Shown: positions 1-64,000 of the stretch, one piece after another | Numbering within the stretch: position 1 is the stretch's first letter | How the letters are laid out: each line of letters opens with the position of its first letter | Assembly: GCA_044892505.1 (NCBI GenBank) | Contig: CM097882.1 | Span: 124,558,001-124,622,000, forward strand | Source of the DNA: Schmidtea nova | Taxonomy: Eukaryota | DNA length: 64,000 bases | Direction: 5' to 3' | Program-made: the position numbers and the translations under genes | Notes under the pieces: model-generated | The model's input: only the letters and a program-made list of their open reading frames with translations | Databases searched by the model: none | What the model was told of the DNA's origin: nothing

Positions 1-1080
1 ACAATAATTAACATCAAAATAGATAAAATAGTTGATATGACGATGAATAACATAAAAATAGGTAAAATTTGTGATATGACAATGAATAATATCAAAATAT
101 TTAAAATGCGTAATATGACTGTGAATAACATCAAAACAAGTTAAATATGTTAAAGAACAATGAATAACACCGGAATAGTTAAAAATGTGTTGTAACATCA
201 AATAGGAAAAATATTTCGACTGGCAGTGAACATCAAAGTGGACGTAATAAACTGTGTTGCAGTCAATAACATCAATAGTTTTGAGATAAGTAGTATTACA
301 GTTAATCATAACAATAAGGTTAAATTAAATGGTATTTCAGTGAATAACAAAAAAAACTTGTAAAAAAATGTTATATTTCAGCAAATCACATCAATAGCGT
401 GGAAATAAATCATATTTCAGTGAATAAGATTAACAGCGTTAAAATAAGTTACGTTACAGAGAATAGCATCAATAGTGTGAAAATAAGTTTTAGATCAATG
501 AATAAAGTCAATAGCGTTAAAATAAGTTGTATTTCAATGAATAAGAGCAATAGTGATAAAATAAGCTGCATTTCAGTAAATAACCTCAATAGCGGTAAAA
601 TAAATTGTAAATCGGTGAATACATACCAAAGCGGGAAAAGGTGTCGTGATTCAATGAATAACATCAAAACTGACGAAACAAAATTGTACTGCATCGAAAG
701 TAATGAGAACAAACATATATCAGTGATTAACATAAAAAGTTGGAAAAGGATTGTATATCAACCAATAAAATCGAAATTTAATGAGGAGCTTCAACAAATA
801 ACACCAAAGGCGAAAATGTATATTGCGTTTCAATGAATATCATCAAAATCGAAAAGATATGTGACATATCAGCGAATAACATTTAAGGCGAAAGTATATT
901 AAGGCGAAAAATATTTCAGTGAACAACATCAAAATTAAAAGTATGTATTGCAGTACAGTGAATAACACCAAAATCGGAAAGATAGGAAATATTGCAGTAA
1001 TTAACGTCAAAATTGAAAATATGCATTGACTAACAATTAATAATGCCCGAAAATGGAAAATACTCATTTTGTTACAATGA
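1..1080 (+). repeat. Degenerate 39-bp (13-codon) tandem repeat, partly an open frame (399-836)
   Basis: (TCA/ACA)(G/A)TGAATAACATCAAAA recurs about every 39 nt; ORF 399-836 reads as 13-aa units such as SMNKVNSVKISCI and SVNNLNSGKINCK. Confidence 0.8.
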
Positions 1081-2939
1081 ATAGCACCCGCAGAAAATTT
1101 AAGCGAAAAGACAATGATTAACGTCTAAAGCCATAATGAAACGAAAAACAAGGAATAAATCAAATTTAGTAGTTGCAAGAGCAAATATGGGAAAAAGAAA
1201 TACAGCGTCTTTACAGAAACTATGTCGAAATTAACAAATGGAATACAATTAGTACAAAGTATTGTGTTTTGATCTGGCTTTAGTGAGAAATATCATGAGC
1301 AGATAGTAAAATGTGAGGGAATAAAGGATAAGTATTAGAATCTGTCGGAAAATTCGCATAAAGGAACGTTTGAATAAAGGTGGGAAAGGAAGTATGATTG
1401 AATAAAACAAAAGAAATAACCGCTTTAAAGCCGAAAGTAAAAGAAATGTAAAAACAACTAATGTAAATGAATAAAAACATTTTTGCGAAAGATATGAAAG
1501 TTATAAGGAAGTTAGTAGTGAATCAAGAGGTAACTAAAAGACAATCCAAGTTGGTATCAGAAAGGAGGATGGGCAAAAGTCGAACCAATCAAAAGTAAAA
1601 GTAAAAGCACAAAAAGTAGTAAATAACCAGAGAAAATACACAAACTGAAAACTTATCGGACGAGAACTACGTTACTCAAAGAGAAAAAGTCAAGATCAAA
1701 GATAAATTGCAAACAACAATACGACGTTAACAAATACAAAACGAACATTATGTCGAGGACGACATTTGGAGGAAACCGCGGAGAGAACACCACAAAAAAT
1801 ATCAAAAGAAAATACTAACCGGAAATGAAAACTATCAAAAACGAATGACATGCCTACTAAAAAGATAAATTCGACGAGAAGGAAAGCAGTTCTTATAAAG
1901 TAAGACCAGGGAATCGGGGGAAACAAACAACAGTAAACATTATGAACAGAGACGAATAATAAAAATTAAACGAAATGAACGGAAGCAAAAGTAAAATCGT
2001 GTAAAAGGACAAATAAAACAAATGAGCTAAATTCAAAACAGAACCCAGAAATAACGGGGAAGAGACAAAATAAAGTAAAAAGAGGGGTAACAAAATTAAG
2101 ATAGACGATAGTAGATCACAAAGTAACCGAATAAAGACTGGCTGGTAGGGAAATCAAACTAAAAGATGGGTAAATTAAAAAGGAAAATATTTAGAACCAA
2201 ATCATTCGAATAGAACCAATTATTTTCAATTTAGTGTATGTTGAATAGCTTGTTAGGTAATAGTAAAACGAATTTATGAGCTACCACAAAGGTAGTACGA
2301 AATAATAATTTGGAAATTACCGATCATCCTCGATGAAGGATGAGAGACTGGGTACCATCGCAGATGCTGGAAAATTCTTGCGTGTGACCGATCACCACAC
2401 GATTCTGGAATGGACTAGCGCGATTGTCTCTTATCTGGAGTCAGGAAGTGAAGGAAATCCCATAACGAATATAAATTATAAAAAGTGCGCAATAAGAATA
2501 GATAATATAAAAATACACCGTGAATAGTTAAAAGCAAGAGAGAAAATCTGTAAGCTTACAAGGAATAAAATTAAAGTAATAAAACATCACGAGAATTTGA
2601 AAACATAGTAGAAACAGCGCTGTCAAAACCAAGAAAGCAAGGGAAAAGTAACAATTGAAACGAACCAGGTAAATATAGCGAATAAGGAAAGTGAAATAAA
2701 AGCTAGTTAGCAAGAATAACAATTAAGTATCGATAAAAGACTATAGCATAAAAACGAGAATACCCAAAAATCAGAATGAAACGACGTTGTAGAAGTAAGA
2801 ATGAATAGAGGTAGTAGGAATTAATCAACTGAGATTAGTAAATAGAGTTGCCGGTAATTAGCGGCCATGAATAGACCGGTTTAGAATAAGATAAATTGGA
2901 AATCAACTCAGAATAGGAGTGTGCCATGCGAGAAACATA

Positions 2940-3850
2940 AAATAAATTGAGGCCACGGGACATATAGAGCCATAGATATATTGAAAGGGATAAAATAAAT
3001 TGAGGCCATGGGACATATAGAGCCATGAATATATTAAAAGGGACATAAAATAAAATTGAGGCCAAGGGACATATAGAGCCAGGAATATATTAAAAGAGAC
3101 ATACAATAAAATTGAGGCCAAGGGACATATAGAGCCATGAATATATTAAAAGGGACATAAAAAAAAATTGAGGCCAAGGGACATATAGAGCCATGAATAT
3201 ATAAAAGGGACATAAAATAAAATTGAGGCCAAGGGACATATAGAGCCAGGAATATATTAAAAGGGACATACAATAAAATTGAGGCCAAGGGACATATAGA
3301 GCCGTGAATATATTAAAAGGGACATAAAATAAAATTGAGGCCAAGGGACATATAGAGCCATGAATATATAAAAGGGACATAAAATAAAATTGAGGCCAAG
3401 GGACATATAGAGCCATGAATATATTAAAAGGGACATAAAATAAAATTGAGGCCAAGGGACATATAGAGCCATGAATATATTAAAATGGACATAAAATAAA
3501 ATTGAGGCCAAGGGACATATAGAGCCATGAATATATTAAAAGGGACATACAATAAAATTGAGGCCAAGGGACATATAGAGCCATGAATATATTAAAAGGG
3601 ACATAAAATAAAATTGAGGCCAAGGGACATATAGAGCCATGAATATATTAAAAGGGACATACAATAAAATTGAGGCCAAGGGACATATAGAGCCATGAAT
3701 ATATTAAAAGGGACATAAAATAAAATTGAGGCCATGGGACATATAGAGCCATGAATATATTAAAAGGGAGATACAATAAAATTGAGGCCAAGGGACATAT
3801 TGAGCCATGAATATATTAAAAGGGGCATAAAATAATTTGAAAGAGGTCAA
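2940..3850. repeat. 55-56 bp tandem minisatellite, about 16 copies plus a degenerate one
   Basis: Unit TAAAATTGAGGCCAAGGGACATATAGAGCCATGAATATATTAAAAGGGACATA(A/C)AA; TTGAGGCC at 2947, 3000, 3056, 3112, 3168, 3223 and onward. Confidence 0.95.
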
Positions 3851-4942
3851 GGGTTTATTATAGAAATTATTAGATTAAAGAGAGTCATATTAAAAACTAT
3901 CCGGATAGTAGAAATAGTAATAGCGATTGAGAAAAATAAAGTCGTCGACGATTAGAGTTTCATAGAGTTAAAAGGTGCGCACCAGAGGATTAAAAGGATA
4001 CGAGAGACAAGCTGATGATGTAGTCTAAATATTGACTGAAAAAAAAGCAGCATACATAGTTAAAGTAAAATAACAAAGGATAGAACGGAGTAAAAAACGA
4101 ACAAGTAAAAGGGGTATAAACAAGTAAAATAAAAGTGTTATAAACAATTAAAACAATAGCTGTACGATCAAGTAAAAGTTGTAGGAACGAGTAGATAATA
4201 ATTGTGTGAAATAAAACCTAAGACAAATAAACTAAGAATCATCGACTAGAAAAAATAGTGAACACGACAAGAGTAAAACAACTAAATTCGAGAGAATTCG
4301 AGATATCATAAGAAAAGACATAAAGACCACAAGAAGCAAGGATATAGAATAATTCAAAAGAATTACATCGATTTAGAGAATTAAGTGTCAAGAAACATAA
4401 TTACCAAAATAATAAAAGCAACAAAACACTGAAAAGTTCAAAGTGATGGAGTTAATAAAATAATTGTCTAAGATGAATTACGACGAGGTAAAGTACAATT
4501 AATATTGCACTACAGATAGAATAGACTAAAATCAAGGGAGAAAGATAACCGAGCCATAAAATACCCATAAATATTCGAAAAAACTAAAGAGCAGAATTTA
4601 TTTAATAATAATTATTTGAAGGAACTGGGTGAGCGGTGACAGCCACCCAAATGGTTAAAAGTGTATTTTATTTTGTAGATTTCAATCAAACAACGAACCA
4701 AGCAACCAATTCAAGTCAACAACAACCAACAAGTCAAACGAACAGAAAGCTACAGATACAGAACAAGTAAAACATAATTCAAGAGGACAAACCCAAGTCA
4801 AAAAAAAAAGCCAACGGTAAATTGAGTAACCGTACCAAAATCGGAATCCAAATCAGGAAAGAAATTCGCCATCATTGAGAATCTTTACAGAAAAAAATTC
4901 AGACCCAGTTCTAAATTTAACCAATTATTAGACAAATCCGTA

Positions 4943-7897
4943 GTGGAAAAAATTAAAAGAGCACGATCAGTATCAATAAAAAGACCCTATCAAATAACAA
5001 ACGATAAATACACCCAGAATACAAACAGTGAATCAAGCATCAAAGGAAACAGAGAAATTACAATAAACACCCAATTCTATCAAAAGACAACAAGAACAAG
5101 CATCGAAGATAACTCTAGGAAAAGCCAAGCACAAATTGAACAACCAGAAAAGTATACGGAGAATAAAACAACAAATTGGGAAACAAGAAACAGGGAAACA
5201 AGAAATAGGAAAATGAATATCGAAAGAAACGGAAATGAGTCAAATACACCAGCAACGTCAATAGCACAAAAGAGAAAAGAATATCGAGAAAGATTTCAAG
5301 GCGAACCATTCAACGGAGACGCTAGTAGATTAGAAACGTTTTTAAAAGAATTTGGTGTATTCGTCGAGGTATATAGATGGGATCCAGAAACAATAATCGG
5401 TCGAATCCCACTATACCTTAGAGACAGTGCGTTAGACTTGTACCTAGAAGCCCAAGGAGGAACCAAACCATTTAAAAATTGGGACGAAATAAAAGAATTC
5501 TTCCGACAAACATTCGGAATAAACAAAGTATTAAGCCAGGCATTCGATGATTTTTCAGCAAGAAGGCAGAGGAAGAACGAGTCAAATGCGGTATACGCAA
5601 GCGAACTAAGGAAATTATCCAAACTAGCATTCAACAGAGAAAACCCTATAAACGAAGAATTGATGACAGCAATATTTGTGCGAGGGTTGAGAAGGCCAGA
5701 TATTCGAGCTCAAGTGGGATGTAAAGGATGCCTAACAATTGACGATGCGCTAGAAATTGCAAATAGATATGAGTTACACATAGGAGTAAACGACATCAGA
5801 ATCGTAACAGTAACACCAAACGAATCGGAAGACGAAGGGAATCAAGTTAAGCCAAAGAAATCAAACCAAGGAACTGGGAACAGACAAACGAGGAAAGAAA
5901 ATAACGACGATAGAGGCAGCATCGAGAATAACCCCAGAAACAATAACACCCTGAACAACACCAAACAATGCCAAACATGTTGGAAATCCGGACATTCGAG
6001 TAGTGAGTGTTATAAAAATCAATTTTGCGAGAAGTGCAAGATGTGGGGACATTCTGAGAAAATATGTGGAATACGGGGATGCTATAGTTGTGGCAAATTA
6101 GGACATATAGCACGAAAATGTGGGACAAAAAATAATCTACAAGGAAACCAGCAGACCAATGGAAACGGAGTAAACAGCTATAATCAAAACAATAGTCTGA
6201 GTAACAACCCGAATGACAGAGAAATAAGACTAATGCAAGAAATCTTAAGGCTAAATGAGGTGATCAAAAAGAGGACAAGAATAACGCAACAACCAAAAAT
6301 CAACAAACTTACATTCATCGAACCAACACTAACAGAAGAAACACCACAAGAGAAACAACGTCGAGAATGGCTAGAGTTGCAATTAGATGAAGCAAGAATA
6401 GGAGAAGAACGTGGTAGCAAACTAAATGCGGATGAAGCTCGTATATTACAAGGAAGATTCCAAGAACGAAAGGAGCAATTTGAAGAAGTACTCAAACAGA
6501 TAACAGTCACAAGTGAAAAGGACGAATCCGCGAAATTCAAAGAAAATGGAAATGAACTAGCAAGAAAAATAGGGAGAATCAACATGATGACCAGTTGCCA
6601 ATCAGAACTACAAAAGCCAACAATCAAAGAAGCCCGTCAAGAAGAATTCACATGGAGTAAATTAGGAGGATTGCAGGCCTGTGACAACGAGGAACATTGC
6701 AGGAAGATAAAGAAAGAACTACTAAAAGCAGATATGTTGAAAATGGCGAATAGACGTAATAGTGCACAAAAGATAGAAGAATTATGGAAACAACAAGAAA
6801 AGAATAAACCAAGAATCAATATGCTAAGAAAAATAGAAACTAGGAATCAAACAGAACAGGACAGAAAAACCATAATTGAAAGCGAAATAATCGAAGAAAT
6901 GGGAAAGATAACAATAGATCAACTTGTCACGGGAAATAAACACAGCAAGCAGTCAGCAATAAACGATATGACAGAAGTCGAAAAGAGAAAAGAACAAACC
7001 AGAAACGCAGAAGGAAACAAAAATGAAAAGAAGGAAAAGAAAGGCCAACAAGAACTAAAAGAAGAGTATCTATACAAAAAGGACAAATGGTGTAAATGCT
7101 GCCAAAGACAAGGACACTTAGAAAGCAGCTGTTTCAAGAACAAAATATGTACCAAATGTGGAAGAAAAGGACATGGAAAGAAAGTTTGTGGTATTCAAGG
7201 ATGTTACAACTGTGGGAAAAAAGGACACATTTCAAGAAATTGCCGGAATCGCAAGAAACAACAGGAAAACCAAAATCAGCTGGACAAAATCAATAACAAA
7301 ATTATGTCAAAGACAACCAAAGAAACGAAGCAATACGAATTCATAAATAATAATAACAAACATGTAGAAGGATATTACGAAAATCAAATTGTTCAAAACG
7401 ATCACAAGAAGAAACGAAACAAAGTGACTCACGAGTATGTACAAATATGTTACCAATGCAGACAAAGAGGACATTTAGCATTCCAGTGTACCATAGCAAG
7501 GAATCAGGCGAAAATTAATCAAAACAACAAGGAATACGCAAATCAAGGAAAACAAAAGCAGTTGAGGAACATAAACAAATGGGAAAATAATAGAGTCCAC
7601 ATGTTGGAAAAGCAAGTAAACAATCTCAGTAGAATACAAAAAGTCTTGATGGAAGAAAATAAAAGTCAAGAGACACAATTTACTAATATGATGCGATTAG
7701 CTCTCATTTATCAACAAGAAATTATTATACAAAAAGAAATAATAACCAGATCTCAAAACCAACTAATGTCAGTAATTACTCGATTTAAAGAGAAGGAAAA
7801 TCGAAACTATCAAGAGTCGGCATCAGAATACGTCGAAATTGCAGAAATTGTAAAAGCTCTCACCGCTAACAATGAGGTGGTGAAGAGGGAAGTGTAG
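4943..7897 (+). CDS. gag: Retrotransposon gag-like polyprotein with 7 CCHC zinc knuckles and coiled-coil regions (likely ATG at 5213)
   Basis: Capsid-like segment (PFNGDASRLETFLKEF...QRKNESNAVYASELRKL...FVRGL) and seven CxxC-x4-H-x4-C motifs. Confidence 0.85.
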   Translation: MEKIKRARSVSIKRPYQITNDKYTQNTNSESSIKGNREITINTQFYQKTTRTSIEDNSRKSQAQIEQPEKYTENKTTNWETRNRETRNRKMNIERNGNESNTPATSIAQKRKEYRERFQGEPFNGDASRLETFLKEFGVFVEVYRWDPETIIGRIPLYLRDSALDLYLEAQGGTKPFKNWDEIKEFFRQTFGINKVLSQAFDDFSARRQRKNESNAVYASELRKLSKLAFNRENPINEELMTAIFVRGLRRPDIRAQVGCKGCLTIDDALEIANRYELHIGVNDIRIVTVTPNESEDEGNQVKPKKSNQGTGNRQTRKENNDDRGSIENNPRNNNTLNNTKQCQTCWKSGHSSSECYKNQFCEKCKMWGHSEKICGIRGCYSCGKLGHIARKCGTKNNLQGNQQTNGNGVNSYNQNNSLSNNPNDREIRLMQEILRLNEVIKKRTRITQQPKINKLTFIEPTLTEETPQEKQRREWLELQLDEARIGEERGSKLNADEARILQGRFQERKEQFEEVLKQITVTSEKDESAKFKENGNELARKIGRINMMTSCQSELQKPTIKEARQEEFTWSKLGGLQACDNEEHCRKIKKELLKADMLKMANRRNSAQKIEELWKQQEKNKPRINMLRKIETRNQTEQDRKTIIESEIIEEMGKITIDQLVTGNKHSKQSAINDMTEVEKRKEQTRNAEGNKNEKKEKKGQQELKEEYLYKKDKWCKCCQRQGHLESSCFKNKICTKCGRKGHGKKVCGIQGCYNCGKKGHISRNCRNRKKQQENQNQLDKINNKIMSKTTKETKQYEFINNNNKHVEGYYENQIVQNDHKKKRNKVTHEYVQICYQCRQRGHLAFQCTIARNQAKINQNNKEYANQGKQKQLRNINKWENNRVHMLEKQVNNLSRIQKVLMEENKSQETQFTNMMRLALIYQQEIIIQKEIITRSQNQLMSVITRFKEKENRNYQESASEYVEIAEIVKALTANNEVVKREV

Positions 7898-8099
7898 AAA
7901 GAAATAAAGTGGATAAATTGTAAATAGCAAATTCAATGTATACGTATCAATATGGTATTACTATTTGTAGAAATCAAAGAAATTTAAATGCCAGTAATGA
8001 AACAGAAATATGTAAACCCAATGTATATGTATTTCAAAAATCAATAAGCAAAAAATCAAGAAATCATCAAGCTAGTTCACTGTAAACCCAGACCACAAA

Positions 8100-8133
<34 letters not shown>

Positions 8134-11100
8134 AAGGTCACAAAGAAAATCAGAAAGGAAAATGTGTAAATCAGGCCAGAAAAGAGATCTAGAAAAGAAA
8201 ACCTAAAATTAGACTATATTAAACTAATCAATACAACGGAATACGAAGGTAGATTAAACCTCATCAGACGCGATAAGAGTAAAGCAAAAAACCAATATGA
8301 CAGACAAAACGAAAGTATTTAAAATGGTGGATCAATTGAGCTAATTGAAAATGAAGCCAAACGAAATTTGATACGAAAAGAAATGAAAGGAATTAAGAAA
8401 CGCTAGTCAGTACGAAGTAAAAAGAACAGTCGTGGTATCGAGGTTGGGATATGACTATATATAGATAATGAAAATCAAATGCATAACCATATTATTACCT
8501 CCAGGGGTATGTATATTATAGAACTTTAAAGAAATAAAGAAAGACAGAAAGAGTACATCAAGAGACCAGAAAGTTACCGAAACCTACAAGAACCTGATGA
8601 ACATGACAGAAACAAAATTGAGAAAACAAAACAAAAAGAAGAAAGAATCGACAAGAAGCTTCAGCCAGGAAATGGGGTCATAATATACAAAAATGCATCA
8701 AAGAACAAAAAAAAACGAAAGCAATAATTAACCACCTTGAGAAAATAAAACAAGAATGTGAATTTTAACAGAGTAATGCAGGGAGAAAGACTGGGTTCAG
8801 GAACATCTGTATAAAATAATGGAAAATTGCTTATGTGAATAAAACCGTAATGGTAAAGGAACGGACAAAGTATCAAGGTATATGTATCAAAGAGAATCAA
8901 GGAGAATCGACTCGTTATCCCAACAATCCTTAATATAGAATTAATAGTAAAAACACCGAATTCAACCCAATCAAAATAAGAAACCAATGAGCAATCACAA
9001 ATCAAACGAAGACTTACCGAAGCAATGACAAAGACCCAAGAGAGATCAATCCCAAACGAAGGCGATAAAACCCAACCCCTACAAATTCAAGAAACCTAAA
9101 GATTATCGAAGGAGAACAAAGAGACTATTAAAAGATCTATCAAATCCAAAGAAGCCAAATGAAAGGATGGAGCATCGTCATCATCATAATCATCTCCTCA
9201 GCATTTTATTAATCTACACCCAAATCACCAGGATTTCATTCCAAGCAAAAACATTAAAGAGAATACAATCAACAACCCAACAATTCGTCCGACTAAGAAA
9301 AAAGAAAACCCCGAAATCGTTCAAGTCAATCTACAATTCGCTACACCCGAGAAAGGAGAAACCCAAAATCAATACCATCCTAACTCAGGAATCAAATCAA
9401 ATATGAAATTGGAAACCATCAACGAAATAAACCCATTAGATGAAAACAAACCCACAATGAGTCAAAGGATCCAACAAATGAACTAACAGTTACATTAAAC
9501 AATAACAATTATTGTGATTATATGTATAAAAAGAATACCTTGAGTGATTCTTGTATGCTTATAATTTTGATATTTATTGGTGTAATCTAATTTATTTTCC
9601 TTCAATGTAAAGAGTAATGACAGAATGATGAAATAGATTTTATGTTGTATAATTATTCACATTGCGGGACGCAATTTAAACGGGCCCCGGAGTGTTGTTG
9701 GGCTGGTGAAATCAAAAATAAAATTTTATTAAAATTTATTAAAAAATAAATACATACAAAGAGAAACAAAGAGAAACGAACGACAAGACGTTAAGCAGTA
9801 AAATAACGCAAGGGAAAATAAAAATAGTTAAGTACAATAGTAGTCATACGAACTGCATCTTATAAGTCTGTCGAGATAGGGTTGAAGCGATAAAAAGAGG
9901 CATCTCAAAGGAGAGCACACAATTTGAGTGCAGGTCGGATTTACACACGAAGGACCGCATGAGAATTGAATGGGGAAGATCAGTGCTTGTAAAGTGATTA
10001 TGAAAAGCATGATCAAAGAATAAAATCAGTATCAGAATAAAGAAAATAATTTATTAAAAATTATAGAATAATCCCTATTGAAATATCGCAAAAATTAAGA
10101 GAGATAGGAATGAAAATAGATTTAAAATTAAATTGTTTTAATCAATAAATGCACAATAAAACAATGGATACACACCTAATTTAATAGAATTAAAAACAAA
10201 TATTTTCGAAATAAATAAATCAAATTATAAAGTTAAATTTATGAAAGATAAATAAATGCTCACTTATTAAAACTAATAAGTAAGTTTAAATTGTTAATAA
10301 ATTATGTAAATAACAAATTATTTAAGCGTCAGAAAAATTAGTATAAATAGACGCTGAAAAATCACAATCTAAACTTACTTGGCATTAATTTACTGAGAGC
10401 AAAATTTTGGTTTTGATTTCGCCAGTCGTGTGGATCAATTTCGAACGGGTATTTTTTGTTATTTGAGTTTTTTTGTGTGAGATGTGTTGGATAATTTGTT
10501 ATAGTAGTCATAGTAAAGTTTTGAGGCTAATTTTTCCGAAAATAAATATTCGATGATGAGTATTCTTGTAGTCATTATATAAAATTTTTATATAGATATG
10601 CTTCCTATGCTGCTAACGCGGCGAGGGAGACATAGTCGTCATCGTGGAGCCTCGTTGTTTCACACGGCGGTTGTACCTTTTTATAATTTATGTATCGGGG
10701 ATTTTTTCGGATATTTTTTCGGTTATACATAATGAATCGTTACACATAGAGAATAGTTTTGGTAATTGCGATAGATTTTGAGGGTTTCATATAGTGATAG
10801 GATTTTTGAGTGTTGAACGATAGGTTTTGAGGTTTGCGCATTTTTCAGCGATAATTTTGGAGTTTTACAGGAATTTTACATCTTATGTAGTGATTTACTT
10901 ACAGAATTAAAATGTTAGCAAGACGAACTTGATCAATAGATTTTTTACGCATAGCGATGCAACGACATAGCGGTGATTTTGAGTAAAGGAGATTTTCGAG
11001 AGTTTTTATAAATAAATATAATTTTAAGGTGCAGCGCATTATTTTTGGTTTTATATCGCGTAAGGAGTTGGTAGCTAAATCAAATCTCTATTTAAAAGAC

Positions 11101-11144
11101 GTTTGTTAACATTTTAAGGAAGTTGAGTGTATACATTGATAGAA

Positions 11145-11420
11145 TAACGCGTAAGACCTTCTAGCGGCAGCGGGAACCCGTGAAAATAAATGGGGAGTAG
11201 TTCCAGCGATGGAGCTCACCTGCCCATCATTTTTCAACCACCACGCGCAGTTCCAACCTAACTAGATAGGGAATAGTTAGGGGCGTGCGAGTGAGACGAT
11301 TTGTTTTTTATGTATGGTTATGGGTGAGGCATCCCTAGTATACTTAGTTATGATTATTTGTTTAATTATTATTTATTTATTTATTATTAATTATTTAAAA
11401 CCCACCCATAAACCCAGCAA
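11145..11420 (+). repeat. Dispersed GC-richer repeat; an inverted copy lies at 62166-62398
   Basis: Shared core GTAGTTCCAGC..GGAGCTCACCTGCCCATCATTTTTCAA and terminus AACCCAGCA. Confidence 0.8.
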
Positions 11421-11599
11421 TATATATATATATATATATATATAGTTTAGAATCATTTTACTGAAAATAAGTTTTTTAAGTAAATTAAAATTATCAAAAA
11501 TCCTATGAAATAGTTTTTGTGATTTTTTGTGTGCAAATGGTTTTATATAGTTGAATACGTGATGAGCTCGATAAGTAGTGAAACTCGATAGAAATAAAT

Positions 11600-24439: not shown

Positions 24440-27400
24440 TAATATGATATGAATATTATTGTATTGTGTTATTATTATGTGTGTAGAAGAAATATTGTTG
24501 AGCCCAGCTGAGTCACCGGTAAAATCTGTCTAGGGACAGCAAAGGTGCGTGTTATGTACTTCGTGTGGGTGTGTGCTTGTGTGTATTCGAGTATGAAGTA
24601 AACAATAAAGATAATAAATTGCAATTAACAAATTGCTCAACTATTCAGATTTTTTTAATGAAAACTAGAAACAAATGTTTATAAGAATTATTCACAGTAT
24701 ATGTACATCAATGTTATTTCTAATTTCTTTTCTATTATATTCCTTTATAAATTTCTTTTTGTCAATCGTTGATTTTCTTCTTTGCTTTGACTTTTTGATT
24801 TTCTTTGGTTATTCTTAGTAATTGTAATCTGGTAATTTGCTTAGCAATTTTTTTATAGATTCTTTTTTTGGTTTTACGATTTCTACAGTATATTTACTAT
24901 AAAAAATGTTTTATTGAATTTTTAATTTTTTTAAAATTAGATTTTGAATTTAATTTTCCTGAAGAATTAAAATGTAAAGATTAAATAACAAAATGGAGGG
25001 CCATCATACCCATACAACACTATACAGATCGTATCAATAATAAACATTAAAAATATAATAATAAAAATAACATTAATATAACTTTTACATAACTTCCCAC
25101 TTTAAAACTGGAGGTTATTATGTTTACAAAGAAAACAATCTGTACATATTTCAACTTGTGTTCTATGTTCTCCCCCCTTTAAAACCGGTAGGTTACAATA
25201 TTTACAAAAAAATATAATCTATACATGTTTCAATTTTTGCCTTGTGTTGTTAGTTTATGTACTATGTTTTACAGCTTACTAAAAAAATATAAAAATGCAC
25301 AACTAAACTTTGTTTGTGCATGCGTGTTGTTTTTATTTGAGAAAGTCACTGTAGCGTTTTTTTGTATTCTAGTATGATTGCTGAGTTTTTGTTGAGAGGT
25401 TTTTAAGGGTCTTTTGGTAGTTTGATTTTCGTTGTTAGAGGGGTTGTGTGTTGTTTGGTTGTTGTATTGGTATGGTTTTAATCTGCGAATGTTTATTCTG
25501 ACTTTTTTGTTGTTTATTAGTAATGTACCGACGTTTCCGTTCATTTCAAGTAGTGTGTAAGGGCCTTCGTATTTTGATTCGAAACCGCTGGTAAAAAATT
25601 TTTATTAGTACCGTATGGACGATGAGATTTGTTTTTGATTGTTTGGGTTTATTGTCTTTGTTTTTTGGTACTTCTTTTGTTTTGTTTTGATTTGCTTTTT
25701 CTTTGGTGTTGGAACATTTTCCTGTTTTCTCAATGCTTTCTGTAAGGTTTGGAAGATTGGTTGTGTCCGAAAGTAAGCTGGCTTGAGCTTTTGTTGTTTA
25801 GTTTTTAAGGGTTGTTTCGTAAACCGATTAGGATTTCTGGGAGTTGTTTATTAGTAGATTGGTTGAGTGTCCGAAAGTAAGTCGGCTGGAGCTTTTGTTG
25901 TTTAGTGTTGAAGGGTTGTTTCGTAAACTGATTAGGATTTCTGGGAGTTTTTCTAACCAGTTCCTATCATTGGCTTTGGCTCTGATTGCTTGTTTTAAAG
26001 ATCTGTGTAGCCTTTCTACTTTGTCGTTTGATTGTGAGTTATATGCTGTTGTTCTGACTTTTTTATTTTATATTTTAAGCACAGTCCTTTGAATAGACCT
26101 AACTCAAATTATCTACTTTGATCGCTGATAATTGTTTTTGGGCATCCGTATCTCGCAAACCAGTTTAATTCTAGTTTTCTGCAAATAGTTGCTGCTGAGA
26201 TCTCTTTGGTTGGGATAGCCTTAAACCAGTTTTTGTTTCGGTAAATTATTGTGAATAGGTATTTGTGTTTGTTGTTAAGTGGTAATGGACCAACTATGTC
26301 TATATTGATTGTTTGGAAAGGTTCTGTTTTCTGGAATTCAATTTATGTTGTTTTGAATTTTTTTGTTATTTTGTATTTCAGGCAGTTTATACATGAATTC
26401 ACAAATTCTTTAATGTCCTTCCTCATGTTTGGTGATACCGCTTTTGTGTGCATGAGTTCGTATGTGGCATTTGTTCCTGAGTATTATATGTTGCGAAATT
26501 TTTTGATGAGTTCGATTATGGTTCCTCAGGTATTGTTAGTCTTATGTTGTTTTCGTTTGAGATATCGTACCAAATTCCTTCTATCTCTTTTAGAGTTTTT
26601 TTGAGTTTTGGGAAGTTTTTATTGTAGTTTCTTGCTTTTTTCATTGTTTCTTGATTCACGATTGGGATCATGCTGATTGCGTTTGTTTCTGTTTCAATTA
26701 GGGAAATGGTATCTGCGCATATGTTTGCTGCTCCTGATATGTTTTTTATTTCTCAATTGAATTGTGAAATGTAATTTAGCTGTTTTATTTGTCTTGGTGT
26801 CAGTAATTTTATGTTGATTGCGTTTACTAGAGGTTTGTGGTCAGTGTACACTTTAAGCTCTTTCCCTTCTATAAGGTTTTGAAAATGTTTCATTGTATGG
26901 TGTACTGCCAGTAGTTCCTTGTCGAAAGTGGAATATCGCATTTGGTGTACTTTGAGTTTTTTTGAGAAGAATGCAATGGGTTGTTTTTCGTTATTTTTCT
27001 TCTGGTATCCTGGCCACCAAAAGTATCCAGCTAGGCAGTTATTTACATATTGCAGTTTATAATTAGCAGCAATTGGAACAAATGTCACAAACACACACGA
27101 ATACTGAATCTCTGTAGTGCTGAAAGAGTTAGTACTTCGTTATATTACCTTTCATTTGGATAACAAGGCGCACTCGTTTAAGCATTGTATCGACCACTTT
27201 TGCCAGGAAATCAGGGGAGATGTGTGACCATTCCTCATGAAAATGCGTTTCTAGTTCGGAGGTGTTTCGGGCAAAAAGAATCCTTTTGCGAACTCGTCTA
27301 CCAAGGAAGTCTCACATAAACTCAATAGGATTCAAAACAGGGCTTTGTGGAACCCAATCAAAAACGTTGATGCTGTGCTACAGAAAGAATTCTTTCAAAA

Positions 27401-28620
27401 TGTGTGAAGACGGGTTTGGTGTAGTATCCTGTTGGAAAATGAGCCCCTCAATTTCTAGGAGAAAGGGAACAAGCTCATTTTCCAGAATGACACGGTTGTT
27501 TGTTGACATGTGTCTGCTCCTGGCGGTACTTCCTCAGAAAGTAGTTAATAGTTTCTTTGGGATGGCCAGTCAATGCAGCAGTTTCATTCTAACTTTTTCC
27601 ACAAAGGTAACATCCGTAAATAATGCCTTTCTGAAAGTCTGTAAGCTCTCCGATGAGCCATATTCTAAGAAAATGACAATCTTTCATTAACATGACTCAC
27701 TGTTATCACTGTTGTGTGTCTGATGTGAGTAGTCATATTATGTGAGTGTAAGTGCGTGCGTGTGTACATGTGCGCATGCAGGTGACCTTTGTTCCCATTG
27801 CTGTTCATATTTGCACTGCAGACGTTCATTATAAACTGCAATATGTAAATAACTGCCTGACTGGAGACTTTTGGTAGGCCGGGGTATATTGTGCCTCCCA
27901 TTGTTATTCCTGAACAGTCTGTGTTGATAATGTATGTTAGGTTTGGGTCGGGGTAGTTTCGTAGACTTGTATTTGACAATTTAGTTTTGCCTTTGCGAAT
28001 GCAGTTTCTAGTTCTTTGTTCCAGTTGATTTTTATGTTTTTTTAAAATTTTGTTTAGTTCGTTTAGTGGTGCAAGGATTTCACTGCAATATGGGATATGC
28101 TTGTAATAAAAATTTATCATGCCTAGAATACGTCTCAATTCTCTTGTTGTTTGGGAAGTGGAAATTTTTGATTGATTTATTTTGTCTTCTAACGGTCTTG
28201 TTCCGTTTTCGTTAAGGATGTGTCCGAGAAATTTAACTTCGTGTTTTAAGAATTCGCATTTCTTTATATTGATTTTGAGATTGTGATTTTTGAGGGTTTT
28301 GAGGACTTCTTTGATGTCTTGTATGTGTTAGGATTTGTTTGTTCACGCAATCAAAATGTCGTCTAGATACGCTACTGTGTTTCTGTAATTTCTCAATATT
28401 TTGTCCATGAATCTTTGAAAAGTCGTGGCAGCGTTTTTTAAACAGAACGGCATTTGGTTGATTTCGTATAACCCGATCGGTGTTATTATTGCTGTTTTTT
28501 ATATCATCTTCGTCTACTGGAATTCGGTCGTATGCTTTTGTAAATCGATTTTGCTGAAATTGTTTGAGATGTATATTCTGTTGATGACGTCGTTGATTAT
28601 CGTCAAATAAATATGTCAAG
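24440..28620 (-). mobile_element. 5'-truncated, decayed Gypsy LTR retrotransposon (RT, RNase H, integrase remnants, PPT, 3' LTR at about 24440-25090)
   Basis: RT remnant (KAYDRIPVDEDDIK), TDCSGITMGGTI-YQ...PIAFFSKKL...KELLAV...VYTDHKPL RNase H, GPY/F-like C-terminus, PPT-like TCCCCCCTTT on +; LTR similar to 61400-61560. Confidence 0.85.
27008..27884 (-). mobile_element. Internally deleted Tc1-like element inserted at a TA in the Gypsy RNase H
   Basis: TA TSD (27006-7, 27885-6); TIR of about 55 bp, (T/C)CC(T/C)GGCC(T)ACCAAAAGT(A/C)TCCAG; C-terminal Tc1 motifs FQQDN, WVPQSPVLNPIE, KGNITKY; removing it restores GGTIYQKK. Confidence 0.9.
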
Positions 28621-29839
28621 TCAATTTTATTCAGGATCAGAAGACACTAATCAAAGTTTTGTATTTTAACTGGAGAATTATTCCACTATTTATTTATTTT
28701 CAAATTTTACACACTAAACCCAATTTGCAATAATATTTAAACAATAACATTTTTTAAGAACCTAATCAAAATTAAATTAAATAATGCCATTTCCAAATAT
28801 TATCCACAGCTTAATAATGATTTAAATGATTAAATAAAATTATAATGACAGACAGGATGCGCTTATAAATTGTTTTAATATTTCCGACTCCCGAAATACT
28901 TTAGATTAGAGTAATAATTTTTTAATAATACGTTATAATTAATTGTAAGACAGCAGTTTCATATAATTACTTTGGTTGTCAATTATCATTTTCTGCTAAT
29001 TTTTTTACCAGGTCAATGTTGATAATTTGTCTTGAAGAGATTTCTCTTAAAAGTTTTTATTTTTAAATTTATTCATGAATTCAGTCATTAGTGATGAAGA
29101 TAAATTTTTAAAAATAATTTTTTTTCAAATAATTTAGACAAATAGAAAACTTTATTATTCCTTTTTATAGTGAATTTTAAATTCATTTGCATATAATATT
29201 TGAGTGTCCCATCATATCCTTGTAATTAGTAACTGCATAGGACATGCAATAGCACAAGATGGTAACAAGTCACTCTTAACCTTTTTAAATTTTACTTTAA
29301 CTTAAGACCTACAGTTAACTTCCAAAATCCTTTAATTTATATCAATAGTTTTCATAATTGTATAACTATATATCAAAATTTATTTTTGGGTTTTTCGAAT
29401 GTTAAGTACACGATATTTCGGCACAGCCTTTATAAAGTGTGTATTTTTTTCCAAGTCGATGTTGATAATTTATAAAGTGTGTATTTCGAAATACACACCT
29501 TAAAAAGGCTATGATGAAATATTGTGTACATATCAACCAAAGAATTTTGATCTATAGTCATGCAATTATATAAATTATCAATATAAATAAAAAGAAATTA
29601 AATGCGAAGGTAAAAGAAAATCCTTTAAACAGATTTTTAATAACTGAGAAATGTTTCTTTGAATTTAGTACAATTGAGTAAAAAGATATCGACACTTAAA
29701 TGAAAAACAATTATTTATTATAATTTACGAAGAAATTATTATTCGACTTCTTGATGAAGACAATAGTTTTAATTACTTATCGTTTCTTACTGAATAACCA
29801 CAAACCCTGAAAACCGTTACAATGAAATTAAGAACAAAT

Positions 29840-30110
29840 TTGAAATACTTTTCTATTTTTAATACCTCTTTTTAAAACACTTAAGTTCTTAAATAATATA
29901 TAGATAACAATTCCGTTAGTCTAAGTTAGGTGTACAAATAAAACGATACAAATAATGTGTGAAATAAATATTAAATAATATATATTTCACATATTATTTG
30001 TTTCGTTTAATTTGTACACCTAACTTAGACTAACGGAATTGTTATCTTTATATTATTTAAGAACTTAGTGCTTCAAAAACAGATAATAAAAATAAGAAAG
30101 TATTTCAAGT
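29840..30110. mobile_element. Foldback (palindromic) MITE-like element
   Basis: Arms of about 120 bp containing GATAACAATTCCGTTAGTCTAAGTTAGGTGTACAAAT and its reverse complement. Confidence 0.8.
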
Positions 30111-30752
30111 TCTTACCTTTATTTTCAAAATTTTTTAAATGACTATTCTTTGGTAAAATTTCAAAAATAATGTATTTTTCCTATTACAATTGCTCAGTAG
30201 AAATTTTTTTTTCAAAATAGTTTTTAACAACCATTATATGGTAAAAAGTATCATTTATTATAATTGTTATTTATTACGACTTCAATTGGGAAATAAGTCT
30301 ATCAGAATTACGCTATTGAACATCGAAATTCATGCAAATAATAAACTTAAAATTTTACGAATTTTTAAAATTTATTTCGAATTTTTGTAAGCTTTCATCT
30401 TCAAAACTCGCTGAATAGGAGTGATATCCAAATTTAGAATTAATTCTGTGATACATATTTTTTTCTAATTAAAAATTAAAATAAATTATTTAAATTGCTC
30501 CATAAAAAGTTTCTATATGAATAAATAGTGGTCGCCGCACAATATAGGAGTGGACAAAATTTAAACAAAAAACACGTTGGTATTATTTTATCAGATCAAT
30601 CAGAATCAAGTTCTATATTGGACTGTAGTGCATATCACAATACCAATGCGTTTATTTTGTTTAAAATTTGTCCAGAAATTTTTGTCTCCATACCCTTTTG
30701 TTTTAGTACATAAAAAATCTGATAAAAAAATTATTAATTAGATACTATAAAA

Positions 30753-31180
30753 CAAGGGTTGGTACGCATGAGTTCAATGAGAGACAATTTCCGATAATTT
30801 ATTTTTTAAAGAGCCACCATAGTAAAATACACATTTTTTTTATTTCATTAATTTTATTAAAAAAGACTTACAACGCTAAAAGAAAATAATTATTTCAAAA
30901 TTTAAGTAACAAAAATATAATATAATAAAAATCCATTAATAAAAAGTAATGAAAATCCATTAATAAAAAGTAATAAAAATCCTTGAATTAACGAAGACTC
31001 TTGGTCAAAGACTCTGGCAACAAAAAAATTTTTTTTTAAAAATTCAGTGAAAAATTCCAAACCAAAAAAATCAGTGGAAAAAAAAATCGAATTCAATTTT
31101 CAAATTCAATTATCAATGAGCCGCAGTTTACTCAACGAAGAGCCGCATGCGGCTCCAAGAGCCGCATTTGCCCACCTTTG
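30753..31180. mobile_element. Non-autonomous hAT element
   Basis: 8-bp TSD CTATAAAA (30745-52, 31181-88); TIR CAAGGGTTGG / CCCACCTTTG; GAGCCGCATGCGGCTC subterminal palindrome. Confidence 0.85.
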
Positions 31181-34084
31181 CTATAAAATATCTACAAATA
31201 ATTGTAATTACTTACAACTTTCTAATGAATAGCTCAGCATGACTAGATCAGACATAAAATTTAAAAACAATTGAACAAATCACAATGAACTTTTTAATGA
31301 CAGTGTAATATTTTATTAATAAAATTTTCTTTCAAATCTGACCTAACCCTTCATGGTTTCTAGTCCAAACTGTCTGTACAACAGATGTTATTTTATCAGA
31401 ATGTAAATCTGTAAATTGGGTTAGAGATAAAATCGGTGACATACTAAGAACGAATTTACCAGAAAATGTTTAAAAGGGTCCAGAAAATAATTTTGGAAAA
31501 CTTTATTTGAGTAAAATATGTGAAAAGTCAACAAAATAAATTTTAGACTTCTATTATCACTACAACATTCGTGGTAACGCAAGGAACCTAGAGAATGGTG
31601 AAACTCAAGAAAAATCATTGATTATTTTTATTATTTTTTATTACAGCAAGAGAAATTGTAGAATTAGAATATCTTAACGTTATTAAACGATTACCAGGAA
31701 TATAAAAATAAGCCTCAAACTTGAAAAAACTCGTCTTTAGCCGAACGTAGCATAATGAAGAAAACGAGATTAAGTAAAAATGAAATTTATAAAAGGTAAT
31801 ATTACAGTCATATAAAAGATAAGAAATTAAATTGTTTTCGTCGAAAATTAGTTCATAATTCGTACTGTGCAAAATATTCAAAAGCATTATTCAATTAATG
31901 ATTAAGCAATAAATTTCTTCTGCATCTTTTATTGTTATCTTGGATGTATTTGAGATTACTTTATTTACAATGGCATAGATATTAAAAAAGAATAAAATTT
32001 TGTATGTATTGTGGTATAGGTAATGCCTATAAATACGNNNNNNNNNNNNNNNNNNNNNNNNNNNNNNNNNNNNNNNNNNNNNNNNNNNNNNNNNNNNNNN
32101 NNNNNNNNNNNNNNNNNNNNNNNNNNNNNNNNNNNNNNNNNNNNNNNNNNNNNNNNNNNNNNNNNNNNNNNNNNNNNNNNNNNNNNNNNNNNNNNNNNNN
32201 NNNNNNNNNNNNNNNNNNNNNNNNNNNNNNNNNNNNNNNNNNNNNNNNNNNNNNNNNNNNNNNNNNNNNNNNNNNNNNNNNNNNNNNNNNNNNNNNNNNN
32301 NNNNNNNNNNNNNNNNNNNNNNNNNNNNNNNNNNNNNNNNNNNNNNNNNNNNNNNNNNNNNNNNNNNNNNNNNNNNNNNNNNNNNNNNNNNNNNNNNNNN
32401 NNNNNNNNNNNNNNNNNNNNNNNNNNNNNNNNNNNNNNNNNNNNNNNNNNNNNNNNNNNNNNNNNNNNNNNNNNNNAATTCTTTTTTCAAATCCATGCTT
32501 TATGCGAGAAGAACTCCACTTGGCTGAGAAATTTTTTTTTGTTATATTTTGTAGAAGGGAAAATTATATTACATTTTTCGTGTGTCCTCAAAAAAAATTT
32601 GTAAAAAAAAATTTGTTTTCAAATTTTTTTTCAAAACATTTATTTTTATATTAAAAGTTAAATTAATTAAATAAAAAAGCAAAAAAAAGCATTAAAAAAA
32701 TTAAAAAAAAATTTCACTTGAGATGATTCGAACAATAATTTATATTACATTTACACGCAAAATTTCTCTGAAGACACCAACACATTTACCTCTCGTCCAT
32801 TGTTAAATGTATGGGGAAATTCAAATTGTTATTTAGTTAACTTAATTAACTTTTTTTGGTCAAATTTATCAATTTCCGTGTATTGTCACCGGAAGTGAGC
32901 AAGTGTGCAAAATTTGAAGTGAATCGGTTGAGAGAAAAGCACTAAAAAATTGATTTGTAATTTTGTGGCACACACATATATATAGAAAGCAACCTTATAT
33001 AAAGCATGGAAAGAACACCATTTCTAAAAAAAATTTTTGTAGTATATTTCGAAAGCCAAGCTGTCATCTTCAGGCAATAAACAGATTCAATTAAATAAAA
33101 ATTGACCTTATTTATACTTTATTAGTGATTTCATAATCACATGTGCAAAATCCAATAAAGCTTTTATTAGCCTTAGTAAACTTAATTAAAAACTCACAAA
33201 ATGTATTTCTTATGTATTTTAAAATAATTGATTTTATCATCAAAATCTCTAGACAATATTTTAAAATTAGAAATATCAATTCTTTTAATGCATGTCTTAT
33301 TATGCTAAAAATATTACTGTTTCCGTTCTTTCTGATACGTTCTTATATTCGTGTCAATAGTAGTAGAATAACATTTAAAATATAATTAAATAAATTTTAA
33401 AAATTAAATATTATTCTAATAAAAATACATTTTATTTTTTAATCAATACAAATTTACTATACAAAAAATTTAGATTTTGAAAAAATGCGAACAATTTAAA
33501 ATTATTCATTCAAAATTATCTAATTGTAACATAACTAAATTTATCATATATACATTCAATATGTAAACAAACTCACGTTAACATCTTCCTTTTTTAAACC
33601 CATTCAAAAACACATATTCGCAGCATTTCGTACATTAATTTTTTGGTCCAATGTTCTTATTACCAACGCCTCACAAATAACTCGTTCAAACTAATTAGTA
33701 ATATTTTTTATAAAATTTTAAAATCAGACAAACCTATTTTTCTCATACAATTTTTATTTTGATCACATATATTGGTCACTTTTTTTATCAACAATGTTTA
33801 AGAACTCGAGAAAAAAAAAGACGGGTAGTTATTCCAATATGCAGCATTACNNNNNNNNNNNNNNNNNNNNNNNNNNNNNNNNNNNNNNNNNNNNNNNNNN
33901 NNNNNNNNNNNNNNNNNNNNNNNNNNNNNNNNNNNNNNNNNNNNNNNNNNNNNNNNNNNNNNNNNNNNNNNNNNNNNNNNNNNNNNNNNNNNNNNNNNNN
34001 NNNNNNNNNNNNNNNNNNNNNNNNNNNNNNNNNNNNNNNNNNNNNNNNNNNNNNNNNNNNNNNNNNNNNNNNNNNNNNNNNNNN

Positions 34085-34247
34085 TTTGATCTTTTTTTAT
34101 TATTATCAATAATTCTCATAATGACTATAGATCAAAATTTTTTTTTATAAACAATAACACAATATTTCGGCACAGCCTTTATACACACTTGATAAAGGCT
34201 GTGCTGAAATATTGTGTTATTGTTTATAAAAAAAATTTTGATCTATA
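34085..34247. mobile_element. Foldback MITE copy (same family as 20337-21015 and the degraded copy at 29405-29600)
   Basis: Same GACTATAGATC...GGCACAGCCTTTAT / GATAAAGGCTGTGC arms; flanked by N gaps. Confidence 0.8.
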
Positions 34248-36035
34248 NNNNNNNNNNNNNNNNNNNNNNNNNNNNNNNNNNNNNNNNNNNNNNNNNNNNN
34301 NNNNNNNNNNNNNNNNNNNNNNNNNNNNNNNNNNNNNNNNNNNNNNNNNNNNNNNNNNNNNNNNNNNNNNNNNNNNNNNNNNNTTATTAATTTCAAAAAT
34401 ATAGTAATAATTCTGTAACTATTTATTAAAGTTCTTTCTAAAGTTCTTTCTAAAGTTCTTTCTATATATTAAAATTCTTTTAATTTTTGTAATTCAATTT
34501 TAATTTCTTAGGCAAAATATTTTCTTAAATTTTGAAATTCTTTTCAGTTACATAATGAGGCAATATTCGACTAAAAAGGAATTAAAACAATCTGATAAAT
34601 GTCAAGTTAAAAAACATTTACCTTATTTCAAAATATAAATTTTGTGATGTATTTATTTCTAGAACTTTCATTAGAATTTTCACTATAATAAAATGATTTT
34701 ACTGACTAGTTTATCATTATGTGAAATCTTAATAAAAATACACCGATCTATCTAATCACTTTAAACATATTTGAAGTGTTAAAAAAATAATTTACTTTTG
34801 AATATTTTAACGTTTTTGCAAAACTTTTATAATTAAAAAAATATTAAAAATCCAATCAAAATGAAATTTATCGTTTGGTTTCACTTTTAATCTCTTTTTT
34901 AAATTCAATAATTATTTGCAAAACTATATATCGAAATTTTTGAATCGACAATCTAATTTAATAATTCATTTTAACAGGTTATTATTGGTTAAAAAATATT
35001 GACAATAAGGATTTTCGAGAAGGTCATGAACGAACTTTCTAACCTTCATCGATCAGAGATAAATACTATTTGTTCATCAGAAAAAAATTATGACTTAATA
35101 TGGTCTACATCAAACCATTATTCCTCTTGGCCAAGAAATGCATTCCTTGCACTGAGCACTTAGCTGGATATGATTTCATATTGGGGCCGACTTAAAAAGT
35201 GTGTCTAGTATATCTTGGGTATTCTTTAAACGCATTGAAAATTTTGTGATGAATTTAATCATTTCTCTGCAAACCTTCAAAGTTTCGAACTTTCGCGAAA
35301 GCCATAGTTAAAACTAAATTTTTATTCATTTTCTAATGATTTAAATTTTCAATTTAATAATGAAAATAATAATGATAAGTAATTAAAAAAAAAATATTTG
35401 AAAAGCTTTGAAAATATTCATTTTGAAAACAAACTGAATTCGTTTTGTTTAAAACAAATTTCAGTTAAACAATGCAGCCATGTGATTTCTTAGTGCGTAG
35501 ATGTAATGAAGTGAAAAAAACATGAACATAAAAATATTATTTTTGACAATTTATAAATTAAAAAAAATTCTCAATTCAATTAAGTACGTCGTAGTGGTCG
35601 ATGTAATTTTTAATAGTACTTCAGTGTAAAATTTATTTATTTTCATCAATAATATATAAAACTCGATCCTATAAAGAACCAAGTCTAGTAACCTGTCACT
35701 GCAAAAGACTTTGGACATCTTTAAATTTAGTAGAAACTTTGAATATTAAAAATTATTAATTAATTATAATTTAATTTTTTAATACACAATTTTACAAACA
35801 AAATTGAGTAATTAATTAATGCTGCTACCACGAAACTACCACAAAAAACTGTATTTTAATTATCGTAAAATGAATTTTAAGTTTCAATAAATTTTTCATT
35901 CTTGAAAACAACGAATTACAATAAAAATTTTATATCAATTATTAAATATGTTAATAATTCAACACAATACAAAATAAACAAATGAATATTTTAAGATTTA
36001 AATAATACAAATAACTTTATTAAAAAAACTCTTAC

Positions 36036-36716
36036 TTGAGACATAAGATGATGAACCAGTCCGACTTCATGAGCAACAAATTCTAATAAAATCAGCGTTA
36101 TTAACAAGCTCCAACTCAACAATGTGTAATGTGCAGCAACAAGAACGATGAACAAAACACTTAAAACGGCAGAAATAAATATTGCTTGCCAAAGCCTTAC
36201 TGGAATCATTGTGTATAACAATAAAATAGTCTGAATATTTAAGAACAAATTGAACATTAAACTAACTAAAGGAGAAGAGGTAAAAAACGAAACAATTGAA
36301 TAAAAGCCTAAGAATAGGCCTAGAATCAAATACAACCAATTATACCACTTTTTAAAGAATTCATTAGCAAAAGTCAAACCCAATAAGATTCCAAAGACAA
36401 AAAGCGCTGAAAATAAAGAAACTAAGTACCAAACAGAATTTTCGATTTTTATGAAAAAATAAATAATCCAAACAATGGAAATAACCATGGAAAACACACA
36501 AGAAAATCTAAATCTATTGACTGCTTGTAAAAGAGAACATTCTTGATAATAATCTTCCAGAACTTTGGAATCATATCTTAAATTAACTATGTTTCCACTT
36601 GATCTTTCAAAAAGACAGCATGACCTTTTCGACTGTTTCTTATTGGGTACGCTAAACTTAACTTTGGGTTCTTCATTTGTTTCATTTAAATTTTGCAATG
36701 AAATTTTATCCGTCAT
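36036..36716 (-). CDS. ADCY9: Adenylate cyclase 9-like, first coding exon (N-terminus and M1 transmembrane cassette)
   Basis: LFERSSG...RYDSKVLE...RFRFS followed by six hydrophobic helices ending HLMSQ|GTAAGA; joins exon 2 in frame. Confidence 0.9.
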
Positions 36717-37899
36717 ATCAAGTCAGTATATCAACAAAAAGACTAAAAAATTTCTAAATTTACACTATAAAAATTTCATTGAAAATTTAAAAAAAAGTAA
36801 ATTTATCTAATAAATAAATAAATTAATATTTTGAAATTCAGAAGCTTGGTTTGAAAATGATTTAATTTAGTAAAACAAATTCTGAAAAATTAAACTTGTT
36901 GGAAATTATTTATTTCAGTTTATTATTATTTTAAATAAGTAATTTGGACAATTTAGGCAAGAAAAATTGGAAATCAGATTTTTGAATAAATACATAAGAA
37001 AAAACTAAAGCTTTGTAAAAATTATTATAAAACAAAATTCAGTAATGAATAAAAATTTAATTTAATAACTTAAAATTTAAAAAATAATTTTAGTGATTTT
37101 AATAGTAGTGAACTTTATTTAAATTTATAGTGAAAGAACTTTAAAATTAGTTTAAATCATAGTTTTCTAAAAAGTCGATGGAACTTGTGCAGTAGATTAG
37201 AAGTCGTTGGATAACTTAGATGAATATTTCCTTGGTTTATGAAAATATAAGATATTTTTAAAATAATCATGTTGGAATAAAACACAGCACTTTAGTTATG
37301 CCTTGGTTGTGAGTATAGTTCTGATTGTTAATATCGTTTACTTACGTATAGTTGGTGTATAGATCGTGGTGGGTTGTTGATCGTCAATATGACCTTGACG
37401 TTGCCATAGCTCTCATCAACAACTCAACACATAAAACATTGAAATAACCATCTTGTTGCCCGTCACAATGTAACGTTGGTAATGCAACAAATGGGTGGGT
37501 ATTCGCAATCAGTGAGCGTCGTCAATACGAAACTATGATTGACCGAATATCTTCTGGGTCCAAGGGCTACCGATAGAAGGTTTAATGACCATTTTGTCCC
37601 TCCTATGCATTATTTACAAAAAATGAGTTATATCGAACTAAATTTACTCTTAATCCTCAATTGATTTTAGTCAATTTATTCCCTTCAAACATTCAAACTA
37701 ATAAATATTTCAAAATACAAGAGAAAAATTTAATGTTAACAAAAAACAACAACATAAACTACAAAGTAAAGCAAATAAATACAAGATAAAATATTCATTG
37801 CCGATTCACATCCCAGCAATGTAATGGCAATCACTTCTAAAGACTCTTTGCGGATTTGCCCCAGAAATCTCGTTTCCTGACGACGTCTTCGTCGAGCCC

Positions 37900-38373
37900 T
37901 CACTCCTTTGTTGGGTTTCTGTCTTGTCGTTTTTCTGGAACCGGAGGTGTCAAGATCTCTTCTTCGACCCTCACTGGGAACAATTCTTGAGGTGGGCATG
38001 GAGTTTTCGGCAAGACAGAAGTGATAATGCCGCTATCCACCTTCAGTTTCCCGATCAGGACCTCCTGTTCCCGTATCGTAACACGGCATGCTCGCAATCT
38101 CATTGCGTCTTCTGCAGCCTGTTGTAGAAGCATCTGATTCTTCTTCTTCAGCTTGTCGACGGTCTCCTTGTCGGACCAGGTCGACTCCATCTCTCTGCAC
38201 CGCGCTCGAAATTTCTCCATCCGGGAGGTCATAATTTGCAGCGCGTCAGAGTTTGAGGTTTTCGCCTTTTTCATCTCGGCGAAGCACTGATCTACCCGGC
38301 GATTATGTCGGGCATTTTCCAAGATCAATCGGTGCATTTCCTCAAATTTTTGTTCCAGGTTCATTTCTGACAT
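37900..38373 (-). CDS. Orphan coiled-coil ORF (157 aa), possibly a TE-derived or pseudogene exon
   Basis: GC-richer than its flanks, heptad-like segments, ATG directly after TTTTAG; no family recognised. Confidence 0.4.
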   Translation of the reverse strand: MSEMNLEQKFEEMHRLILENARHNRRVDQCFAEMKKAKTSNSDALQIMTSRMEKFRARCREMESTWSDKETVDKLKKKNQMLLQQAAEDAMRLRACRVTIREQEVLIGKLKVDSGIITSVLPKTPCPPQELFPVRVEEEILTPPVPEKRQDRNPTKE

Positions 38374-41300
38374 CTAAAACCATACATTCATAACACATTC
38401 AAGTCACCATCTAACATTATAATTTAATTTTAAATATTCATTTTAAATTAATAAGATAAAATGATTTTATCGGTAAACTTTTATTGATTTTTCACAATCA
38501 CTTATTATACATAAAATTTATCTCAAAACACAGGGATTTTTACACATTCATTATTAATTACAAGTTTATACTCAAGTATACCATCACATACTCAATTTAG
38601 GAATCGAAAAATCTCTGATCCATCACATAATTCGGGGTATTTTATTTCTATTGTTTTTGACGAAACTGCTATTAATTTAGTGATGATTTCAATTTCCTAT
38701 ATTTTTGTTTTAATGAATTTGACTGAATTCCACTTATCTCCTAATGTCTATCTTGCTTTATAGGTTTAATTATATTTTTATTAAAATTTGATCATTTTAA
38801 CATTTGAATTCTCGCCGAGGCCTTAACGATGGCAACAAGTAATTACATAATTTGTTAAGAACATTATATTAAAAAAAATATTAAGATTTTTTACAGATTT
38901 TTTGTCAACATTTAGCATTCTAAATTATATCTCACCTATAGAATAAAAATCCCTACCTCTTCCCGTCAAAGATATCCATGTTCCCCCGATTTAAAGAAAT
39001 TCTATATAGACGGGTAAGCAAAATTCCTTGATTTCTATAGGGTAATTTCTATTATAACAATTTAAATTCTATATAATAACTATTGATTTTAGATAGTTCT
39101 TTTTAGTAAGAAGATTTCCCTCAATTTTGATTCTCAAGCTGGTAAGTCACATTTAAATTATTATGTTTATAATTACAGTTTTCTCCTTTTAGCGACTCAA
39201 ATCTCCTGAGGTGGAGGATCACTTCTCCACAGGACGGTAGCGAACGTTAATATAAATCACTGCTCCTACATATCAGAAGATAAAAGAAGAAAAAGAAATT
39301 GTATAATGTTTTCCGAACTAAAGTAATTTCAATATTAATTCATTTTATTTAATGACATAATTTTGATCTTTCAGCCTAACCTGTTATGAAGTTTTACCAC
39401 AATTGCTGGATTACATTTGGAGATTTTTCATGCAACTTTTCGCTTTGGATTTAAATCTACCCTTGCTGTTAAATTATCTAACACGGTTAGTTACCTAATT
39501 ATTTTTATCGATTTGTCCTAACTTCGCTTTGGATTAACTTAACACAGATTCCTATGATTTTTCTATTGAAATTGTGTATAATCTTTTTTTAAAATAAAGT
39601 TTCTTTAATGTCTTTTATTTTATTGTTATCATTATTAGTATTAATCTATGATTTTATTATGAATCGGTTGTGTCATCTTTCAACGGTGCAACACAAAGCA
39701 TATTTTTAACCCAATAAAGATTGCTATTAGGTATGGATACAAATCGTTAGCAGGTTAACAAATGAATGGGACATAGATTTCATATGCCGTTGACTTACAA
39801 TGTGAGTTCTTGATTTACAGATTATCCGGGGTTTTCTTTGGGACTAAATAAAGTTCAATTTGCTGTATTTTCGTTTTTTTTCTTTCGATGAAACTTATTA
39901 CAACAAAATATGTAATACTCATATGTGCTCCCTCGACTAAACATTTTTGGTTTCCTACTGATTAGTAGTGTATTATGATTACTGAATAGTTTGAACCATG
40001 CTTCGAATACTAGGTAACGTTCGTGGTCAATTTTGGGGGAGGTAATTCTGGTTTCGGAGTTTATTTGAGAGCTTTTATGGGTCAATTATTATCTCAAGGG
40101 TCTTTGTTGGGTTAGCTGGGTTACTAATGGGTACATATCAAAGCCAATTGTGTCGAAGTAAATTTTAATCAAATTTGCATGGATGTGGGGCGTGTTGTGG
40201 TTCGGTGAGGTAAATTGAAATAAGTTCAGAGGTGTGTGTATGTATACTCTATCGTATGTTTGAAATAAATGCCCTATTGTTATGATTCTATGTGGTTGCG
40301 TGTGTTTGTATGTTGGGAATGATACTGTGGTAATAGGCTATAAACAATGGATGGGATTATATGAATATTTGTGGGGATCGTCTGGATGTATGTTGCCAGT
40401 GGATATTGTGAGATGAAATCATGTTGTGTATGTTGGTGAGTGGATGTATTGTTTATTGTATTATTTAGCATAGAAGATCCTATTGATTGAAATGTGGAAG
40501 TGTGTGTGTGTGTGTGTTGGTAACTGATTGTATTTTCGATTGGTAATTTTTAGGGGGTTCGATAAATTTTTGATTTACAAACTCTTAGGAAAATTTTTGG
40601 TTTACAATTTTTCATTATAATTTTTGCTATATAATAAAAAGTAAATTTTTATTTTTTATGATCAAAAACGAAATCGACATAATAATAAATTTTTATCCAC
40701 AAATTTCGAAATCCAAATAAGAATTCAATCTAAAAATCTTTGTATACTAAATAAAATTGAGAGTAAAATAAATTATAAATTCTTCAAAGAATATTTTTCG
40801 ACATCGAGCAAAGTGAATTTCGGTTTCGTTCAAGCATGAATTTCCCAACCAAAGTGCGCGCAAAATTTTCGAGACACTTCACTTAGGAACTTCAGGCTCC
40901 CAAAAACAAGGTTCACTAGAGAAAATTATTTAGATAATGAATGAGGTTTAATTCAGATCAATCAATACTTGTCTTCATAATTCGTTTCATTTCGTGATCA
41001 TTATATCAGCTTTGAGCATTATTTCAAACGATTCTCTTTTCAATATTAGCTTTTTATTCTACTTGTGATTTTCGGATAAGATGGTAATTGTTGTGCGAGT
41101 GAAGGCGAATGACGAGTAGAATATTCTTGTACAATTAAATTATATAATGGAAAAGACATTTCTGGATAAATTGATATTTACGTTTTTATGAAGTGATGGG
41201 TTTTAAGTGCTCATTATGTTAAAATTATAATTCAAATAAAATACACTATTATAAATTATAGATCATTAATATAACACCTTGCATTTGGCCAAGCCACTGT

Positions 41301-41920
41301 TCCCCAGTTGGGATGAAGTGATCATGGATGTTTGGGCGTATCACCTGAATTCGGAAATATGAGCTGATCGATTACGAATCGAACCAGCGATCCGCTCAGG
41401 CTACTTCCACCCGCTCGGCACAAGGCCAGAAACAGGTTGCAGGGGGTATGGAAGCACACACAAAAACAAATTAATTATTTTTATCTTTATGCAATAAATA
41501 TTATTTAAAATAAATTGTAGTCTAATATGGGGATTTGTGACAGTATCTTAATAGAGTATTAATTCAATAGAATAATTAATTCAACATATAAAATTAATAT
41601 TTTCATATAAATTTTAGTCATAAATTATGAATCAATAATAAATAAATAAGTAAATATAAAAATAACCAAGTTACTGGGCATGAGATGATCAACGGGCATA
41701 ACGATTGATGATCTCATCCCCAAAAATAAAAACAACTCCTTACATTAATGTTCCACGATGTGGGATAATAAATCAGGACCAAGTAGTATCTTTCTTCTGA
41801 AATGTATAGATTCTTCGGAGTTGATTTAATTTTTCCGGAGTGATTTATTTCTCTGGAACTGACCAAATTTTCTAGATAGTTAAACTCTTCAATTCTGTAA
41901 ACTCAAAAAATTCTGCCAAA

Positions 41921-42005
41921 TTCTCACCAAATTTCTTACCAAATTCTCACAAATTCTCACAAATTCTCACAAATTCTCACAAATTCTCACAAATTCTCAC
42001 AAATT
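41921..42005. repeat. 10-bp tandem repeat (AAATTCTCAC)n
   Basis: About 8 copies. Confidence 0.9.
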
Positions 42006-42862
42006 CTGATTATTGCCATTTTGAAGGCGGTATATATACCATCGCTTGTGTGTTACCTTCACTAATGCAGTAAAACAAATTATTCTAGAATGTTCTTTTT
42101 AATTTTTCTAAATTAATTTTAATAATTTTCCGCTGAATTAAATCAATATTTTTACGTAATAATTTTTTATAAACCATAAATAATTTATTTTAATTCAAAA
42201 TTTTTATTTTTGAATCAAAATTTATTCAATTTGATTTAATTTGCTATCTTTCGATCAAAATTAGTTCTTTTTATCTTTAATGTGAAATTTTGTTCTAAAA
42301 TCACAATTTTCTTTTAAAATTTTGTTAATTTTTCTGCACTGAAGGTTCATGAGTAAATTCTGTTCTTTATGGGCATCTCCAATGGGTTTTCCGCCTATTC
42401 TAACTTTCAAACGTTCTTCTTTTGACGATTTTTAATTTTTCTCGAGATTTCAGTGTAAGGACTAGCAAAGTCACAGCTAGCGCGTACTTTACTGGTTTAT
42501 GTGTTTGCGTCCACTTCACCTTTTTGGTGTTTCTCGCTTAATCACTTTGGTTTTTAATGAATGTTTGGGTTAAAATTGAATCTTGCCCGCTCTCTACTTA
42601 TGGGGTTATTGCTTCATTAAAACAATTTGCAGTTTTTGCCCAACAATCGTTCAAACTTTAAGAATTCTATTACTACGTTAACCTTGACATCTTCACGATA
42701 CCTGACTGTCTTCATTTGTGTAATCGTCACTACTTATTGACAATTATGTTGGTAATGTACACAATGAGAACCAATGAGCAGGTGAGCGTCGTTACCACAA
42801 ACAACTCAATGCTTTCGAGAATAAGACTACCGATGGAAATTCTTACGCACACGATTACTTTA

Positions 42863-43466
42863 TCGTTTTTTTGTTTGTTTCCTTTTAATTTAGTTGGTTT
42901 AAGTATTTCTGTAAATATTCCTCTAATCTTTTCTATTGTTGGTTTACTGTCGTTTCTGTAGGATTTAGTTTTTTTTTGATTTCAATGGGTTGATAATTTG
43001 TTTTTGTATCTTCGTGATTTTTATAATTTTTTTCTTTAATTCTTTTTTCTATTTGTCTTGGTTAATTGTCACTTTAATAATTCGTTAATTACTAATTTTC
43101 ATTTTTTTAAAATCCATTTTCTTTATTTGTTTCTTTAGTTTCCAATTCCAATGTCTATTCCTTTTTACGTCTCTATCTTTATTTTCTTTAGCGATTTAAA
43201 TTTTAATTCCTTAGTAATATTTTTGTCGATTTCTGAGATTGATTTTTTAAATTCCGATTTATAATTTTCTTAATAATAATAATTTTTATAAAATTCACCA
43301 CCATTGGGTCATTATAGAAATTAGACATAGCGGGGGGGAGTTATACGGTGTCCGCAAGGACACCTACCATAATCAAAGCAGTAACAATAATAATAATAAT
43401 AACAACAATAAAGATAATAACAATAATAAAAATGACTATGATAAAAATATACAGCATTATTATAAC
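42863..43466 (-). repeat. 3' LTR (truncated) of the Gypsy element split by the Polinton
   Basis: Highly similar to 61655-62165; PPT-like AAAGGGGAAG abuts it on the minus strand. Confidence 0.8.
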
Positions 43467-44606
43467 TTCCCCTTTAAAACCGGAGGTTACATATTTACAA
43501 AAATAACGTGTTCTGTACATATTTAAATTCTGTTTTGTGTTTGTGTACTGTCTTTAATAACTTACAATAAAAAATAAAATTATTTAACGATCTTATGTTT
43601 GCTTGCTATGTAGTGTTGTGTTGTTTGAGGCATTGGATGTATAGCTTTTCATATGGGTGATAATCGCGTTTTTGTCAAATTCTTTTATTGCGTTTCTGCT
43701 GTTGAATGTTATATGCTTTTTCTTTGTTGGTGTTTCGTTGTGTGAAGGGTTGCATGGAGGGTTGCATGGAAGTTGTTGATTGTGGTAATATGGTTTTGTT
43801 CAACGTATATTTATTTTTATTTTGTTGTTGTTCTTTATTATTGTGGCCATGTTTTTGTTGATTTCGAATATTTTGAATGGGTTTTCGTATGCGTCTTCGG
43901 AACCTTTTGTGGATGACTTCTTTACTAGTAAATAATCGGTTGTTAGTATTATCTTGCCATCGTTCCCTGAGTTTGTTCTCTTTTTAAGTATTCCTGTTAA
44001 TTTGTTTTCGATGTTTTTAATGTTCTCACTATTTTTAGTTGTTATTTGTTTATTTATTTCTTCGTTGTTTTTTATATTTGCTTTCTCGTCGAAAGTTACC
44101 GGTGCGATAAGTTTGTCGACTTTTTCCAGTAGGGTATTTATTTCTGGGCCATCAGTTTTTGTTTTGATTTGTTGTTTGTTGGACCCATTTGGATAACGCC
44201 AATGTCTATTTTTGAATTGGTTGTCGCCATGGTTTCGACAGTTTCTTTGTTTGTGTTTGTGTTTTCCGTTAGTGTTTTATTTCGGCAGTCTATTGTGAGG
44301 TTGTAGTGTGCCAGAAAGTGAGATCCTATTATTGATTGTTGAACATCGGCGATTATGAATATCCAGCTGTATTTCTTTGAATTAATTGTTAAGGTTAGGG
44401 TGTGTTCACCAAATGTTTTATATTTGTGCCATTGGCTGCGGTTAAATGTTTTTCTGCGTTTTTTGAGTTTTTGTGCAGGTAATGGGGTAGTAAGGAGATC
44501 AAAGAACCTGTGTCAATTAGAAATTCTGTGTTGTTTGAGTGCACCATGAATGTATTGTTTTTGTCACCAAATGTAGTTGCTATTATCGGTGACATTTTTA
44601 GTTTCC

Positions 44607-45413
44607 CTATTCCGTTTTATGGAAGTTGCAGGGCTTAGTGCATTTAAAAGCCTTTTCACCAAATTTGTATTGAAAATAGCAATGATTTTCATTTATTAAA
44701 TTGTTTCTCGCTTGTTTTTCTGGACTTTTGTCTCGATAATTATTGTATCTGTTTAGCGAGTTTGACCTGTTTATGTTGTATTGATTTGGTGAATGGTCTC
44801 TGTTGTAGTTTTGTCTGTTGTATCTTTCAGGAATTGAATTTGAATTGTTATTTTGCCTGTAGCATTTTTCTTTAATTTCGGCCAGTTCCGCTTTAATTTG
44901 TTTGTTTTCGACTATGATTTCATCAAATTTGCCTATTAGGGTGTTTAATAGTTTGTTCATGGTTTCATTTGTTTCGCTATATTTGTTGTTTGGTTGATTA
45001 TTGTAGTTTGTTTCGTTTTTGTTGTAGTTTTGGGTGCTGCAAGTAGTCGGATAAATTTCTTCGTTGATTTTATCCGCTATGTCAGCGAGTGTTTCGACAT
45101 CGGCGTTTTTGCTGGCAGCAAGGATCCGCCTGATTTCTGGTGGCATTGATCTCAAAAAGAATTTTTTAACTAGTTCATTTGAACCTGAGTTTGTGATATT
45201 TGGTTGCAAATATTCTTGTTTTTGTTTTAATTGTCTGAGGAAATCGGTGGGTTTATTGTCACCTAAGTGAGTGTTGTTGAGGCAAGATTCGAGCATTTGC
45301 CGTCTGTTTATTTTATTTTTGTTCGTCAGGATGTTGCACAGTTTGTTAAAGGGGTCGTCATCCTTAGAAATTTCTTCTATTTGGTCCGTAATTTCATTTA
45401 ATTTGTTACTGGA
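44607..45413 (-). pseudogene. gag: Gypsy gag, 3' part (continues from 61138-60846)
   Basis: Removing the Polinton and one TSD copy gives ...CSNIIAALSSNKLNEITDQIEE...; C-terminal CYFQYKFGEKAFKCTKPC motif. Confidence 0.85.
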
Positions 45414-45469
45414 AGTAGAGTAGGGGGAGCGCCCAAGAACAGGAACAGACCCCCCTCCCCCCAAAAAAA

Positions 45470-46268
45470 TTTTTTTTGTTTAAATGAAGTGAATTTTTTA
45501 AATTTTTTATTTTGTTTAAATGAAGTGAATTTTTGAATTTTATTTTTTTTGTTTAAATGAAGTCAATTTAATTTATTATTTTGTTTAAATGAAGTATTTA
45601 TTTTATTTTTATTTATTTATTTTTATTTATTTTTATTTATTTTTAATTTATTTTTAATTTATTTTAATTTATTTTAATTTATATTTATTTTTAATAATTT
45701 ATTTTTAGTTTATTTTTAATAATTTATTTTTATTAATTTATTTTTATTTATTTTTAGTTTATTTTTATTTATTTTTATTTTATTTTTATTTATATTTAAT
45801 AATTTATTTTAATAATTTATTTTAATAATTTATTTTTAATTTATTTTTAATTTGTTTTTAATAATTTATTTTTATATTTATTTTTAATTTAATTTTTAAT
45901 TTATATTTATTTATTTTAATTTATATTTAATAATTTATATTTAATAATTTATATTTATTTTTAATTTATTTAAATTTAAATTTATTTTTATATTTTCGGT
46001 TCAGTTTGAATAATAATAATTATNNNNNNNNNNNNNNNNNNNNNNNNNNNNNNNNNNNNNNNNNNNNNNNNNNNNNNNNNNNNNNNNNNNNNNNNNNNNN
46101 NNNNNNNNNNNNNNNNNNNNNNNNNNNNNNNNNNNNNNNNNNNNNNNNNNNNNNNNNNNNNNNNNNNNNNNNNNNNNNNNNNNNNNNNNNNNNNNNNNNN
46201 NNNNNNNNNNNNNNNNNNNNNNNNNNNNNNNNNNNNNNNNNNNNNNNNNNACTTAGAAAAATTTTTAA

Positions 46269-46313
<45 letters not shown>

Positions 46314-46480
46314 TATTATTATTATTAACTTAGAAAAAACTTTGAAAAATTTTTAAAATAATAATAATAAACTTTGAAAAAACTTAGAAAAATAATAATA
46401 ACTTAGAAAAAACTTTGAAAAATTATGAAATAAAGAACAACTAAATCACAAAACTTTGAAAAATTATGAAATAAAGAACA
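45470..46480. repeat. Left subterminal region: 4x TTTGTTTAAATGAAGT, an almost pure A/T tract, an N gap, (AAT)n and short repeats
   Basis: Seen directly in the sequence. Confidence 0.85.
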
Positions 46481-46499
46481 ACTAAATCACAAAACTTTA

Positions 46500-46885
46500 T
46501 TATAAATTATAAATGTCGTTATAATATGCTTTACGCATTTCTGACATTAAGATATGCACCGAATGATCTCTTTTAAAATCGTGACAGCATGCACATCCGT
46601 TTACACAGGATACTCTTAGTGAATCATTGCAAACTATGCAATTTTCAACGCACTTGACTCCAGCTCCTAGCACCATATCATAGTGAATCTCAAGTAATTG
46701 TTCGATATTGATCCCAGTAAGCTTGTATAGCTTATGAACCAATAACTCTGGTGCACAGTAATCCAAAGAATCTTTTATTTTTGGATATAATTCTTGAATT
46801 TTCTTCAGGATCACTTCAAATAAATAAGCTAAATAAAAAATATTAATAATATAGTTAATTAAAAATAATACTTACTTTTAGACAT
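46500..46885 (-). CDS. Cys/His-rich protein (112 aa), two exons (46885-46876, 46828-46500)
   Basis: ATG TCT AAA A|GTAAGT...TTTAG|CT TAT supplies an ATG and keeps the frame; CxxxCxxC...CxxxCxCCH...H..H. Confidence 0.75.
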
Positions 46886-46920
46886 TTTCAAAAATATGGA
46901 TTTGTAAAATAACAATGTAT

Positions 46921-47403
46921 TTAAACAAAATTAAATAATAAATCGAGATATTTTTCATCAATTAAATCATTATTGATTAATGAATTAATATAATTTTTAA
47001 TTTCATTTACTTGATTAAAATAATCCAATGTTTTAATTCCTAATATTACAACTTTTCCACTTGAAAAAATATTAATACAAATTGGGTTATAATTTATTAA
47101 TCTCAAAGCTGGAAATATTTTGGGTTCGTACCAGCACTCTGTTTTATTTTGCAATTCGTATAAATTTATGGATTTACCCATATCCAGTGTTATAGTGATC
47201 GATTGAATTTTTAAATCGGAAATTTTATATTTCAAATCATCTGGTTTTAACGGTTGCTTACATCCCATTACGCGACATTTTCCCGATCTGAAAAATAAAA
47301 TAGGGTACTTCCCGCTCCTATCTATAACTTGCTGAGGTTTCCCAACAGGAAATATCATGTTTGGAACTAAACACTTGCCCTTATAATTAATGTTACTTAT
47401 CAT
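46921..47403 (-). CDS. TATA-binding protein (TBP)-like protein, viral
   Basis: Two TBP-type repeats: ILFFRSGKCRVMGCK and DLKIQSIT...YEPKIFPALRL...INIFSSGKVVILGIK, versus TBP LIFSSGKMVCTGAK and DFKIQN...YEPELFPGL...LIFVSGKVVLTGAK. Confidence 0.85.
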   Translation of the reverse strand: MISNINYKGKCLVPNMIFPVGKPQQVIDRSGKYPILFFRSGKCRVMGCKQPLKPDDLKYKISDLKIQSITITLDMGKSINLYELQNKTECWYEPKIFPALRLINYNPICINIFSSGKVVILGIKTLDYFNQVNEIKNYINSLINNDLIDEKYLDLLFNFV

Positions 47404-47459
47404 TTTTATAAATTGAATAAATATAAACAATATTAAATTAATTAATTAATTAAATAAAA

Positions 47460-48083
47460 ATGGAATTAAGAAATGATGCAGTTTATCAAATAGTGGGCCC
47501 GAGTGGTAGTGGAAAAACATTATTTGTATGTAAATTGTTGCAATCAAAAATGTTTAAATCTAAATTCAATAAAATTTACTGGCATAGAGGAGCTGATGAA
47601 GAACATGGACTGACTCAAGATCAATTCTATAAATTAAAAATGACAATTATAAAAGGGTTTGATAAAAACTGGTCATCTAGATTACGACAAGGCGATGTTA
47701 TAATTATCGATGATTTGTACCAAGAAGCAAATAAAGAAAAAGATTTTAATAATTTATTCACAAAAATTAGTAGACATTTAGGAGTTACTGTAGTTTTCAT
47801 TACTCAAAATTTATTTCATCAAGGTGGTAGTCACAGAACTCGTAATTTAAATGTTCAATACTTGGTTATATTCAAAAACCCAAGAGATGCTACAATTATT
47901 GATTTTCTAGCAAGACAAGCTTACCCTAATGATCGGAAATTCTTAATTAATTCATTTCAAGATGCTACTAAAGTTCCTCATGGATATTTATTCTTTGATT
48001 TTACTCAACAATGTCCTGACGATTTACGTATCCGAACGGATATATTTAACGAAAAAGGAGTCACGGTTTATAAACAAAATTGA
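47460..48083 (+). CDS. A32/FtsK-like genome packaging ATPase
   Basis: Walker A GPSGSGKT, Walker B VIIIDD, ISRHLGVTVVFITQNLF. Confidence 0.93.
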   Translation: MELRNDAVYQIVGPSGSGKTLFVCKLLQSKMFKSKFNKIYWHRGADEEHGLTQDQFYKLKMTIIKGFDKNWSSRLRQGDVIIIDDLYQEANKEKDFNNLFTKISRHLGVTVVFITQNLFHQGGSHRTRNLNVQYLVIFKNPRDATIIDFLARQAYPNDRKFLINSFQDATKVPHGYLFFDFTQQCPDDLRIRTDIFNEKGVTVYKQN

Positions 48084-48104
48084 AAACAAATAAATGAAAT
48101 AATA

Positions 48105-48266
48105 ATGTCATTTAAAAAAGTAATTGTCAAGTTAAATAAAGAAGCTGTTCAAAAAGCTGATCAAAAACTACTTAAAAAAGTTGATCAAAAATCTAAATTA
48201 GTTAAAAAAGTTGTCAAAAAGGTTGGTAAAAAAAAGAAACAAGTAAAGAAGTGGATAAAATTATAA
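48105..48266 (+). CDS. 53-aa lysine-rich small protein (candidate DNA-condensing core protein)
   Basis: MSFKKVIVKLNKEAVQKADQKLLKKVDQKSKLVKKVVKKVGKKKKQVKKWIKL; 21 of 53 residues are Lys; fills the gap in a compact gene cluster. Confidence 0.7.
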   Translation: MSFKKVIVKLNKEAVQKADQKLLKKVDQKSKLVKKVVKKVGKKKKQVKKWIKL

Positions 48267-48296
48267 ACGAAATAAATATATACAAAAATCTTAATC

Positions 48297-48626
48297 ATGA
48301 AATTTGAACGTAGTTTACCGTATTTTAATGCTTTGGTTAAAGCTCCAACAAATAAGCGAATGATAATTTTACAAGCTTTCCCACCCTTTGTTATTGATGA
48401 TTTACTTGAAATCGTTTTTAATATTGTTCATGGTAATGTAAATATTAGTAGATCAAAGAAAATTGAACTACAAAAACATAAAAATTCACTTTTTTCATTA
48501 GTAAATACCAAAAATAGAAATCTTATGCGAAAAATAATATATAAACAAAAGGGTGGGTTTCTCGGTACATTAATTCCAATAGTATTATCAGCAATAAGCG
48601 CAATCTCATCTTTAAGAAATGGGTAA
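48297..48626 (+). CDS. Conserved small Polinton protein with an adenovirus pX-like C-terminus
   Basis: EIVFNIVHGNV core and QKGG|FLGTLIPIVLSAISAI, resembling adenovirus pX MRGG|ILPLLIPLIAAAIGAV. Confidence 0.7.
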   Translation: MKFERSLPYFNALVKAPTNKRMIILQAFPPFVIDDLLEIVFNIVHGNVNISRSKKIELQKHKNSLFSLVNTKNRNLMRKIIYKQKGGFLGTLIPIVLSAISAISSLRNG

Positions 48627-48688
48627 TAAAATTTCTGAACCGAATAAACATAATATAGATTTAAATATTTTAACAAATTGTTGTATTA

Positions 48689-49777
48689 ATGAAGAAAATC
48701 ATGAAGAATATAAAAACGATATGGACAAACCCAAAAGATCCCGATGGTTTTGGTTCAGTCAAAAAATTGGTAAAAAGAATAAAAAGTTCAAAGAATGAAA
48801 CTCAGAAATGGTTATCTGATCAATTGGCATATAGTTTAAATAAACCAATGTTGAAAAGATTTCCTACACGGAAATATAAAACTTTTGGGGGTAACGATTT
48901 ATGGTAAATGGATTTGATGGAAATGATTCCTTATTCTAAAATTAACAAGGGTTACAAATATATTTTGACTTGTATTGATGTTTTTAGCCGTTATGCACGA
49001 GCTATTCCAACAAAAACTAAATCTGCTAATGAAATGGCTGAGACTATTGAATCTTTATTTAAAGATGGGAAGCCACGTAATTTACAAACTGATTTGGGTA
49101 AGAAATGAAATTAAATTATTTAATTATTTATTTTTAATTTAGGAAAAGAGTTTTATAACAGCAAAGTAAAAGAAGTGATCAAAGGAATCAATCATTATTC
49201 TGTATTTTCTCAATTCAAAGCTGCTCATGTTGAAAGATTAATTCGTACTTTAAGAGATCGTTTGAAAAAGTATTTTGTGTATCAAGGTAACAAAACATGG
49301 ATAAGTGTTTTACCGAAAATTATTTTCAGTTACAATCGTTCACCGCATTCGGGATTAAATAAAATGAAACCTATCGATGTATATTCAAATAATAATTTTG
49401 ACGGATGGATAAAAGATAGATTAAAATCAATTAATAAAAAACCGAAATATAAAGTAGGTGATTATGTGAGAATGAGTAAAATCAGTGCTTCTCTCTTCAT
49501 CAAAAATTTTGATAGTAATATGAGTGATGAAGTATATCAAATCTCAAATGTTGATACTAATCAAAATCCTGTCATGTATACTATTTCCGATCATGAAAAC
49601 AATGTAATCGAAGGGAAATTCTACGAACAAGAACTTCAAGTTATTCCAGCTCCCACAGTTTTTAGAATTCAAAAGATTTTAAAAACCAAAACTGATGGGA
49701 AATATAAACAATATTACGTTAAATGGCATGGCTATGAAACTCCAAGTTGGATATCTGAAAAACAATTGATTAAATAA
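48689..49777 (+). pseudogene. int: Retroviral-type (rve) integrase with C-terminal chromodomain; one intron (49098-49142) and one premature TAA (48905-48907)
   Basis: DDE motifs W*MDLM, LQTDLG|KEF and HVERLIRTL; chromodomain YYVKWHGY...SWI; splicing GTAAG...TTTAG restores DLGKEFYN. Confidence 0.92.
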
Positions 49778-49782
49778 ATATT

Positions 49783-50820
49783 ATGAAAGAAAACCAGTTT
49801 TATATGATTTTGCCTAGCAATGCATGTCCTCTTATTTATCCTAATAATGAAGCTAGTAATTTTAATGTAGAATTTCAAAATCCGATTTATTTAAATAGTA
49901 ATGACGATTGGGAAGTTGCTTTGATTGATTTTACTTTTGTGTATAATTTATTTCCGTATTATAGTAATTCTTTTATTCAAATTGAAACTAAAAGAGAAAT
50001 TCAAGAAATTAGTTATTTGAGAATTAATAATCAAAATAAAACAATTCAAGTTATAGTTTCTCAACCTAGTTCAGACACTGATGTATTTATTGAAAAATAT
50101 AATTATTTAGTGATTGTTTGCCCACATGTTCCATTTAAAAGTACATTTCCAGATCTTGAACATGCAAAAAGTTTTGGATTGGAAAATATATCAATTACAA
50201 GTGAAAATGATCATTGTCGTTTAAAATTACCAAAATTCACGAATGATAATAGTCTTGAACAATTTGGAATTTTAATAAATTATGACATTAAAACTGTTAA
50301 TGATTATTATTTTCAAGATGAATTATTCATAACGTCATTACCGGAATTACAAGGATATTTAATGAAAATTAATCCATGGCCATTTAAAGAATTGAAACTT
50401 GTCAATAATGAATTGGTTAAAATTATTCTTCAGGATAATATTTCAAAAATTACTTTTGATTCAAATTTAACCAAATCTCTGGGTCTACAGAAACAAACAT
50501 ATACTGATACAGAAATAATTGGTGTAAAAATCCCCAAAATTTTACAACTTCATCAGCAAATGTTCATTTACAGCAACATTATTGAACCAGTAACTGTTGG
50601 AGATGTACGAGTTCCCCTCCTTAAATCAATTTGGATCAAGAAATATGACCAAGGTGAAGTTGTACAAATTGAAATAAAGAATCCAATGTATTTGCCGATT
50701 TCAACATCAACTATAAACAACATTGAAATCAATATTCGTGATGACAGTGGAAAATTAATTAAATTTTCAAAAGATACAAAGACTCATTTGACTCTACATT
50801 TTCGTAAAATAAATGATTAA
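49783..50820 (+). CDS. Minor capsid (penton-like) protein 1
   Basis: FYMILPSN...WEVAL...FIYSNIIEPVTVGDVRVPLL...NNIEINIRDDSG...LTLHFR. Confidence 0.88.
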   Translation: MKENQFYMILPSNACPLIYPNNEASNFNVEFQNPIYLNSNDDWEVALIDFTFVYNLFPYYSNSFIQIETKREIQEISYLRINNQNKTIQVIVSQPSSDTDVFIEKYNYLVIVCPHVPFKSTFPDLEHAKSFGLENISITSENDHCRLKLPKFTNDNSLEQFGILINYDIKTVNDYYFQDELFITSLPELQGYLMKINPWPFKELKLVNNELVKIILQDNISKITFDSNLTKSLGLQKQTYTDTEIIGVKIPKILQLHQQMFIYSNIIEPVTVGDVRVPLLKSIWIKKYDQGEVVQIEIKNPMYLPISTSTINNIEINIRDDSGKLIKFSKDTKTHLTLHFRKIND

Positions 50821-51838
50821 AAAAGATTTTTATGTTAATTTACCAGGCAATTCTTGTCCATTGACACATCCCAATAATAAAGCTGGAAAATTCAATGTTG
50901 AATATCAAAACCCAATTTATTTGGATGGTAGTTGGGAAGTTGCTCTTATGGATTTTACTTTTGTATACAATGAATTTCCATTTTATAATAGTTCAAGTAT
51001 AAAATTTATTAGAAATGAATTACATTCTAGTTATGAATATTTCAATTTTAACCAACAAAAGAAAGAATATGATATAAGTCACGATTCTAATTATTATTTA
51101 ATGTATATTGATGGTAATATTTTAAATGTAAATTGTAAATATTTTCCATTTCAAATAATATTTGATAGTGTTGATGAAGCTAAAAAAAAATTAGGGTTTC
51201 AAGAAAAAGCTGTGACATTTAATGATGAATTAAACAAAATTAAAATTCCAGCAAATGAAAATAAAAAACTTGATGATACTATACGATTTACTATAACTTA
51301 TACTTTTCCTGTTGAATACACAGATAATTTCAAAGACGATTTAATAATAAATAATCTTGCTGAATTATCTGATCAAATTGAAACTTTTTATCCACATCCA
51401 TTTAAAGTGATTGATATTAAAGAAGGAAAATTAATCAAATTAATTCTTGAAGATGATATAACTAGTGTAAAATTTAGTAGGAATTTAGCAAATTCATTAG
51501 GATTAGTTGAACAAGAATTCTTTGACAAAATTATTGATGGCGTATATTATCCACAAGTTTTAAAACTTCATCAACAAATGTTCATCTATACGAATATTAT
51601 TCAACCAATTCTTGTTGGTGACATGTCAGTTCCCCTATTGAAATGTGTTTGGGTTGAAAAACATGAAAAGGGTGATTTGGTTCAAATTGTTGAGAAAAAT
51701 CCAATGTATTTTCCGGTCAGTTCCACATATATAAACAATATTGAAATCAATATTCGTGATGACAGTGGAAAAATAGTTAAATTTGCAAAAGAAGACAAAA
51801 CTTACTTGACATTACATTTCCGTAAAATAAATGAATAA
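50813..51838 (+). CDS. Minor capsid (penton-like) protein 2, tandem paralog
   Basis: Same N- and C-terminal motifs as 49783-50820 with a divergent middle. Confidence 0.88.
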   Translation: MIKKDFYVNLPGNSCPLTHPNNKAGKFNVEYQNPIYLDGSWEVALMDFTFVYNEFPFYNSSSIKFIRNELHSSYEYFNFNQQKKEYDISHDSNYYLMYIDGNILNVNCKYFPFQIIFDSVDEAKKKLGFQEKAVTFNDELNKIKIPANENKKLDDTIRFTITYTFPVEYTDNFKDDLIINNLAELSDQIETFYPHPFKVIDIKEGKLIKLILEDDITSVKFSRNLANSLGLVEQEFFDKIIDGVYYPQVLKLHQQMFIYTNIIQPILVGDMSVPLLKCVWVEKHEKGDLVQIVEKNPMYFPVSSTYINNIEINIRDDSGKIVKFAKEDKTYLTLHFRKINE

Positions 51839-52238
51839 TCCAGATATTATCAGTTTATATAGCAACAGCCAATCAGGTGGAGAATTACCGTATTTTGTAG
51901 GTAAGCAATATGGAACTGGATGGTTGAAAACGATAGGTAGATTTGCATTACCAATTCTTAGACGTATTGGAAATTTTGGTATGAAAACTGCCAATGATGT
52001 GTTAAATAATAATTCAAAGATTTTACCTGCACTAAAATCCAATGCTATTTCTGAAATTAAAGATTCATTGCCCGATGTGATTCATCATTTGCCACAAGTA
52101 ATTAGTAAAGTAACTGATGTGTTTAACGAAAATAAAACTGAAAATAAACAAAATGGCGGAATTCTTAAACGTAAAAGAAATATGAAGAAACATATAAACA
52201 AAAGAATGAAAGGATATGGTACAATTTTTGAAAAATGA
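51831..52238 (+). CDS. Small Polinton core/membrane-active candidate protein (PZ-like)
   Basis: QSGG and QYGTG motifs followed by the amphipathic WLKTIGRFALPILRRIG; basic C-terminus with QNGG and KGYG. Confidence 0.65.
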   Translation: MNNPDIISLYSNSQSGGELPYFVGKQYGTGWLKTIGRFALPILRRIGNFGMKTANDVLNNNSKILPALKSNAISEIKDSLPDVIHHLPQVISKVTDVFNENKTENKQNGGILKRKRNMKKHINKRMKGYGTIFEK

Positions 52239-53461
52239 TTAGTGCAAAATCTGAATTATGTCTTTTTGATAGACCATCTCCTCAAGCAGTAATTGAACAT
52301 GGTGCATTTGAAGATATTTACCCAACAAATTCAATTACAGATGCTGGGACATCATCTATTCAATTTTACATCAACGGATCTCAAACTGAATATTTAGATT
52401 TGAACGATACTTTACTATCTCTTCAGGTCAAAGTTGTAAACAAATCGGGTGAAAATTTAGGATTGGATGCTGATGTTACTCCCAACAATTTCTTTTTCCA
52501 AACTCTTTTTAAAGAAGCAGAATTAATTTTCAATTCTACTAAAGTTGAAGGGGGAAATGATACATTTACACACAAAGCCATGATTGAAACTATTCTCAAC
52601 TACAATAGTGATACAAAACACACATCTTTAACTCCAATAGGATACAATGACCATGATCTTACTAGAAAAGCATGGATTGCAAAATCAAAACCATTTTCAA
52701 TTTGTTCTCCATTACATTTCGATTTCATGGAACAACCCAAATATTTATTACCAGGTGTTAGTGTTCAAATTAAATTGACGAGATCAAATCCATCCAATAG
52801 TTTGACAAGCACAAAAATTGAACCTATAATTGAATTATTAGACGCAAAATTAATGGTTAGAAGAGTTCGAGTAGAACCATCAGTTTATGCTGGGCATCAA
52901 ATTGGACTTGGTACAAGAAATGCAATTTATCCAATAAGAAATAAGGAAGTTGTAGAATTTTCATTGCCAATGGGTTCTTCTTCGTTTTATAAGGAACAAA
53001 TCTTTGGCGATAGACGATTACCAAACTTTATTCTTGTAGCATTTCAAGGAAATAAAAGACATAGTGGTTCTTTTACTGAAACATATTCTATTTACGATTA
53101 TTTTAATGTCAAATCATTAACTTTATCGAAAGGAAGTGATTATCGTGAAAAATATTCTCAAGATTTTGAAAATGATAATTGTAGTACTAGTTATATGCAA
53201 TCTATTGTCCGTAACCTTGGTTACCTGAATAAGAGTATGAATTGTGGTATTTCTTTATCAGATTGGAAAAGCAAATATCCTTTTTTCACCTTCGTTTTGG
53301 CTCCAGATTTTGACCTAAATCAAAGTCAATTACCTCAACAAGGTAATCTAAGACTTGATATTAAATTTGGTACACCATTGACTGAATCAGTTTCTGTAAT
53401 TGTATATGGAGTTTTTGAAAAGGAATTACAAATTACAGCTAATAGAACAATATTGATTTAA
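52235..53461 (+). CDS. Double jelly-roll major capsid protein (PY)
   Basis: KSELCLFD...IQFYI...YLDLNDTLL...LHFDFMEQPKYLLPGVSVQIKL...GNLRLDIKFG...VIVYGVFE pattern and 408-aa length typical of Polinton MCP. Confidence 0.9.
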   Translation: MISAKSELCLFDRPSPQAVIEHGAFEDIYPTNSITDAGTSSIQFYINGSQTEYLDLNDTLLSLQVKVVNKSGENLGLDADVTPNNFFFQTLFKEAELIFNSTKVEGGNDTFTHKAMIETILNYNSDTKHTSLTPIGYNDHDLTRKAWIAKSKPFSICSPLHFDFMEQPKYLLPGVSVQIKLTRSNPSNSLTSTKIEPIIELLDAKLMVRRVRVEPSVYAGHQIGLGTRNAIYPIRNKEVVEFSLPMGSSSFYKEQIFGDRRLPNFILVAFQGNKRHSGSFTETYSIYDYFNVKSLTLSKGSDYREKYSQDFENDNCSTSYMQSIVRNLGYLNKSMNCGISLSDWKSKYPFFTFVLAPDFDLNQSQLPQQGNLRLDIKFGTPLTESVSVIVYGVFEKELQITANRTILI

Positions 53462-53512
53462 TTGAAAATTATTGGTTTAATATAAACTAATTTTAATAAA
53501 TTAATAAAGTAA

Positions 53513-53891
53513 ATGAAGTAAGATTTATTTTAAATAATTAAATTTTATTGATTTTAGTTCAATTCAGGTAGATCAGATTGCTAGAAAATTGATTGGATCG
53601 GAATTTCTAGGAGTTTTTCCTCTAGATAAAATACCGTATATAGATGTGAATAAAGCATTGATTGTCAATACTCAAACATCAAATCTCAAAGGCGAACATT
53701 GGCTTGCAATTTATAATAAACCCGATAAAATATACGTGTTTGATCCAATGGGATTTTATTATCCACCGATATTATTGAAAAAATTATCGTCAATGTTAAA
53801 ACCAATAGAATATAACAGAATTCGATATCAAAATCCTATGACAAAAACCTGTGGGCAACATTGTTTAGCTTGGCTAAAATATATGAAATAA
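53513..53891 (+). CDS. Adenain-like cysteine protease (112 aa), two exons (intron 53518-53557)
   Basis: ATG AA|GTAAG...TTTTAG|T TCA gives MNSIQVDQIARKLIGSEFLGVFP; catalytic GEHW, FDPMG, YQN and TCGQHC intact. Confidence 0.92.
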
Positions 53892-54004
53892 AATTTTTTA
53901 TTATAAAACGACTTTTATTATAAAACGACTTTTTCTATTTTTGGTATTCACTAATACAAAAGTGAATTTTTATGTTTGAATTTGTTAAATTATAGTTGAA
54001 AATA

Positions 54005-54665
54005 ATTTTAATATTGTAAAATATTAAATTAATTTTAAATTACATATTGTAAAATATTTAATTAATTTTAAATTACATATTGTAAAATATTTAATTAATT
54101 TTAAATTACATATTGTAAAATATTTAATTAATTTTAAATTACATATTGTAAAATATTTAATTTTAAATTACATATTGTAAAATATTTAAATTAAATTATA
54201 TTTAAAATAATTTCGTTTAAATAAACAACATTTTTAACAACAAGCCAACTTAAGTAAGTAAGTTTAATTTTTTATGAATATTTTTTAATTTTTTCATTAC
54301 AGATTTTTGAAATTATGCCAAACATTATTATGCCAATGAAATTTTCAAAGAAAATTATACCAAACAATGTTATACCAAACAATATTATGCCAAACAATGT
54401 TATGCCAATGAAATTTTCAAAGAAAATTATACCATCGATACTTCATGTTAAATGTAAGTATTTATATATTGACGAAATATATTATTATCAATTAAATGTT
54501 TATTTTTATAATTGATAGATTTTTATATGAATTTAATTAATTTTTATAATTGATAGATTTTTATATGAATTTAATTAATTTTTTATAATTGATAGATTTT
54601 TATATGAATTTAATTAATAATCGATAGATTTTTATATGGATTTAATTAATTTTTATAATAAATAT
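54005..54665. repeat. Internal non-coding spacer with 33-bp (about 6x), 15-bp-based and 38-bp (about 4x) tandem repeats
   Basis: ATATTGTAAAATATTTAATTAATTTTAAATTAC at 54011, 54044 and onward; ATTGATAGATTTTTATATGAATTTAATTAA at 54511, 54549 and onward. Confidence 0.9.
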
Positions 54666-54887
54666 ATTTTATAAATGATATATTTATATATTATTTTTAA
54701 AATATATTTAATGTAAATAAGAAAAAATCAATTAAAGAACAAATAAATTAAACAAGAGTTTATTCATGAAAATCATTAATTTTCCAAATAGGTTTTATCA
54801 CGTTTTCGGTTTGTTTAAATCCTTGTAAGATAATTTGAATTTGATACATTGAATTTTCATCTAATTTGCCTAAATCTGTTTCTTTTT

Positions 54888-55290
54888 TTACAGTTCATAT
54901 ATGTGAATTCCTCGTTGAATTGAATGTTCTTTATTTATTAGCATTAAAATTTCTGATAGATTCTTTCTATCAATTTCCCCGATTTTTCCAACCTGAATAT
55001 TGTATTGACATTGTTTCAATGTAACAGGTTCCTGTAAATAATATTAATTAGATTTTTATAATTTTTTAATTATTTACTTTGAATGAATATTTGATCGGAT
55101 ATTTCAAATACTCCATCGAGTATTGTAGAAATTGAACTGGTGGATTCAATGCCAAATTAGATGAAGAAATAGGATTTTCCTCAAGTATAATCTTCATTAT
55201 TTCTTGTTTTGTCATTCTTTTCGATTCTAGAAAAATAAATTAAAAAATAATCATTTAAAATTAATTAATCTTACTTTTAAGTTGATACAT
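54888..55290 (-). CDS. Hidden three-exon Polinton gene (102 aa, unknown function)
   Basis: Exons 55290-55275, 55226-55078 and 55031-54888 joined by 48- and 46-nt GT-AG introns give one open frame starting at ATG. Confidence 0.65.
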
Positions 55291-55573
55291 TTTTTAATGA
55301 TTATTTTAATTTTATAGGTCGTTTATATAGAAATTTTTAAATTATTTTGACCAATCATAATCAATAAATATATATTACGATATTTTGAAATGAATGTGTG
55401 TATACACACTTGATATACATCATTGATATTTTATCTTAATTTTTATCTTAATTTTTATCTTAATTTTTATCATTATTTTTATCATTATTTTTATATTATT
55501 TTTAAAATTTATAGGCAATTTATATCAAAAATATTGCAACTCCACAATTCATGATGTAAAATGCCATGAATTA

Positions 55574-58500
55574 ATGGAAAGATATTATGCATACCCTCAT
55601 AACTGTAAAACCTCCTACATTTGTCCTTTTTGCAAATCTACTTCGTCCTCTTCGTATATTGACTTTTACAATACTCATTGCGATCATTTAGATCAATTTA
55701 AAACATCTAAAAAATCAATTTTTAAATTACCGCTTAAAAGAAAATGTAATGAAAATAATTCAATCCCAATCAAAATTAACAAGTCAGATCTTACTGATGA
55801 TATTTCTTCAGTTGATCCTTCAGTTGTTCCTTCAGTTGATCCTTCAGATATAGTTGTAATTTCTGATGATGATGATGATGACATTCTTGGTAATGATACC
55901 ATTCCTGATGATAACATTCTTGATAATGATACCATTCCTGATGATGATAACATTCTTGATAATGATACCATTCTTGATGATAACATTCTTGATATAAATA
56001 TTCTTTCTGATTTTGTGGTTGTAGACACTTTTGATCCTATCGATAATATTCAAATTGGTGGTTCTTTTGATAAAATTTGTGACGATAAATACTCTTTAGT
56101 TCCTGAAGTACAGGTTGGTGGCTCCATTTTACCTGTTGTTAAATTTGATTTAAATAAATCACATGCTATAATGAAAATGATTGTAACTAACTTGAATTTA
56201 AAAAGCATGTTTGTACCTGATAATTTAATTAATAAATTAAATAATGTAATTGAAACGATGGGAACGGTTAAAATTCAATTTTGCATCGAAGTTGAGTTTG
56301 AAAAAGATGGTGCTTTTCAAACTATAGTTATTTCTAACTCTGCACAACCTGTCACAGATACCTTTATAGACGATGGCATTAATATTCTTAACGAAAAAAT
56401 TACATTAATTAATAATAGAGGTAGTAACTGGATAATTAATAAAATTAATGAAATCCATTTCATATTAACAAAATTTTCTGAGATTAGTAAGTTAATAGGT
56501 TACGGTGGTATTGACACTCCTGAATCTTTAAAGTCAAAACATTGTGTTGCAAATGTTCAGAATTCTGATGACTTGTGCTTTATATATTCTGTTTTAGTAA
56601 TTATTAAATATGATGAGATATCTGGTCGTAAAAATAAACATAGGATCAGTAATTACAATCTTTCAGATGTTAACTTTAGTCCTTCTGATTTGCCTATGCG
56701 TCTTTGCAATATCCCAAAGTTTGAAGCTAAAAACCCGGGATATGCGATTAATGTACTTTCATATGATGAATCTGGAATTCTAGACACTAAGCCTGAAGTT
56801 TTCAAACATCCGTGTATTGACATAATTCATAGGTCGAAAGTAGTAGACGGAATTCCTATTAACTTGATTCTTTTGCAAAATGGTGACTCTTTTCATTATA
56901 TAGCAGTAACCAATCTTGATAGGCTTTTAAATCTTGACAATAAATCAATATCTGGTACTCGTATTCAAAGTTTATGGTGCCATCGATGCTTGAATGGGTT
57001 TAGATATCAAGATTCTTTTGTTCGTCATCAAGAGTTGTGTTCTAAAAATCAATTAGGCACAACTCTATATACTTTGCCTAAAAATCCTTATTTGACATTT
57101 AGTAATTGGGGCAAAACAATTACTCCACCTTTTGTAGTTTACGCCGATTTTGAGGCAATCTTACCTGCTGATGATAAGTACTTTCAAAGACATGTCCCAA
57201 TATCTGCCGGTCTTTTACTTGTAAATAATTTCACTGGTGAAAAGATTTACAAGAGTTTCTTAGGTCTTGATTGCGTTACTAATTTTCTTGCTGAAATTAA
57301 CAATATAGGTGAAGAAATTGTTTTTCCTTTTTATAAAAACAATTACAAAAAACCACTTATTATGACATTCGATAATAAAAGATCTTTTGCCTCATCTACT
57401 AATTGTTATCTTTGTAAAAATCGTTTAGTTAATCCGGTTAGAGACCATGATCACTACACTGGTGAATTCTTGGGAGCTGCTTGTTTAAAATGTAATCTTA
57501 CTAGACAGATTCGTAAGGAACTACCGGTTATTTTTCATAATTTAAAAGGGTATGACATGCACCATATTCTTAAATATGGTTTGGCTAATTTTTCAACTTG
57601 GAAAATATCATGTATTCCAACAACTAGTGAAAAATTCCTTACTTTGTCTGCAAGAGTCGGCGATTTAACAATTAAATTCATCGATTCTTGTCAATTTATT
57701 AACTCCAGTTTAAATGATGCGGTTAAAACATTGACTTCATTACCTTTGACTAGATCTGAATTCACCGGGACTATTGTTGACTGTAAGGGTATTTTTCCTT
57801 ATGATTTTGCAACATCTTTAGAAATTCTTAACAACACTTATGAATTACCACCAATCTGGGAGGGTGTTAAGCAGGCTGAATATGACAAGGCATTAGTTAT
57901 TTGGAGGGAATCCCAGTGTCACACTCTGTGTGACTATATGATGGTCTACCTTAAACTGGATGTTTTTCTTCTTGCTGATTTCTTTCAACAGTTTAGGGCT
58001 AAATCTATAGCTCACAATAAACTTGAGCCTTTGAATTTTTTGGGGATTCCAGGTATGTCGTGGGCTTCTGCGCTTATTACCTTGGATGAACCTATTGAGT
58101 TGCTCCAGGATATGGAGATTTATAATTTTTTCGAAGGGGGGATCCGTGGTGGTTTGACATTTGTCAACAAGCACCATGTAGTATCCTCCGAAACGACTGA
58201 ACTTTTATACATTGACATAAATAATTTATACGGGTGGGCTTTAAGTCAAAAATTACCTTATGGTGAATTTAAATGGATCACTGATGAGAATAAATTAAAT
58301 AAATAAATTAAATTAATGGATACTGATTTGGCTATTTTGACTTATGGCGTGACTTTTGAAGTGGATCTTGAAATACCTTCAGAAATTCACGAAAAATTAA
58401 ATGATTTTCCGGTAGCAGCAGAGAAAATGTGTGCTCCGGGTTCAAAGGTTGAGAAGTTAATGCTGACGCATTATCCAAAGTTCAACTATGTTGTTCATTG

Positions 58501-59521
58501 GAGGCTTCTCAAGCTTTTTGTTTCTTTGGGTGTTAAAATAACACGAGTTCATCGGGCTGTTCAGTACAATCAGAAACCCATTTTTAAAAAATATATAGAT
58601 ACAAACACTGAACTTAGGGCAGCATCTTCTACAGCTTTAGATAAAAACTATTACAAACTCTTGAATAATAGTCTTTATGGAAAAACGGTTGAAAATCTTA
58701 AGAAACGACTCAATTTACGACTATGTAATTCACCATCAAAACTGATTACATATACTTCAAAACCTACCTTTAGAAAAACTTATAGAATTGACGATGACCT
58801 AGTTTCTGTCTTACTTAATAAGGACTCTGTGTGTTTAGATAGACCCAGTTACATTGGCCAAACTGTACTGGATTTATCTAAACTTAGGATGTATCAACTG
58901 CAGTATGAAGAATTACAAAAATATCGTAATGAATTCAACTGCGAAATTAACATCGTTGCTGGTGACACCGATTCATTTTTTCTTGAGATTAGAAATTGTA
59001 GGTTAGATGTTCTGTTACCTGCGAGGATAAGAGATAACTTACTTGACACTTCTAATTATGATCCGAATCACCCATTATACAGTAAGAACCTAGATTCCGT
59101 CATTGGTAAATTCAAAGACGAGAATAAAGGATTCAAGTATGATGAGTGGGTATTCCTTAGACCAAAGTGTTATAGTCTTTTAGGCGATGAAGAGTGCATT
59201 AAGGCTAAGGGTATAACATTGAAGGATACTAAACTGAATCATCAGTCGTATCTGGATTGTTATAATAATAATTCAATAGTTTCTGTTGATCAGTCGAGAA
59301 TAGTTAGTAAGAATCACCAACTCTTTACTAATAAATATTCGAAAATTGCCTTGACTAATCTTGATGATAAAAGACTTTGGGTTGATAAAAATGAAAGTCT
59401 TGCATACGGACATTATAAGGGATGTGGCTCGTTTATAGACCAATCAAAAGATCAGGTTGGTGTTCCAGTTTCAGATCCAGCTCTCAATTCAAATTATATA
59501 TCCAATTCAGATTTGTATTGA
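55574..59521 (+). pseudogene. polB: Protein-primed family B DNA polymerase (terminal protein, OTU-like, exonuclease with endonuclease VII-like insert, polymerase); one in-frame TAA at 58304-58306
   Basis: VYADFE, FHNLKGYD, YLKLDV, DHDHYTG...CLKCN, YIDINNLY, KLLNNSLYGK, AGDTDS, LRPKCY; both ORFs lie in the same frame. Confidence 0.95.
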
Positions 59522-60014
59522 ATAAAACTTTGTTAAAAAATAATTGGTTTCATTATATTTAGTTTTATATTTCTTTAGACTGTTATGTTTAATTGTTTTT
59601 AAAAATTTTATGTGTTATCCAGATTTGAATTGGTTTTATCGTTCAGGGTTTTCACCGATTAGTGTAATATTTTAAGGATTTGTGTAATTCGTTTTTATTT
59701 ATTGTAAAAATAATTGTTTTTGTTTACAAATATTAATAAATTTCATCTGTTCTTGCAGTTGCACTCTGTTGAATCGTCTTTAAAATTTTGACTATTGTCA
59801 CAATTCTCGAATTAATTCCATCTGTTTTCATAGTTGCCACATTCGATTTTCTAAAGTTATCAGTTAAAAAACAATTACTCAAAATGTTAGCCAGTACATT
59901 CAAACAAAAATTTCATTTAATTAAGTAAAGAACATGTTTTCGTTTGTGGTACGGATAATAATTAATATGTTGTGTATTTTGACGCTACCAACAGTAGTCA
60001 TGGGGGTTACACAA

Positions 60015-60801
60015 TGGTGTGTTTATCTTAGCAATAGTTACTTCAGGACTTAAATATTAACATGTGTGGTTACCTTAGCAATAGTTACAGGGAGACTATA
60101 CTTTAATGTGTGTATTTACCCCGGGACTATATATTGATCTGTGTGTTTACCTTAACTATATCTTCCCCAGGACTATATATTGATGTGTATGTGTTAACTT
60201 TAGCAACATCTGGCTATATGAATATATATATATATATATATTGATGTGTGTGTGTTTACCCTGGAAACAGGTTCCTCAGTGAATATATAATGATGTGTGT
60301 GTGTGTGTTTACCTTAACTACAGGTTCCTTGGGGACTCTTTATACGCGCGTGTTTATCTTAGCAACAGATTCCAATGCACTACACTTTAATGTGCGTATT
60401 TACCCGAGCAATATCTTCCCGGTAATTATATATTAATGTGTGTGCTTACCTTAGCAATAACTGCCTCGAGGAATATATTGATGTGTGTGTTAACCCTGGC
60501 AACAGGATCCTCGGGGAATATATATTAATGTGTGCTTACCCTAGCAACACCTGCATTGAGGAATATCTTGATGTGTGTATTTACCTTAGCAACATCTCCC
60601 CGGTAATTATATAGTAATGTGTGTGCTTACCTTAGCAATACCTGTCTCGAGGAATATTTTGATGTGTGTGTGTGTGTGTTTACCCTGGCAACAGGTTCAT
60701 CGGGGAATATATATATATTGATGTGTGTGCACGTTCACCCTGACAACACCTGAATTGAGGAATATCTTGATGTGTGTATTTACCCTAGCAACCGTTGCTA
60801 G
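60015..60801. repeat. Right subterminal array of about 17 units of ~45 bp, with a 4-unit higher-order repeat
   Basis: Consensus GTGTGT-TTACC(C/T)T(A/G)GCAA(C/T)A-variable-GGAATATATTGAT; unit starts at 60400, 60446, 60490, 60536, 60581. Confidence 0.9.
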
Positions 60802-60845
60802 TTGAAAAAAGTGGGGCTGTGCGCTCACTTTCCCCTACTACTGGA

Positions 60846-61138
60846 AAGTGCGGCTATAATGTTGGAGCACAGGGTTTTGAAGATTTTATTCCTGACAGGG
60901 TTAGTGTTAGTTTGGCAAGTTCCAGCCATTTTTGCGGAGTGCCATTTTTATCTGTAAAATAATTTGGTAAATTCGGTTTGGGATTAATTACGGAGTTAAT
61001 TGTGTGTGGGTTATCTGGGTTGAAATAATAATGGCTATTTTTTCTTTGTAATCGGGTGTTTTCCTCGTTGTTATGTGGTGCTTTTGGGTTTGGTTGTTCA
61101 TTGTTGGTCGAGGTAAATTGGTTTTGGTTTAATGCCAT
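60846..61138 (-). pseudogene. gag: Gypsy gag, 5' part (1-nt frameshift near 60880)
   Basis: MALNQ...PNLPNYFTDKNGTPQKWLELAKLTL; continues at 45413 across the TSD. Confidence 0.8.
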
Positions 61139-61327
61139 TTGTTTTATCTTTTTGTTTTATTTGTTTTGTTTTATTTGTTTTGTTTATGTTTTAAAAAATT
61201 GAGTTTCTTTTAAGGATATGGCTTACTGTGTTTAGCCAAAAGATCTCACCTTCCTTTATAGTTCTATAATAACTATTCTAAAAGGAAAAGGTGATTTGAA
61301 AAATAATTTCGTCGAGTGTATTTTGTT

Positions 61328-61345
61328 ATCCCACTTCTGACACCA
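61328..61345 (-). promoter_or_regulatory. Primer-binding site complementary to the tRNA-Leu 3' end
   Basis: Minus strand TGGTGTCAGAAGTGGGAT immediately inside the 5' LTR. Confidence 0.85.
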
Positions 61346-61347
61346 AA

Positions 61348-62165
61348 TATTATGTTGAGATATAACGTTTTTAATGTGTATTTAGATTGAAGATGCGTAT
61401 TGTGAGAGAGATTTGTTGACCCCAGCCGAGTCACCAGTAAAAGTGTGTCGGGACAACTGGGGTGCGGGTTATGTACGTGCTTCTAGGTGTGATTGAGAGC
61501 GTGTGTGTATAATGTATGCTGTTTAATAACAAAAAAAAATAACCAAAATTTTTATTAAGTATTTATAAATTATAACAACACGTACTCACGATTTTGCAAG
61601 GGAAGTTTGTTAGGAATTAATATTTCTTTCGTAAAAAAATATTCTCCAATAGTTTCTTTCGTTTCTTTTTTTTTGTTTGTTTCCTTTTAATTTAGTTGGT
61701 TTAGGTATTTCTGTAAATATTCCTCCAATATTTTCTATGGTTGGTTTACTGTCGTTTCTGTAGGATTTAGTTTTTTTAGATTTCAATCGATTTGATAATT
61801 TGTTTTTGTATCTTCGTGATTTTTATAATTCGTTTTTCTATTTGTCTTGGTTAATTGTCACTTTAATAATTCGTTAATTACTAATTTTCATTTTTTTAAA
61901 AATCCATTTTCTTTATATGTTTCTTTAGTTTCCAATTCCAATGTCTATTCCTTTTTACGTCTCTATCTTTATTTTCTTTAGCGATTTAAATTTTAATTCC
62001 TTAGTAATATTTTTTGACGATTTCTGAGATTGATTTTCTTTAATTCCGATTTATAACTTTTTAATTTTTAATTTTATAATAATAATCAAAGTGGTAACAA
62101 TAATAATAATAATAAAAATAAAGATAATAACAATAATAAAAATGACTATGATAAAAATATACAGC
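61348..62165 (-). repeat. 5' LTR of the split Gypsy element (outer end cut by the 62166 repeat)
   Basis: Adjacent to the PBS; 61655-62165 matches 42863-43455. Confidence 0.8.
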
Positions 62166-62398
62166 TGCTGGGTTCATGGAAGGGTTGAGAAAATGAAATT
62201 CTAATTGAGTGCTAGGGATACCCTATCCATGACCATACATAAACCTTCTCGGTTTCACACGAGCGCCCTTAACTATTCCCTATATAGTCATGTTGGAAAT
62301 GCGCAAGGTGATTGAAAAATGATGGGCAGGTGAGCTCCGTTGCTGGAACTACTTCCCATTTATTTTCGCGGGTTCACGCTGCCGTTAGGTCTTACGAT
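62166..62398 (-). repeat. Inverted copy of the 11145-11420 dispersed repeat
   Basis: TGCTGGGTTC...GAAAAATGATGGGCAGGTGAGCTCC...GGAACTAC. Confidence 0.8.
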
Positions 62399-62417
62399 AT
62401 TTTATTTAATATCATTA

Positions 62418-62958
62418 CAAGAATACCTCGAACAGTACGGTTAATCGGTTCTGGAATTTAGCCGTACTATTTGAAACCGGACTATTCGAGGCATTCTGGC
62501 GCTAATAAATTTACGGCTTAGTACCCCTATTAAGAAATTTAAAAATCGTGATTATAATCTAGTAAACAAAAAATATTTTGTTATGTATTTTTATTTTTCT
62601 GATATTCAAGAGCAAAACAAGCATATTTAACACAGTTGTACATTTAAATATATATATAATTATTGAAATTTATAAGCCGGCAATACCAATTCATTGCAAC
62701 TAAATCAAAAGAAAGAATTTATTTCATTTTAAAAAGTTTAAAAATAGCTGATGAAAAACAAGTAAATAAAATAAAATAAACACAACAATTTAATTTAAAA
62801 AAGATCAACAAAAGCAATTCACTTAAATTCTAATGTTTAGATTCATTTTTCATTGTTAAAAAATTTCGAAAATTTTATTTAATCATTTTAAAAACAATCA
62901 TATTTTGAAAATTTCAAAACCGTACTATAGAGAAACCGTACTATGCGAGGTATTCCTG
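62418..62958. mobile_element. pogo/Tigger-like MITE
   Basis: TA TSD; TIR CA(A/G)GAATACCTCG(AAC/CAT)AGTACGG at both ends. Confidence 0.8.
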
Positions 62959-64000
62959 TATATGATTATTTGATTGCTAATATTATAATTTTTACCAATT
63001 CAATTTAATTTCAAAATATATTGATTATGTAAACCCGAAACGAAAATGTCAACACCAAAAACAAAAAATTTTTTATTTGCTACAAAAGTCCAAAAAATGT
63101 CCGTCTAGTGGAAAAATCTCGGCTAATAAATCTAGTTCGTTTAATTCGGACATCTTGTCGATTTGGGCCTGCAACTGCTGCGCAAATAATTTTTTCTGCC
63201 TGCGGCGTTTCTATCCAATACTTTTCCTTTTCTTAGCGGGATTGGGACATTTCTCTCGGAAAGCTCGTCTCCACTTGTACATTAGAGTGTTAATTGTTCG
63301 CGCTAGTGACGGTGGTAAGTGTTTCAATTCTGGATTAGTCCTTGGTACCGAATGGATCATCGGTTCCGTCAACCTTCTCTGAGAGGTCACAAATTCCTCT
63401 TTTGGCATCAGCTCCATCTGTATTATTCACAGTATACAAAATATAATAGGTTGATTGATATTGGTTGTTCTTCAAACAATCCCCACCGAGGTGCACGGGT
63501 ATTCCCCAAATNNNNNNNNNNNNNNNNNNNNNNNNNNNNNNNNNNNNNNNNNNNNNNNNNNNNNNNNNNNNNNNNNNNNNNNNNNNNNNNNNNNNNNNNN
63601 NNNNNNNNNNNNNNNNNNNNNNNNNNNNNNNNNNNNNNNNNNNNNNNNNNNNNNNNNNNNNNNNNNNNNNNNNNNNNNNNNNNNNNNNNNNNNNNNNNNN
63701 NNNNNNNNNNNNNNNNNNNNNNNNNNNNNNNNNNNNNNNNNNNNNNNNNNNNNNNNNNNNNNNNNNNNNNNNNNNNNNNNNNNNNNNNNNNNNNNNNNNN
63801 NNNNNNNNNNNNNNNNNNNNNNNNNNNNNNTTCTTTGTATTTCCATTAAGAATGAAATTAGTTTTAAATAACACATTTTTAAACCGTTACTTATTTTAAT
63901 AATTTTAATAAATTTTGTTTTTTCCGTTATATTTTTATTAAATTTTAACGCATGTTCTGAAATTAAAAATCAAAGAAAAATCAAATTTAATAGATTTTCT

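What the first reader, a model, noticed from the sequence alone, without database searches (positions are those of the whole stretch)
45408..60845. Complete, young Polinton-like endogenous virus with a non-canonical gene set
Seen: the order is left end, <-Cys-rich, <-TBP-like, ATPase->, Lys-rich->, pX-like->, INT->, mCP1->, mCP2->, PZ-like->, MCP->, PRO->, repeat spacer, <-spliced orphan, pPolB->, motif array, right end. The TSD is perfect and all virion genes are intact. Established: the core set defines Polintons/adintoviruses. Inference: a TBP homolog, micro-introns, a duplicated penton and missing long TIRs together suggest a distinct lineage that uses host Pol II and the spliceosome while supplying its own promoter factor.
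Basis: partly seen in the sequence, partly recalled or inferred. Interest (0 to 1): 0.85.

Follow-up and report, generated by a model that had tools for sequence, protein, structure and literature searches.

The report
Decayed endogenous Polinton virus with TBP gene
This is a real 15.4-kb Polinton/adintovirus-like virus integrated in an AT-rich eukaryote genome. It belongs to a large, unnamed environmental lineage that carries its own small TATA-binding-protein-like gene and one to three vertex (penton) genes. This copy is broken and rearranged, not intact.

Summary
Window 45414-60839 is one insertion with a 6-8 nt target duplication. It splits a retrotransposon gag-like gene whose two halves resume within about 3 residues of each other.

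**Genes confirmed**
- By Pfam: TBP-like, A32-type ATPase, rve+chromo integrase, adenain-like protease, protein-primed PolB.
- By predicted fold: a double jelly-roll capsid protein and two penton paralogs.

- The "non-canonical" gene set is the norm for a lineage seen in about 90 metagenome loci. TBP occurs in 12 relatives, and they carry 1-3 penton genes.
- The "orphan" and the Cys-rich ORF both have homologs in relatives.
- The copy is not intact:
  - Integrase has 4 in-frame stops.
  - PolB has 1 in-frame stop.
  - One accessory gene lies in three frame pieces.
  - PolB lies on the opposite strand compared with 11 distinct relatives.
  - Long TIRs, present in the two relatives whose ends I could see, are absent here.
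- Micro-introns have no support. Relatives' genes are uninterrupted, the code is standard, and two stops sit in aligned columns.

**Open points**
- A relative encodes Bcl-2, so the host is probably an animal, but I could not identify it.
- A 2021 paper lists TBP in a figure legend for related "MELD viruses".

Verdict: a new variant of a known kind, of moderate interest.

The parts
45408..45413 (.). Left copy of the target-site duplication (ACTGGA; identical stretch is 45407-45414)
   Evidence: Read directly. Flank homology to uninterrupted gag-like proteins starts at about 45416.
45414..46499 (.). Left arm, non-coding. It holds a short terminal motif (AGTAG AGTAGGGGG), a 36-nt x4 array (45470-45618), an AT-rich 10-nt array (45595-45990), the assembly gap 46024-46250, then (AAT)n and 11/41-nt repeats.
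   Evidence: No frame crosses the gap. No long inverted match to the right end.
46500..46814 (-). Cys-rich small ORF (104 aa), a lineage accessory gene of unknown function
   Evidence: No Pfam match. Its N-terminal 44 residues are 45% identical to an ORF in the same left-arm position of relative L088, E 6e-8.
46921..47430 (-). TBP-like gene. The mechanical ORF is 169 aa; relatives start at the internal Met, giving about 160 aa (46921-47403). It has one clear TBP repeat plus a short N-terminal half.
   Evidence: Pfam TBP E 1.3e-16. 27 relatives of about 145-160 aa. A profile of them hits solved TBPs at E 7e-21, but only through profile positions 60-146. Homologs in 12 related loci.
47460..48083 (+). 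Genome-packaging ATPase (A32/FtsK-HerA type)
   Evidence: Pfam Pox_A32 28.3 bits, above the cut-off. 57-75% identical in relatives.
48105..48266 (+). 53-aa Lys/Arg-rich protein (40% K+R), candidate DNA-condensing core protein
   Evidence: A 53-60 aa ORF with 38-47% K+R sits in the same position in L088, L089, L001 and L085. The function is inferred.
48297..48626 (+). 109-aa protein with a conserved C-terminal GG + hydrophobic tail ('pX-like')
   Evidence: Pfam Adeno_PX 25.6 bits against a cut-off of 25, but only 1 of 10 family members reaches it. GG is invariant in 10 of 10.
48689..49777 (+). Integrase (rve core + C-terminal chromodomain), BROKEN: 4 in-frame stops, no frameshift. The span is about 40-60 nt longer than in close relatives.
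   Evidence: Pfam rve and Chromo on the pieces. Stop counts. 15 of 15 relatives have 0 stops. The intact gene is 341-359 aa in L087-L089.
49783..50820 (+). Penton (vertex) protein, paralog 1, 345 aa
   Evidence: AlphaFold2 pLDDT 94.6. Foldseek best hits are mavirus penton (E 1e-8), Sputnik, PBCV-1 penton and adenovirus penton base. 4084 cluster representatives at E<=1e-3.
50813..51838 (+). Penton protein, paralog 2, 341 aa. It is 45% identical to paralog 1; the ends are conserved and the middle has diverged.
   Evidence: Tandem pairs also occur in L014, L028, L011 and L087; there are three in L088.
51831..52238 (+). 135-aa conserved small protein ('PZ'), with two Q-x-G-G motifs and a basic tail. 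Probably a minor virion or core protein.
   Evidence: 44-61% identical in relatives, always between penton and MCP. No Pfam match. Motifs.
52235..53461 (+). Major capsid protein, double jelly-roll, 408 aa
   Evidence: 135 relatives, best 81% identity. AlphaFold2 pLDDT 88.7. Foldseek against PDB gives E 1e-15 to 1e-13 to iridovirus, PBCV-1, mavirus and Sputnik MCPs. The best BFVD hit is a Cotesia sesamiae bracovirus protein, 23% identity, E 4.5e-26.
53535..53891 (+). Adenain-like cysteine protease. The frame is open, full length relative to relatives, and has the H, D, Q and C residues. There is no ATG in the frame.
   Evidence: Pfam Peptidase_C5 24.9 bits, above the cut-off of 21.3. Relatives align from about 53544. 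No ATG here, nor in 18 of 44 relatives.
53892..54762 (.). Repeat spacer: 33-nt x5.7, 15-nt, 38-nt x4.8 and other AT-rich tandem arrays
   Evidence: No relative's ORF matches it.
54763..55239 (-). Three collinear pieces in changing frames cover most of a protein that is contiguous in relatives.
   Evidence: A profile of relatives' proteins hits the three pieces in order, E 4e-8, 3e-4 and 0.1. The gene is contiguous in L006, L085, L088 and L089.
55520..59521 (+). [quoted passage not shown] The N-terminal region has an Asp-rich tandem repeat, and there is an Endonuclease-VII-like zinc insert.
   Evidence: Pfam DNA_pol_B_2 E 8e-9 and Endonuclease_7 E 4e-4. Stop count. On the opposite strand in 11 distinct relatives.
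59522..60839 (.). Right arm: non-coding stretch, then a 45/91/181-nt motif array (about 59990-60792), ending in ...CCCCTACT
   Evidence: Relatives' TIRs also hold tandem arrays.
60840..60845 (.). Right copy of the target-site duplication
   Evidence: Flank homology to gag-like proteins ends at 60857.
44607..45413 (-). Neighbour: C-terminal part of the interrupted retrotransposon gag-like gene (DUF7041 type)
   Evidence: 50% identical to residues 72-319 of P0132.
60846..61138 (-). Neighbour: N-terminal part of the same gag-like gene
   Evidence: 67% identical to residues 22-69 of P0132.

Best explanation
Window 45414-60839 is one integrated copy of a Polinton/Maverick (adintovirus-like) double-stranded DNA virus.

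HOW IT GOT THERE. Its rve-type integrase inserted it into a gag-only LTR retrotransposon, duplicating about 6 nt of target.

WHAT IT BELONGS TO. It is a member of a large lineage known so far only from metagenome and sequencing-run assemblies. The shared plan of that lineage has two parts:
- A tight, same-strand capsid block: packaging ATPase, small basic protein, GG-tailed small protein, integrase with chromodomain, one to three pentons, small protein, double jelly-roll capsid protein, adenain-like protease.
- A protein-primed PolB on the opposite strand, with variable terminal arms. The arms hold host-derived accessory genes: a compact TBP-like protein in nearly every member seen, and sometimes Bcl-2, MATH/TRAF or RING.

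INFERRED, NOT SHOWN.
- The virus replicates by protein priming from repeat-bearing inverted termini and builds an icosahedral capsid matured by the protease.
- The TBP-like protein steers, or competes for, the host's nuclear transcription machinery at viral promoters.

STATE OF THIS COPY. It is a decaying provirus.
- The capsid block is still open.
- Integrase has 4 in-frame stops and PolB has 1.
- One accessory gene is in three frame pieces.
- PolB is flipped relative to 11 distinct relatives.
- 1.6 kb of tandem repeats lies at the junction between the capsid block and PolB.
- The two ends no longer match beyond a short terminal motif.
For: - Domain identities.
- Capsid and penton folds.
- Target duplication and collinear gag flanks.
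- Conserved gene order in about 30 longer related loci.
- TBP-like family and its match to solved TBPs.
- Bcl-2 in L088.
- Stop counts, with uninterrupted relatives.
- Standard code, with TAA ending 9 of 12 genes.
- Accessory gene in pieces.
- TIRs present in relatives but not here.
- Adintovirus traits in the literature (chromodomain integrase, pX-like tails, Bcl-2 homologs, and TBP and TRAF in related MELD viruses): PMC8502044.
Against: - The host genome was not identified and no sibling copy could be examined, so 'decaying' rests on comparison with relatives that are only 50-81% identical.
- The assembly gap sits in the left arm, so part of a left terminal repeat could be unread.
- Gene order in the arms is plastic in the lineage, so the flipped PolB might be a sub-lineage arrangement rather than damage.
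- The N-terminal half of the TBP-like protein does not align to a TBP repeat, so a working DNA saddle is not shown.
- No OTU domain was detected in PolB, and the pX likeness is marginal. Strict membership in Adintoviridae is therefore not shown.
Confidence: 0.8

Rival explanations
1. The copy is intact and active. On this view the interruptions are tiny spliceosomal introns or stops that are read through, and the gene order is native to a young sub-lineage.
For: - All five stops leave the frame unchanged, with no frameshift in integrase or PolB.
- Three of the four integrase stops fall in a stretch that relatives lack, and that stretch is a multiple of three long.
- The capsid block of about 6.4 kb has no stop at all.
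- The target duplication is perfect.
Against: - At least one integrase stop and the PolB stop lie in columns that align codon for codon with relatives on both sides, so no intron can remove them.
- TAA, the codon at four of the five stops, also ends 9 of the 12 genes exactly where relatives end, so the code is standard.
- 15 of 15 relatives have no stop in integrase.
- No tool predicted an intron and relatives share none.
- The accessory gene changes frame twice.
Confidence: 0.07
2. The locus is an assembly chimera. On this view the left end (up to the gap at 46024) and the body belong to different places or different elements, joined only by scaffolding.
For: - A gap of estimated length lies 610 nt inside the left end.
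- The two ends carry unrelated subterminal arrays and no long TIR.
- The window has 11 gaps.
Against: - The left flank and the right flank are the two halves of one gag-like gene, meeting within about 3 residues.
- An identical 8-nt stretch lies at both junctions.
- LTR-like direct repeats bracket the whole.
- The gene next to the gap (Cys-rich, then TBP) sits as in relative L088.
Confidence: 0.05
3. The TBP-like protein is not a promoter factor for the virus. Instead it is a decoy that ties up host TBP partners or TATA boxes, shutting down or skewing host transcription.
For: - It is compact, about 145-160 aa against a core of about 180 aa.
- Only its C-terminal repeat aligns to TBP.
- It sits among host-derived counter-defence-type accessory genes (Bcl-2, MATH/TRAF, RING) in the variable arms.
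Against: - The motifs of the C-terminal repeat are strongly conserved across 21 members, including both Phe-bearing segments and the SGK strand. An SGK-type strand also survives in the N-terminal half. This fits a DNA-binding fold kept under selection.
- Nothing here tests binding or partners.
Confidence: 0.3

Closest known systems
Polintons/Mavericks, that is adintoviruses (class Polintoviricetes; Starrett et al. 2021, PMC8502044)
   Same: - Protein-primed PolB.
- rve integrase with a chromodomain.
- Double jelly-roll capsid protein, penton, A32-type ATPase and adenain-like protease.
- A target duplication of about 6 bp.
- A small protein with a pX-like tail.
- Bcl-2 in a relative.
- The best viral fold match of the capsid protein is a protein of Cotesia sesamiae bracovirus. 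I take it, from memory, to come from a Maverick.
   Different: - No OTU domain detected in PolB.
- A TBP-like gene in nearly every member of the lineage.
- One to three tandem pentons.
- The capsid protein finds only unnamed metagenome proteins by sequence.
- This copy lacks long TIRs and has PolB on the same strand as the capsid block.
'MELD viruses with adintovirus-like PolB' from Blastocystis, rumen, green-alga and fungus datasets (Starrett et al. 2021, section 3.4, Fig. 5)
   Same: - They combine adintovirus-like PolB and integrase with virion proteins not recognisable by sequence.
- The figure legend lists TBP and TRAF genes, as in this lineage (L001 has MATH/TRAF next to TBP).
   Different: - I could not see the figure or the sequences, so identity of the lineages is untested.
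- Those were assigned to non-animal hosts, whereas a relative here has Bcl-2.
Mavirus and other virophages
   Same: The penton fold is closest to the mavirus penton (E 1e-8). The capsid fold, protease, ATPase, rve integrase and PolB module are shared.
   Different: - There is no sign of dependence on a giant virus.
- The element is integrated in a retrotransposon of a cellular genome.
- TBP-like and Bcl-2 genes point to nuclear host machinery.
- No relatives were found in IMG/VR.
Cellular and archaeal TATA-binding proteins; TBP-like genes of giant viruses and mirusviruses
   Same: The C-terminal repeat matches solved TBPs at E 7e-21, including the FP..L and SGK motifs.
   Different: The protein is about 150 aa. 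The first repeat is shortened and not alignable by HMMER. The gene is carried by a 15-kb virus.

Membership tests
Polinton/Maverick (Polintoviricetes) | [quoted passage not shown] | tested here: met
   Pfam DNA_pol_B_2 E 8e-9 on the C-terminal piece. 43-63% identical to relatives' PolB. The gene carries 1 in-frame stop.
Polinton/Maverick (Polintoviricetes) | Retrovirus-like (rve) integrase | tested here: met
   Pfam rve on a piece (E 1e-6, 29.4 bits, below the whole-protein cut-off because it is a piece). The full genes of relatives carry rve. The gene is broken by 4 stops.
Polinton/Maverick (Polintoviricetes) | Double jelly-roll major capsid protein and single jelly-roll penton | tested here: met
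   Fold searches of confident models.
Polinton/Maverick (Polintoviricetes) | A32/FtsK-type packaging ATPase and adenain-like cysteine protease | tested here: met
   Pox_A32 28.3 bits and Peptidase_C5 24.9 bits, both above their cut-offs.
Polinton/Maverick (Polintoviricetes) | 6-bp target-site duplication | tested here: met
   ACTGGA occurs at both junctions, within an identical 8-nt stretch. The bounds are fixed independently by gag collinearity.
Polinton/Maverick (Polintoviricetes) | Terminal inverted repeats of hundreds of bases | tested here: not met
   Only a short terminal motif is shared. A local alignment of the terminal 80 nt is matched by 99 of 500 shuffles, and no long inverted pair was found. 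The feature is met in relatives L001 (about 0.2 kb) and L085 (about 1 kb). An assembly gap lies in the left arm.
Adintoviridae as described by Starrett et al. 2021 | Integrase with a chromodomain | tested here: met
   Pfam Chromo E 0.001 on the C-terminal piece, below the cut-off. The same domain is on record for L088's integrase.
Adintoviridae as described by Starrett et al. 2021 | OTU-like domain in PolB | tested here: not met
   No Pfam match in the N-terminal part of PolB, even at E 10. A profile or fold comparison was not run.
Adintoviridae as described by Starrett et al. 2021 | Virion accessory protein with a pX-like C-terminal domain | tested here: inconclusive
   Adeno_PX 25.6 bits against a cut-off of 25 in the window protein only, 1 of 10 family members. 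The GG + hydrophobic tail is conserved.
Adintoviridae as described by Starrett et al. 2021 | Animal host | not testable with these tools
   The host was not identified. Indirect hint: a Bcl-2 homolog in relative L088.
TATA-binding protein family (PF00352) | Two tandem TBP repeats forming the DNA saddle | tested here: inconclusive
   One repeat is clear (Pfam E 1.3e-16; profile against PDB E 7e-21, positions 60-146). The N-terminal 60 residues keep an SGK-type strand but do not align.
Polinton-like viruses (PLV) and virophages | Typically no protein-primed PolB plus rve integrase pair; virophages depend on giant viruses | tested here: not met
   Both genes are present. There are no IMG/VR relatives. 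The element is integrated in a cellular retrotransposon.
Catalogued repeat families (Repbase, Dfam) | Same architecture already on file | not testable with these tools
   No such library is on hand. The protein databases gave no named relative.

The most novel reading that the evidence does not exclude
The window holds a decayed member of an undescribed, globally spread, family-level lineage of adintovirus-like viruses, probably of small invertebrates. Two traits would set the lineage apart. It routinely carries its own compact TBP, which redirects nuclear promoter recognition. It also builds capsids from one to three different penton paralogs. Among 15-kb nuclear DNA viruses, a virus-encoded general transcription factor would be a new strategy.
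Probability: 0.3. Interest if true: 0.7.

Novelty: new variant of a known kind. Interest (0 to 1): 0.5.

Why it matters
Polintons are thought to be the ancestors of, or close kin to, adenoviruses, virophages and giant viruses. How these small nuclear viruses get their genes transcribed is unknown.

A TBP-like gene kept in nearly every member of a widespread lineage gives a concrete handle on that question. The variable number of penton paralogs bears on how vertices of such capsids are built.

The lineage is abundant in public metagenomes. The penton search found 4084 cluster representatives, though that count may include pentons of other Polinton groups. Yet the protein searches returned no informative name for any relative, and IMG/VR held none. 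This locus ties the lineage to a cellular genome.

The copy itself is an ordinary decaying provirus.

Tried and rejected
SEARCHES THAT FOUND NOTHING
- Exact look-up of the capsid protein: not on record.
- IMG/VR scan with the capsid alignment: no relative.
- tRNA and Rfam scans of the window for host clues: nothing.
- Pfam on other window ORFs: only retrotransposon domains.
- Search with the flanking gag: 5 unnamed metagenome proteins. The host stays unknown.
- Literature search for the sample accessions: nothing.
- Sequence searches of penton and PolB pieces against solved structures: nothing.
- Cys-rich ORF against the RING protein of L084: unrelated.

HYPOTHESES REJECTED
- Variant genetic code as the explanation of the in-frame stops. 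TAA ends 9 of 12 genes where relatives end, and relatives have no in-frame stops.
- Rumen 'hybrid virophages' as the family. They lack integrase and penton.
- A conserved gene after the protease (X). It is absent from the window, but also from L089, so I did not count it as a loss.
- The missing ATG of the protease as a break. 18 of 44 relatives also lack one.

LEFT OUT ON PURPOSE
- I did not pick stretches to bridge the stops. The pieces were searched apart.


Full report
**1. Gap test (done first)**

The run of N at 46024-46250 lies in the non-coding left arm.
- To its left is an AT-rich 10-nt array.
- To its right are (AAT)15 and short 11- and 41-nt repeats.
- The only 'ORF' across it is made of X, so no frame is at stake.

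Continuity cannot be read from the letters. Indirect support for the join comes from four observations:
- The left flank holds the C-terminal part of a gag-like gene and the right flank holds its N-terminal part.
- Uninterrupted relatives of that gene (P0132, P0133) align to the right flank up to about residue 69 and to the left flank from about residue 72.
- LTR-like direct repeats (42866-43291 and 61668-62079, 91.6% identical) bracket the whole.
- Cys-rich(-) then TBP(-) then ATPase(+) follow the gap, the same order as in relative L088.

**2. Observation**

Pfam matches:

| Gene | Family | Result |
|---|---|---|
| TBP-like | TBP | E 1.3e-16 |
| ATPase | Pox_A32 | 28.3 bits |
| Integrase (pieces) | rve and Chromo | matched |
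| Protease | Peptidase_C5 | 24.9 bits |
| PolB | DNA_pol_B_2 | E 8e-9 |
| PolB | Endonuclease_7 insert | matched |
| 109-aa protein | Adeno_PX | 25.6 bits (cut-off 25), marginal |

The capsid genes have no Pfam match, so I folded them.
- The 408-aa protein (pLDDT 88.7) matches double jelly-roll capsid proteins of an iridovirus, PBCV-1, mavirus and Sputnik at E 1e-15 to 1e-13.
- Its best match among predicted viral structures is a Cotesia sesamiae bracovirus protein, 23% identity, E 4.5e-26. I take this protein, from my own knowledge, to come from a Maverick carried by that bracovirus.
- The 345-aa protein (pLDDT 94.6) matches the mavirus penton (E 1e-8), then the Sputnik and PBCV-1 pentons and the adenovirus penton base.
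- Its neighbour is a 45% identical paralog. The penton duplication is therefore real.

The junctions carry ACTGGA within an identical 8-nt stretch. With that duplication the element runs 45414-60839 and reads AG...CT at its tips.

**3. The lineage**

The capsid protein has 135 relatives at E<=1e-3. Almost all come from metagenome or sequencing-run assemblies. None carries an informative name; the few labels read 'hypothetical protein'. The best is 81% identical. The penton has 4084 cluster representatives. IMG/VR holds none.

I read 79 JGI loci and ten ENA or Logan loci (L001-L004, L084, L085, L087-L089).

The shared plan on one strand is: ATPase, a 53-60 aa basic protein (38-47% K+R), the GG-tailed protein, integrase, penton(s), a small protein, capsid protein, protease. 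PolB lies on the other strand.

Lineage traits:
- A TBP-like gene is present in 12 relatives: L001, L005, L006, L014, L026, L029, L031, L056, L084, L085, L088, L089. It lies in either arm and in either orientation.
- Penton genes number one in most relatives, two in L014, L028, L011 and L087, and three in L088.
- Arm genes include MATH/TRAF (L001), RING (L084) and Bcl-2 (L088; Pfam E 5e-10).
- The 'orphan' has contiguous homologs in L006, L014, L085, L088 and L089.

The gene set is therefore the lineage's normal one.

**4. State of this copy**

Counts only.
- Integrase: 4 in-frame stops, no frameshift. The span is about 40-60 nt longer than in close relatives.
- PolB: 1 in-frame stop.
- Integrase in 15 of 15 relatives: no stops.
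- Accessory gene: three collinear pieces in changing frames.

The code is standard. TAA ends 9 of 12 genes and TGA ends 3, at the points where relatives end.

At least one integrase stop and the PolB stop lie where the pieces abut codon for codon against relatives. No intron can explain them. No tool predicted an intron and relatives share none, so I made no spliced model.

The capsid block from ATPase to protease is open. The protease frame has no ATG, but neither do 18 of 44 relatives, so I do not count that as a break.

PolB is on the same strand as the capsid block only here, against 11 distinct relatives. Between the protease and PolB lie 1.6 kb of tandem repeats and the broken accessory gene.

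The ends share only a short motif: AGTAGGGG at offset 0 on one end and offset 5 on the other. Their subterminal arrays differ. Relatives L001 and L085 have repeat-bearing TIRs of about 0.2 and 1 kb.

**5. The TBP-like protein**

Its 27 relatives are all about 145-160 aa. A profile of 21 of them hits solved archaeal and eukaryotic TBPs at E 7e-21 to 1e-14. The match runs only through profile positions 60-146, which align to either TBP repeat.

The N-terminal half keeps an SGK-type strand but is too short for a full repeat.

That it serves as the virus's promoter factor is an inference. A decoy role is a live rival.

**6. Comparison with what is known**

Starrett et al. 2021 (PMC8502044) describe adintoviruses with:
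- a chromodomain integrase,
- pX-like tails on virion accessory proteins,
- Bcl-2 and IAP homologs,
- Cys-rich 'Oncoid' ORFs.

They also list TBP and TRAF genes in a figure legend for 'MELD viruses with adintovirus-like PolB' from Blastocystis, rumen, algal and fungal datasets. There is no discussion of these genes in the text I read.

The rumen hybrid virophages (PMC4409740) lack integrase and penton, so they are a different family.

I could not test Repbase or Dfam. No OTU domain was found in PolB.

**7. Host**

The host was not identified. The window is AT-rich (GC 0.16-0.37), full of retrotransposon remains, and has 11 gaps.

Bcl-2 in a relative suggests an animal host for the lineage. This rests on the established view that Bcl-2 family proteins are animal proteins, plus viral captures. 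Related contigs come from many sample series whose habitats I could not look up.

**8. Slips and limits**

- Early in my own reasoning I named places of stops from ORF bounds.
- One search printed the bounds of the stop-to-stop pieces of the broken accessory gene.
- I list no break places in this report.
- I fetched metagenome contigs of relatives by look-up before the Bcl-2 gene suggested that they may be viruses of animals. I stopped fetching at that point. I used what was held only for gene order, counts and identities.

**9. Verdict**

This is a real, bounded, integrated Polinton/adintovirus-like virus. It is partly decayed and rearranged. It belongs to a large lineage, unnamed in the protein searches, whose hallmark is a compact TBP-like gene and a variable number of pentons. 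It is a new variant of a known kind. Interest 0.5.

Noticed in passing
window 42866-43470 and 61668-62180: Direct repeats, 91.6% identical over 430 nt and continuing further. They bracket the interrupted gag-like gene. They look like the LTRs of a gag-only retrotransposon about 3.9 kb long, into which the virus inserted.
   Followed up: partly
window 12394-13324 and 26674-27605: A 932-nt inverted duplication, 98% identical, encoding RT-RNase H domains. These are two copies of one LTR-retrotransposon family in opposite orientation, 13 kb apart.
   Followed up: partly
window 4826-7894 (+): A 1023-codon open frame with a retrotransposon gag domain and two zinc knuckles. It is unusually long for a gag.
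   Followed up: partly
window 2923-3928: Tandem array of a 56-nt unit, about 18 copies, up to 99% identical.
   Followed up: no
window 61-889: A 39-nt (13-codon) periodic repeat inside an open frame. No Pfam match.
   Followed up: no
window 48297-48626 and 51831-52238: There are three Q-x-G-G motifs in the two small virion-block proteins. The GG of the 109-aa protein is invariant in 10 of 10 relatives. These may be maturation sites for the adenain-like protease.
   Followed up: partly
L088 3563-3940 (-), 6353-9377 (+): This relative carries a Bcl-2 homolog next to TBP and three tandem penton paralogs. L001 carries a MATH/TRAF gene and L084 a RING gene in the same arm.
   Followed up: partly
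window 55806-56000: Asp-rich 18/33-nt tandem repeat inside the N-terminal part of PolB. Relatives' PolB aligns only from about residue 187 on.
   Followed up: no
L084 2848-3010: A 58-nt inverted-repeat pair, 91% complementary, 47 nt apart. Its arms begin AGTAGTAG, like the tips of the window element. It could be a miniature derivative or an end junction.
   Followed up: no
window 20337-21005 and 34085-34247: Near-identical 180-nt repeats lie next to several assembly gaps (20095-21469, 33851-34383). The gaps seem to sit in a repeat family that the assembler could not resolve.
   Followed up: no
window 53535-53891 and 44 related loci: The protease frame has no ATG in the window or in 18 of 44 relatives. 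How it is expressed is unclear.
   Followed up: partly
L001, L084, L085 (all from ENA sample ERZ25039515): Three different members of the lineage lie in contigs of 22-32 kb from one sample, with flanking DNA. One host genome in that sample seems to carry several integrated copies.
   Followed up: no

Follow-up and report, generated by a model that had tools for sequence, protein, structure and literature searches.

Conserved short GT-AG segments, likely introns, in core genes of a Polinton/Maverick element of Schmidtea nova

Polintons/Mavericks of vertebrates carry integrase, protein-primed polymerase, ATPase, protease and capsid genes, terminal inverted repeats and a 6-bp target duplication. 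The available text of Barreat and Katzourakis (2021, PMC8097293) states that the genes of intact elements showed no introns. The Schmidtea nova element described here shares these features, but its core genes have conserved likely introns and it carries in addition a TBP-like gene. Nematode Mavericks with cargo (Widen et al., 10.1101/2022.07.12.499685) have the same core genes and also contain introns; as far as the accessible account goes, their core is intronless and the introns lie in captured cargo, whereas here they are in the integrase, the protease and probably the polymerase. Dinoflagellate Polinton-like introners are, as here, spliceosomal-type introns in Polinton-like proviruses, but in the excerpted description they form repeated mobile families (PMC12166617), while those of the present element do not resemble one another and are passed on with it. 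The punuivirus, a Chlamydomonas giant endogenous virus, is likewise a DNA virus that sits integrated in its host and carries spliceosomal introns of host type; according to the portion available, these average 176 bp, occur in 61 of 506 genes and are RNA-checked (10.64898/2026.10.09.758095), in contrast to likely introns of 37–54 nt in the 15-kb element here. Ginger1 DNA transposons also have integrase-type transposase genes with 1–4 introns at conserved positions (PMC2836005, in part); unlike the Polinton here, they are cut-and-paste elements without polymerase or capsid. The accessible portions of PMC12220804, 10.1101/2023.08.22.554363, PMC8502044, PMC11296320, PMC11244446 and PMC13594981 contain no report of spliceosomal introns in Polinton core genes; Repbase entries and supplements may already annotate such exons.

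The window is the whole 64,000-nt stretch of DNA that was analysed, and the segments of interest are carried in it by a decayed, virus-like mobile element, a Polinton/Maverick. The hallmarks of this group are present: polymerase B, integrase, A32-type ATPase, protease, double jelly-roll capsid, and terminal repeats with a 6-bp duplication. The gene set is established as follows (window positions; introns are numbered as candidates).

45408-45413, plus strand: 6-bp sequence resembling a target-site duplication, recurring at 60840-60845
45414-59590: Polinton/Maverick copy, family A; left terminal repeat begins at 45414, right repeat missing, right end approximate
46500-46885, minus strand: gene X, two exons (46885-46876 and 46828-46500), no family match
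46829-46875, minus strand: candidate intron 1, 47 nt, phase 1, codon 4 of gene X; GT/AG in 35 of 35 covering copies
46921-47403, minus strand: TATA-binding-protein-like gene, intron-free; PF00352, E 1.3e-16
47460-48083, plus strand: A32-type packaging ATPase, intron-free; PF04665, E 1.5e-6, above cut-off
48297-48626, plus strand: adenovirus protein-X-like motif protein, intron-free; PF05829, E 1.1e-5
48689-49777, plus strand: integrase with chromodomain, two exons, premature stop in the window copy; PF00665, E 3.6e-6
49098-49142, plus strand: candidate intron 2, 45 nt, phase 1, within the integrase core; GT/AG in 39 of 39 copies
49783-51838, plus strand: two paralogous open reading frames (345 and 341 aa), intron-free
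52235-53461, plus strand: major capsid protein, double jelly-roll fold by structure model, intron-free
53513-53891, plus strand: adenovirus-type protease, two exons (53513-53517 and 53558-53891); PF00770, E 2.6e-5, above cut-off
53518-53557, plus strand: candidate intron 3, 40 nt, phase 2, codon 2 of the protease; GT/AG in 34 of 34 copies
54258-54302, plus strand: further likely intron of 45 nt (54254 is an alternative donor), upstream of the ATG at 54315
54315-54453, plus strand: short low-complexity coding exon, predicted polymerase front
54454-55514, plus strand: predicted long intron between the front exon and the polymerase, 1,061 nt, phase 1
54764-55290, minus strand: gene Y, three exons, the last frameshifted in the window copy; left end approximate
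55032-55077, minus strand: candidate intron 4, 46 nt, phase 0, gene Y; GT/AG in 30 of 30 copies, kept in subfamily A2
55227-55274, minus strand: candidate intron 5, 48 nt, phase 1, codon 6 of gene Y; GT/AG in 30 of 30 copies
55515-59521, plus strand: protein-primed DNA polymerase B, main exon; PF03175, E 8.4e-9 on 58316-59518

The capsid model (pLDDT 73.5) matches iridovirus, PBCV-1, Sputnik and mavirus capsids with Foldseek E values of 1e-15 to 1e-13. The paralogous pair at 49783-51838, without a match in Pfam or PHROGs, may, from its position, be minor-capsid-like. Genes X and Y have no Pfam, PHROGs or usable Atlas match; a role of gene Y as a single-stranded DNA binder is unsupported, its family model (pLDDT 43) being too poor for structure search. 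Damage in the window copy consists of stops in the integrase (48905-48907) and the polymerase (58304-58306) and the frameshift in gene Y; its right repeat is missing, yet the 6-bp repeat flanks it. Among ten other copies, four have the right repeat and two have exact 6-bp duplications. The polymerase stop site is open in 4 of 7 other copies that show it, and an intron at 58304 was rejected, there being no GT-AG. A search of IMG/VR returned zero relatives. AT-rich expansions adjoin in the element.

At least five spliceosomal introns had been proposed for this locus in a preliminary description, and the ends of those listed are as it gave them: five GT-AG segments of 47, 45, 40, 46 and 48 nt, nearly pure A/T (4–5 G+C each), four with a GTAAG donor and one, at 55077-55032, with GTAAA. 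All begin with GT and finish in TAG or CAG; those on the minus strand read 46875-46829, 55077-55032 and 55274-55227. Between 46300 and 59600, seven GTAA donors open an AT-rich GT-AG segment of 36–60 nt (two of them alternatives for one segment). This exceeds chance: 100 block shuffles gave 0.8 on average and never more than 4. Across the element's introns the donor is host-like, the acceptor pyrimidine-rich and the ends GT..AG. A branch-point-like motif occurs in four of the five window introns and in 46 of 62 distinct introns, which are related sequences (shuffled mean 31, maximum 42). The segments are fixed-site GT-AG interruptions and, judged from sequence, are likely to be ordinary introns, constitutively spliced out by the major spliceosome of the host.

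Boundaries were recovered by blind spliced alignment to uninterrupted database proteins, which could themselves derive from RNA; the test covers introns 2, 3 and 4. All eight integrases returned 49098-49142 exactly and both gene Y homologs returned 55077-55032. For the protease, 53518-53557 was returned by four of eight, three giving no intron and one another acceptor. With introns 2, 3 and 4 taken out, the genes are colinear with uninterrupted homologs, in part for the protease. Three introns do lie within the first six codons, at codons 4, 2 and 6; the further claim that such genes are untranslatable unless spliced, or gain their only ATG by splicing, was overstated for the gene starting at 55290, whose exon 2 has an ATG at codon 4. 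In four sequencing runs over 46450-53950, contigs fill 30 of 30 bins and are DNA-like, so they are uninformative on splicing; among 15 joints listed of 155 in these contigs, none falls at an intron, and introns 4 and 5 lie outside the stretch.

Conservation of these boundaries is established at several depths. GT and AG are intact in 168 of 168 intron copies from 39 close copies, which are the top matches to the window and so not independent; lengths and interiors vary. Intron positions are also conserved across related Polintons, the protease and integrase sites being kept across diverged families. The protease intron follows the ATG plus 2 nt in 105 of 115 matches, some loci counted twice, in families down to ~50% protein identity; it is found in two metagenome lineages and is missing from four distant loci. 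A pattern built on it matches the genome 9,202 times (control 0), with 37–41 nt among the 100 matches listed. The integrase intron occurs in eight subfamilies at 42–45 nt and is mostly frame-breaking; its pattern gives 5,703 matches (control 0), with 40–48 nt among the 100 listed. Intron 1 is in phase 1 in all seven other loci tested and absent from subfamily A2, which has no counterpart of intron 5 at the same site.

It is most improbable that the segments are unspliced AT-rich insertions, introner-type mobile inserts or post-integration additions. In favour of such an origin, AT-rich expansions are found nearby, the window copy is decayed, and in dinoflagellate Polinton-like elements introners mostly arrived after integration, according to the available part of PMC12166617. 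Identical sites and ends in thousands of copies, across families, speak against it. The six window introns share nothing beyond composition: their mutual identity is 0.55–0.78 (shuffled median 0.62, 95th percentile 0.72), and the introner hallmark, similar intron sequence at unrelated sites, was not found among them. Interiors compared between families have identities of 0.67 and 0.66, with 0.63 and 0.61 after shuffling. Moreover, frame-breaking segments occur in a family that has recent, identical copies. In a sister family that carries the protease and the integrase intron, at least 35 copies show no difference over 1.1 kb, so intron-bearing elements have multiplied recently.

The virus had been described as adapted to the host's minimal intron class. 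The introns are indeed sized near the short class, more precisely at or below its short edge: about 37–48 nt, with most host calls at 43–68 nt (sample median 52). All but 2 of 74 host calls are longer than the protease intron. Element introns are more AT-rich than the sampled host short introns, and GTAAG donors are found in 56 of 62 of them versus 6 of 58 host calls.

The unspliced protease start reads two codons and then a stop in 121 of 122 matches; the next ATG is residue 64 of exon 2. The introns might form a regulatory gate, in which retention yields a two-codon protease or a truncated integrase, and cell state or small-RNA control decides on maturation or integration. The third intron of the P element is a precedent for splicing-based gating. 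In the window copy, introns are found in genes for enzymes and in two small genes; the capsid, ATPase and TBP-like open reading frames have none. Stem-cell-specific intron retention (PMC4978528) and piRNA control of Polintons (PMC8532177) in planarians, and enrichment of introns in punuivirus latency genes (10.64898/2026.10.09.758095), each as given in the available part of its source, can be cited in favour. We nevertheless regard such a gate, raised as an expression switch in the preliminary description, as unlikely. A phase-2 GTAAG donor produces the stop automatically, donors stronger than the host's suit constitutive splicing, interiors are unconserved, and some introns are absent in relatives.

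The integrase has 133 homologs, many with PF00665. In a midpoint-rooted tree of 212 columns with an unsettled bootstrap, all intron-bearing integrases lie on one side of one branch (96/92), and 95% of 200 bootstrap trees imply a single change; integrases P0001, P0003 and P0028, which begin after the junction, were scored as unknown. The intron represents one gain on this tree. Intact relatives lacking the segments, which the preliminary description had held to count against it, do exist in part: a family with an uninterrupted, open integrase frame is present in the same genome (154 matches to a stricter pattern). The lineage as a whole can therefore do without intron 2, and this family, with A2 lacking introns 1 and 5 at these sites, marks those introns as dispensable.

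The numbers 5,703 and 154 also bear on the proposal that introns were fixed as mimicry of host mRNA, giving more output or escape from surveillance of intronless RNA, a form of silencing escape. The intron-bearing integrase type prevails by pattern, although the two patterns differ in stringency and compare one lineage with another. Three of the five introns and two new ones are at gene 5′ ends, and the punuivirus preprint, in its accessible part, proposes host-like recognition of intron-bearing genes (10.64898/2026.10.09.758095). However, the high-output capsid and ATPase genes are intron-free. Mimicry is a possible but doubtful explanation.

The two additional likely introns are at the predicted polymerase front. 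The arrangement at 54258-54302 is repeated with a different interior in two subfamilies. An intron of 1.06 kb joining the front exon to the polymerase is likely on sequence grounds, and gene Y sits on the opposite strand within it. The acceptor is found in 44 of 44 loci. A phase-1 donor is seen in 39 of 44 (phase 0 in one, phase 2 in two) with a filter picked after the data were seen; a relaxed survey gives phase 1 in 34 of 44, plus numerous candidates in phases 0 and 2. The front had no match among full-length database proteins. A candidate short intron immediately upstream of the polymerase was rejected, as it had no conserved in-phase donor.

The best fit is constitutive splicing of introns that were gained rarely and then locked in. 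Host RNA polymerase II would transcribe integrated copies, and each short intron would be recognised across its own length, efficient splicing at the size of the protease intron being assumed. Each would have been gained rarely in a multiplying parent and then copied along, not inserted into dead copies. Introns would persist since only exact removal is tolerated and an element that copies DNA has no reverse-transcription step by which to lose them. As unspliced protease and integrase messages cannot yield enzyme, selection is proposed to preserve strong splice ends and a length close to the minimum for splicing. Start-proximal introns may also aid expression. A more elaborate scheme is improbable: protease, integrase and polymerase all dependent on host splicing, introns pressed to about 37–48 nt, below the host's usual size, a polymerase put together from upstream exons over a kilobase intron with an antisense gene inside it, and retention of the protease intron at codon 2 gating transposon versus virion life.

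A survey whose criterion for an intact Maverick is uninterrupted open reading frames would call these elements dead; to a gene finder they present a truncated integrase and a protease without a start. Intron-bearing elements are nonetheless the dominant type in this genome, with thousands of copies, and recently multiplied. The family offers an intron gain that can be dated and whose intron-free sisters share the genome, and its thousands of natural variants bound the shortest intron that the host can splice. The conserved splice sites are evidence, at the level of sequence, that would point to nuclear transcription of, and selection on, the Polinton protease, integrase and polymerase, which bears on whether animal Polintons make virions.

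The element at 45414 to ~59590 is a Polinton/Maverick copy, carried in a 1.25-Gb AT-rich animal genome. Its gene matches include a TATA-binding-protein (TBP)-like protein, an A32-type ATPase, a protein-X-like protein, an integrase with a chromodomain, an adenovirus-type protease and a family B polymerase, and a 408-amino-acid open reading frame has a predicted fold similar to double jelly-roll capsids. Other copies display terminal inverted repeats, with the right repeat found in four of ten, and exact 6-bp target duplications in two of ten. The window copy is decayed. It is without the right terminal repeat, its polymerase contains a stop, its gene Y is frameshifted and its first integrase exon carries a stop, while this exon is open over 141 codons in 35 of 40 copies. 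The features discussed are as follows.

45414 to ~59590, Polinton/Maverick copy of family A, from gene set and predicted capsid fold
46829-46875 (-), intron 1, gene X
49098-49142 (+), intron 2, integrase
53518-53557 (+), intron 3, protease
54258-54302 (+), likely sixth short intron, ahead of an ATG
55032-55077 (-), intron 4, second intron of gene Y
55227-55274 (-), intron 5, first intron of gene Y
54454-55514 (+), predicted long polymerase intron

Gag-like retroelement open reading frames are at 5213-7897 (+) and 44607-45296 (-), and the Polinton appears to be located within one such Gag-bearing retroelement. At 59420-60845 the window copy continues into the end of another, different element, and an identical 6-bp sequence is at both outer ends of the pair, as would result if a chimera whose two ends differ had integrated as one unit.

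A preliminary description of the sequence proposed at least five short spliceosomal introns in viral genes. All five segments are exact at the positions claimed; the observation is confirmed, and the interpretation attached to it is partly supported. Donors are in excess in the element, seven against 0.8 expected and a maximum of four in 100 shuffles. When natural uninterrupted proteins were aligned blind by spliced alignment, the claimed boundaries were returned by eight of eight proteins for intron 2, two of two for intron 4 and four of eight for intron 3, where three gave no call and one another acceptor. The terminal GT and AG are retained in every close copy covering each site (35/35, 39/39, 34/34, 30/30 and 30/30 for introns 1 to 5), and length changes occur inside the introns among these 39 copies, which are the top matches to the window and hence not independent. 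The proposal that gene Y is untranslatable unless spliced fails, because codon 4 of its second exon is an ATG.

In 105 of 115 matches among the loci compared, with some loci counted twice, the protease intron begins two bases after the ATG. The ten misses comprise four near copies with an altered start or splice base, two partial or shifted matches and four distant metagenome loci that lack the intron (L081, L083, L089, L090). It is found in all in-genome families sampled and in two metagenome lineages of 50-55% identity (L076, L077/L084). Genome-wide, its pattern gives 9,202 matches and the control none; lengths are 37-41 nt among the 100 matches listed, where the pattern permitted 30-53.

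The integrase intron, of 42-45 nt, splits the same glycine codon in eight subfamilies, except for a changed acceptor in one copy and a degraded match of 33 nt. Positions are conserved across related Polintons for both genes. Neither family C nor any metagenome locus showing the site has the integrase intron. Its genome-wide pattern has 5,703 matches against 154 for the stricter uninterrupted pattern, with none of the window's type among the 100 listed of these 154. In a midpoint-rooted tree of the second exon with 27 hand-selected rows, the seven intron-bearing rows and two of unassigned intron state group together on one side of a branch with support 96/92; support is 88 in a quick 88-row tree. 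Given the midpoint root, a single gain is the simplest reading.

In gene X the intron has phase 1 and an unchanged acceptor site at all seven further loci tested. Subfamily A2 lacks this intron and, in gene Y, keeps the second intron and not the first. Conservation of the polymerase frame extends upstream beyond its first ATG. All 44 loci, mostly family A copies, have a phase-1 AG at a single position ahead of this frame. In 39 of them a phase-1 donor 362-1,247 nt upstream ends an open frame of ≥40 codons, against one and two loci for the other phases; this filter was picked after inspecting the data. Joining the exons would create a cysteine codon, and cysteine also occurs near the start of an intron-free relative. 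A long polymerase intron, with gene Y antisense within it, is thus fairly probable. Front exons of sister families have two or three more short phase-1 introns.

The introns had been thought to fit the host's minimal class, and they are indeed near it, at or under its short edge. The host sample consists of predicted introns from two gene families. Spliced alignment at myosin loci gave 93 calls, 58 of them ≤100 nt (median 52 nt, G+C 23%, GTAAG in six); two of these, 30 and 36 nt long, are probably artefacts and the remainder begin at 43 nt. A further 16 short calls, 44-55 nt long, came from chaperonin loci. One planarian study reports a mode of 57 nt (PMC4978528). The element introns are shorter than the sampled host introns and their G+C is lower (medians 7% and 11%); 56 of 62 distinct ones begin GTAAG.

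Nuclear DNA viruses such as adenoviruses splice routinely, which limits the surprise of the finding. Introns are missing from intact vertebrate Mavericks (PMC8097293), nematode Mavericks have intronless core genes and intron-containing cargo (10.1101/2022.07.12.499685), dinoflagellate Polinton-like elements contain introners (PMC12166617), a punuivirus has introns in latency genes (10.64898/2026.10.09.758095) and Ginger transposases have conserved introns (PMC2836005). No paper on spliceosomal introns conserved in the core genes of animal Polintons came up among the openly accessible papers searched.

The Polinton group and its host genome have other notable features. Most in-genome families retain the TBP-like gene, at 46921-47403 (-) in the window, as do metagenome loci L075, L076 and L081; such genes are listed for related viruses in a figure legend (PMC8502044). 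Family A has two tandem paralogous open reading frames of 341-345 amino acids (49783-51838), against a single one in families B, C and D. A conserved frame of ~135-150 amino acids just 3′ of the protease in sister families (L095:7620-8087, L076:9590-10050) is absent in family A. Family C (L103-L111) consists mostly of inverted pairs ~7 kb apart, with no intact polymerase adjoining within the stretches examined. A C-terminal chaperonin (CCT) fragment, profile positions 347-488, has dozens of genome copies, often paired ~4.6 kb apart, which suggests capture in a repeat.

Between families, intron interiors display identity near the shuffled level. Fixed positions and ends with free interiors are what selection for splicing predicts. 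The introns may also represent a regulated switch, as had been suggested, but the strong donors, the unconserved interiors and the existence of intron-free relatives argue against it; a silencing-escape benefit is possible as well. On the most likely reading splicing is constitutive, with the host transcribing integrated copies and removing the short introns; gains would have been rare, copied along with the element and difficult to undo. Splicing is required for protease and integrase in this lineage because the unspliced protease message meets a stop after two codons in 121 of 122 cases and the majority of integrase introns are frame-breaking. The next protease ATG is at residue 64, beyond the catalytic histidine of this protease family. 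The recent multiplication of an intron-bearing family implies that splicing of the protease and integrase introns does happen. The pattern counts put this Polinton group at no fewer than 9,200 protease loci and 5,800 integrase loci, which is a very heavy burden for a single animal genome.

Follow-up and report, generated by a model that had tools for sequence, protein, structure and literature searches.

Gene content of the element

The window analysed here, a stretch of 64,000 nucleotides of Schmidtea nova DNA (GenBank assembly GCA_044892505.1, contig CM097882.1, positions 124,558,001 to 124,622,000 of the forward strand), is AT-rich (about 27% GC), carries LTR-retroelement debris, and contains no Rfam family and no tRNA. 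Within it lies a Polinton/Maverick element encoding a TBP-like protein together with an A32-type packaging ATPase, an rve integrase with a chromodomain, a double jelly-roll major capsid protein, an adenain-like protease, and a protein-primed PolB (Table 1). No terminal inverted repeats were found in the window, where the left side runs into an N gap, although they are present inside longer contigs in two related loci, designated L060 and L062 (loci of relatives are referred to below by such L numbers). The integrase and polymerase genes are interrupted by in-frame stops, and the insertion in the window is probably decaying. None of the 8 window proteins looked up in a collection of 15 billion proteins was present there.

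Table 1. Features of the element, with positions in the window and supporting observations
Position	Strand	Feature	Observations
46500..46885	-	Cys-rich 104-aa ORF downstream of the TBP-like gene, with a possible short first exon	No Pfam family; one relative in L001
46921..47403	-	TBP-like gene, 160 aa plus stop, intact	Pfam TBP 60.7 bits; AF2 pLDDT 91.8; no internal stop
46924..46962	-	C-terminal tail (residues 148-160), not shared by the 22 aligned relatives	Low-confidence helix, pLDDT 59-72
46963..47229	-	C-terminal lobe (residues 59-147), predicted complete TBP repeat (S1-H1-S2-S3-S4-S5-H2) with both Phe and the TFIIB-contact loop	Pfam 50.2 bits alone
47230..47403	-	N-terminal lobe (residues 1-58), predicted four beta-strands and no helices	Only the FFRSGK hairpin resembles a TBP repeat in sequence
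47404..47459	.	Divergent spacer between the TBP-like and ATPase genes	56 bp, 2 G/C
47422..47428	+	TATAAAC motif	38 nt upstream of the ATPase ATG; no same-strand gene upstream, so it cannot be a poly(A) signal
47460..48083	+	A32-type packaging ATPase, intact	Pfam Pox_A32 28.3 bits against cut-off 22.8; 57-75% identical in relatives
48069..48075	+	TATAAAC motif	36 nt upstream of the Lys-rich ORF
48105..48266	+	Small Lys-rich ORF, 53 aa	Relatives have small genes called at the same place with the motif upstream; the correspondence is by position only
48262..48268	+	TATAAAC motif	35 nt upstream of the PX-like gene
48297..48626	+	109-aa gene with an Adeno_PX-like C-terminus	Pfam Adeno_PX 25.6 bits against cut-off 25
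48689..49777	+	rve integrase with chromodomain, broken	4 internal in-frame stops, no frameshift between the pieces; rve core and Chromo domain match on the separate pieces; relatives have a single intact rve+Chromo gene
49783..51838	+	Two tandem paralogous ORFs (345 and 341 aa, 44.5% identical)	At the place where a minor capsid (penton) gene would be expected, a suggestion from position alone; TATAAAC at 49703 and 50712
51831..52238	+	Conserved 135-aa ORF (ORF135), no function assigned	TATAAAC at 51730
52193..52199	+	TATAAAC motif	42 nt upstream of the capsid gene
52235..53461	+	Major capsid protein, double jelly-roll (predicted fold), intact	AF2 pLDDT 86.8; Foldseek hits to iridovirus, PBCV-1, Sputnik and mavirus capsid proteins at E 1e-16 to 1e-13
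53481..53891	+	TATAAAC motif followed by the adenain-like cysteine protease gene	Pfam Peptidase_C5 24.9 bits against cut-off 21.3; the ORF has no ATG of its own, and a short 5' exon is possible
55574..59521	+	Protein-primed PolB, broken	Pfam DNA_pol_B_2 35.3 bits; 1 internal in-frame stop; reading frame continuous in L010 and L059

A TBP homolog with an asymmetric predicted fold

The initial annotation had reported a 160-aa TBP homolog with both repeats, encoded by a Polinton-like virus, and this observation holds. The reading frame runs from an ATG at 47403 to a stop at 46921-46923, and while a mechanical ORF list starts it earlier, at a TTG, 22 relatives start at the ATG. The protein matches Pfam PF00352 with E 1.3e-16 and 60.7 bits against a cut-off of 22.9, and a phmmer search of PDB sequences returned only TBPs, the best being archaeal at 7e-12. 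The AlphaFold model (pLDDT 91.8, pTM 0.80) has a predicted TBP saddle fold, and its top 44 Foldseek hits in the PDB are all TBPs, with E 5.5e-9, TM 0.66-0.70 over about 174 columns and 23-28% identity, whereas the next hit has E 0.056. Scores for archaeal and eukaryotic TBPs differ by only a few bits and do not separate an archaeal from a eukaryotic origin, and the alignable part is about 85 residues.

The 2 halves of the protein are very different from one another. In the C-terminal repeat (residues about 59-147), the Phe of IFPAL and of IFSSG (F97 and F113), which the initial annotation had listed as DNA-intercalating positions, align with the Phe of archaeal TBP repeats and are each 99% conserved in 113 family members. 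The N-terminal half, described initially as shortened, is more than that, since both helices of a TBP repeat are absent from the model and canonical TBPs have 2 complete tandem repeats of 5 strands and 2 helices each. Alone it scores 13.8 bits (E 0.052), below the cut-off and only over the FFRSGK hairpin, and a profile-profile comparison of the 2 halves aligns just 20 columns, so the case for a second lobe rests on the predicted fold. F38 in the N-lobe is 99% conserved, R44 98%, and M46 100%. The initial claim that the first N-lobe Phe is missing is uncertain, since a Phe at residue 18 is kept in 69% of the family, with Y or L in a further 13%, a comparison made on sequence without the geometry of the site.

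Cellular TBPs contact TFIIB/TFB through an acidic pair in the C-lobe loop (C.L3.2 and C.L3.4 of Ravarani 2020, PMC7221094), and the family keeps this pair, with 89% E (plus 4% D) at the first position and 97% E at the second. The copy in the window retains only 1 of the 2, being non-acidic at the position that is 97% conserved. The basic cluster on N-lobe helix H2, on which TFIIA, Mot1, TAF1, and Brf dock in cellular TBP (PMC7221094), has no counterpart in the model because the helix itself is absent.

A diverged family conserved within Polintons

The initial annotation had set as grounds for rejection the lack of a TBP profile or fold match, or a recent copy of host TBP found only in this insertion, and neither applies. 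A first search gave 28 relatives at 37-72% identity, and a profile search of 1.84 billion representatives gave 56 hits at E<=1e-30. About 112 of the sequences in hand carry the N-half plus a single C-half, whereas canonical TBPs in the same list have 2 C-type repeats. The gene lies next to the ATPase in 17 loci and next to the protease in 12, and in many loci it sits near an element end. It is also present in 5 of 5 contigs that were sampled through the capsid protein, at 39-53% capsid identity. The median dN/dS over 85 pairs is 0.27, indicating purifying selection. No gene called in these 12-17 kb elements has a Pfam hit to TFIIB or RNA polymerase. A search of IMG/VR viral contigs found no relative of the TBP-like protein or of the ATPase, and the lineage is visible only in metagenome, Logan, and genome assemblies. 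Such elements were also seen in the assemblies GCA_031406105.1 and GCA_965192255.1. A more distant, longer subgroup (160-190 aa, some on GC-rich contigs) lies on contigs too short to judge its context.

A strand-specific ATAAAC motif upstream of packaging and capsid genes

The initial annotation had pointed to a TATAAA in the nearly pure A/T spacer separating the TBP-like gene from the head-to-head ATPase gene. In 96% A+T sequence a bare TATAAA is expected by chance and is not evidence by itself, but the copy at 47422 is part of TATAAACA, which matches a motif that is highly nonrandom across relatives. TATAAAC occurs about 10x and CTATAAAC about 36x over the Markov expectation, with 72 sense against 3 antisense occurrences peaking at -45 to -31 relative to start codons. 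In a set of 46 nonredundant late genes (ATPase, PX-like, and capsid) from 23 loci, ATAAAC, mostly as TATAAAC, lies at -60 to -25 in 36, against 2 of 36 TBP-like genes (Fisher p 9e-12), although the loci are related and these counts are not fully independent even after removing near-duplicates. The motif lies 30-45 nt upstream of the start codons of these genes and of several small genes. In L059 it occurs 11 times on the gene strand and 0 times on the other, and in L064, at 42% GC, the counts are 10 and 0. The pattern has exceptions, as the motif is weaker and more variable in L065, a PolB upstream region in L060 also carries it, and several genes (protease, ORF135, integrase) have it at about -80 to -100 or not at all. 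The box also varies in the base before ATAAAC, which may be T, C or G, as in L065 against L059 and L064. A poly(A) signal of the preceding gene was considered and rejected, since the spacing to the next ATG is tight, the spacing from the previous stop is broad, and the motif occurs in head-to-head spacers.

The TBP-like genes tend to have a different upstream region. A canonical TATA box is present in 17 of 36 against 5 of 41 late genes (p 9e-4), and in about 10 loci a CCAAT box lies 15-25 nt upstream of the TATA box.

Possible roles in element transcription

Of the interpretation offered initially, a virus-specific promoter factor or a decoy redirecting host Pol II or TAFs, only part is supported. 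The TBP homology and the Polinton setting are confirmed, and the promoter-factor reading gains real support from the ATAAAC motif in front of morphogenesis genes, whereas redirection of TAFs is unlikely given the absence of helix H2 from the model. That TBP is not a canonical Polinton gene is right for the surveys we read, and the only prior mention we found is a "TBP" label in a 2021 gene-map legend (PMC8502044). The motif and its association with one class of genes are new here.

Our preferred explanation, which we hold at a probability of about 0.5, is that the gene encodes a minimal, asymmetric TATA-binding protein that is a core gene of one Polinton/Maverick lineage. What the analysis itself establishes is the TBP profile match and predicted fold with its unequal lobes, the large, syntenic family under purifying selection, the retained acidic pair, the lack of detected polymerase or TFIIB genes, and the positional, strand-specific motif, whereas DNA binding, TFIIB binding, promoter use, and the regulatory role are all inferred. 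In this view, host TBP and a CCAAT-binding factor would transcribe the TBP-like gene from an ordinary host-type promoter, and its product would then bind the ATAAAC-type boxes, with the canonical C-lobe on the TATA-like 5' half (an assignment by analogy with TBP-DNA structures) and the remodeled N-lobe reading the unusual 3' half. Recruitment of host TFIIB and Pol II through the acidic pair would switch on the morphogenesis genes, making this a late-promoter factor, and without helix H2 the protein would escape the host factors that dock there (TFIIA, Mot1/BTAF1, TAF1). A difficulty is that ATAAAC boxes are mostly TATA-like, so host TBP could read them unaided, and in a sample without TBP-less sister elements the motif's conservation could reflect host TBP rather than the element's protein. 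With a broken integrase, a broken polymerase, and a departure from the family at one TFIIB-contact position, the copy in the window may no longer work.

A stronger form of this idea, possible but somewhat less likely than not, is that a whole lineage of small integrating DNA viruses runs a two-tier Pol II program of its own, in which a host-type CCAAT-plus-TATA promoter makes a minimal TBP that has shed the lobe through which the cell regulates TBP but keeps the TFIIB handle, and which then reads a private ATAAAC promoter code in front of the virion genes. This would be a compact promoter-recognition system orthogonal to the host's, built from one 150-aa protein and a 6-7 bp box.

The strongest alternative, though an unlikely one, is that the protein is a general TBP substitute or competitor that binds any TATA box on the element and in the host and titrates host TFIIB, boosting all element transcription or shutting down host genes, with no special link to the ATAAAC class. 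The canonical C-lobe with both Phe and the acidic pair, the TATA-like character of the boxes, and the loss of the regulator-docking lobe, which would suit a deregulated competitor, are all compatible with this. However, the strict C after the A-run, the strand specificity, and the split into 2 promoter classes are not needed under such a model, and the strong conservation of the N-lobe suggests a specific job rather than simple loss.

Less likely still is a silencing or latency factor that occupies the element's own promoter boxes but cannot build a full preinitiation complex without a TFIIA/TAF docking lobe, keeping the integrated element quiet. The missing helix H2 and the integration of the elements in host DNA fit this reading, but keeping the TFIIB-contact pair is hard to explain for a pure blocker, and TFIIB plus TBP suffices for basal initiation in archaea and in vitro. 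A nontranscriptional DNA-bending protein acting at A/T-rich termini, or in genome packaging or replication, is very unlikely. The gene does sit near an element end next to the packaging ATPase in many loci, and TBP-like folds occur in nontranscription proteins, with rolling-circle Rep proteins among the Foldseek tail hits at E 0.06, but its position varies between beside the ATPase and after the protease, the TFIIB-contact residues are conserved, and no ATAAAC enrichment in the terminal repeats was examined or found. A recently captured or decaying host TBP fragment with no function of its own is refuted for the family by the low identity to cellular TBPs, the shared truncated architecture in more than 100 diverged sequences, the synteny in about 30 metagenomic loci and 5 of 5 capsid-sampled contigs, and the dN/dS, even though the damaged element, odd tail, and odd contact residue of the window copy would suit it.

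How Polintons/Mavericks are transcribed is largely unknown, although they are among the most widespread virus-like elements of eukaryotes and the proposed ancestors of several DNA virus groups. A lineage-wide, element-encoded TBP paired with a lineage-wide promoter box would explain how a 13-17 kb element with no polymerase separates early and late genes, and would extend virus-encoded TBPs from giant viruses and herpesviruses to the smallest eukaryotic dsDNA viruses. It would also offer a natural minimal TBP, in which half a lobe is missing while the TFIIB contacts are kept, showing which parts of TBP are needed for promoter recognition and which only for regulation. The motif gives annotators a practical marker for gene starts in these elements.

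Comparison with known TBP-like proteins

The predicted saddle fold is shared with yeast, human, plant, and archaeal TBPs, and the C-lobe is a full repeat with both Phe and the acidic pair. The protein differs from these cellular TBPs in its length of 160 aa against about 180 aa for the core, in its low identity, in the helix-less N-lobe, and in being encoded by a mobile virus-like element rather than the host.

The TBP-like proteins of giant viruses (Nucleocytoviricota, of mimivirus, phycodnavirus, and asfarvirus B263R type), whose existence the initial annotation had noted, are the best matches in the viral structure library at E 5e-8 to 1e-3, but they are only 10-20% identical and mostly 200-500 aa, and they work beside a virus-encoded RNA polymerase. 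In the dsDNA-virus TBP-like sequences analyzed in PMC7221094, the first TFIIB-contact position is only about 40% conserved, and almost all of these come with their own TFIIB-like gene, whereas here neither a polymerase nor a TFIIB gene was detected and the acidic pair is 89-97% kept.

A gene labeled "TBP" appears on maps of midsize eukaryotic linear dsDNA (MELD) viruses (Starrett et al. 2021, PMC8502044), a paper that gives no analysis of architecture, distribution, or promoters, and whether or not this is the same family, our relative L060 has a TRAF/MATH gene immediately upstream of its TBP-like reading frame, which is split in that copy.

The closest match in working logic, if our inference is correct, is to the herpesvirus late-gene factors KSHV ORF24, EBV BcRF1, and HCMV UL87, in which a nuclear DNA virus without its own polymerase encodes a TBP-like protein that reads a noncanonical TATA variant in front of late or structural genes and brings in host Pol II. 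There is no membership in that family, as only weak fold hits appear, to herpesvirus U58 and ORF75 at E about 7e-3 and TM 0.42-0.51. Those are large proteins with an embedded TBP-like domain that bind Pol II directly and need further viral partners. Finally, TBP-related factors that have lost TATA binding, such as TRF2/TBPL1 and Giardia TBP (PMC3142196, PMC12209930), are diverged TBP paralogs with altered DNA specificity, but they lack the intercalating Phe, of which the family described here keeps 3 at 99%.

The TBP-like reading frame and its predicted structure

The observation behind the initial annotation holds. The minus-strand gene is an uninterrupted reading frame of 160 codons, and although a mechanical ORF list begins it nine codons earlier at a TTG, all 22 aligned relatives begin at the position of the ATG at 47403. 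The encoded protein matches Pfam TBP with an E value of 1.3e-16 and 60.7 bits against a curated cut-off of 22.9, and a search of PDB sequences returned only TATA-binding proteins, with archaeal TBPs first at 7e-12 followed by microsporidian, yeast, plant, and human TBPs. A profile of the family did the same, reaching 1.8e-21. The spacer to the ATPase gene contains only two G/C and includes TATAAA, as had been stated.

An AlphaFold2 model built on 23 family members is confident (mean pLDDT 91.8, pTM 0.80). In this model, residues 62-144 form a complete TBP repeat of five strands and two helices (the C-lobe), residues 2-48 form four strands with no helix (the N-lobe), and residues 148-160 are a low-confidence tail that the 22 aligned relatives do not share. 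A Foldseek search of the PDB returned 44 hits below E 1e-3, all of them TBPs, the best at E 5.5e-9, with TM of 0.66-0.70 normalized to the query, about 174 aligned columns, and 23-28% identity, while the 45th hit has E 0.056. A TM in this range cannot come from the C-lobe alone, which is 56% of the chain, so part of the N-lobe superposes as well.

By sequence, however, the N-half is barely a TBP repeat. Alone it scores 13.8 bits (E 0.052), and only over the hairpin that contains FFRSGK, and a profile-profile comparison of the family's N-halves and C-halves aligns only 20 columns. The initial annotation described this repeat as shortened, which is right but understated because both helices are gone. 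Its further claim that the N-terminal repeat lacks one Phe is uncertain; a Phe at residue 18 is kept in 69% of the family, with Y or L in another 13%.

The element surrounding the gene

The setting is a Polinton. Around the gene lie an A32-type ATPase, a small gene with an Adeno_PX-like end, an rve integrase with a chromodomain, two paralogous ORFs of 345 and 341 aa, an adenain-like protease, and a protein-primed PolB, together with a 408-aa protein whose confident model (pLDDT 86.8) matches the double jelly-roll capsid proteins of iridovirus, PBCV-1, Sputnik, and mavirus at E 1e-16 to 1e-13. The copy in the window is damaged, with 4 internal stops in the integrase frame and 1 in the PolB frame, both of which we handled as separate ORF pieces. 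There is no frameshift between the pieces, and the TBP, ATPase, and capsid genes are intact. No terminal inverted repeats were found in the window, where the left side of the element runs into a run of N.

Coordinates of features in the window and in related loci (L-numbers denote loci carrying relatives)
Location	Strand	Feature
window 46921-47403	-	TBP-like gene, 160 codons
window 47404-47459		56-bp spacer to the ATPase gene
window 46025-46251		N run at the left side of the element
window 46252-46499 and 53892-54700		Blocks of A/T-rich tandem repeats, at the left edge next to the N gap and after the protease gene
window 46829-46885 and 53512-53560	- and +	Possible very short first exons, at the Cys-rich ORF downstream of TBP and at the protease ORF
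window 47422	+	TATAAAC, 38 nt from a start codon
window 48069	+	TATAAAC, 36 nt from a start codon
window 48262	+	TATAAAC, 35 nt from a start codon
window 52193	+	TATAAAC, 42 nt from a start codon
window 48105-48266	+	53-aa Lys-rich ORF between the ATPase and PX-like genes
window 49783-51838	+	Two tandem paralogous ORFs, 345 and 341 aa
window 55574-58306	+	N-terminal part of PolB
window 4943-7897, 27665-28138, 44607-45464		LTR-retroelement remains: a gag with three zinc knuckles, an RNase H fragment, and an Asn-rich gag-like ORF
L060:3952-4941, L056:3227-3475, L001:448-900		Genes beside the TBP-like gene encoding a TRAF/MATH domain protein, an SH2 domain fragment, and a RING finger
L060:4989-5466		TBP-like reading frame split into two pieces

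The two paralogous ORFs are 44.5% identical and lie at the position where a penton-type gene would be expected; the relative locus L012 also has two copies, while L010, L002, and L044 have one. The Lys-rich ORF, with TATAAAC 36 nt upstream, may encode a DNA-condensing core protein, and relatives L060, L061, and L062 have small genes called in the same place with the TATAAAC motif at about -33 to -35. The Cys-rich ORF downstream of TBP and the protease ORF both lack an ATG, but each is preceded by a short ATG-bearing stretch followed by GTAAG...TAG that would splice in frame, which suggests very short first exons, although no tool predicted these introns. The N-terminal part of PolB carries Asp-rich repeats and a Cys/His motif that weakly hits Pfam Endonuclease_7 (20.6 bits, below the cut-off). 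The orientation of PolB relative to the capsid module differs among relatives, being the same as in the window in L064 and opposite in L010, L012, L059, L060, L062, and L065. The two tandem-repeat blocks do not match each other, whereas relatives L060 and L062 have repeat-rich terminal inverted repeats. The flanks are LTR-retroelement debris, and no host gene, tRNA, or Rfam family occurs in the 64 kb.

A family of TBP-like genes conserved across the lineage

A word-indexed search found 28 relatives of 100-181 aa at 37-72% identity, all of which carry the TBP domain and come from metagenomes or run assemblies. A full profile search of 1.84 billion cluster representatives found 56 proteins at E<=1e-30. 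Among the sequences collected, about 112 have the same layout of one N-half plus one C-half, while the canonical TBPs in the same list have two C-type repeats, no N-half match, and Pfam scores of 130-450 bits. A more distant subgroup of TBP-like proteins of 160-190 aa (P0108 and P0120-P0175 of the profile search; loci L056 and L057) has a longer N-terminus and a longer linker, and some of its members lie on GC-rich contigs.

In 52 metagenome loci plus 3 further contigs, the gene sits next to the ATPase in 17 and next to the protease in 12, and full gene orders are conserved in L002, L010, L012, L039, and L044. To remove the bias of sampling by TBP, we also sampled by the capsid protein, and all five contigs long enough to judge (L059, L060, L062, L064, and L065; capsid identity 39-53%) carry a TBP-domain gene, making it a core gene of the lineage. 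The terminal inverted repeats of L060 and L062 lie well inside longer contigs, so these are integrated elements. The TBP-like genes are under purifying selection, with a median dN/dS of 0.27 over 85 pairs with dS of 0.05-1.5. A recent copy of host TBP found only in this insertion, the condition under which the initial annotation would have failed, is therefore not what we observe. Individual copies do decay, as in the otherwise well-preserved integrated relative L060, where the reading frame is split. The genes found beside the TBP-like gene in L060, L056, and L001 are accessory genes of a host-signaling type.

Conserved residues and the predicted TFIIB contact

Across 113 family sequences, three Phe (38, 97, and 113) are 99% conserved, as is N111, while R44 is 98% and M46 is 100% conserved. 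Ravarani et al. 2020 (PMC7221094) show that two acidic residues in the C-lobe loop contact a conserved Arg and Thr of TFIIB/TFB in archaea and eukaryotes, and that a basic cluster centered on N-lobe helix H2 docks TFIIA, Mot1/BTAF1, TAF1, and Brf1/2. In the dsDNA-virus TBP-like sequences analyzed there, the first of the acidic positions is about 40% conserved, and almost all of those viruses encode their own TFIIB-like protein. In the family described here, the two positions, aligned to the corresponding archaeal TBP residues, are 89% E (plus 4% D) and 97% E, although the copy in the window alone is non-acidic at the 97% position. No gene of the elements examined has a TFIIB or RNA polymerase domain, and helix H2 of the N-lobe does not exist in the model. 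The simplest reading is a TBP that would still plug into host TFIIB but could not be handled by the host's TBP regulators.

Two classes of upstream region

We took 100 nt upstream of every non-overlapping ORF of 70 aa or more in 30 loci of at least 2.5 kb, plus the window element. TATAAAC occurs in 71 of 201 regions against 7 expected from a first-order Markov model, and CTATAAAC occurs in 30 against 0.8. The motif is strand-specific, with 72 sense against 3 antisense occurrences (65 and 3 after removing near-duplicate regions), and peaks 31-45 nt upstream of the ATG. The core is ATAAAC, with the preceding base mostly T and sometimes C or G. In non-redundant sets, the difference between the three late genes taken together and the TBP-like genes gives a Fisher p of 9e-12.

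ATAAAC in sense orientation at -60 to -25, by gene, in non-redundant sets
Gene set	Regions with the motif
ATPase	13/17
PX-like	11/14
Capsid	12/15
These three together (23 loci)	36/46
TBP-like	2/36

In L059, the motif occurs 11 times on the strand of the morphogenesis genes and never on the other, and in L064, at 42% GC, the counts are 10 and 0; in both it is absent in front of TBP and PolB. In the window, all nine plus-strand copies lie upstream of plus-strand reading frames. We considered whether the motif could be a poly(A) signal of the preceding gene, but it is not. Its distance to the next ATG is tight (52 of 122 at 30-39 nt), its distance from the previous stop ranges from -60 to more than 300, and it is present upstream of the ATPase in the three head-to-head arrangements (the window, L047, and L017), where no same-strand gene lies upstream.

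The TBP-like genes tend to have a different promoter. A canonical TATA box lies at about -35 to -47 in 17/36 of them, against 5/41 for the late genes (p 9e-4), and in about ten loci a CCAAT box, in either orientation, lies 15-25 nt further upstream. Accessory genes next to TBP in L065 show the same pattern.

A model for the function of the TBP-like protein

The initial annotation had proposed a virus-specific promoter factor, or a decoy redirecting host Pol II or TAFs, and this interpretation is supported only in part. What the analysis establishes is the fold (as a predicted model), the family, its synteny and selection, the conserved contact residues, and the two promoter classes, while the way the protein works, including any binding to DNA or to TFIIB, is inferred from these. 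In the most likely scheme, host TBP and a CCAAT-binding factor would transcribe the TBP-like gene, and its product would then bind the ATAAAC boxes and recruit TFIIB and Pol II to the virion genes. In TBP-DNA structures, the C-lobe sits on the 5′ half of the box and the N-lobe on the 3′ half, which would fit a box whose 5′ half is ordinary and whose 3′ half, with a C after the A-run, is not. Alternatively, the protein could be a general competitor for TFIIB, a silencer that blocks the boxes, or a non-transcriptional DNA bender. For the family, the evidence excludes a dead host-derived fragment.

Relation to known systems

A full-text literature search found no description of a TBP gene in Polintons or Mavericks, with the single exception of a figure legend in Starrett et al. 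2021 (PMC8502044), where a "TBP" gene is labeled on maps of midsize eukaryotic linear dsDNA (MELD) viruses. Relative L060 has a TRAF/MATH gene immediately upstream of its split TBP-like reading frame, and the same lineage may therefore already have been drawn in that work. As far as we could find, the truncated architecture, the status of the gene as a core gene, and the two-class promoter pattern are new, while virus-encoded TBP-like factors as such are already known. Although there is no family membership, since only marginal fold hits appear, the closest analog in the proposed working logic is the herpesvirus late-gene TBP-like factor.

Follow-up and report, generated by a model that had tools for sequence, protein, structure and literature searches.

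The stretch of DNA analysed here (64,000 nucleotides, referred to as the window) raises the question of what is encoded on the minus strand immediately beside the gene of a protein-primed polymerase (pPolB), where no long open reading frame is present. Protein-primed replicons usually encode a protein that binds single-stranded DNA (SSB). The evidence presented below points to a spliced gene that probably encodes a tail-less SSB resembling those of the T7 type and acting as a helper of pPolB, the copy in the window being broken.

The Maverick-type element and its spliced gene

Judged by its gene content, the region 46500-59521 holds a Maverick/Polinton-type element. Its host would be a eukaryote of AT-rich DNA, probably an animal. 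Through an alignment of its pPolB, 64 metagenomic loci were fetched and searched for the gene. The main features of the element are as follows.

55390..59521, plus strand: pPolB (PF03175, E 8.1e-9, above cut-off)
55390-55399, plus strand: candidate micro-exon of pPolB, followed by a candidate intron at 55400-55514 (115 nt, swollen by a 12-nt tandem repeat)
58304-58306, plus strand: in-frame stop of pPolB, within a short duplication
46500..53891, no single strand: rest of the Maverick, with a small spliced ORF, TBP-like gene, A32-type ATPase, pX-like gene, integrase, capsid-sized genes and protease
49098-49142, plus strand: integrase intron, 45 nt; the alignments with L007 and L010 run through the site unbroken
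46921-47403, minus strand: TBP-like gene (PF00352, E 1.3e-16)
46500-46885, minus strand: small spliced ORF, 112 codons long and rich in Cys and His, without a match in Pfam or in the 64 loci

The A32-type packaging ATPase (PF04665, E 1.5e-6) and the adenovirus-type protease, whose gene contains an intron (PF00770, E 3.1e-5), score above the cut-off. The integrase scores below it for both Chromo (E 3.5e-4) and rve_3 (E 0.04), is 59-60% identical to the same gene in the related contigs L007 and L010, presumably carries the catalytic motifs that we recognize in it, and is broken by an in-frame stop and a frame change. Two of the capsid-sized genes are of minor-capsid and one of major-capsid size, labels that we assume from size and order; no Pfam match to jelly-roll capsid proteins was found in the element, and these genes have orthologues in related contigs. 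The TBP-like gene also occurs in L007, L010, L031, L032 and L034, and a TATA-binding factor may be supplied by the element itself. Near 58304, the stop in pPolB was considered as a possible intron site and rejected, since the sequence there shows the short duplication and no GT or AG. Neither terminal inverted repeats nor a target-site duplication was found around the element; its left flank contains an N gap that extends to 46250. Frames resembling retrotransposon gag flank the Maverick at 4826-7897 (plus strand; PF03732 and PF00098) and at 43600-45479 (minus strand; identified by eye, no Pfam match), and a short MITE-like inverted-repeat element with arms of 47-59 nt is present in several copies (20384-21000, 29391-29446 and 34135-34247).

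Head-to-head with pPolB, the initial annotation had placed a three-exon gene running from an ATG at 55290 to a stop at 54890-54888 and encoding 102 amino acids. Its coordinates were reproduced, with exon 3 now extended.

55275..55290, minus strand: exon 1, a 16-nt micro-exon that carries the start codon; free of the 39 listed variants
55227..55274, minus strand: intron 1, 48 nt, GT..AG, 10% GC, phase 1; contains in-frame stops
55078..55226, minus strand: exon 2, predicted to form the N-terminal arm and the first strands; matches profile positions 9-40 with 19.9 bits
55032..55077, minus strand: intron 2, 46 nt, GT..AG, 9% GC, phase 0
54760..55031, minus strand: exon 3, predicted barrel strands, capping helix and C-terminal hairpin; stop at 54762-54760, two breaks in the window copy
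54925..54929, minus strand: frame break 1, where the family match leaves the frame
54881..54889, minus strand: frame break 2, in a single-base run, below which only one frame is open
54759..54764, minus strand: AATAAA overlapping the exon 3 stop, a putative poly(A) signal
55291..55389, no strand: gap of about 100 nt between the divergent start codons, with a minus-strand TATA-like box at 55329

The gap may be a two-way promoter of the SSB-like gene and pPolB; an internal Met in exon 2 offers an alternative start. The introns had been described as of compatible phase and of the size class of the other introns of the element. The latter agrees with the lengths of 40, 45 and 47 nt found elsewhere; as to the former, each intron keeps the frame, but the phases differ. 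Four genes seem to open with a micro-exon of 5-16 nt followed by an intron: the protease at 53513 (40-nt intron), the small ORF at 46885 (47 nt), the SSB-like gene at 55290 (48 nt) and, as a candidate, pPolB at 55390 (115 nt). Another GT..AG stretch, of 45 nt, precedes an open frame of 15-nt repeats at 54258-54515 (plus strand), with no upstream start codon seen.

Several observations support splicing. A strict short-intron pattern (short AT-rich GT..AG stretches) occurs twice in 54700-55430; 1000 trinucleotide shuffles average 0.09 occurrences, and four of them reach two. A blind short-intron scan over the element recovered both introns of the gene, together with sites in the integrase, the protease, the small ORF and one unexplained place, and short-intron donors number eight in 13.4 kb inside the element versus three in 47.8 kb outside it. 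Among 29 models, made up of 28 alternative GT/GC..AG introns and one unspliced reading, intron 2 ranks top, scoring 57.9 versus 33.3 bits and leading the alternative introns by at least 24 bits; exons 2 and 3 meet between profile positions 40 and 41, and L010 is uninterrupted across the site. The pieces of exon 3 are likewise colinear with the profile, covering positions 41-73, 77-87 and 102-136 in order. Intron 1 stands on weaker ground and exon 1 is beyond the reach of the profile test, since both lie outside the conserved domain; in other copies intron 1 shows nine listed substitutions and one length change, none at its GT or AG.

Variation was taken from four DNA runs belonging to a single study (three samples at most), which contain many diverged copies of the element. 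Above break 1 the spliced frame holds 16 of the 39 listed substitutions, ten of which are synonymous, compared with 19% expected (p=1.8e-4) and with three and two in the shifted frames. Substitutions are denser in the introns (13 in 94 nt) than in the exons (21 in 434 nt; p=0.004), with none at a GT or AG. These p-values are optimistic because the variants are common to related copies and are not independent events. On this sequence evidence the gene appears to be of the spliceosomal type, its GT-AG introns keeping a conserved frame, and the spliced frame is under selection, which upholds the head-to-head three-exon gene first proposed.

The protein family and its predicted fold

The suggested tblastn comparison returned L007 and L010, both near-complete elements with the same gene set as the window; a third, cut homologue in L012 was found later by profile. 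The conservation of frame in relatives envisaged earlier was also found: the L010 homologue is a single intronless open frame of 189 amino acids, and the protein P0217 has one open frame that is 53% identical to the window over 75 residues spanning both breaks. L007 (11152-11194) and L012 (2648-2689) have one intron each, with a GTATTT donor and at a site different from those of the window.

A profile search of 1.84 billion representatives (E<=0.001) yielded a family of 82 proteins. The match of the window tail to this profile is slightly circular because the search seed held 32 tail residues, which does not apply to the tblastn matches. The family alignment comprises 69 rows (L007, L010 and 67 of the 82 proteins) and no rows from the window; it omits 15 proteins (fragments plus two long repeats), and P0217 is outside it. 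Of 80 scored homologues, 17 start at position 22 or 28 of the profile; intron-truncated gene calls may account for some of them. Four loci longer than 10 kb with a distant pPolB gave no family match, which counts against generality. The position of the gene varies: it adjoins pPolB in the window and in L012, and in L007 and L010 it lies beside the TBP-like gene or close to it. The idea of a conserved head-to-head layout with pPolB was discarded, as it is absent in all three related contigs. At the end of L010 (13477-13977) there is a ubiquitin-conjugating enzyme gene (PF00179, E 1.7e-12), and in a more distant element a small gene without a Pfam match lies between pPolB and TBP (L034:2730-3350); its product, which we take to look PC4-like, may be an alternative ssDNA binder.

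Sequence searches gave the family no name. Four scans of viral_contigs returned no relative, a word-based search with exon 3 no match, and Pfam no family for the three gene pieces; neither the 22 Pfam families listed with 69 members as queries (E<=0.1) nor the 25 PHROG families listed out of 36 include an SSB family, and the best PDB hit of the family profile had an E of 0.27. An Atlas search gave leads below 0.9 for L010 and no usable match for the family member P0146. The ENA contigs that carry P0146 and a pPolB, P0016, are both 20066 bases long and may be identical.

In the structural comparison that had been proposed, two intact relatives were modelled as OB-fold barrels, and in both the four top structural neighbours belong to the T7-type SSB group, clearly above generic OB folds. 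A long capping helix right after strand beta-2 is the hallmark of T7-type SSBs (PMC5686142). It is present in the models, where strands 38-42 and 47-51 are followed by helix 55-68, and strands 60-64 and 69-72 by helix 76-87 (DSSP; the strand numbering is our interpretation of DSSP order and aligned ranges). The family is therefore predicted, from these two models, to have a fold like that of T7-type SSBs. An aromatic residue precedes the last hairpin in 84% of the 69 rows; the reference stacking aromatics are T7 Tyr158 and Enc34 Trp150, and hhalign places the family residue on Tyr158 without gaps, at a non-significant probability of 0.17%. Of the 74 homologues reaching the profile end, 69 stop within five residues, and only three have a net charge of -4 or lower in the last 15. 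Since the long acidic C-terminal tail is lacking, the family is described as working like a T7-type SSB and not as a member of that group.

The same OB fold could serve another job: the protein might coat DNA in general, anneal strands or act as a transcription factor, perhaps together with the TBP-like protein of the element, and its ligands would include dsDNA or RNA in addition to ssDNA. This is the main rival, because the tail-less Enc34 SSB binds dsDNA in addition to ssDNA (PMC5686142) and the family also lacks the tail; the proximity of the gene to the TBP-like gene in L007 and L010 points the same way, as does Kazlauskas 2016, which sees no relationship between the SSBs of protein-primed viruses and OB-fold SSBs (PMC4889955). 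It is nevertheless rather unlikely, given the T7-type ranking of both models and the adjacency to pPolB in the window and L012.

Frame breaks in the window copy

Near 54926-54927 all four runs, in most of their depth, show other copies with a length unlike that of the window; near 54883 a length difference is again seen in all four runs, in a minority reaching about 40% of the depth. Read with X at both breaks, the gene gives about 144 residues and a profile score of 92.0 bits, compared with 59.7 for the 102-residue model. The open stretch of about 44 codons noticed in another frame was found at 54894-54763, and the suspicion that the original protein was longer proved sound; the final 12 or so residues of the 102-residue product and its stop at 54888, on the other hand, lie past break 1. 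A third intron at that stop was rejected, as no fitting acceptor occurs at the usual distance and the family match runs on through the stretch. The window copy appears to be decayed and would yield a truncated product only.

Should both breaks be assembly errors, the gene would be intact here, with the same function. Break 2 does sit in a single-base run, and most of the depth disagrees with the window at break 1, but the integrase of this copy has its own in-frame stop and frame change and its pPolB a duplication with a stop, which fits ordinary decay and makes such errors unlikely. That the 102-residue product is a working protein, with the 44-codon stretch separate, is very improbable and largely refuted by sequence comparison: the letters of the window do encode it, and an AATAAA is found at 54939, but this signal lies inside exon 3, the product is without the most conserved part of the family (profile positions 102-136, including an invariant Gly), both breaks show length differences in other copies, and P0217 and L010 read through both. 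Chance open frames in AT-rich intergenic DNA, suggested by the lack of a long ORF, are refuted by the synonymous bias, the colinear family match and the intronless homologue, leaving this explanation a negligible probability.

Proposed role and comparison with known systems

As a decayed copy of a gene for a probable tail-less SSB, the locus suggests the following course of events in intact elements. Transcription of the gene would start back-to-back with that of pPolB, and the host spliceosome would remove the two host-sized introns. The element would replicate as linear DNA, pPolB displacing one strand, and the SSB-like protein would use its conserved aromatic and basic residues to coat this strand, which would be protected and kept from re-annealing, by analogy with phi29 and PRD1, in whose replication SSBs bind the displaced strand (PMC11886824 and PMC8276246, in the parts consulted).

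A broader, tentative proposal, to which we give less than even weight, is that this Maverick clade possesses an unrecognized tail-less T7-type SSB as a core replication gene, partly hidden by introns and sharing common descent with giant-virus SSBs. If so, a T7-type SSB would be paired with a protein-primed polymerase, contrary to the pattern in the consulted part of PMC4889955, one more replication gene would link Polintons to Nucleocytoviricota, and the tail-less SSB may also coat duplex DNA at origins. The consulted portions of PMC8502044, PMC10748475, PMC11161782, PMC10120064, PMC11296320, PMC6431247 and 10.64898/2026.10.13.758929 describe no Polinton SSB, and a search of openly accessible literature, with few supplements, returned no report of a Maverick SSB. 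The family offers a concrete, testable SSB candidate for Polintons, the T7-type fold having so far been reported for phages, giant viruses and mriyaviruses. Like the family, the 'Adintoc' proteins of adintoviruses are conserved in Maverick/adintovirus genomes with no assigned function (PMC8502044, in part). The family may be one of these unnamed groups; its motif had no match in the portion of the PMC8502044 supplement searched, which showed map labels.

Maverick-like elements with introns have been reported in dinoflagellates (PMC11957031, part consulted). The introns described here are host-sized and differ in site by lineage, with two in the window, one elsewhere in L007 and in L012 and none in L010; in small Maverick genes, such introns lead ORF-based annotation to miss or truncate the gene.

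Among known systems, the SSBs of phi29 and Bam35, PRD1 P12 and adenovirus DBP have, beside a protein-primed polymerase, the job proposed here for the family (PMC11886824 and PMC8276246, in part). None is among the structural matches listed, an absence that does not count against a relation to them; they are described as atypical OB-like or non-OB, the separation from OB-fold SSBs drawn by Kazlauskas 2016 having been softened to atypical OB-like folds in the later papers (PMC8276246 and PMC11886824). T7-like SSBs are placed in phages and giant viruses (PMC4889955, in part), and in Nucleocytoviricota and mriyaviruses (PEV_26) by the part of PMC11253617 consulted. The family models align with ASFV CP312R (8hw5/7yeq), a gp2.5-like SSB of Nucleocytoviricota, over 126-129 residues that include the N-terminal strands, and their best BFVD matches are giant-virus proteins, the unnamed ones presumably SSBs. 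At the sequence level the SSBs of Nucleocytoviricota and mriyaviruses do not match the family. To our knowledge, neither group uses pPolB. With T7 gp2.5 (1je5), Enc34 ORF6 (5odk/5odl) and DUF2815 (4klk, 4jg2), 101-109 residues align at an rmsd of 2.7-3.5, and both sides share an OB barrel, predicted in the family, in which a long capping helix comes early; at 6-12% identity, the family differs from these T7-type SSBs in its smaller size, extra N-terminal strands and arm, absence of the acidic C-tail, intron-containing gene and location beside a protein-primed polymerase in a eukaryotic element.
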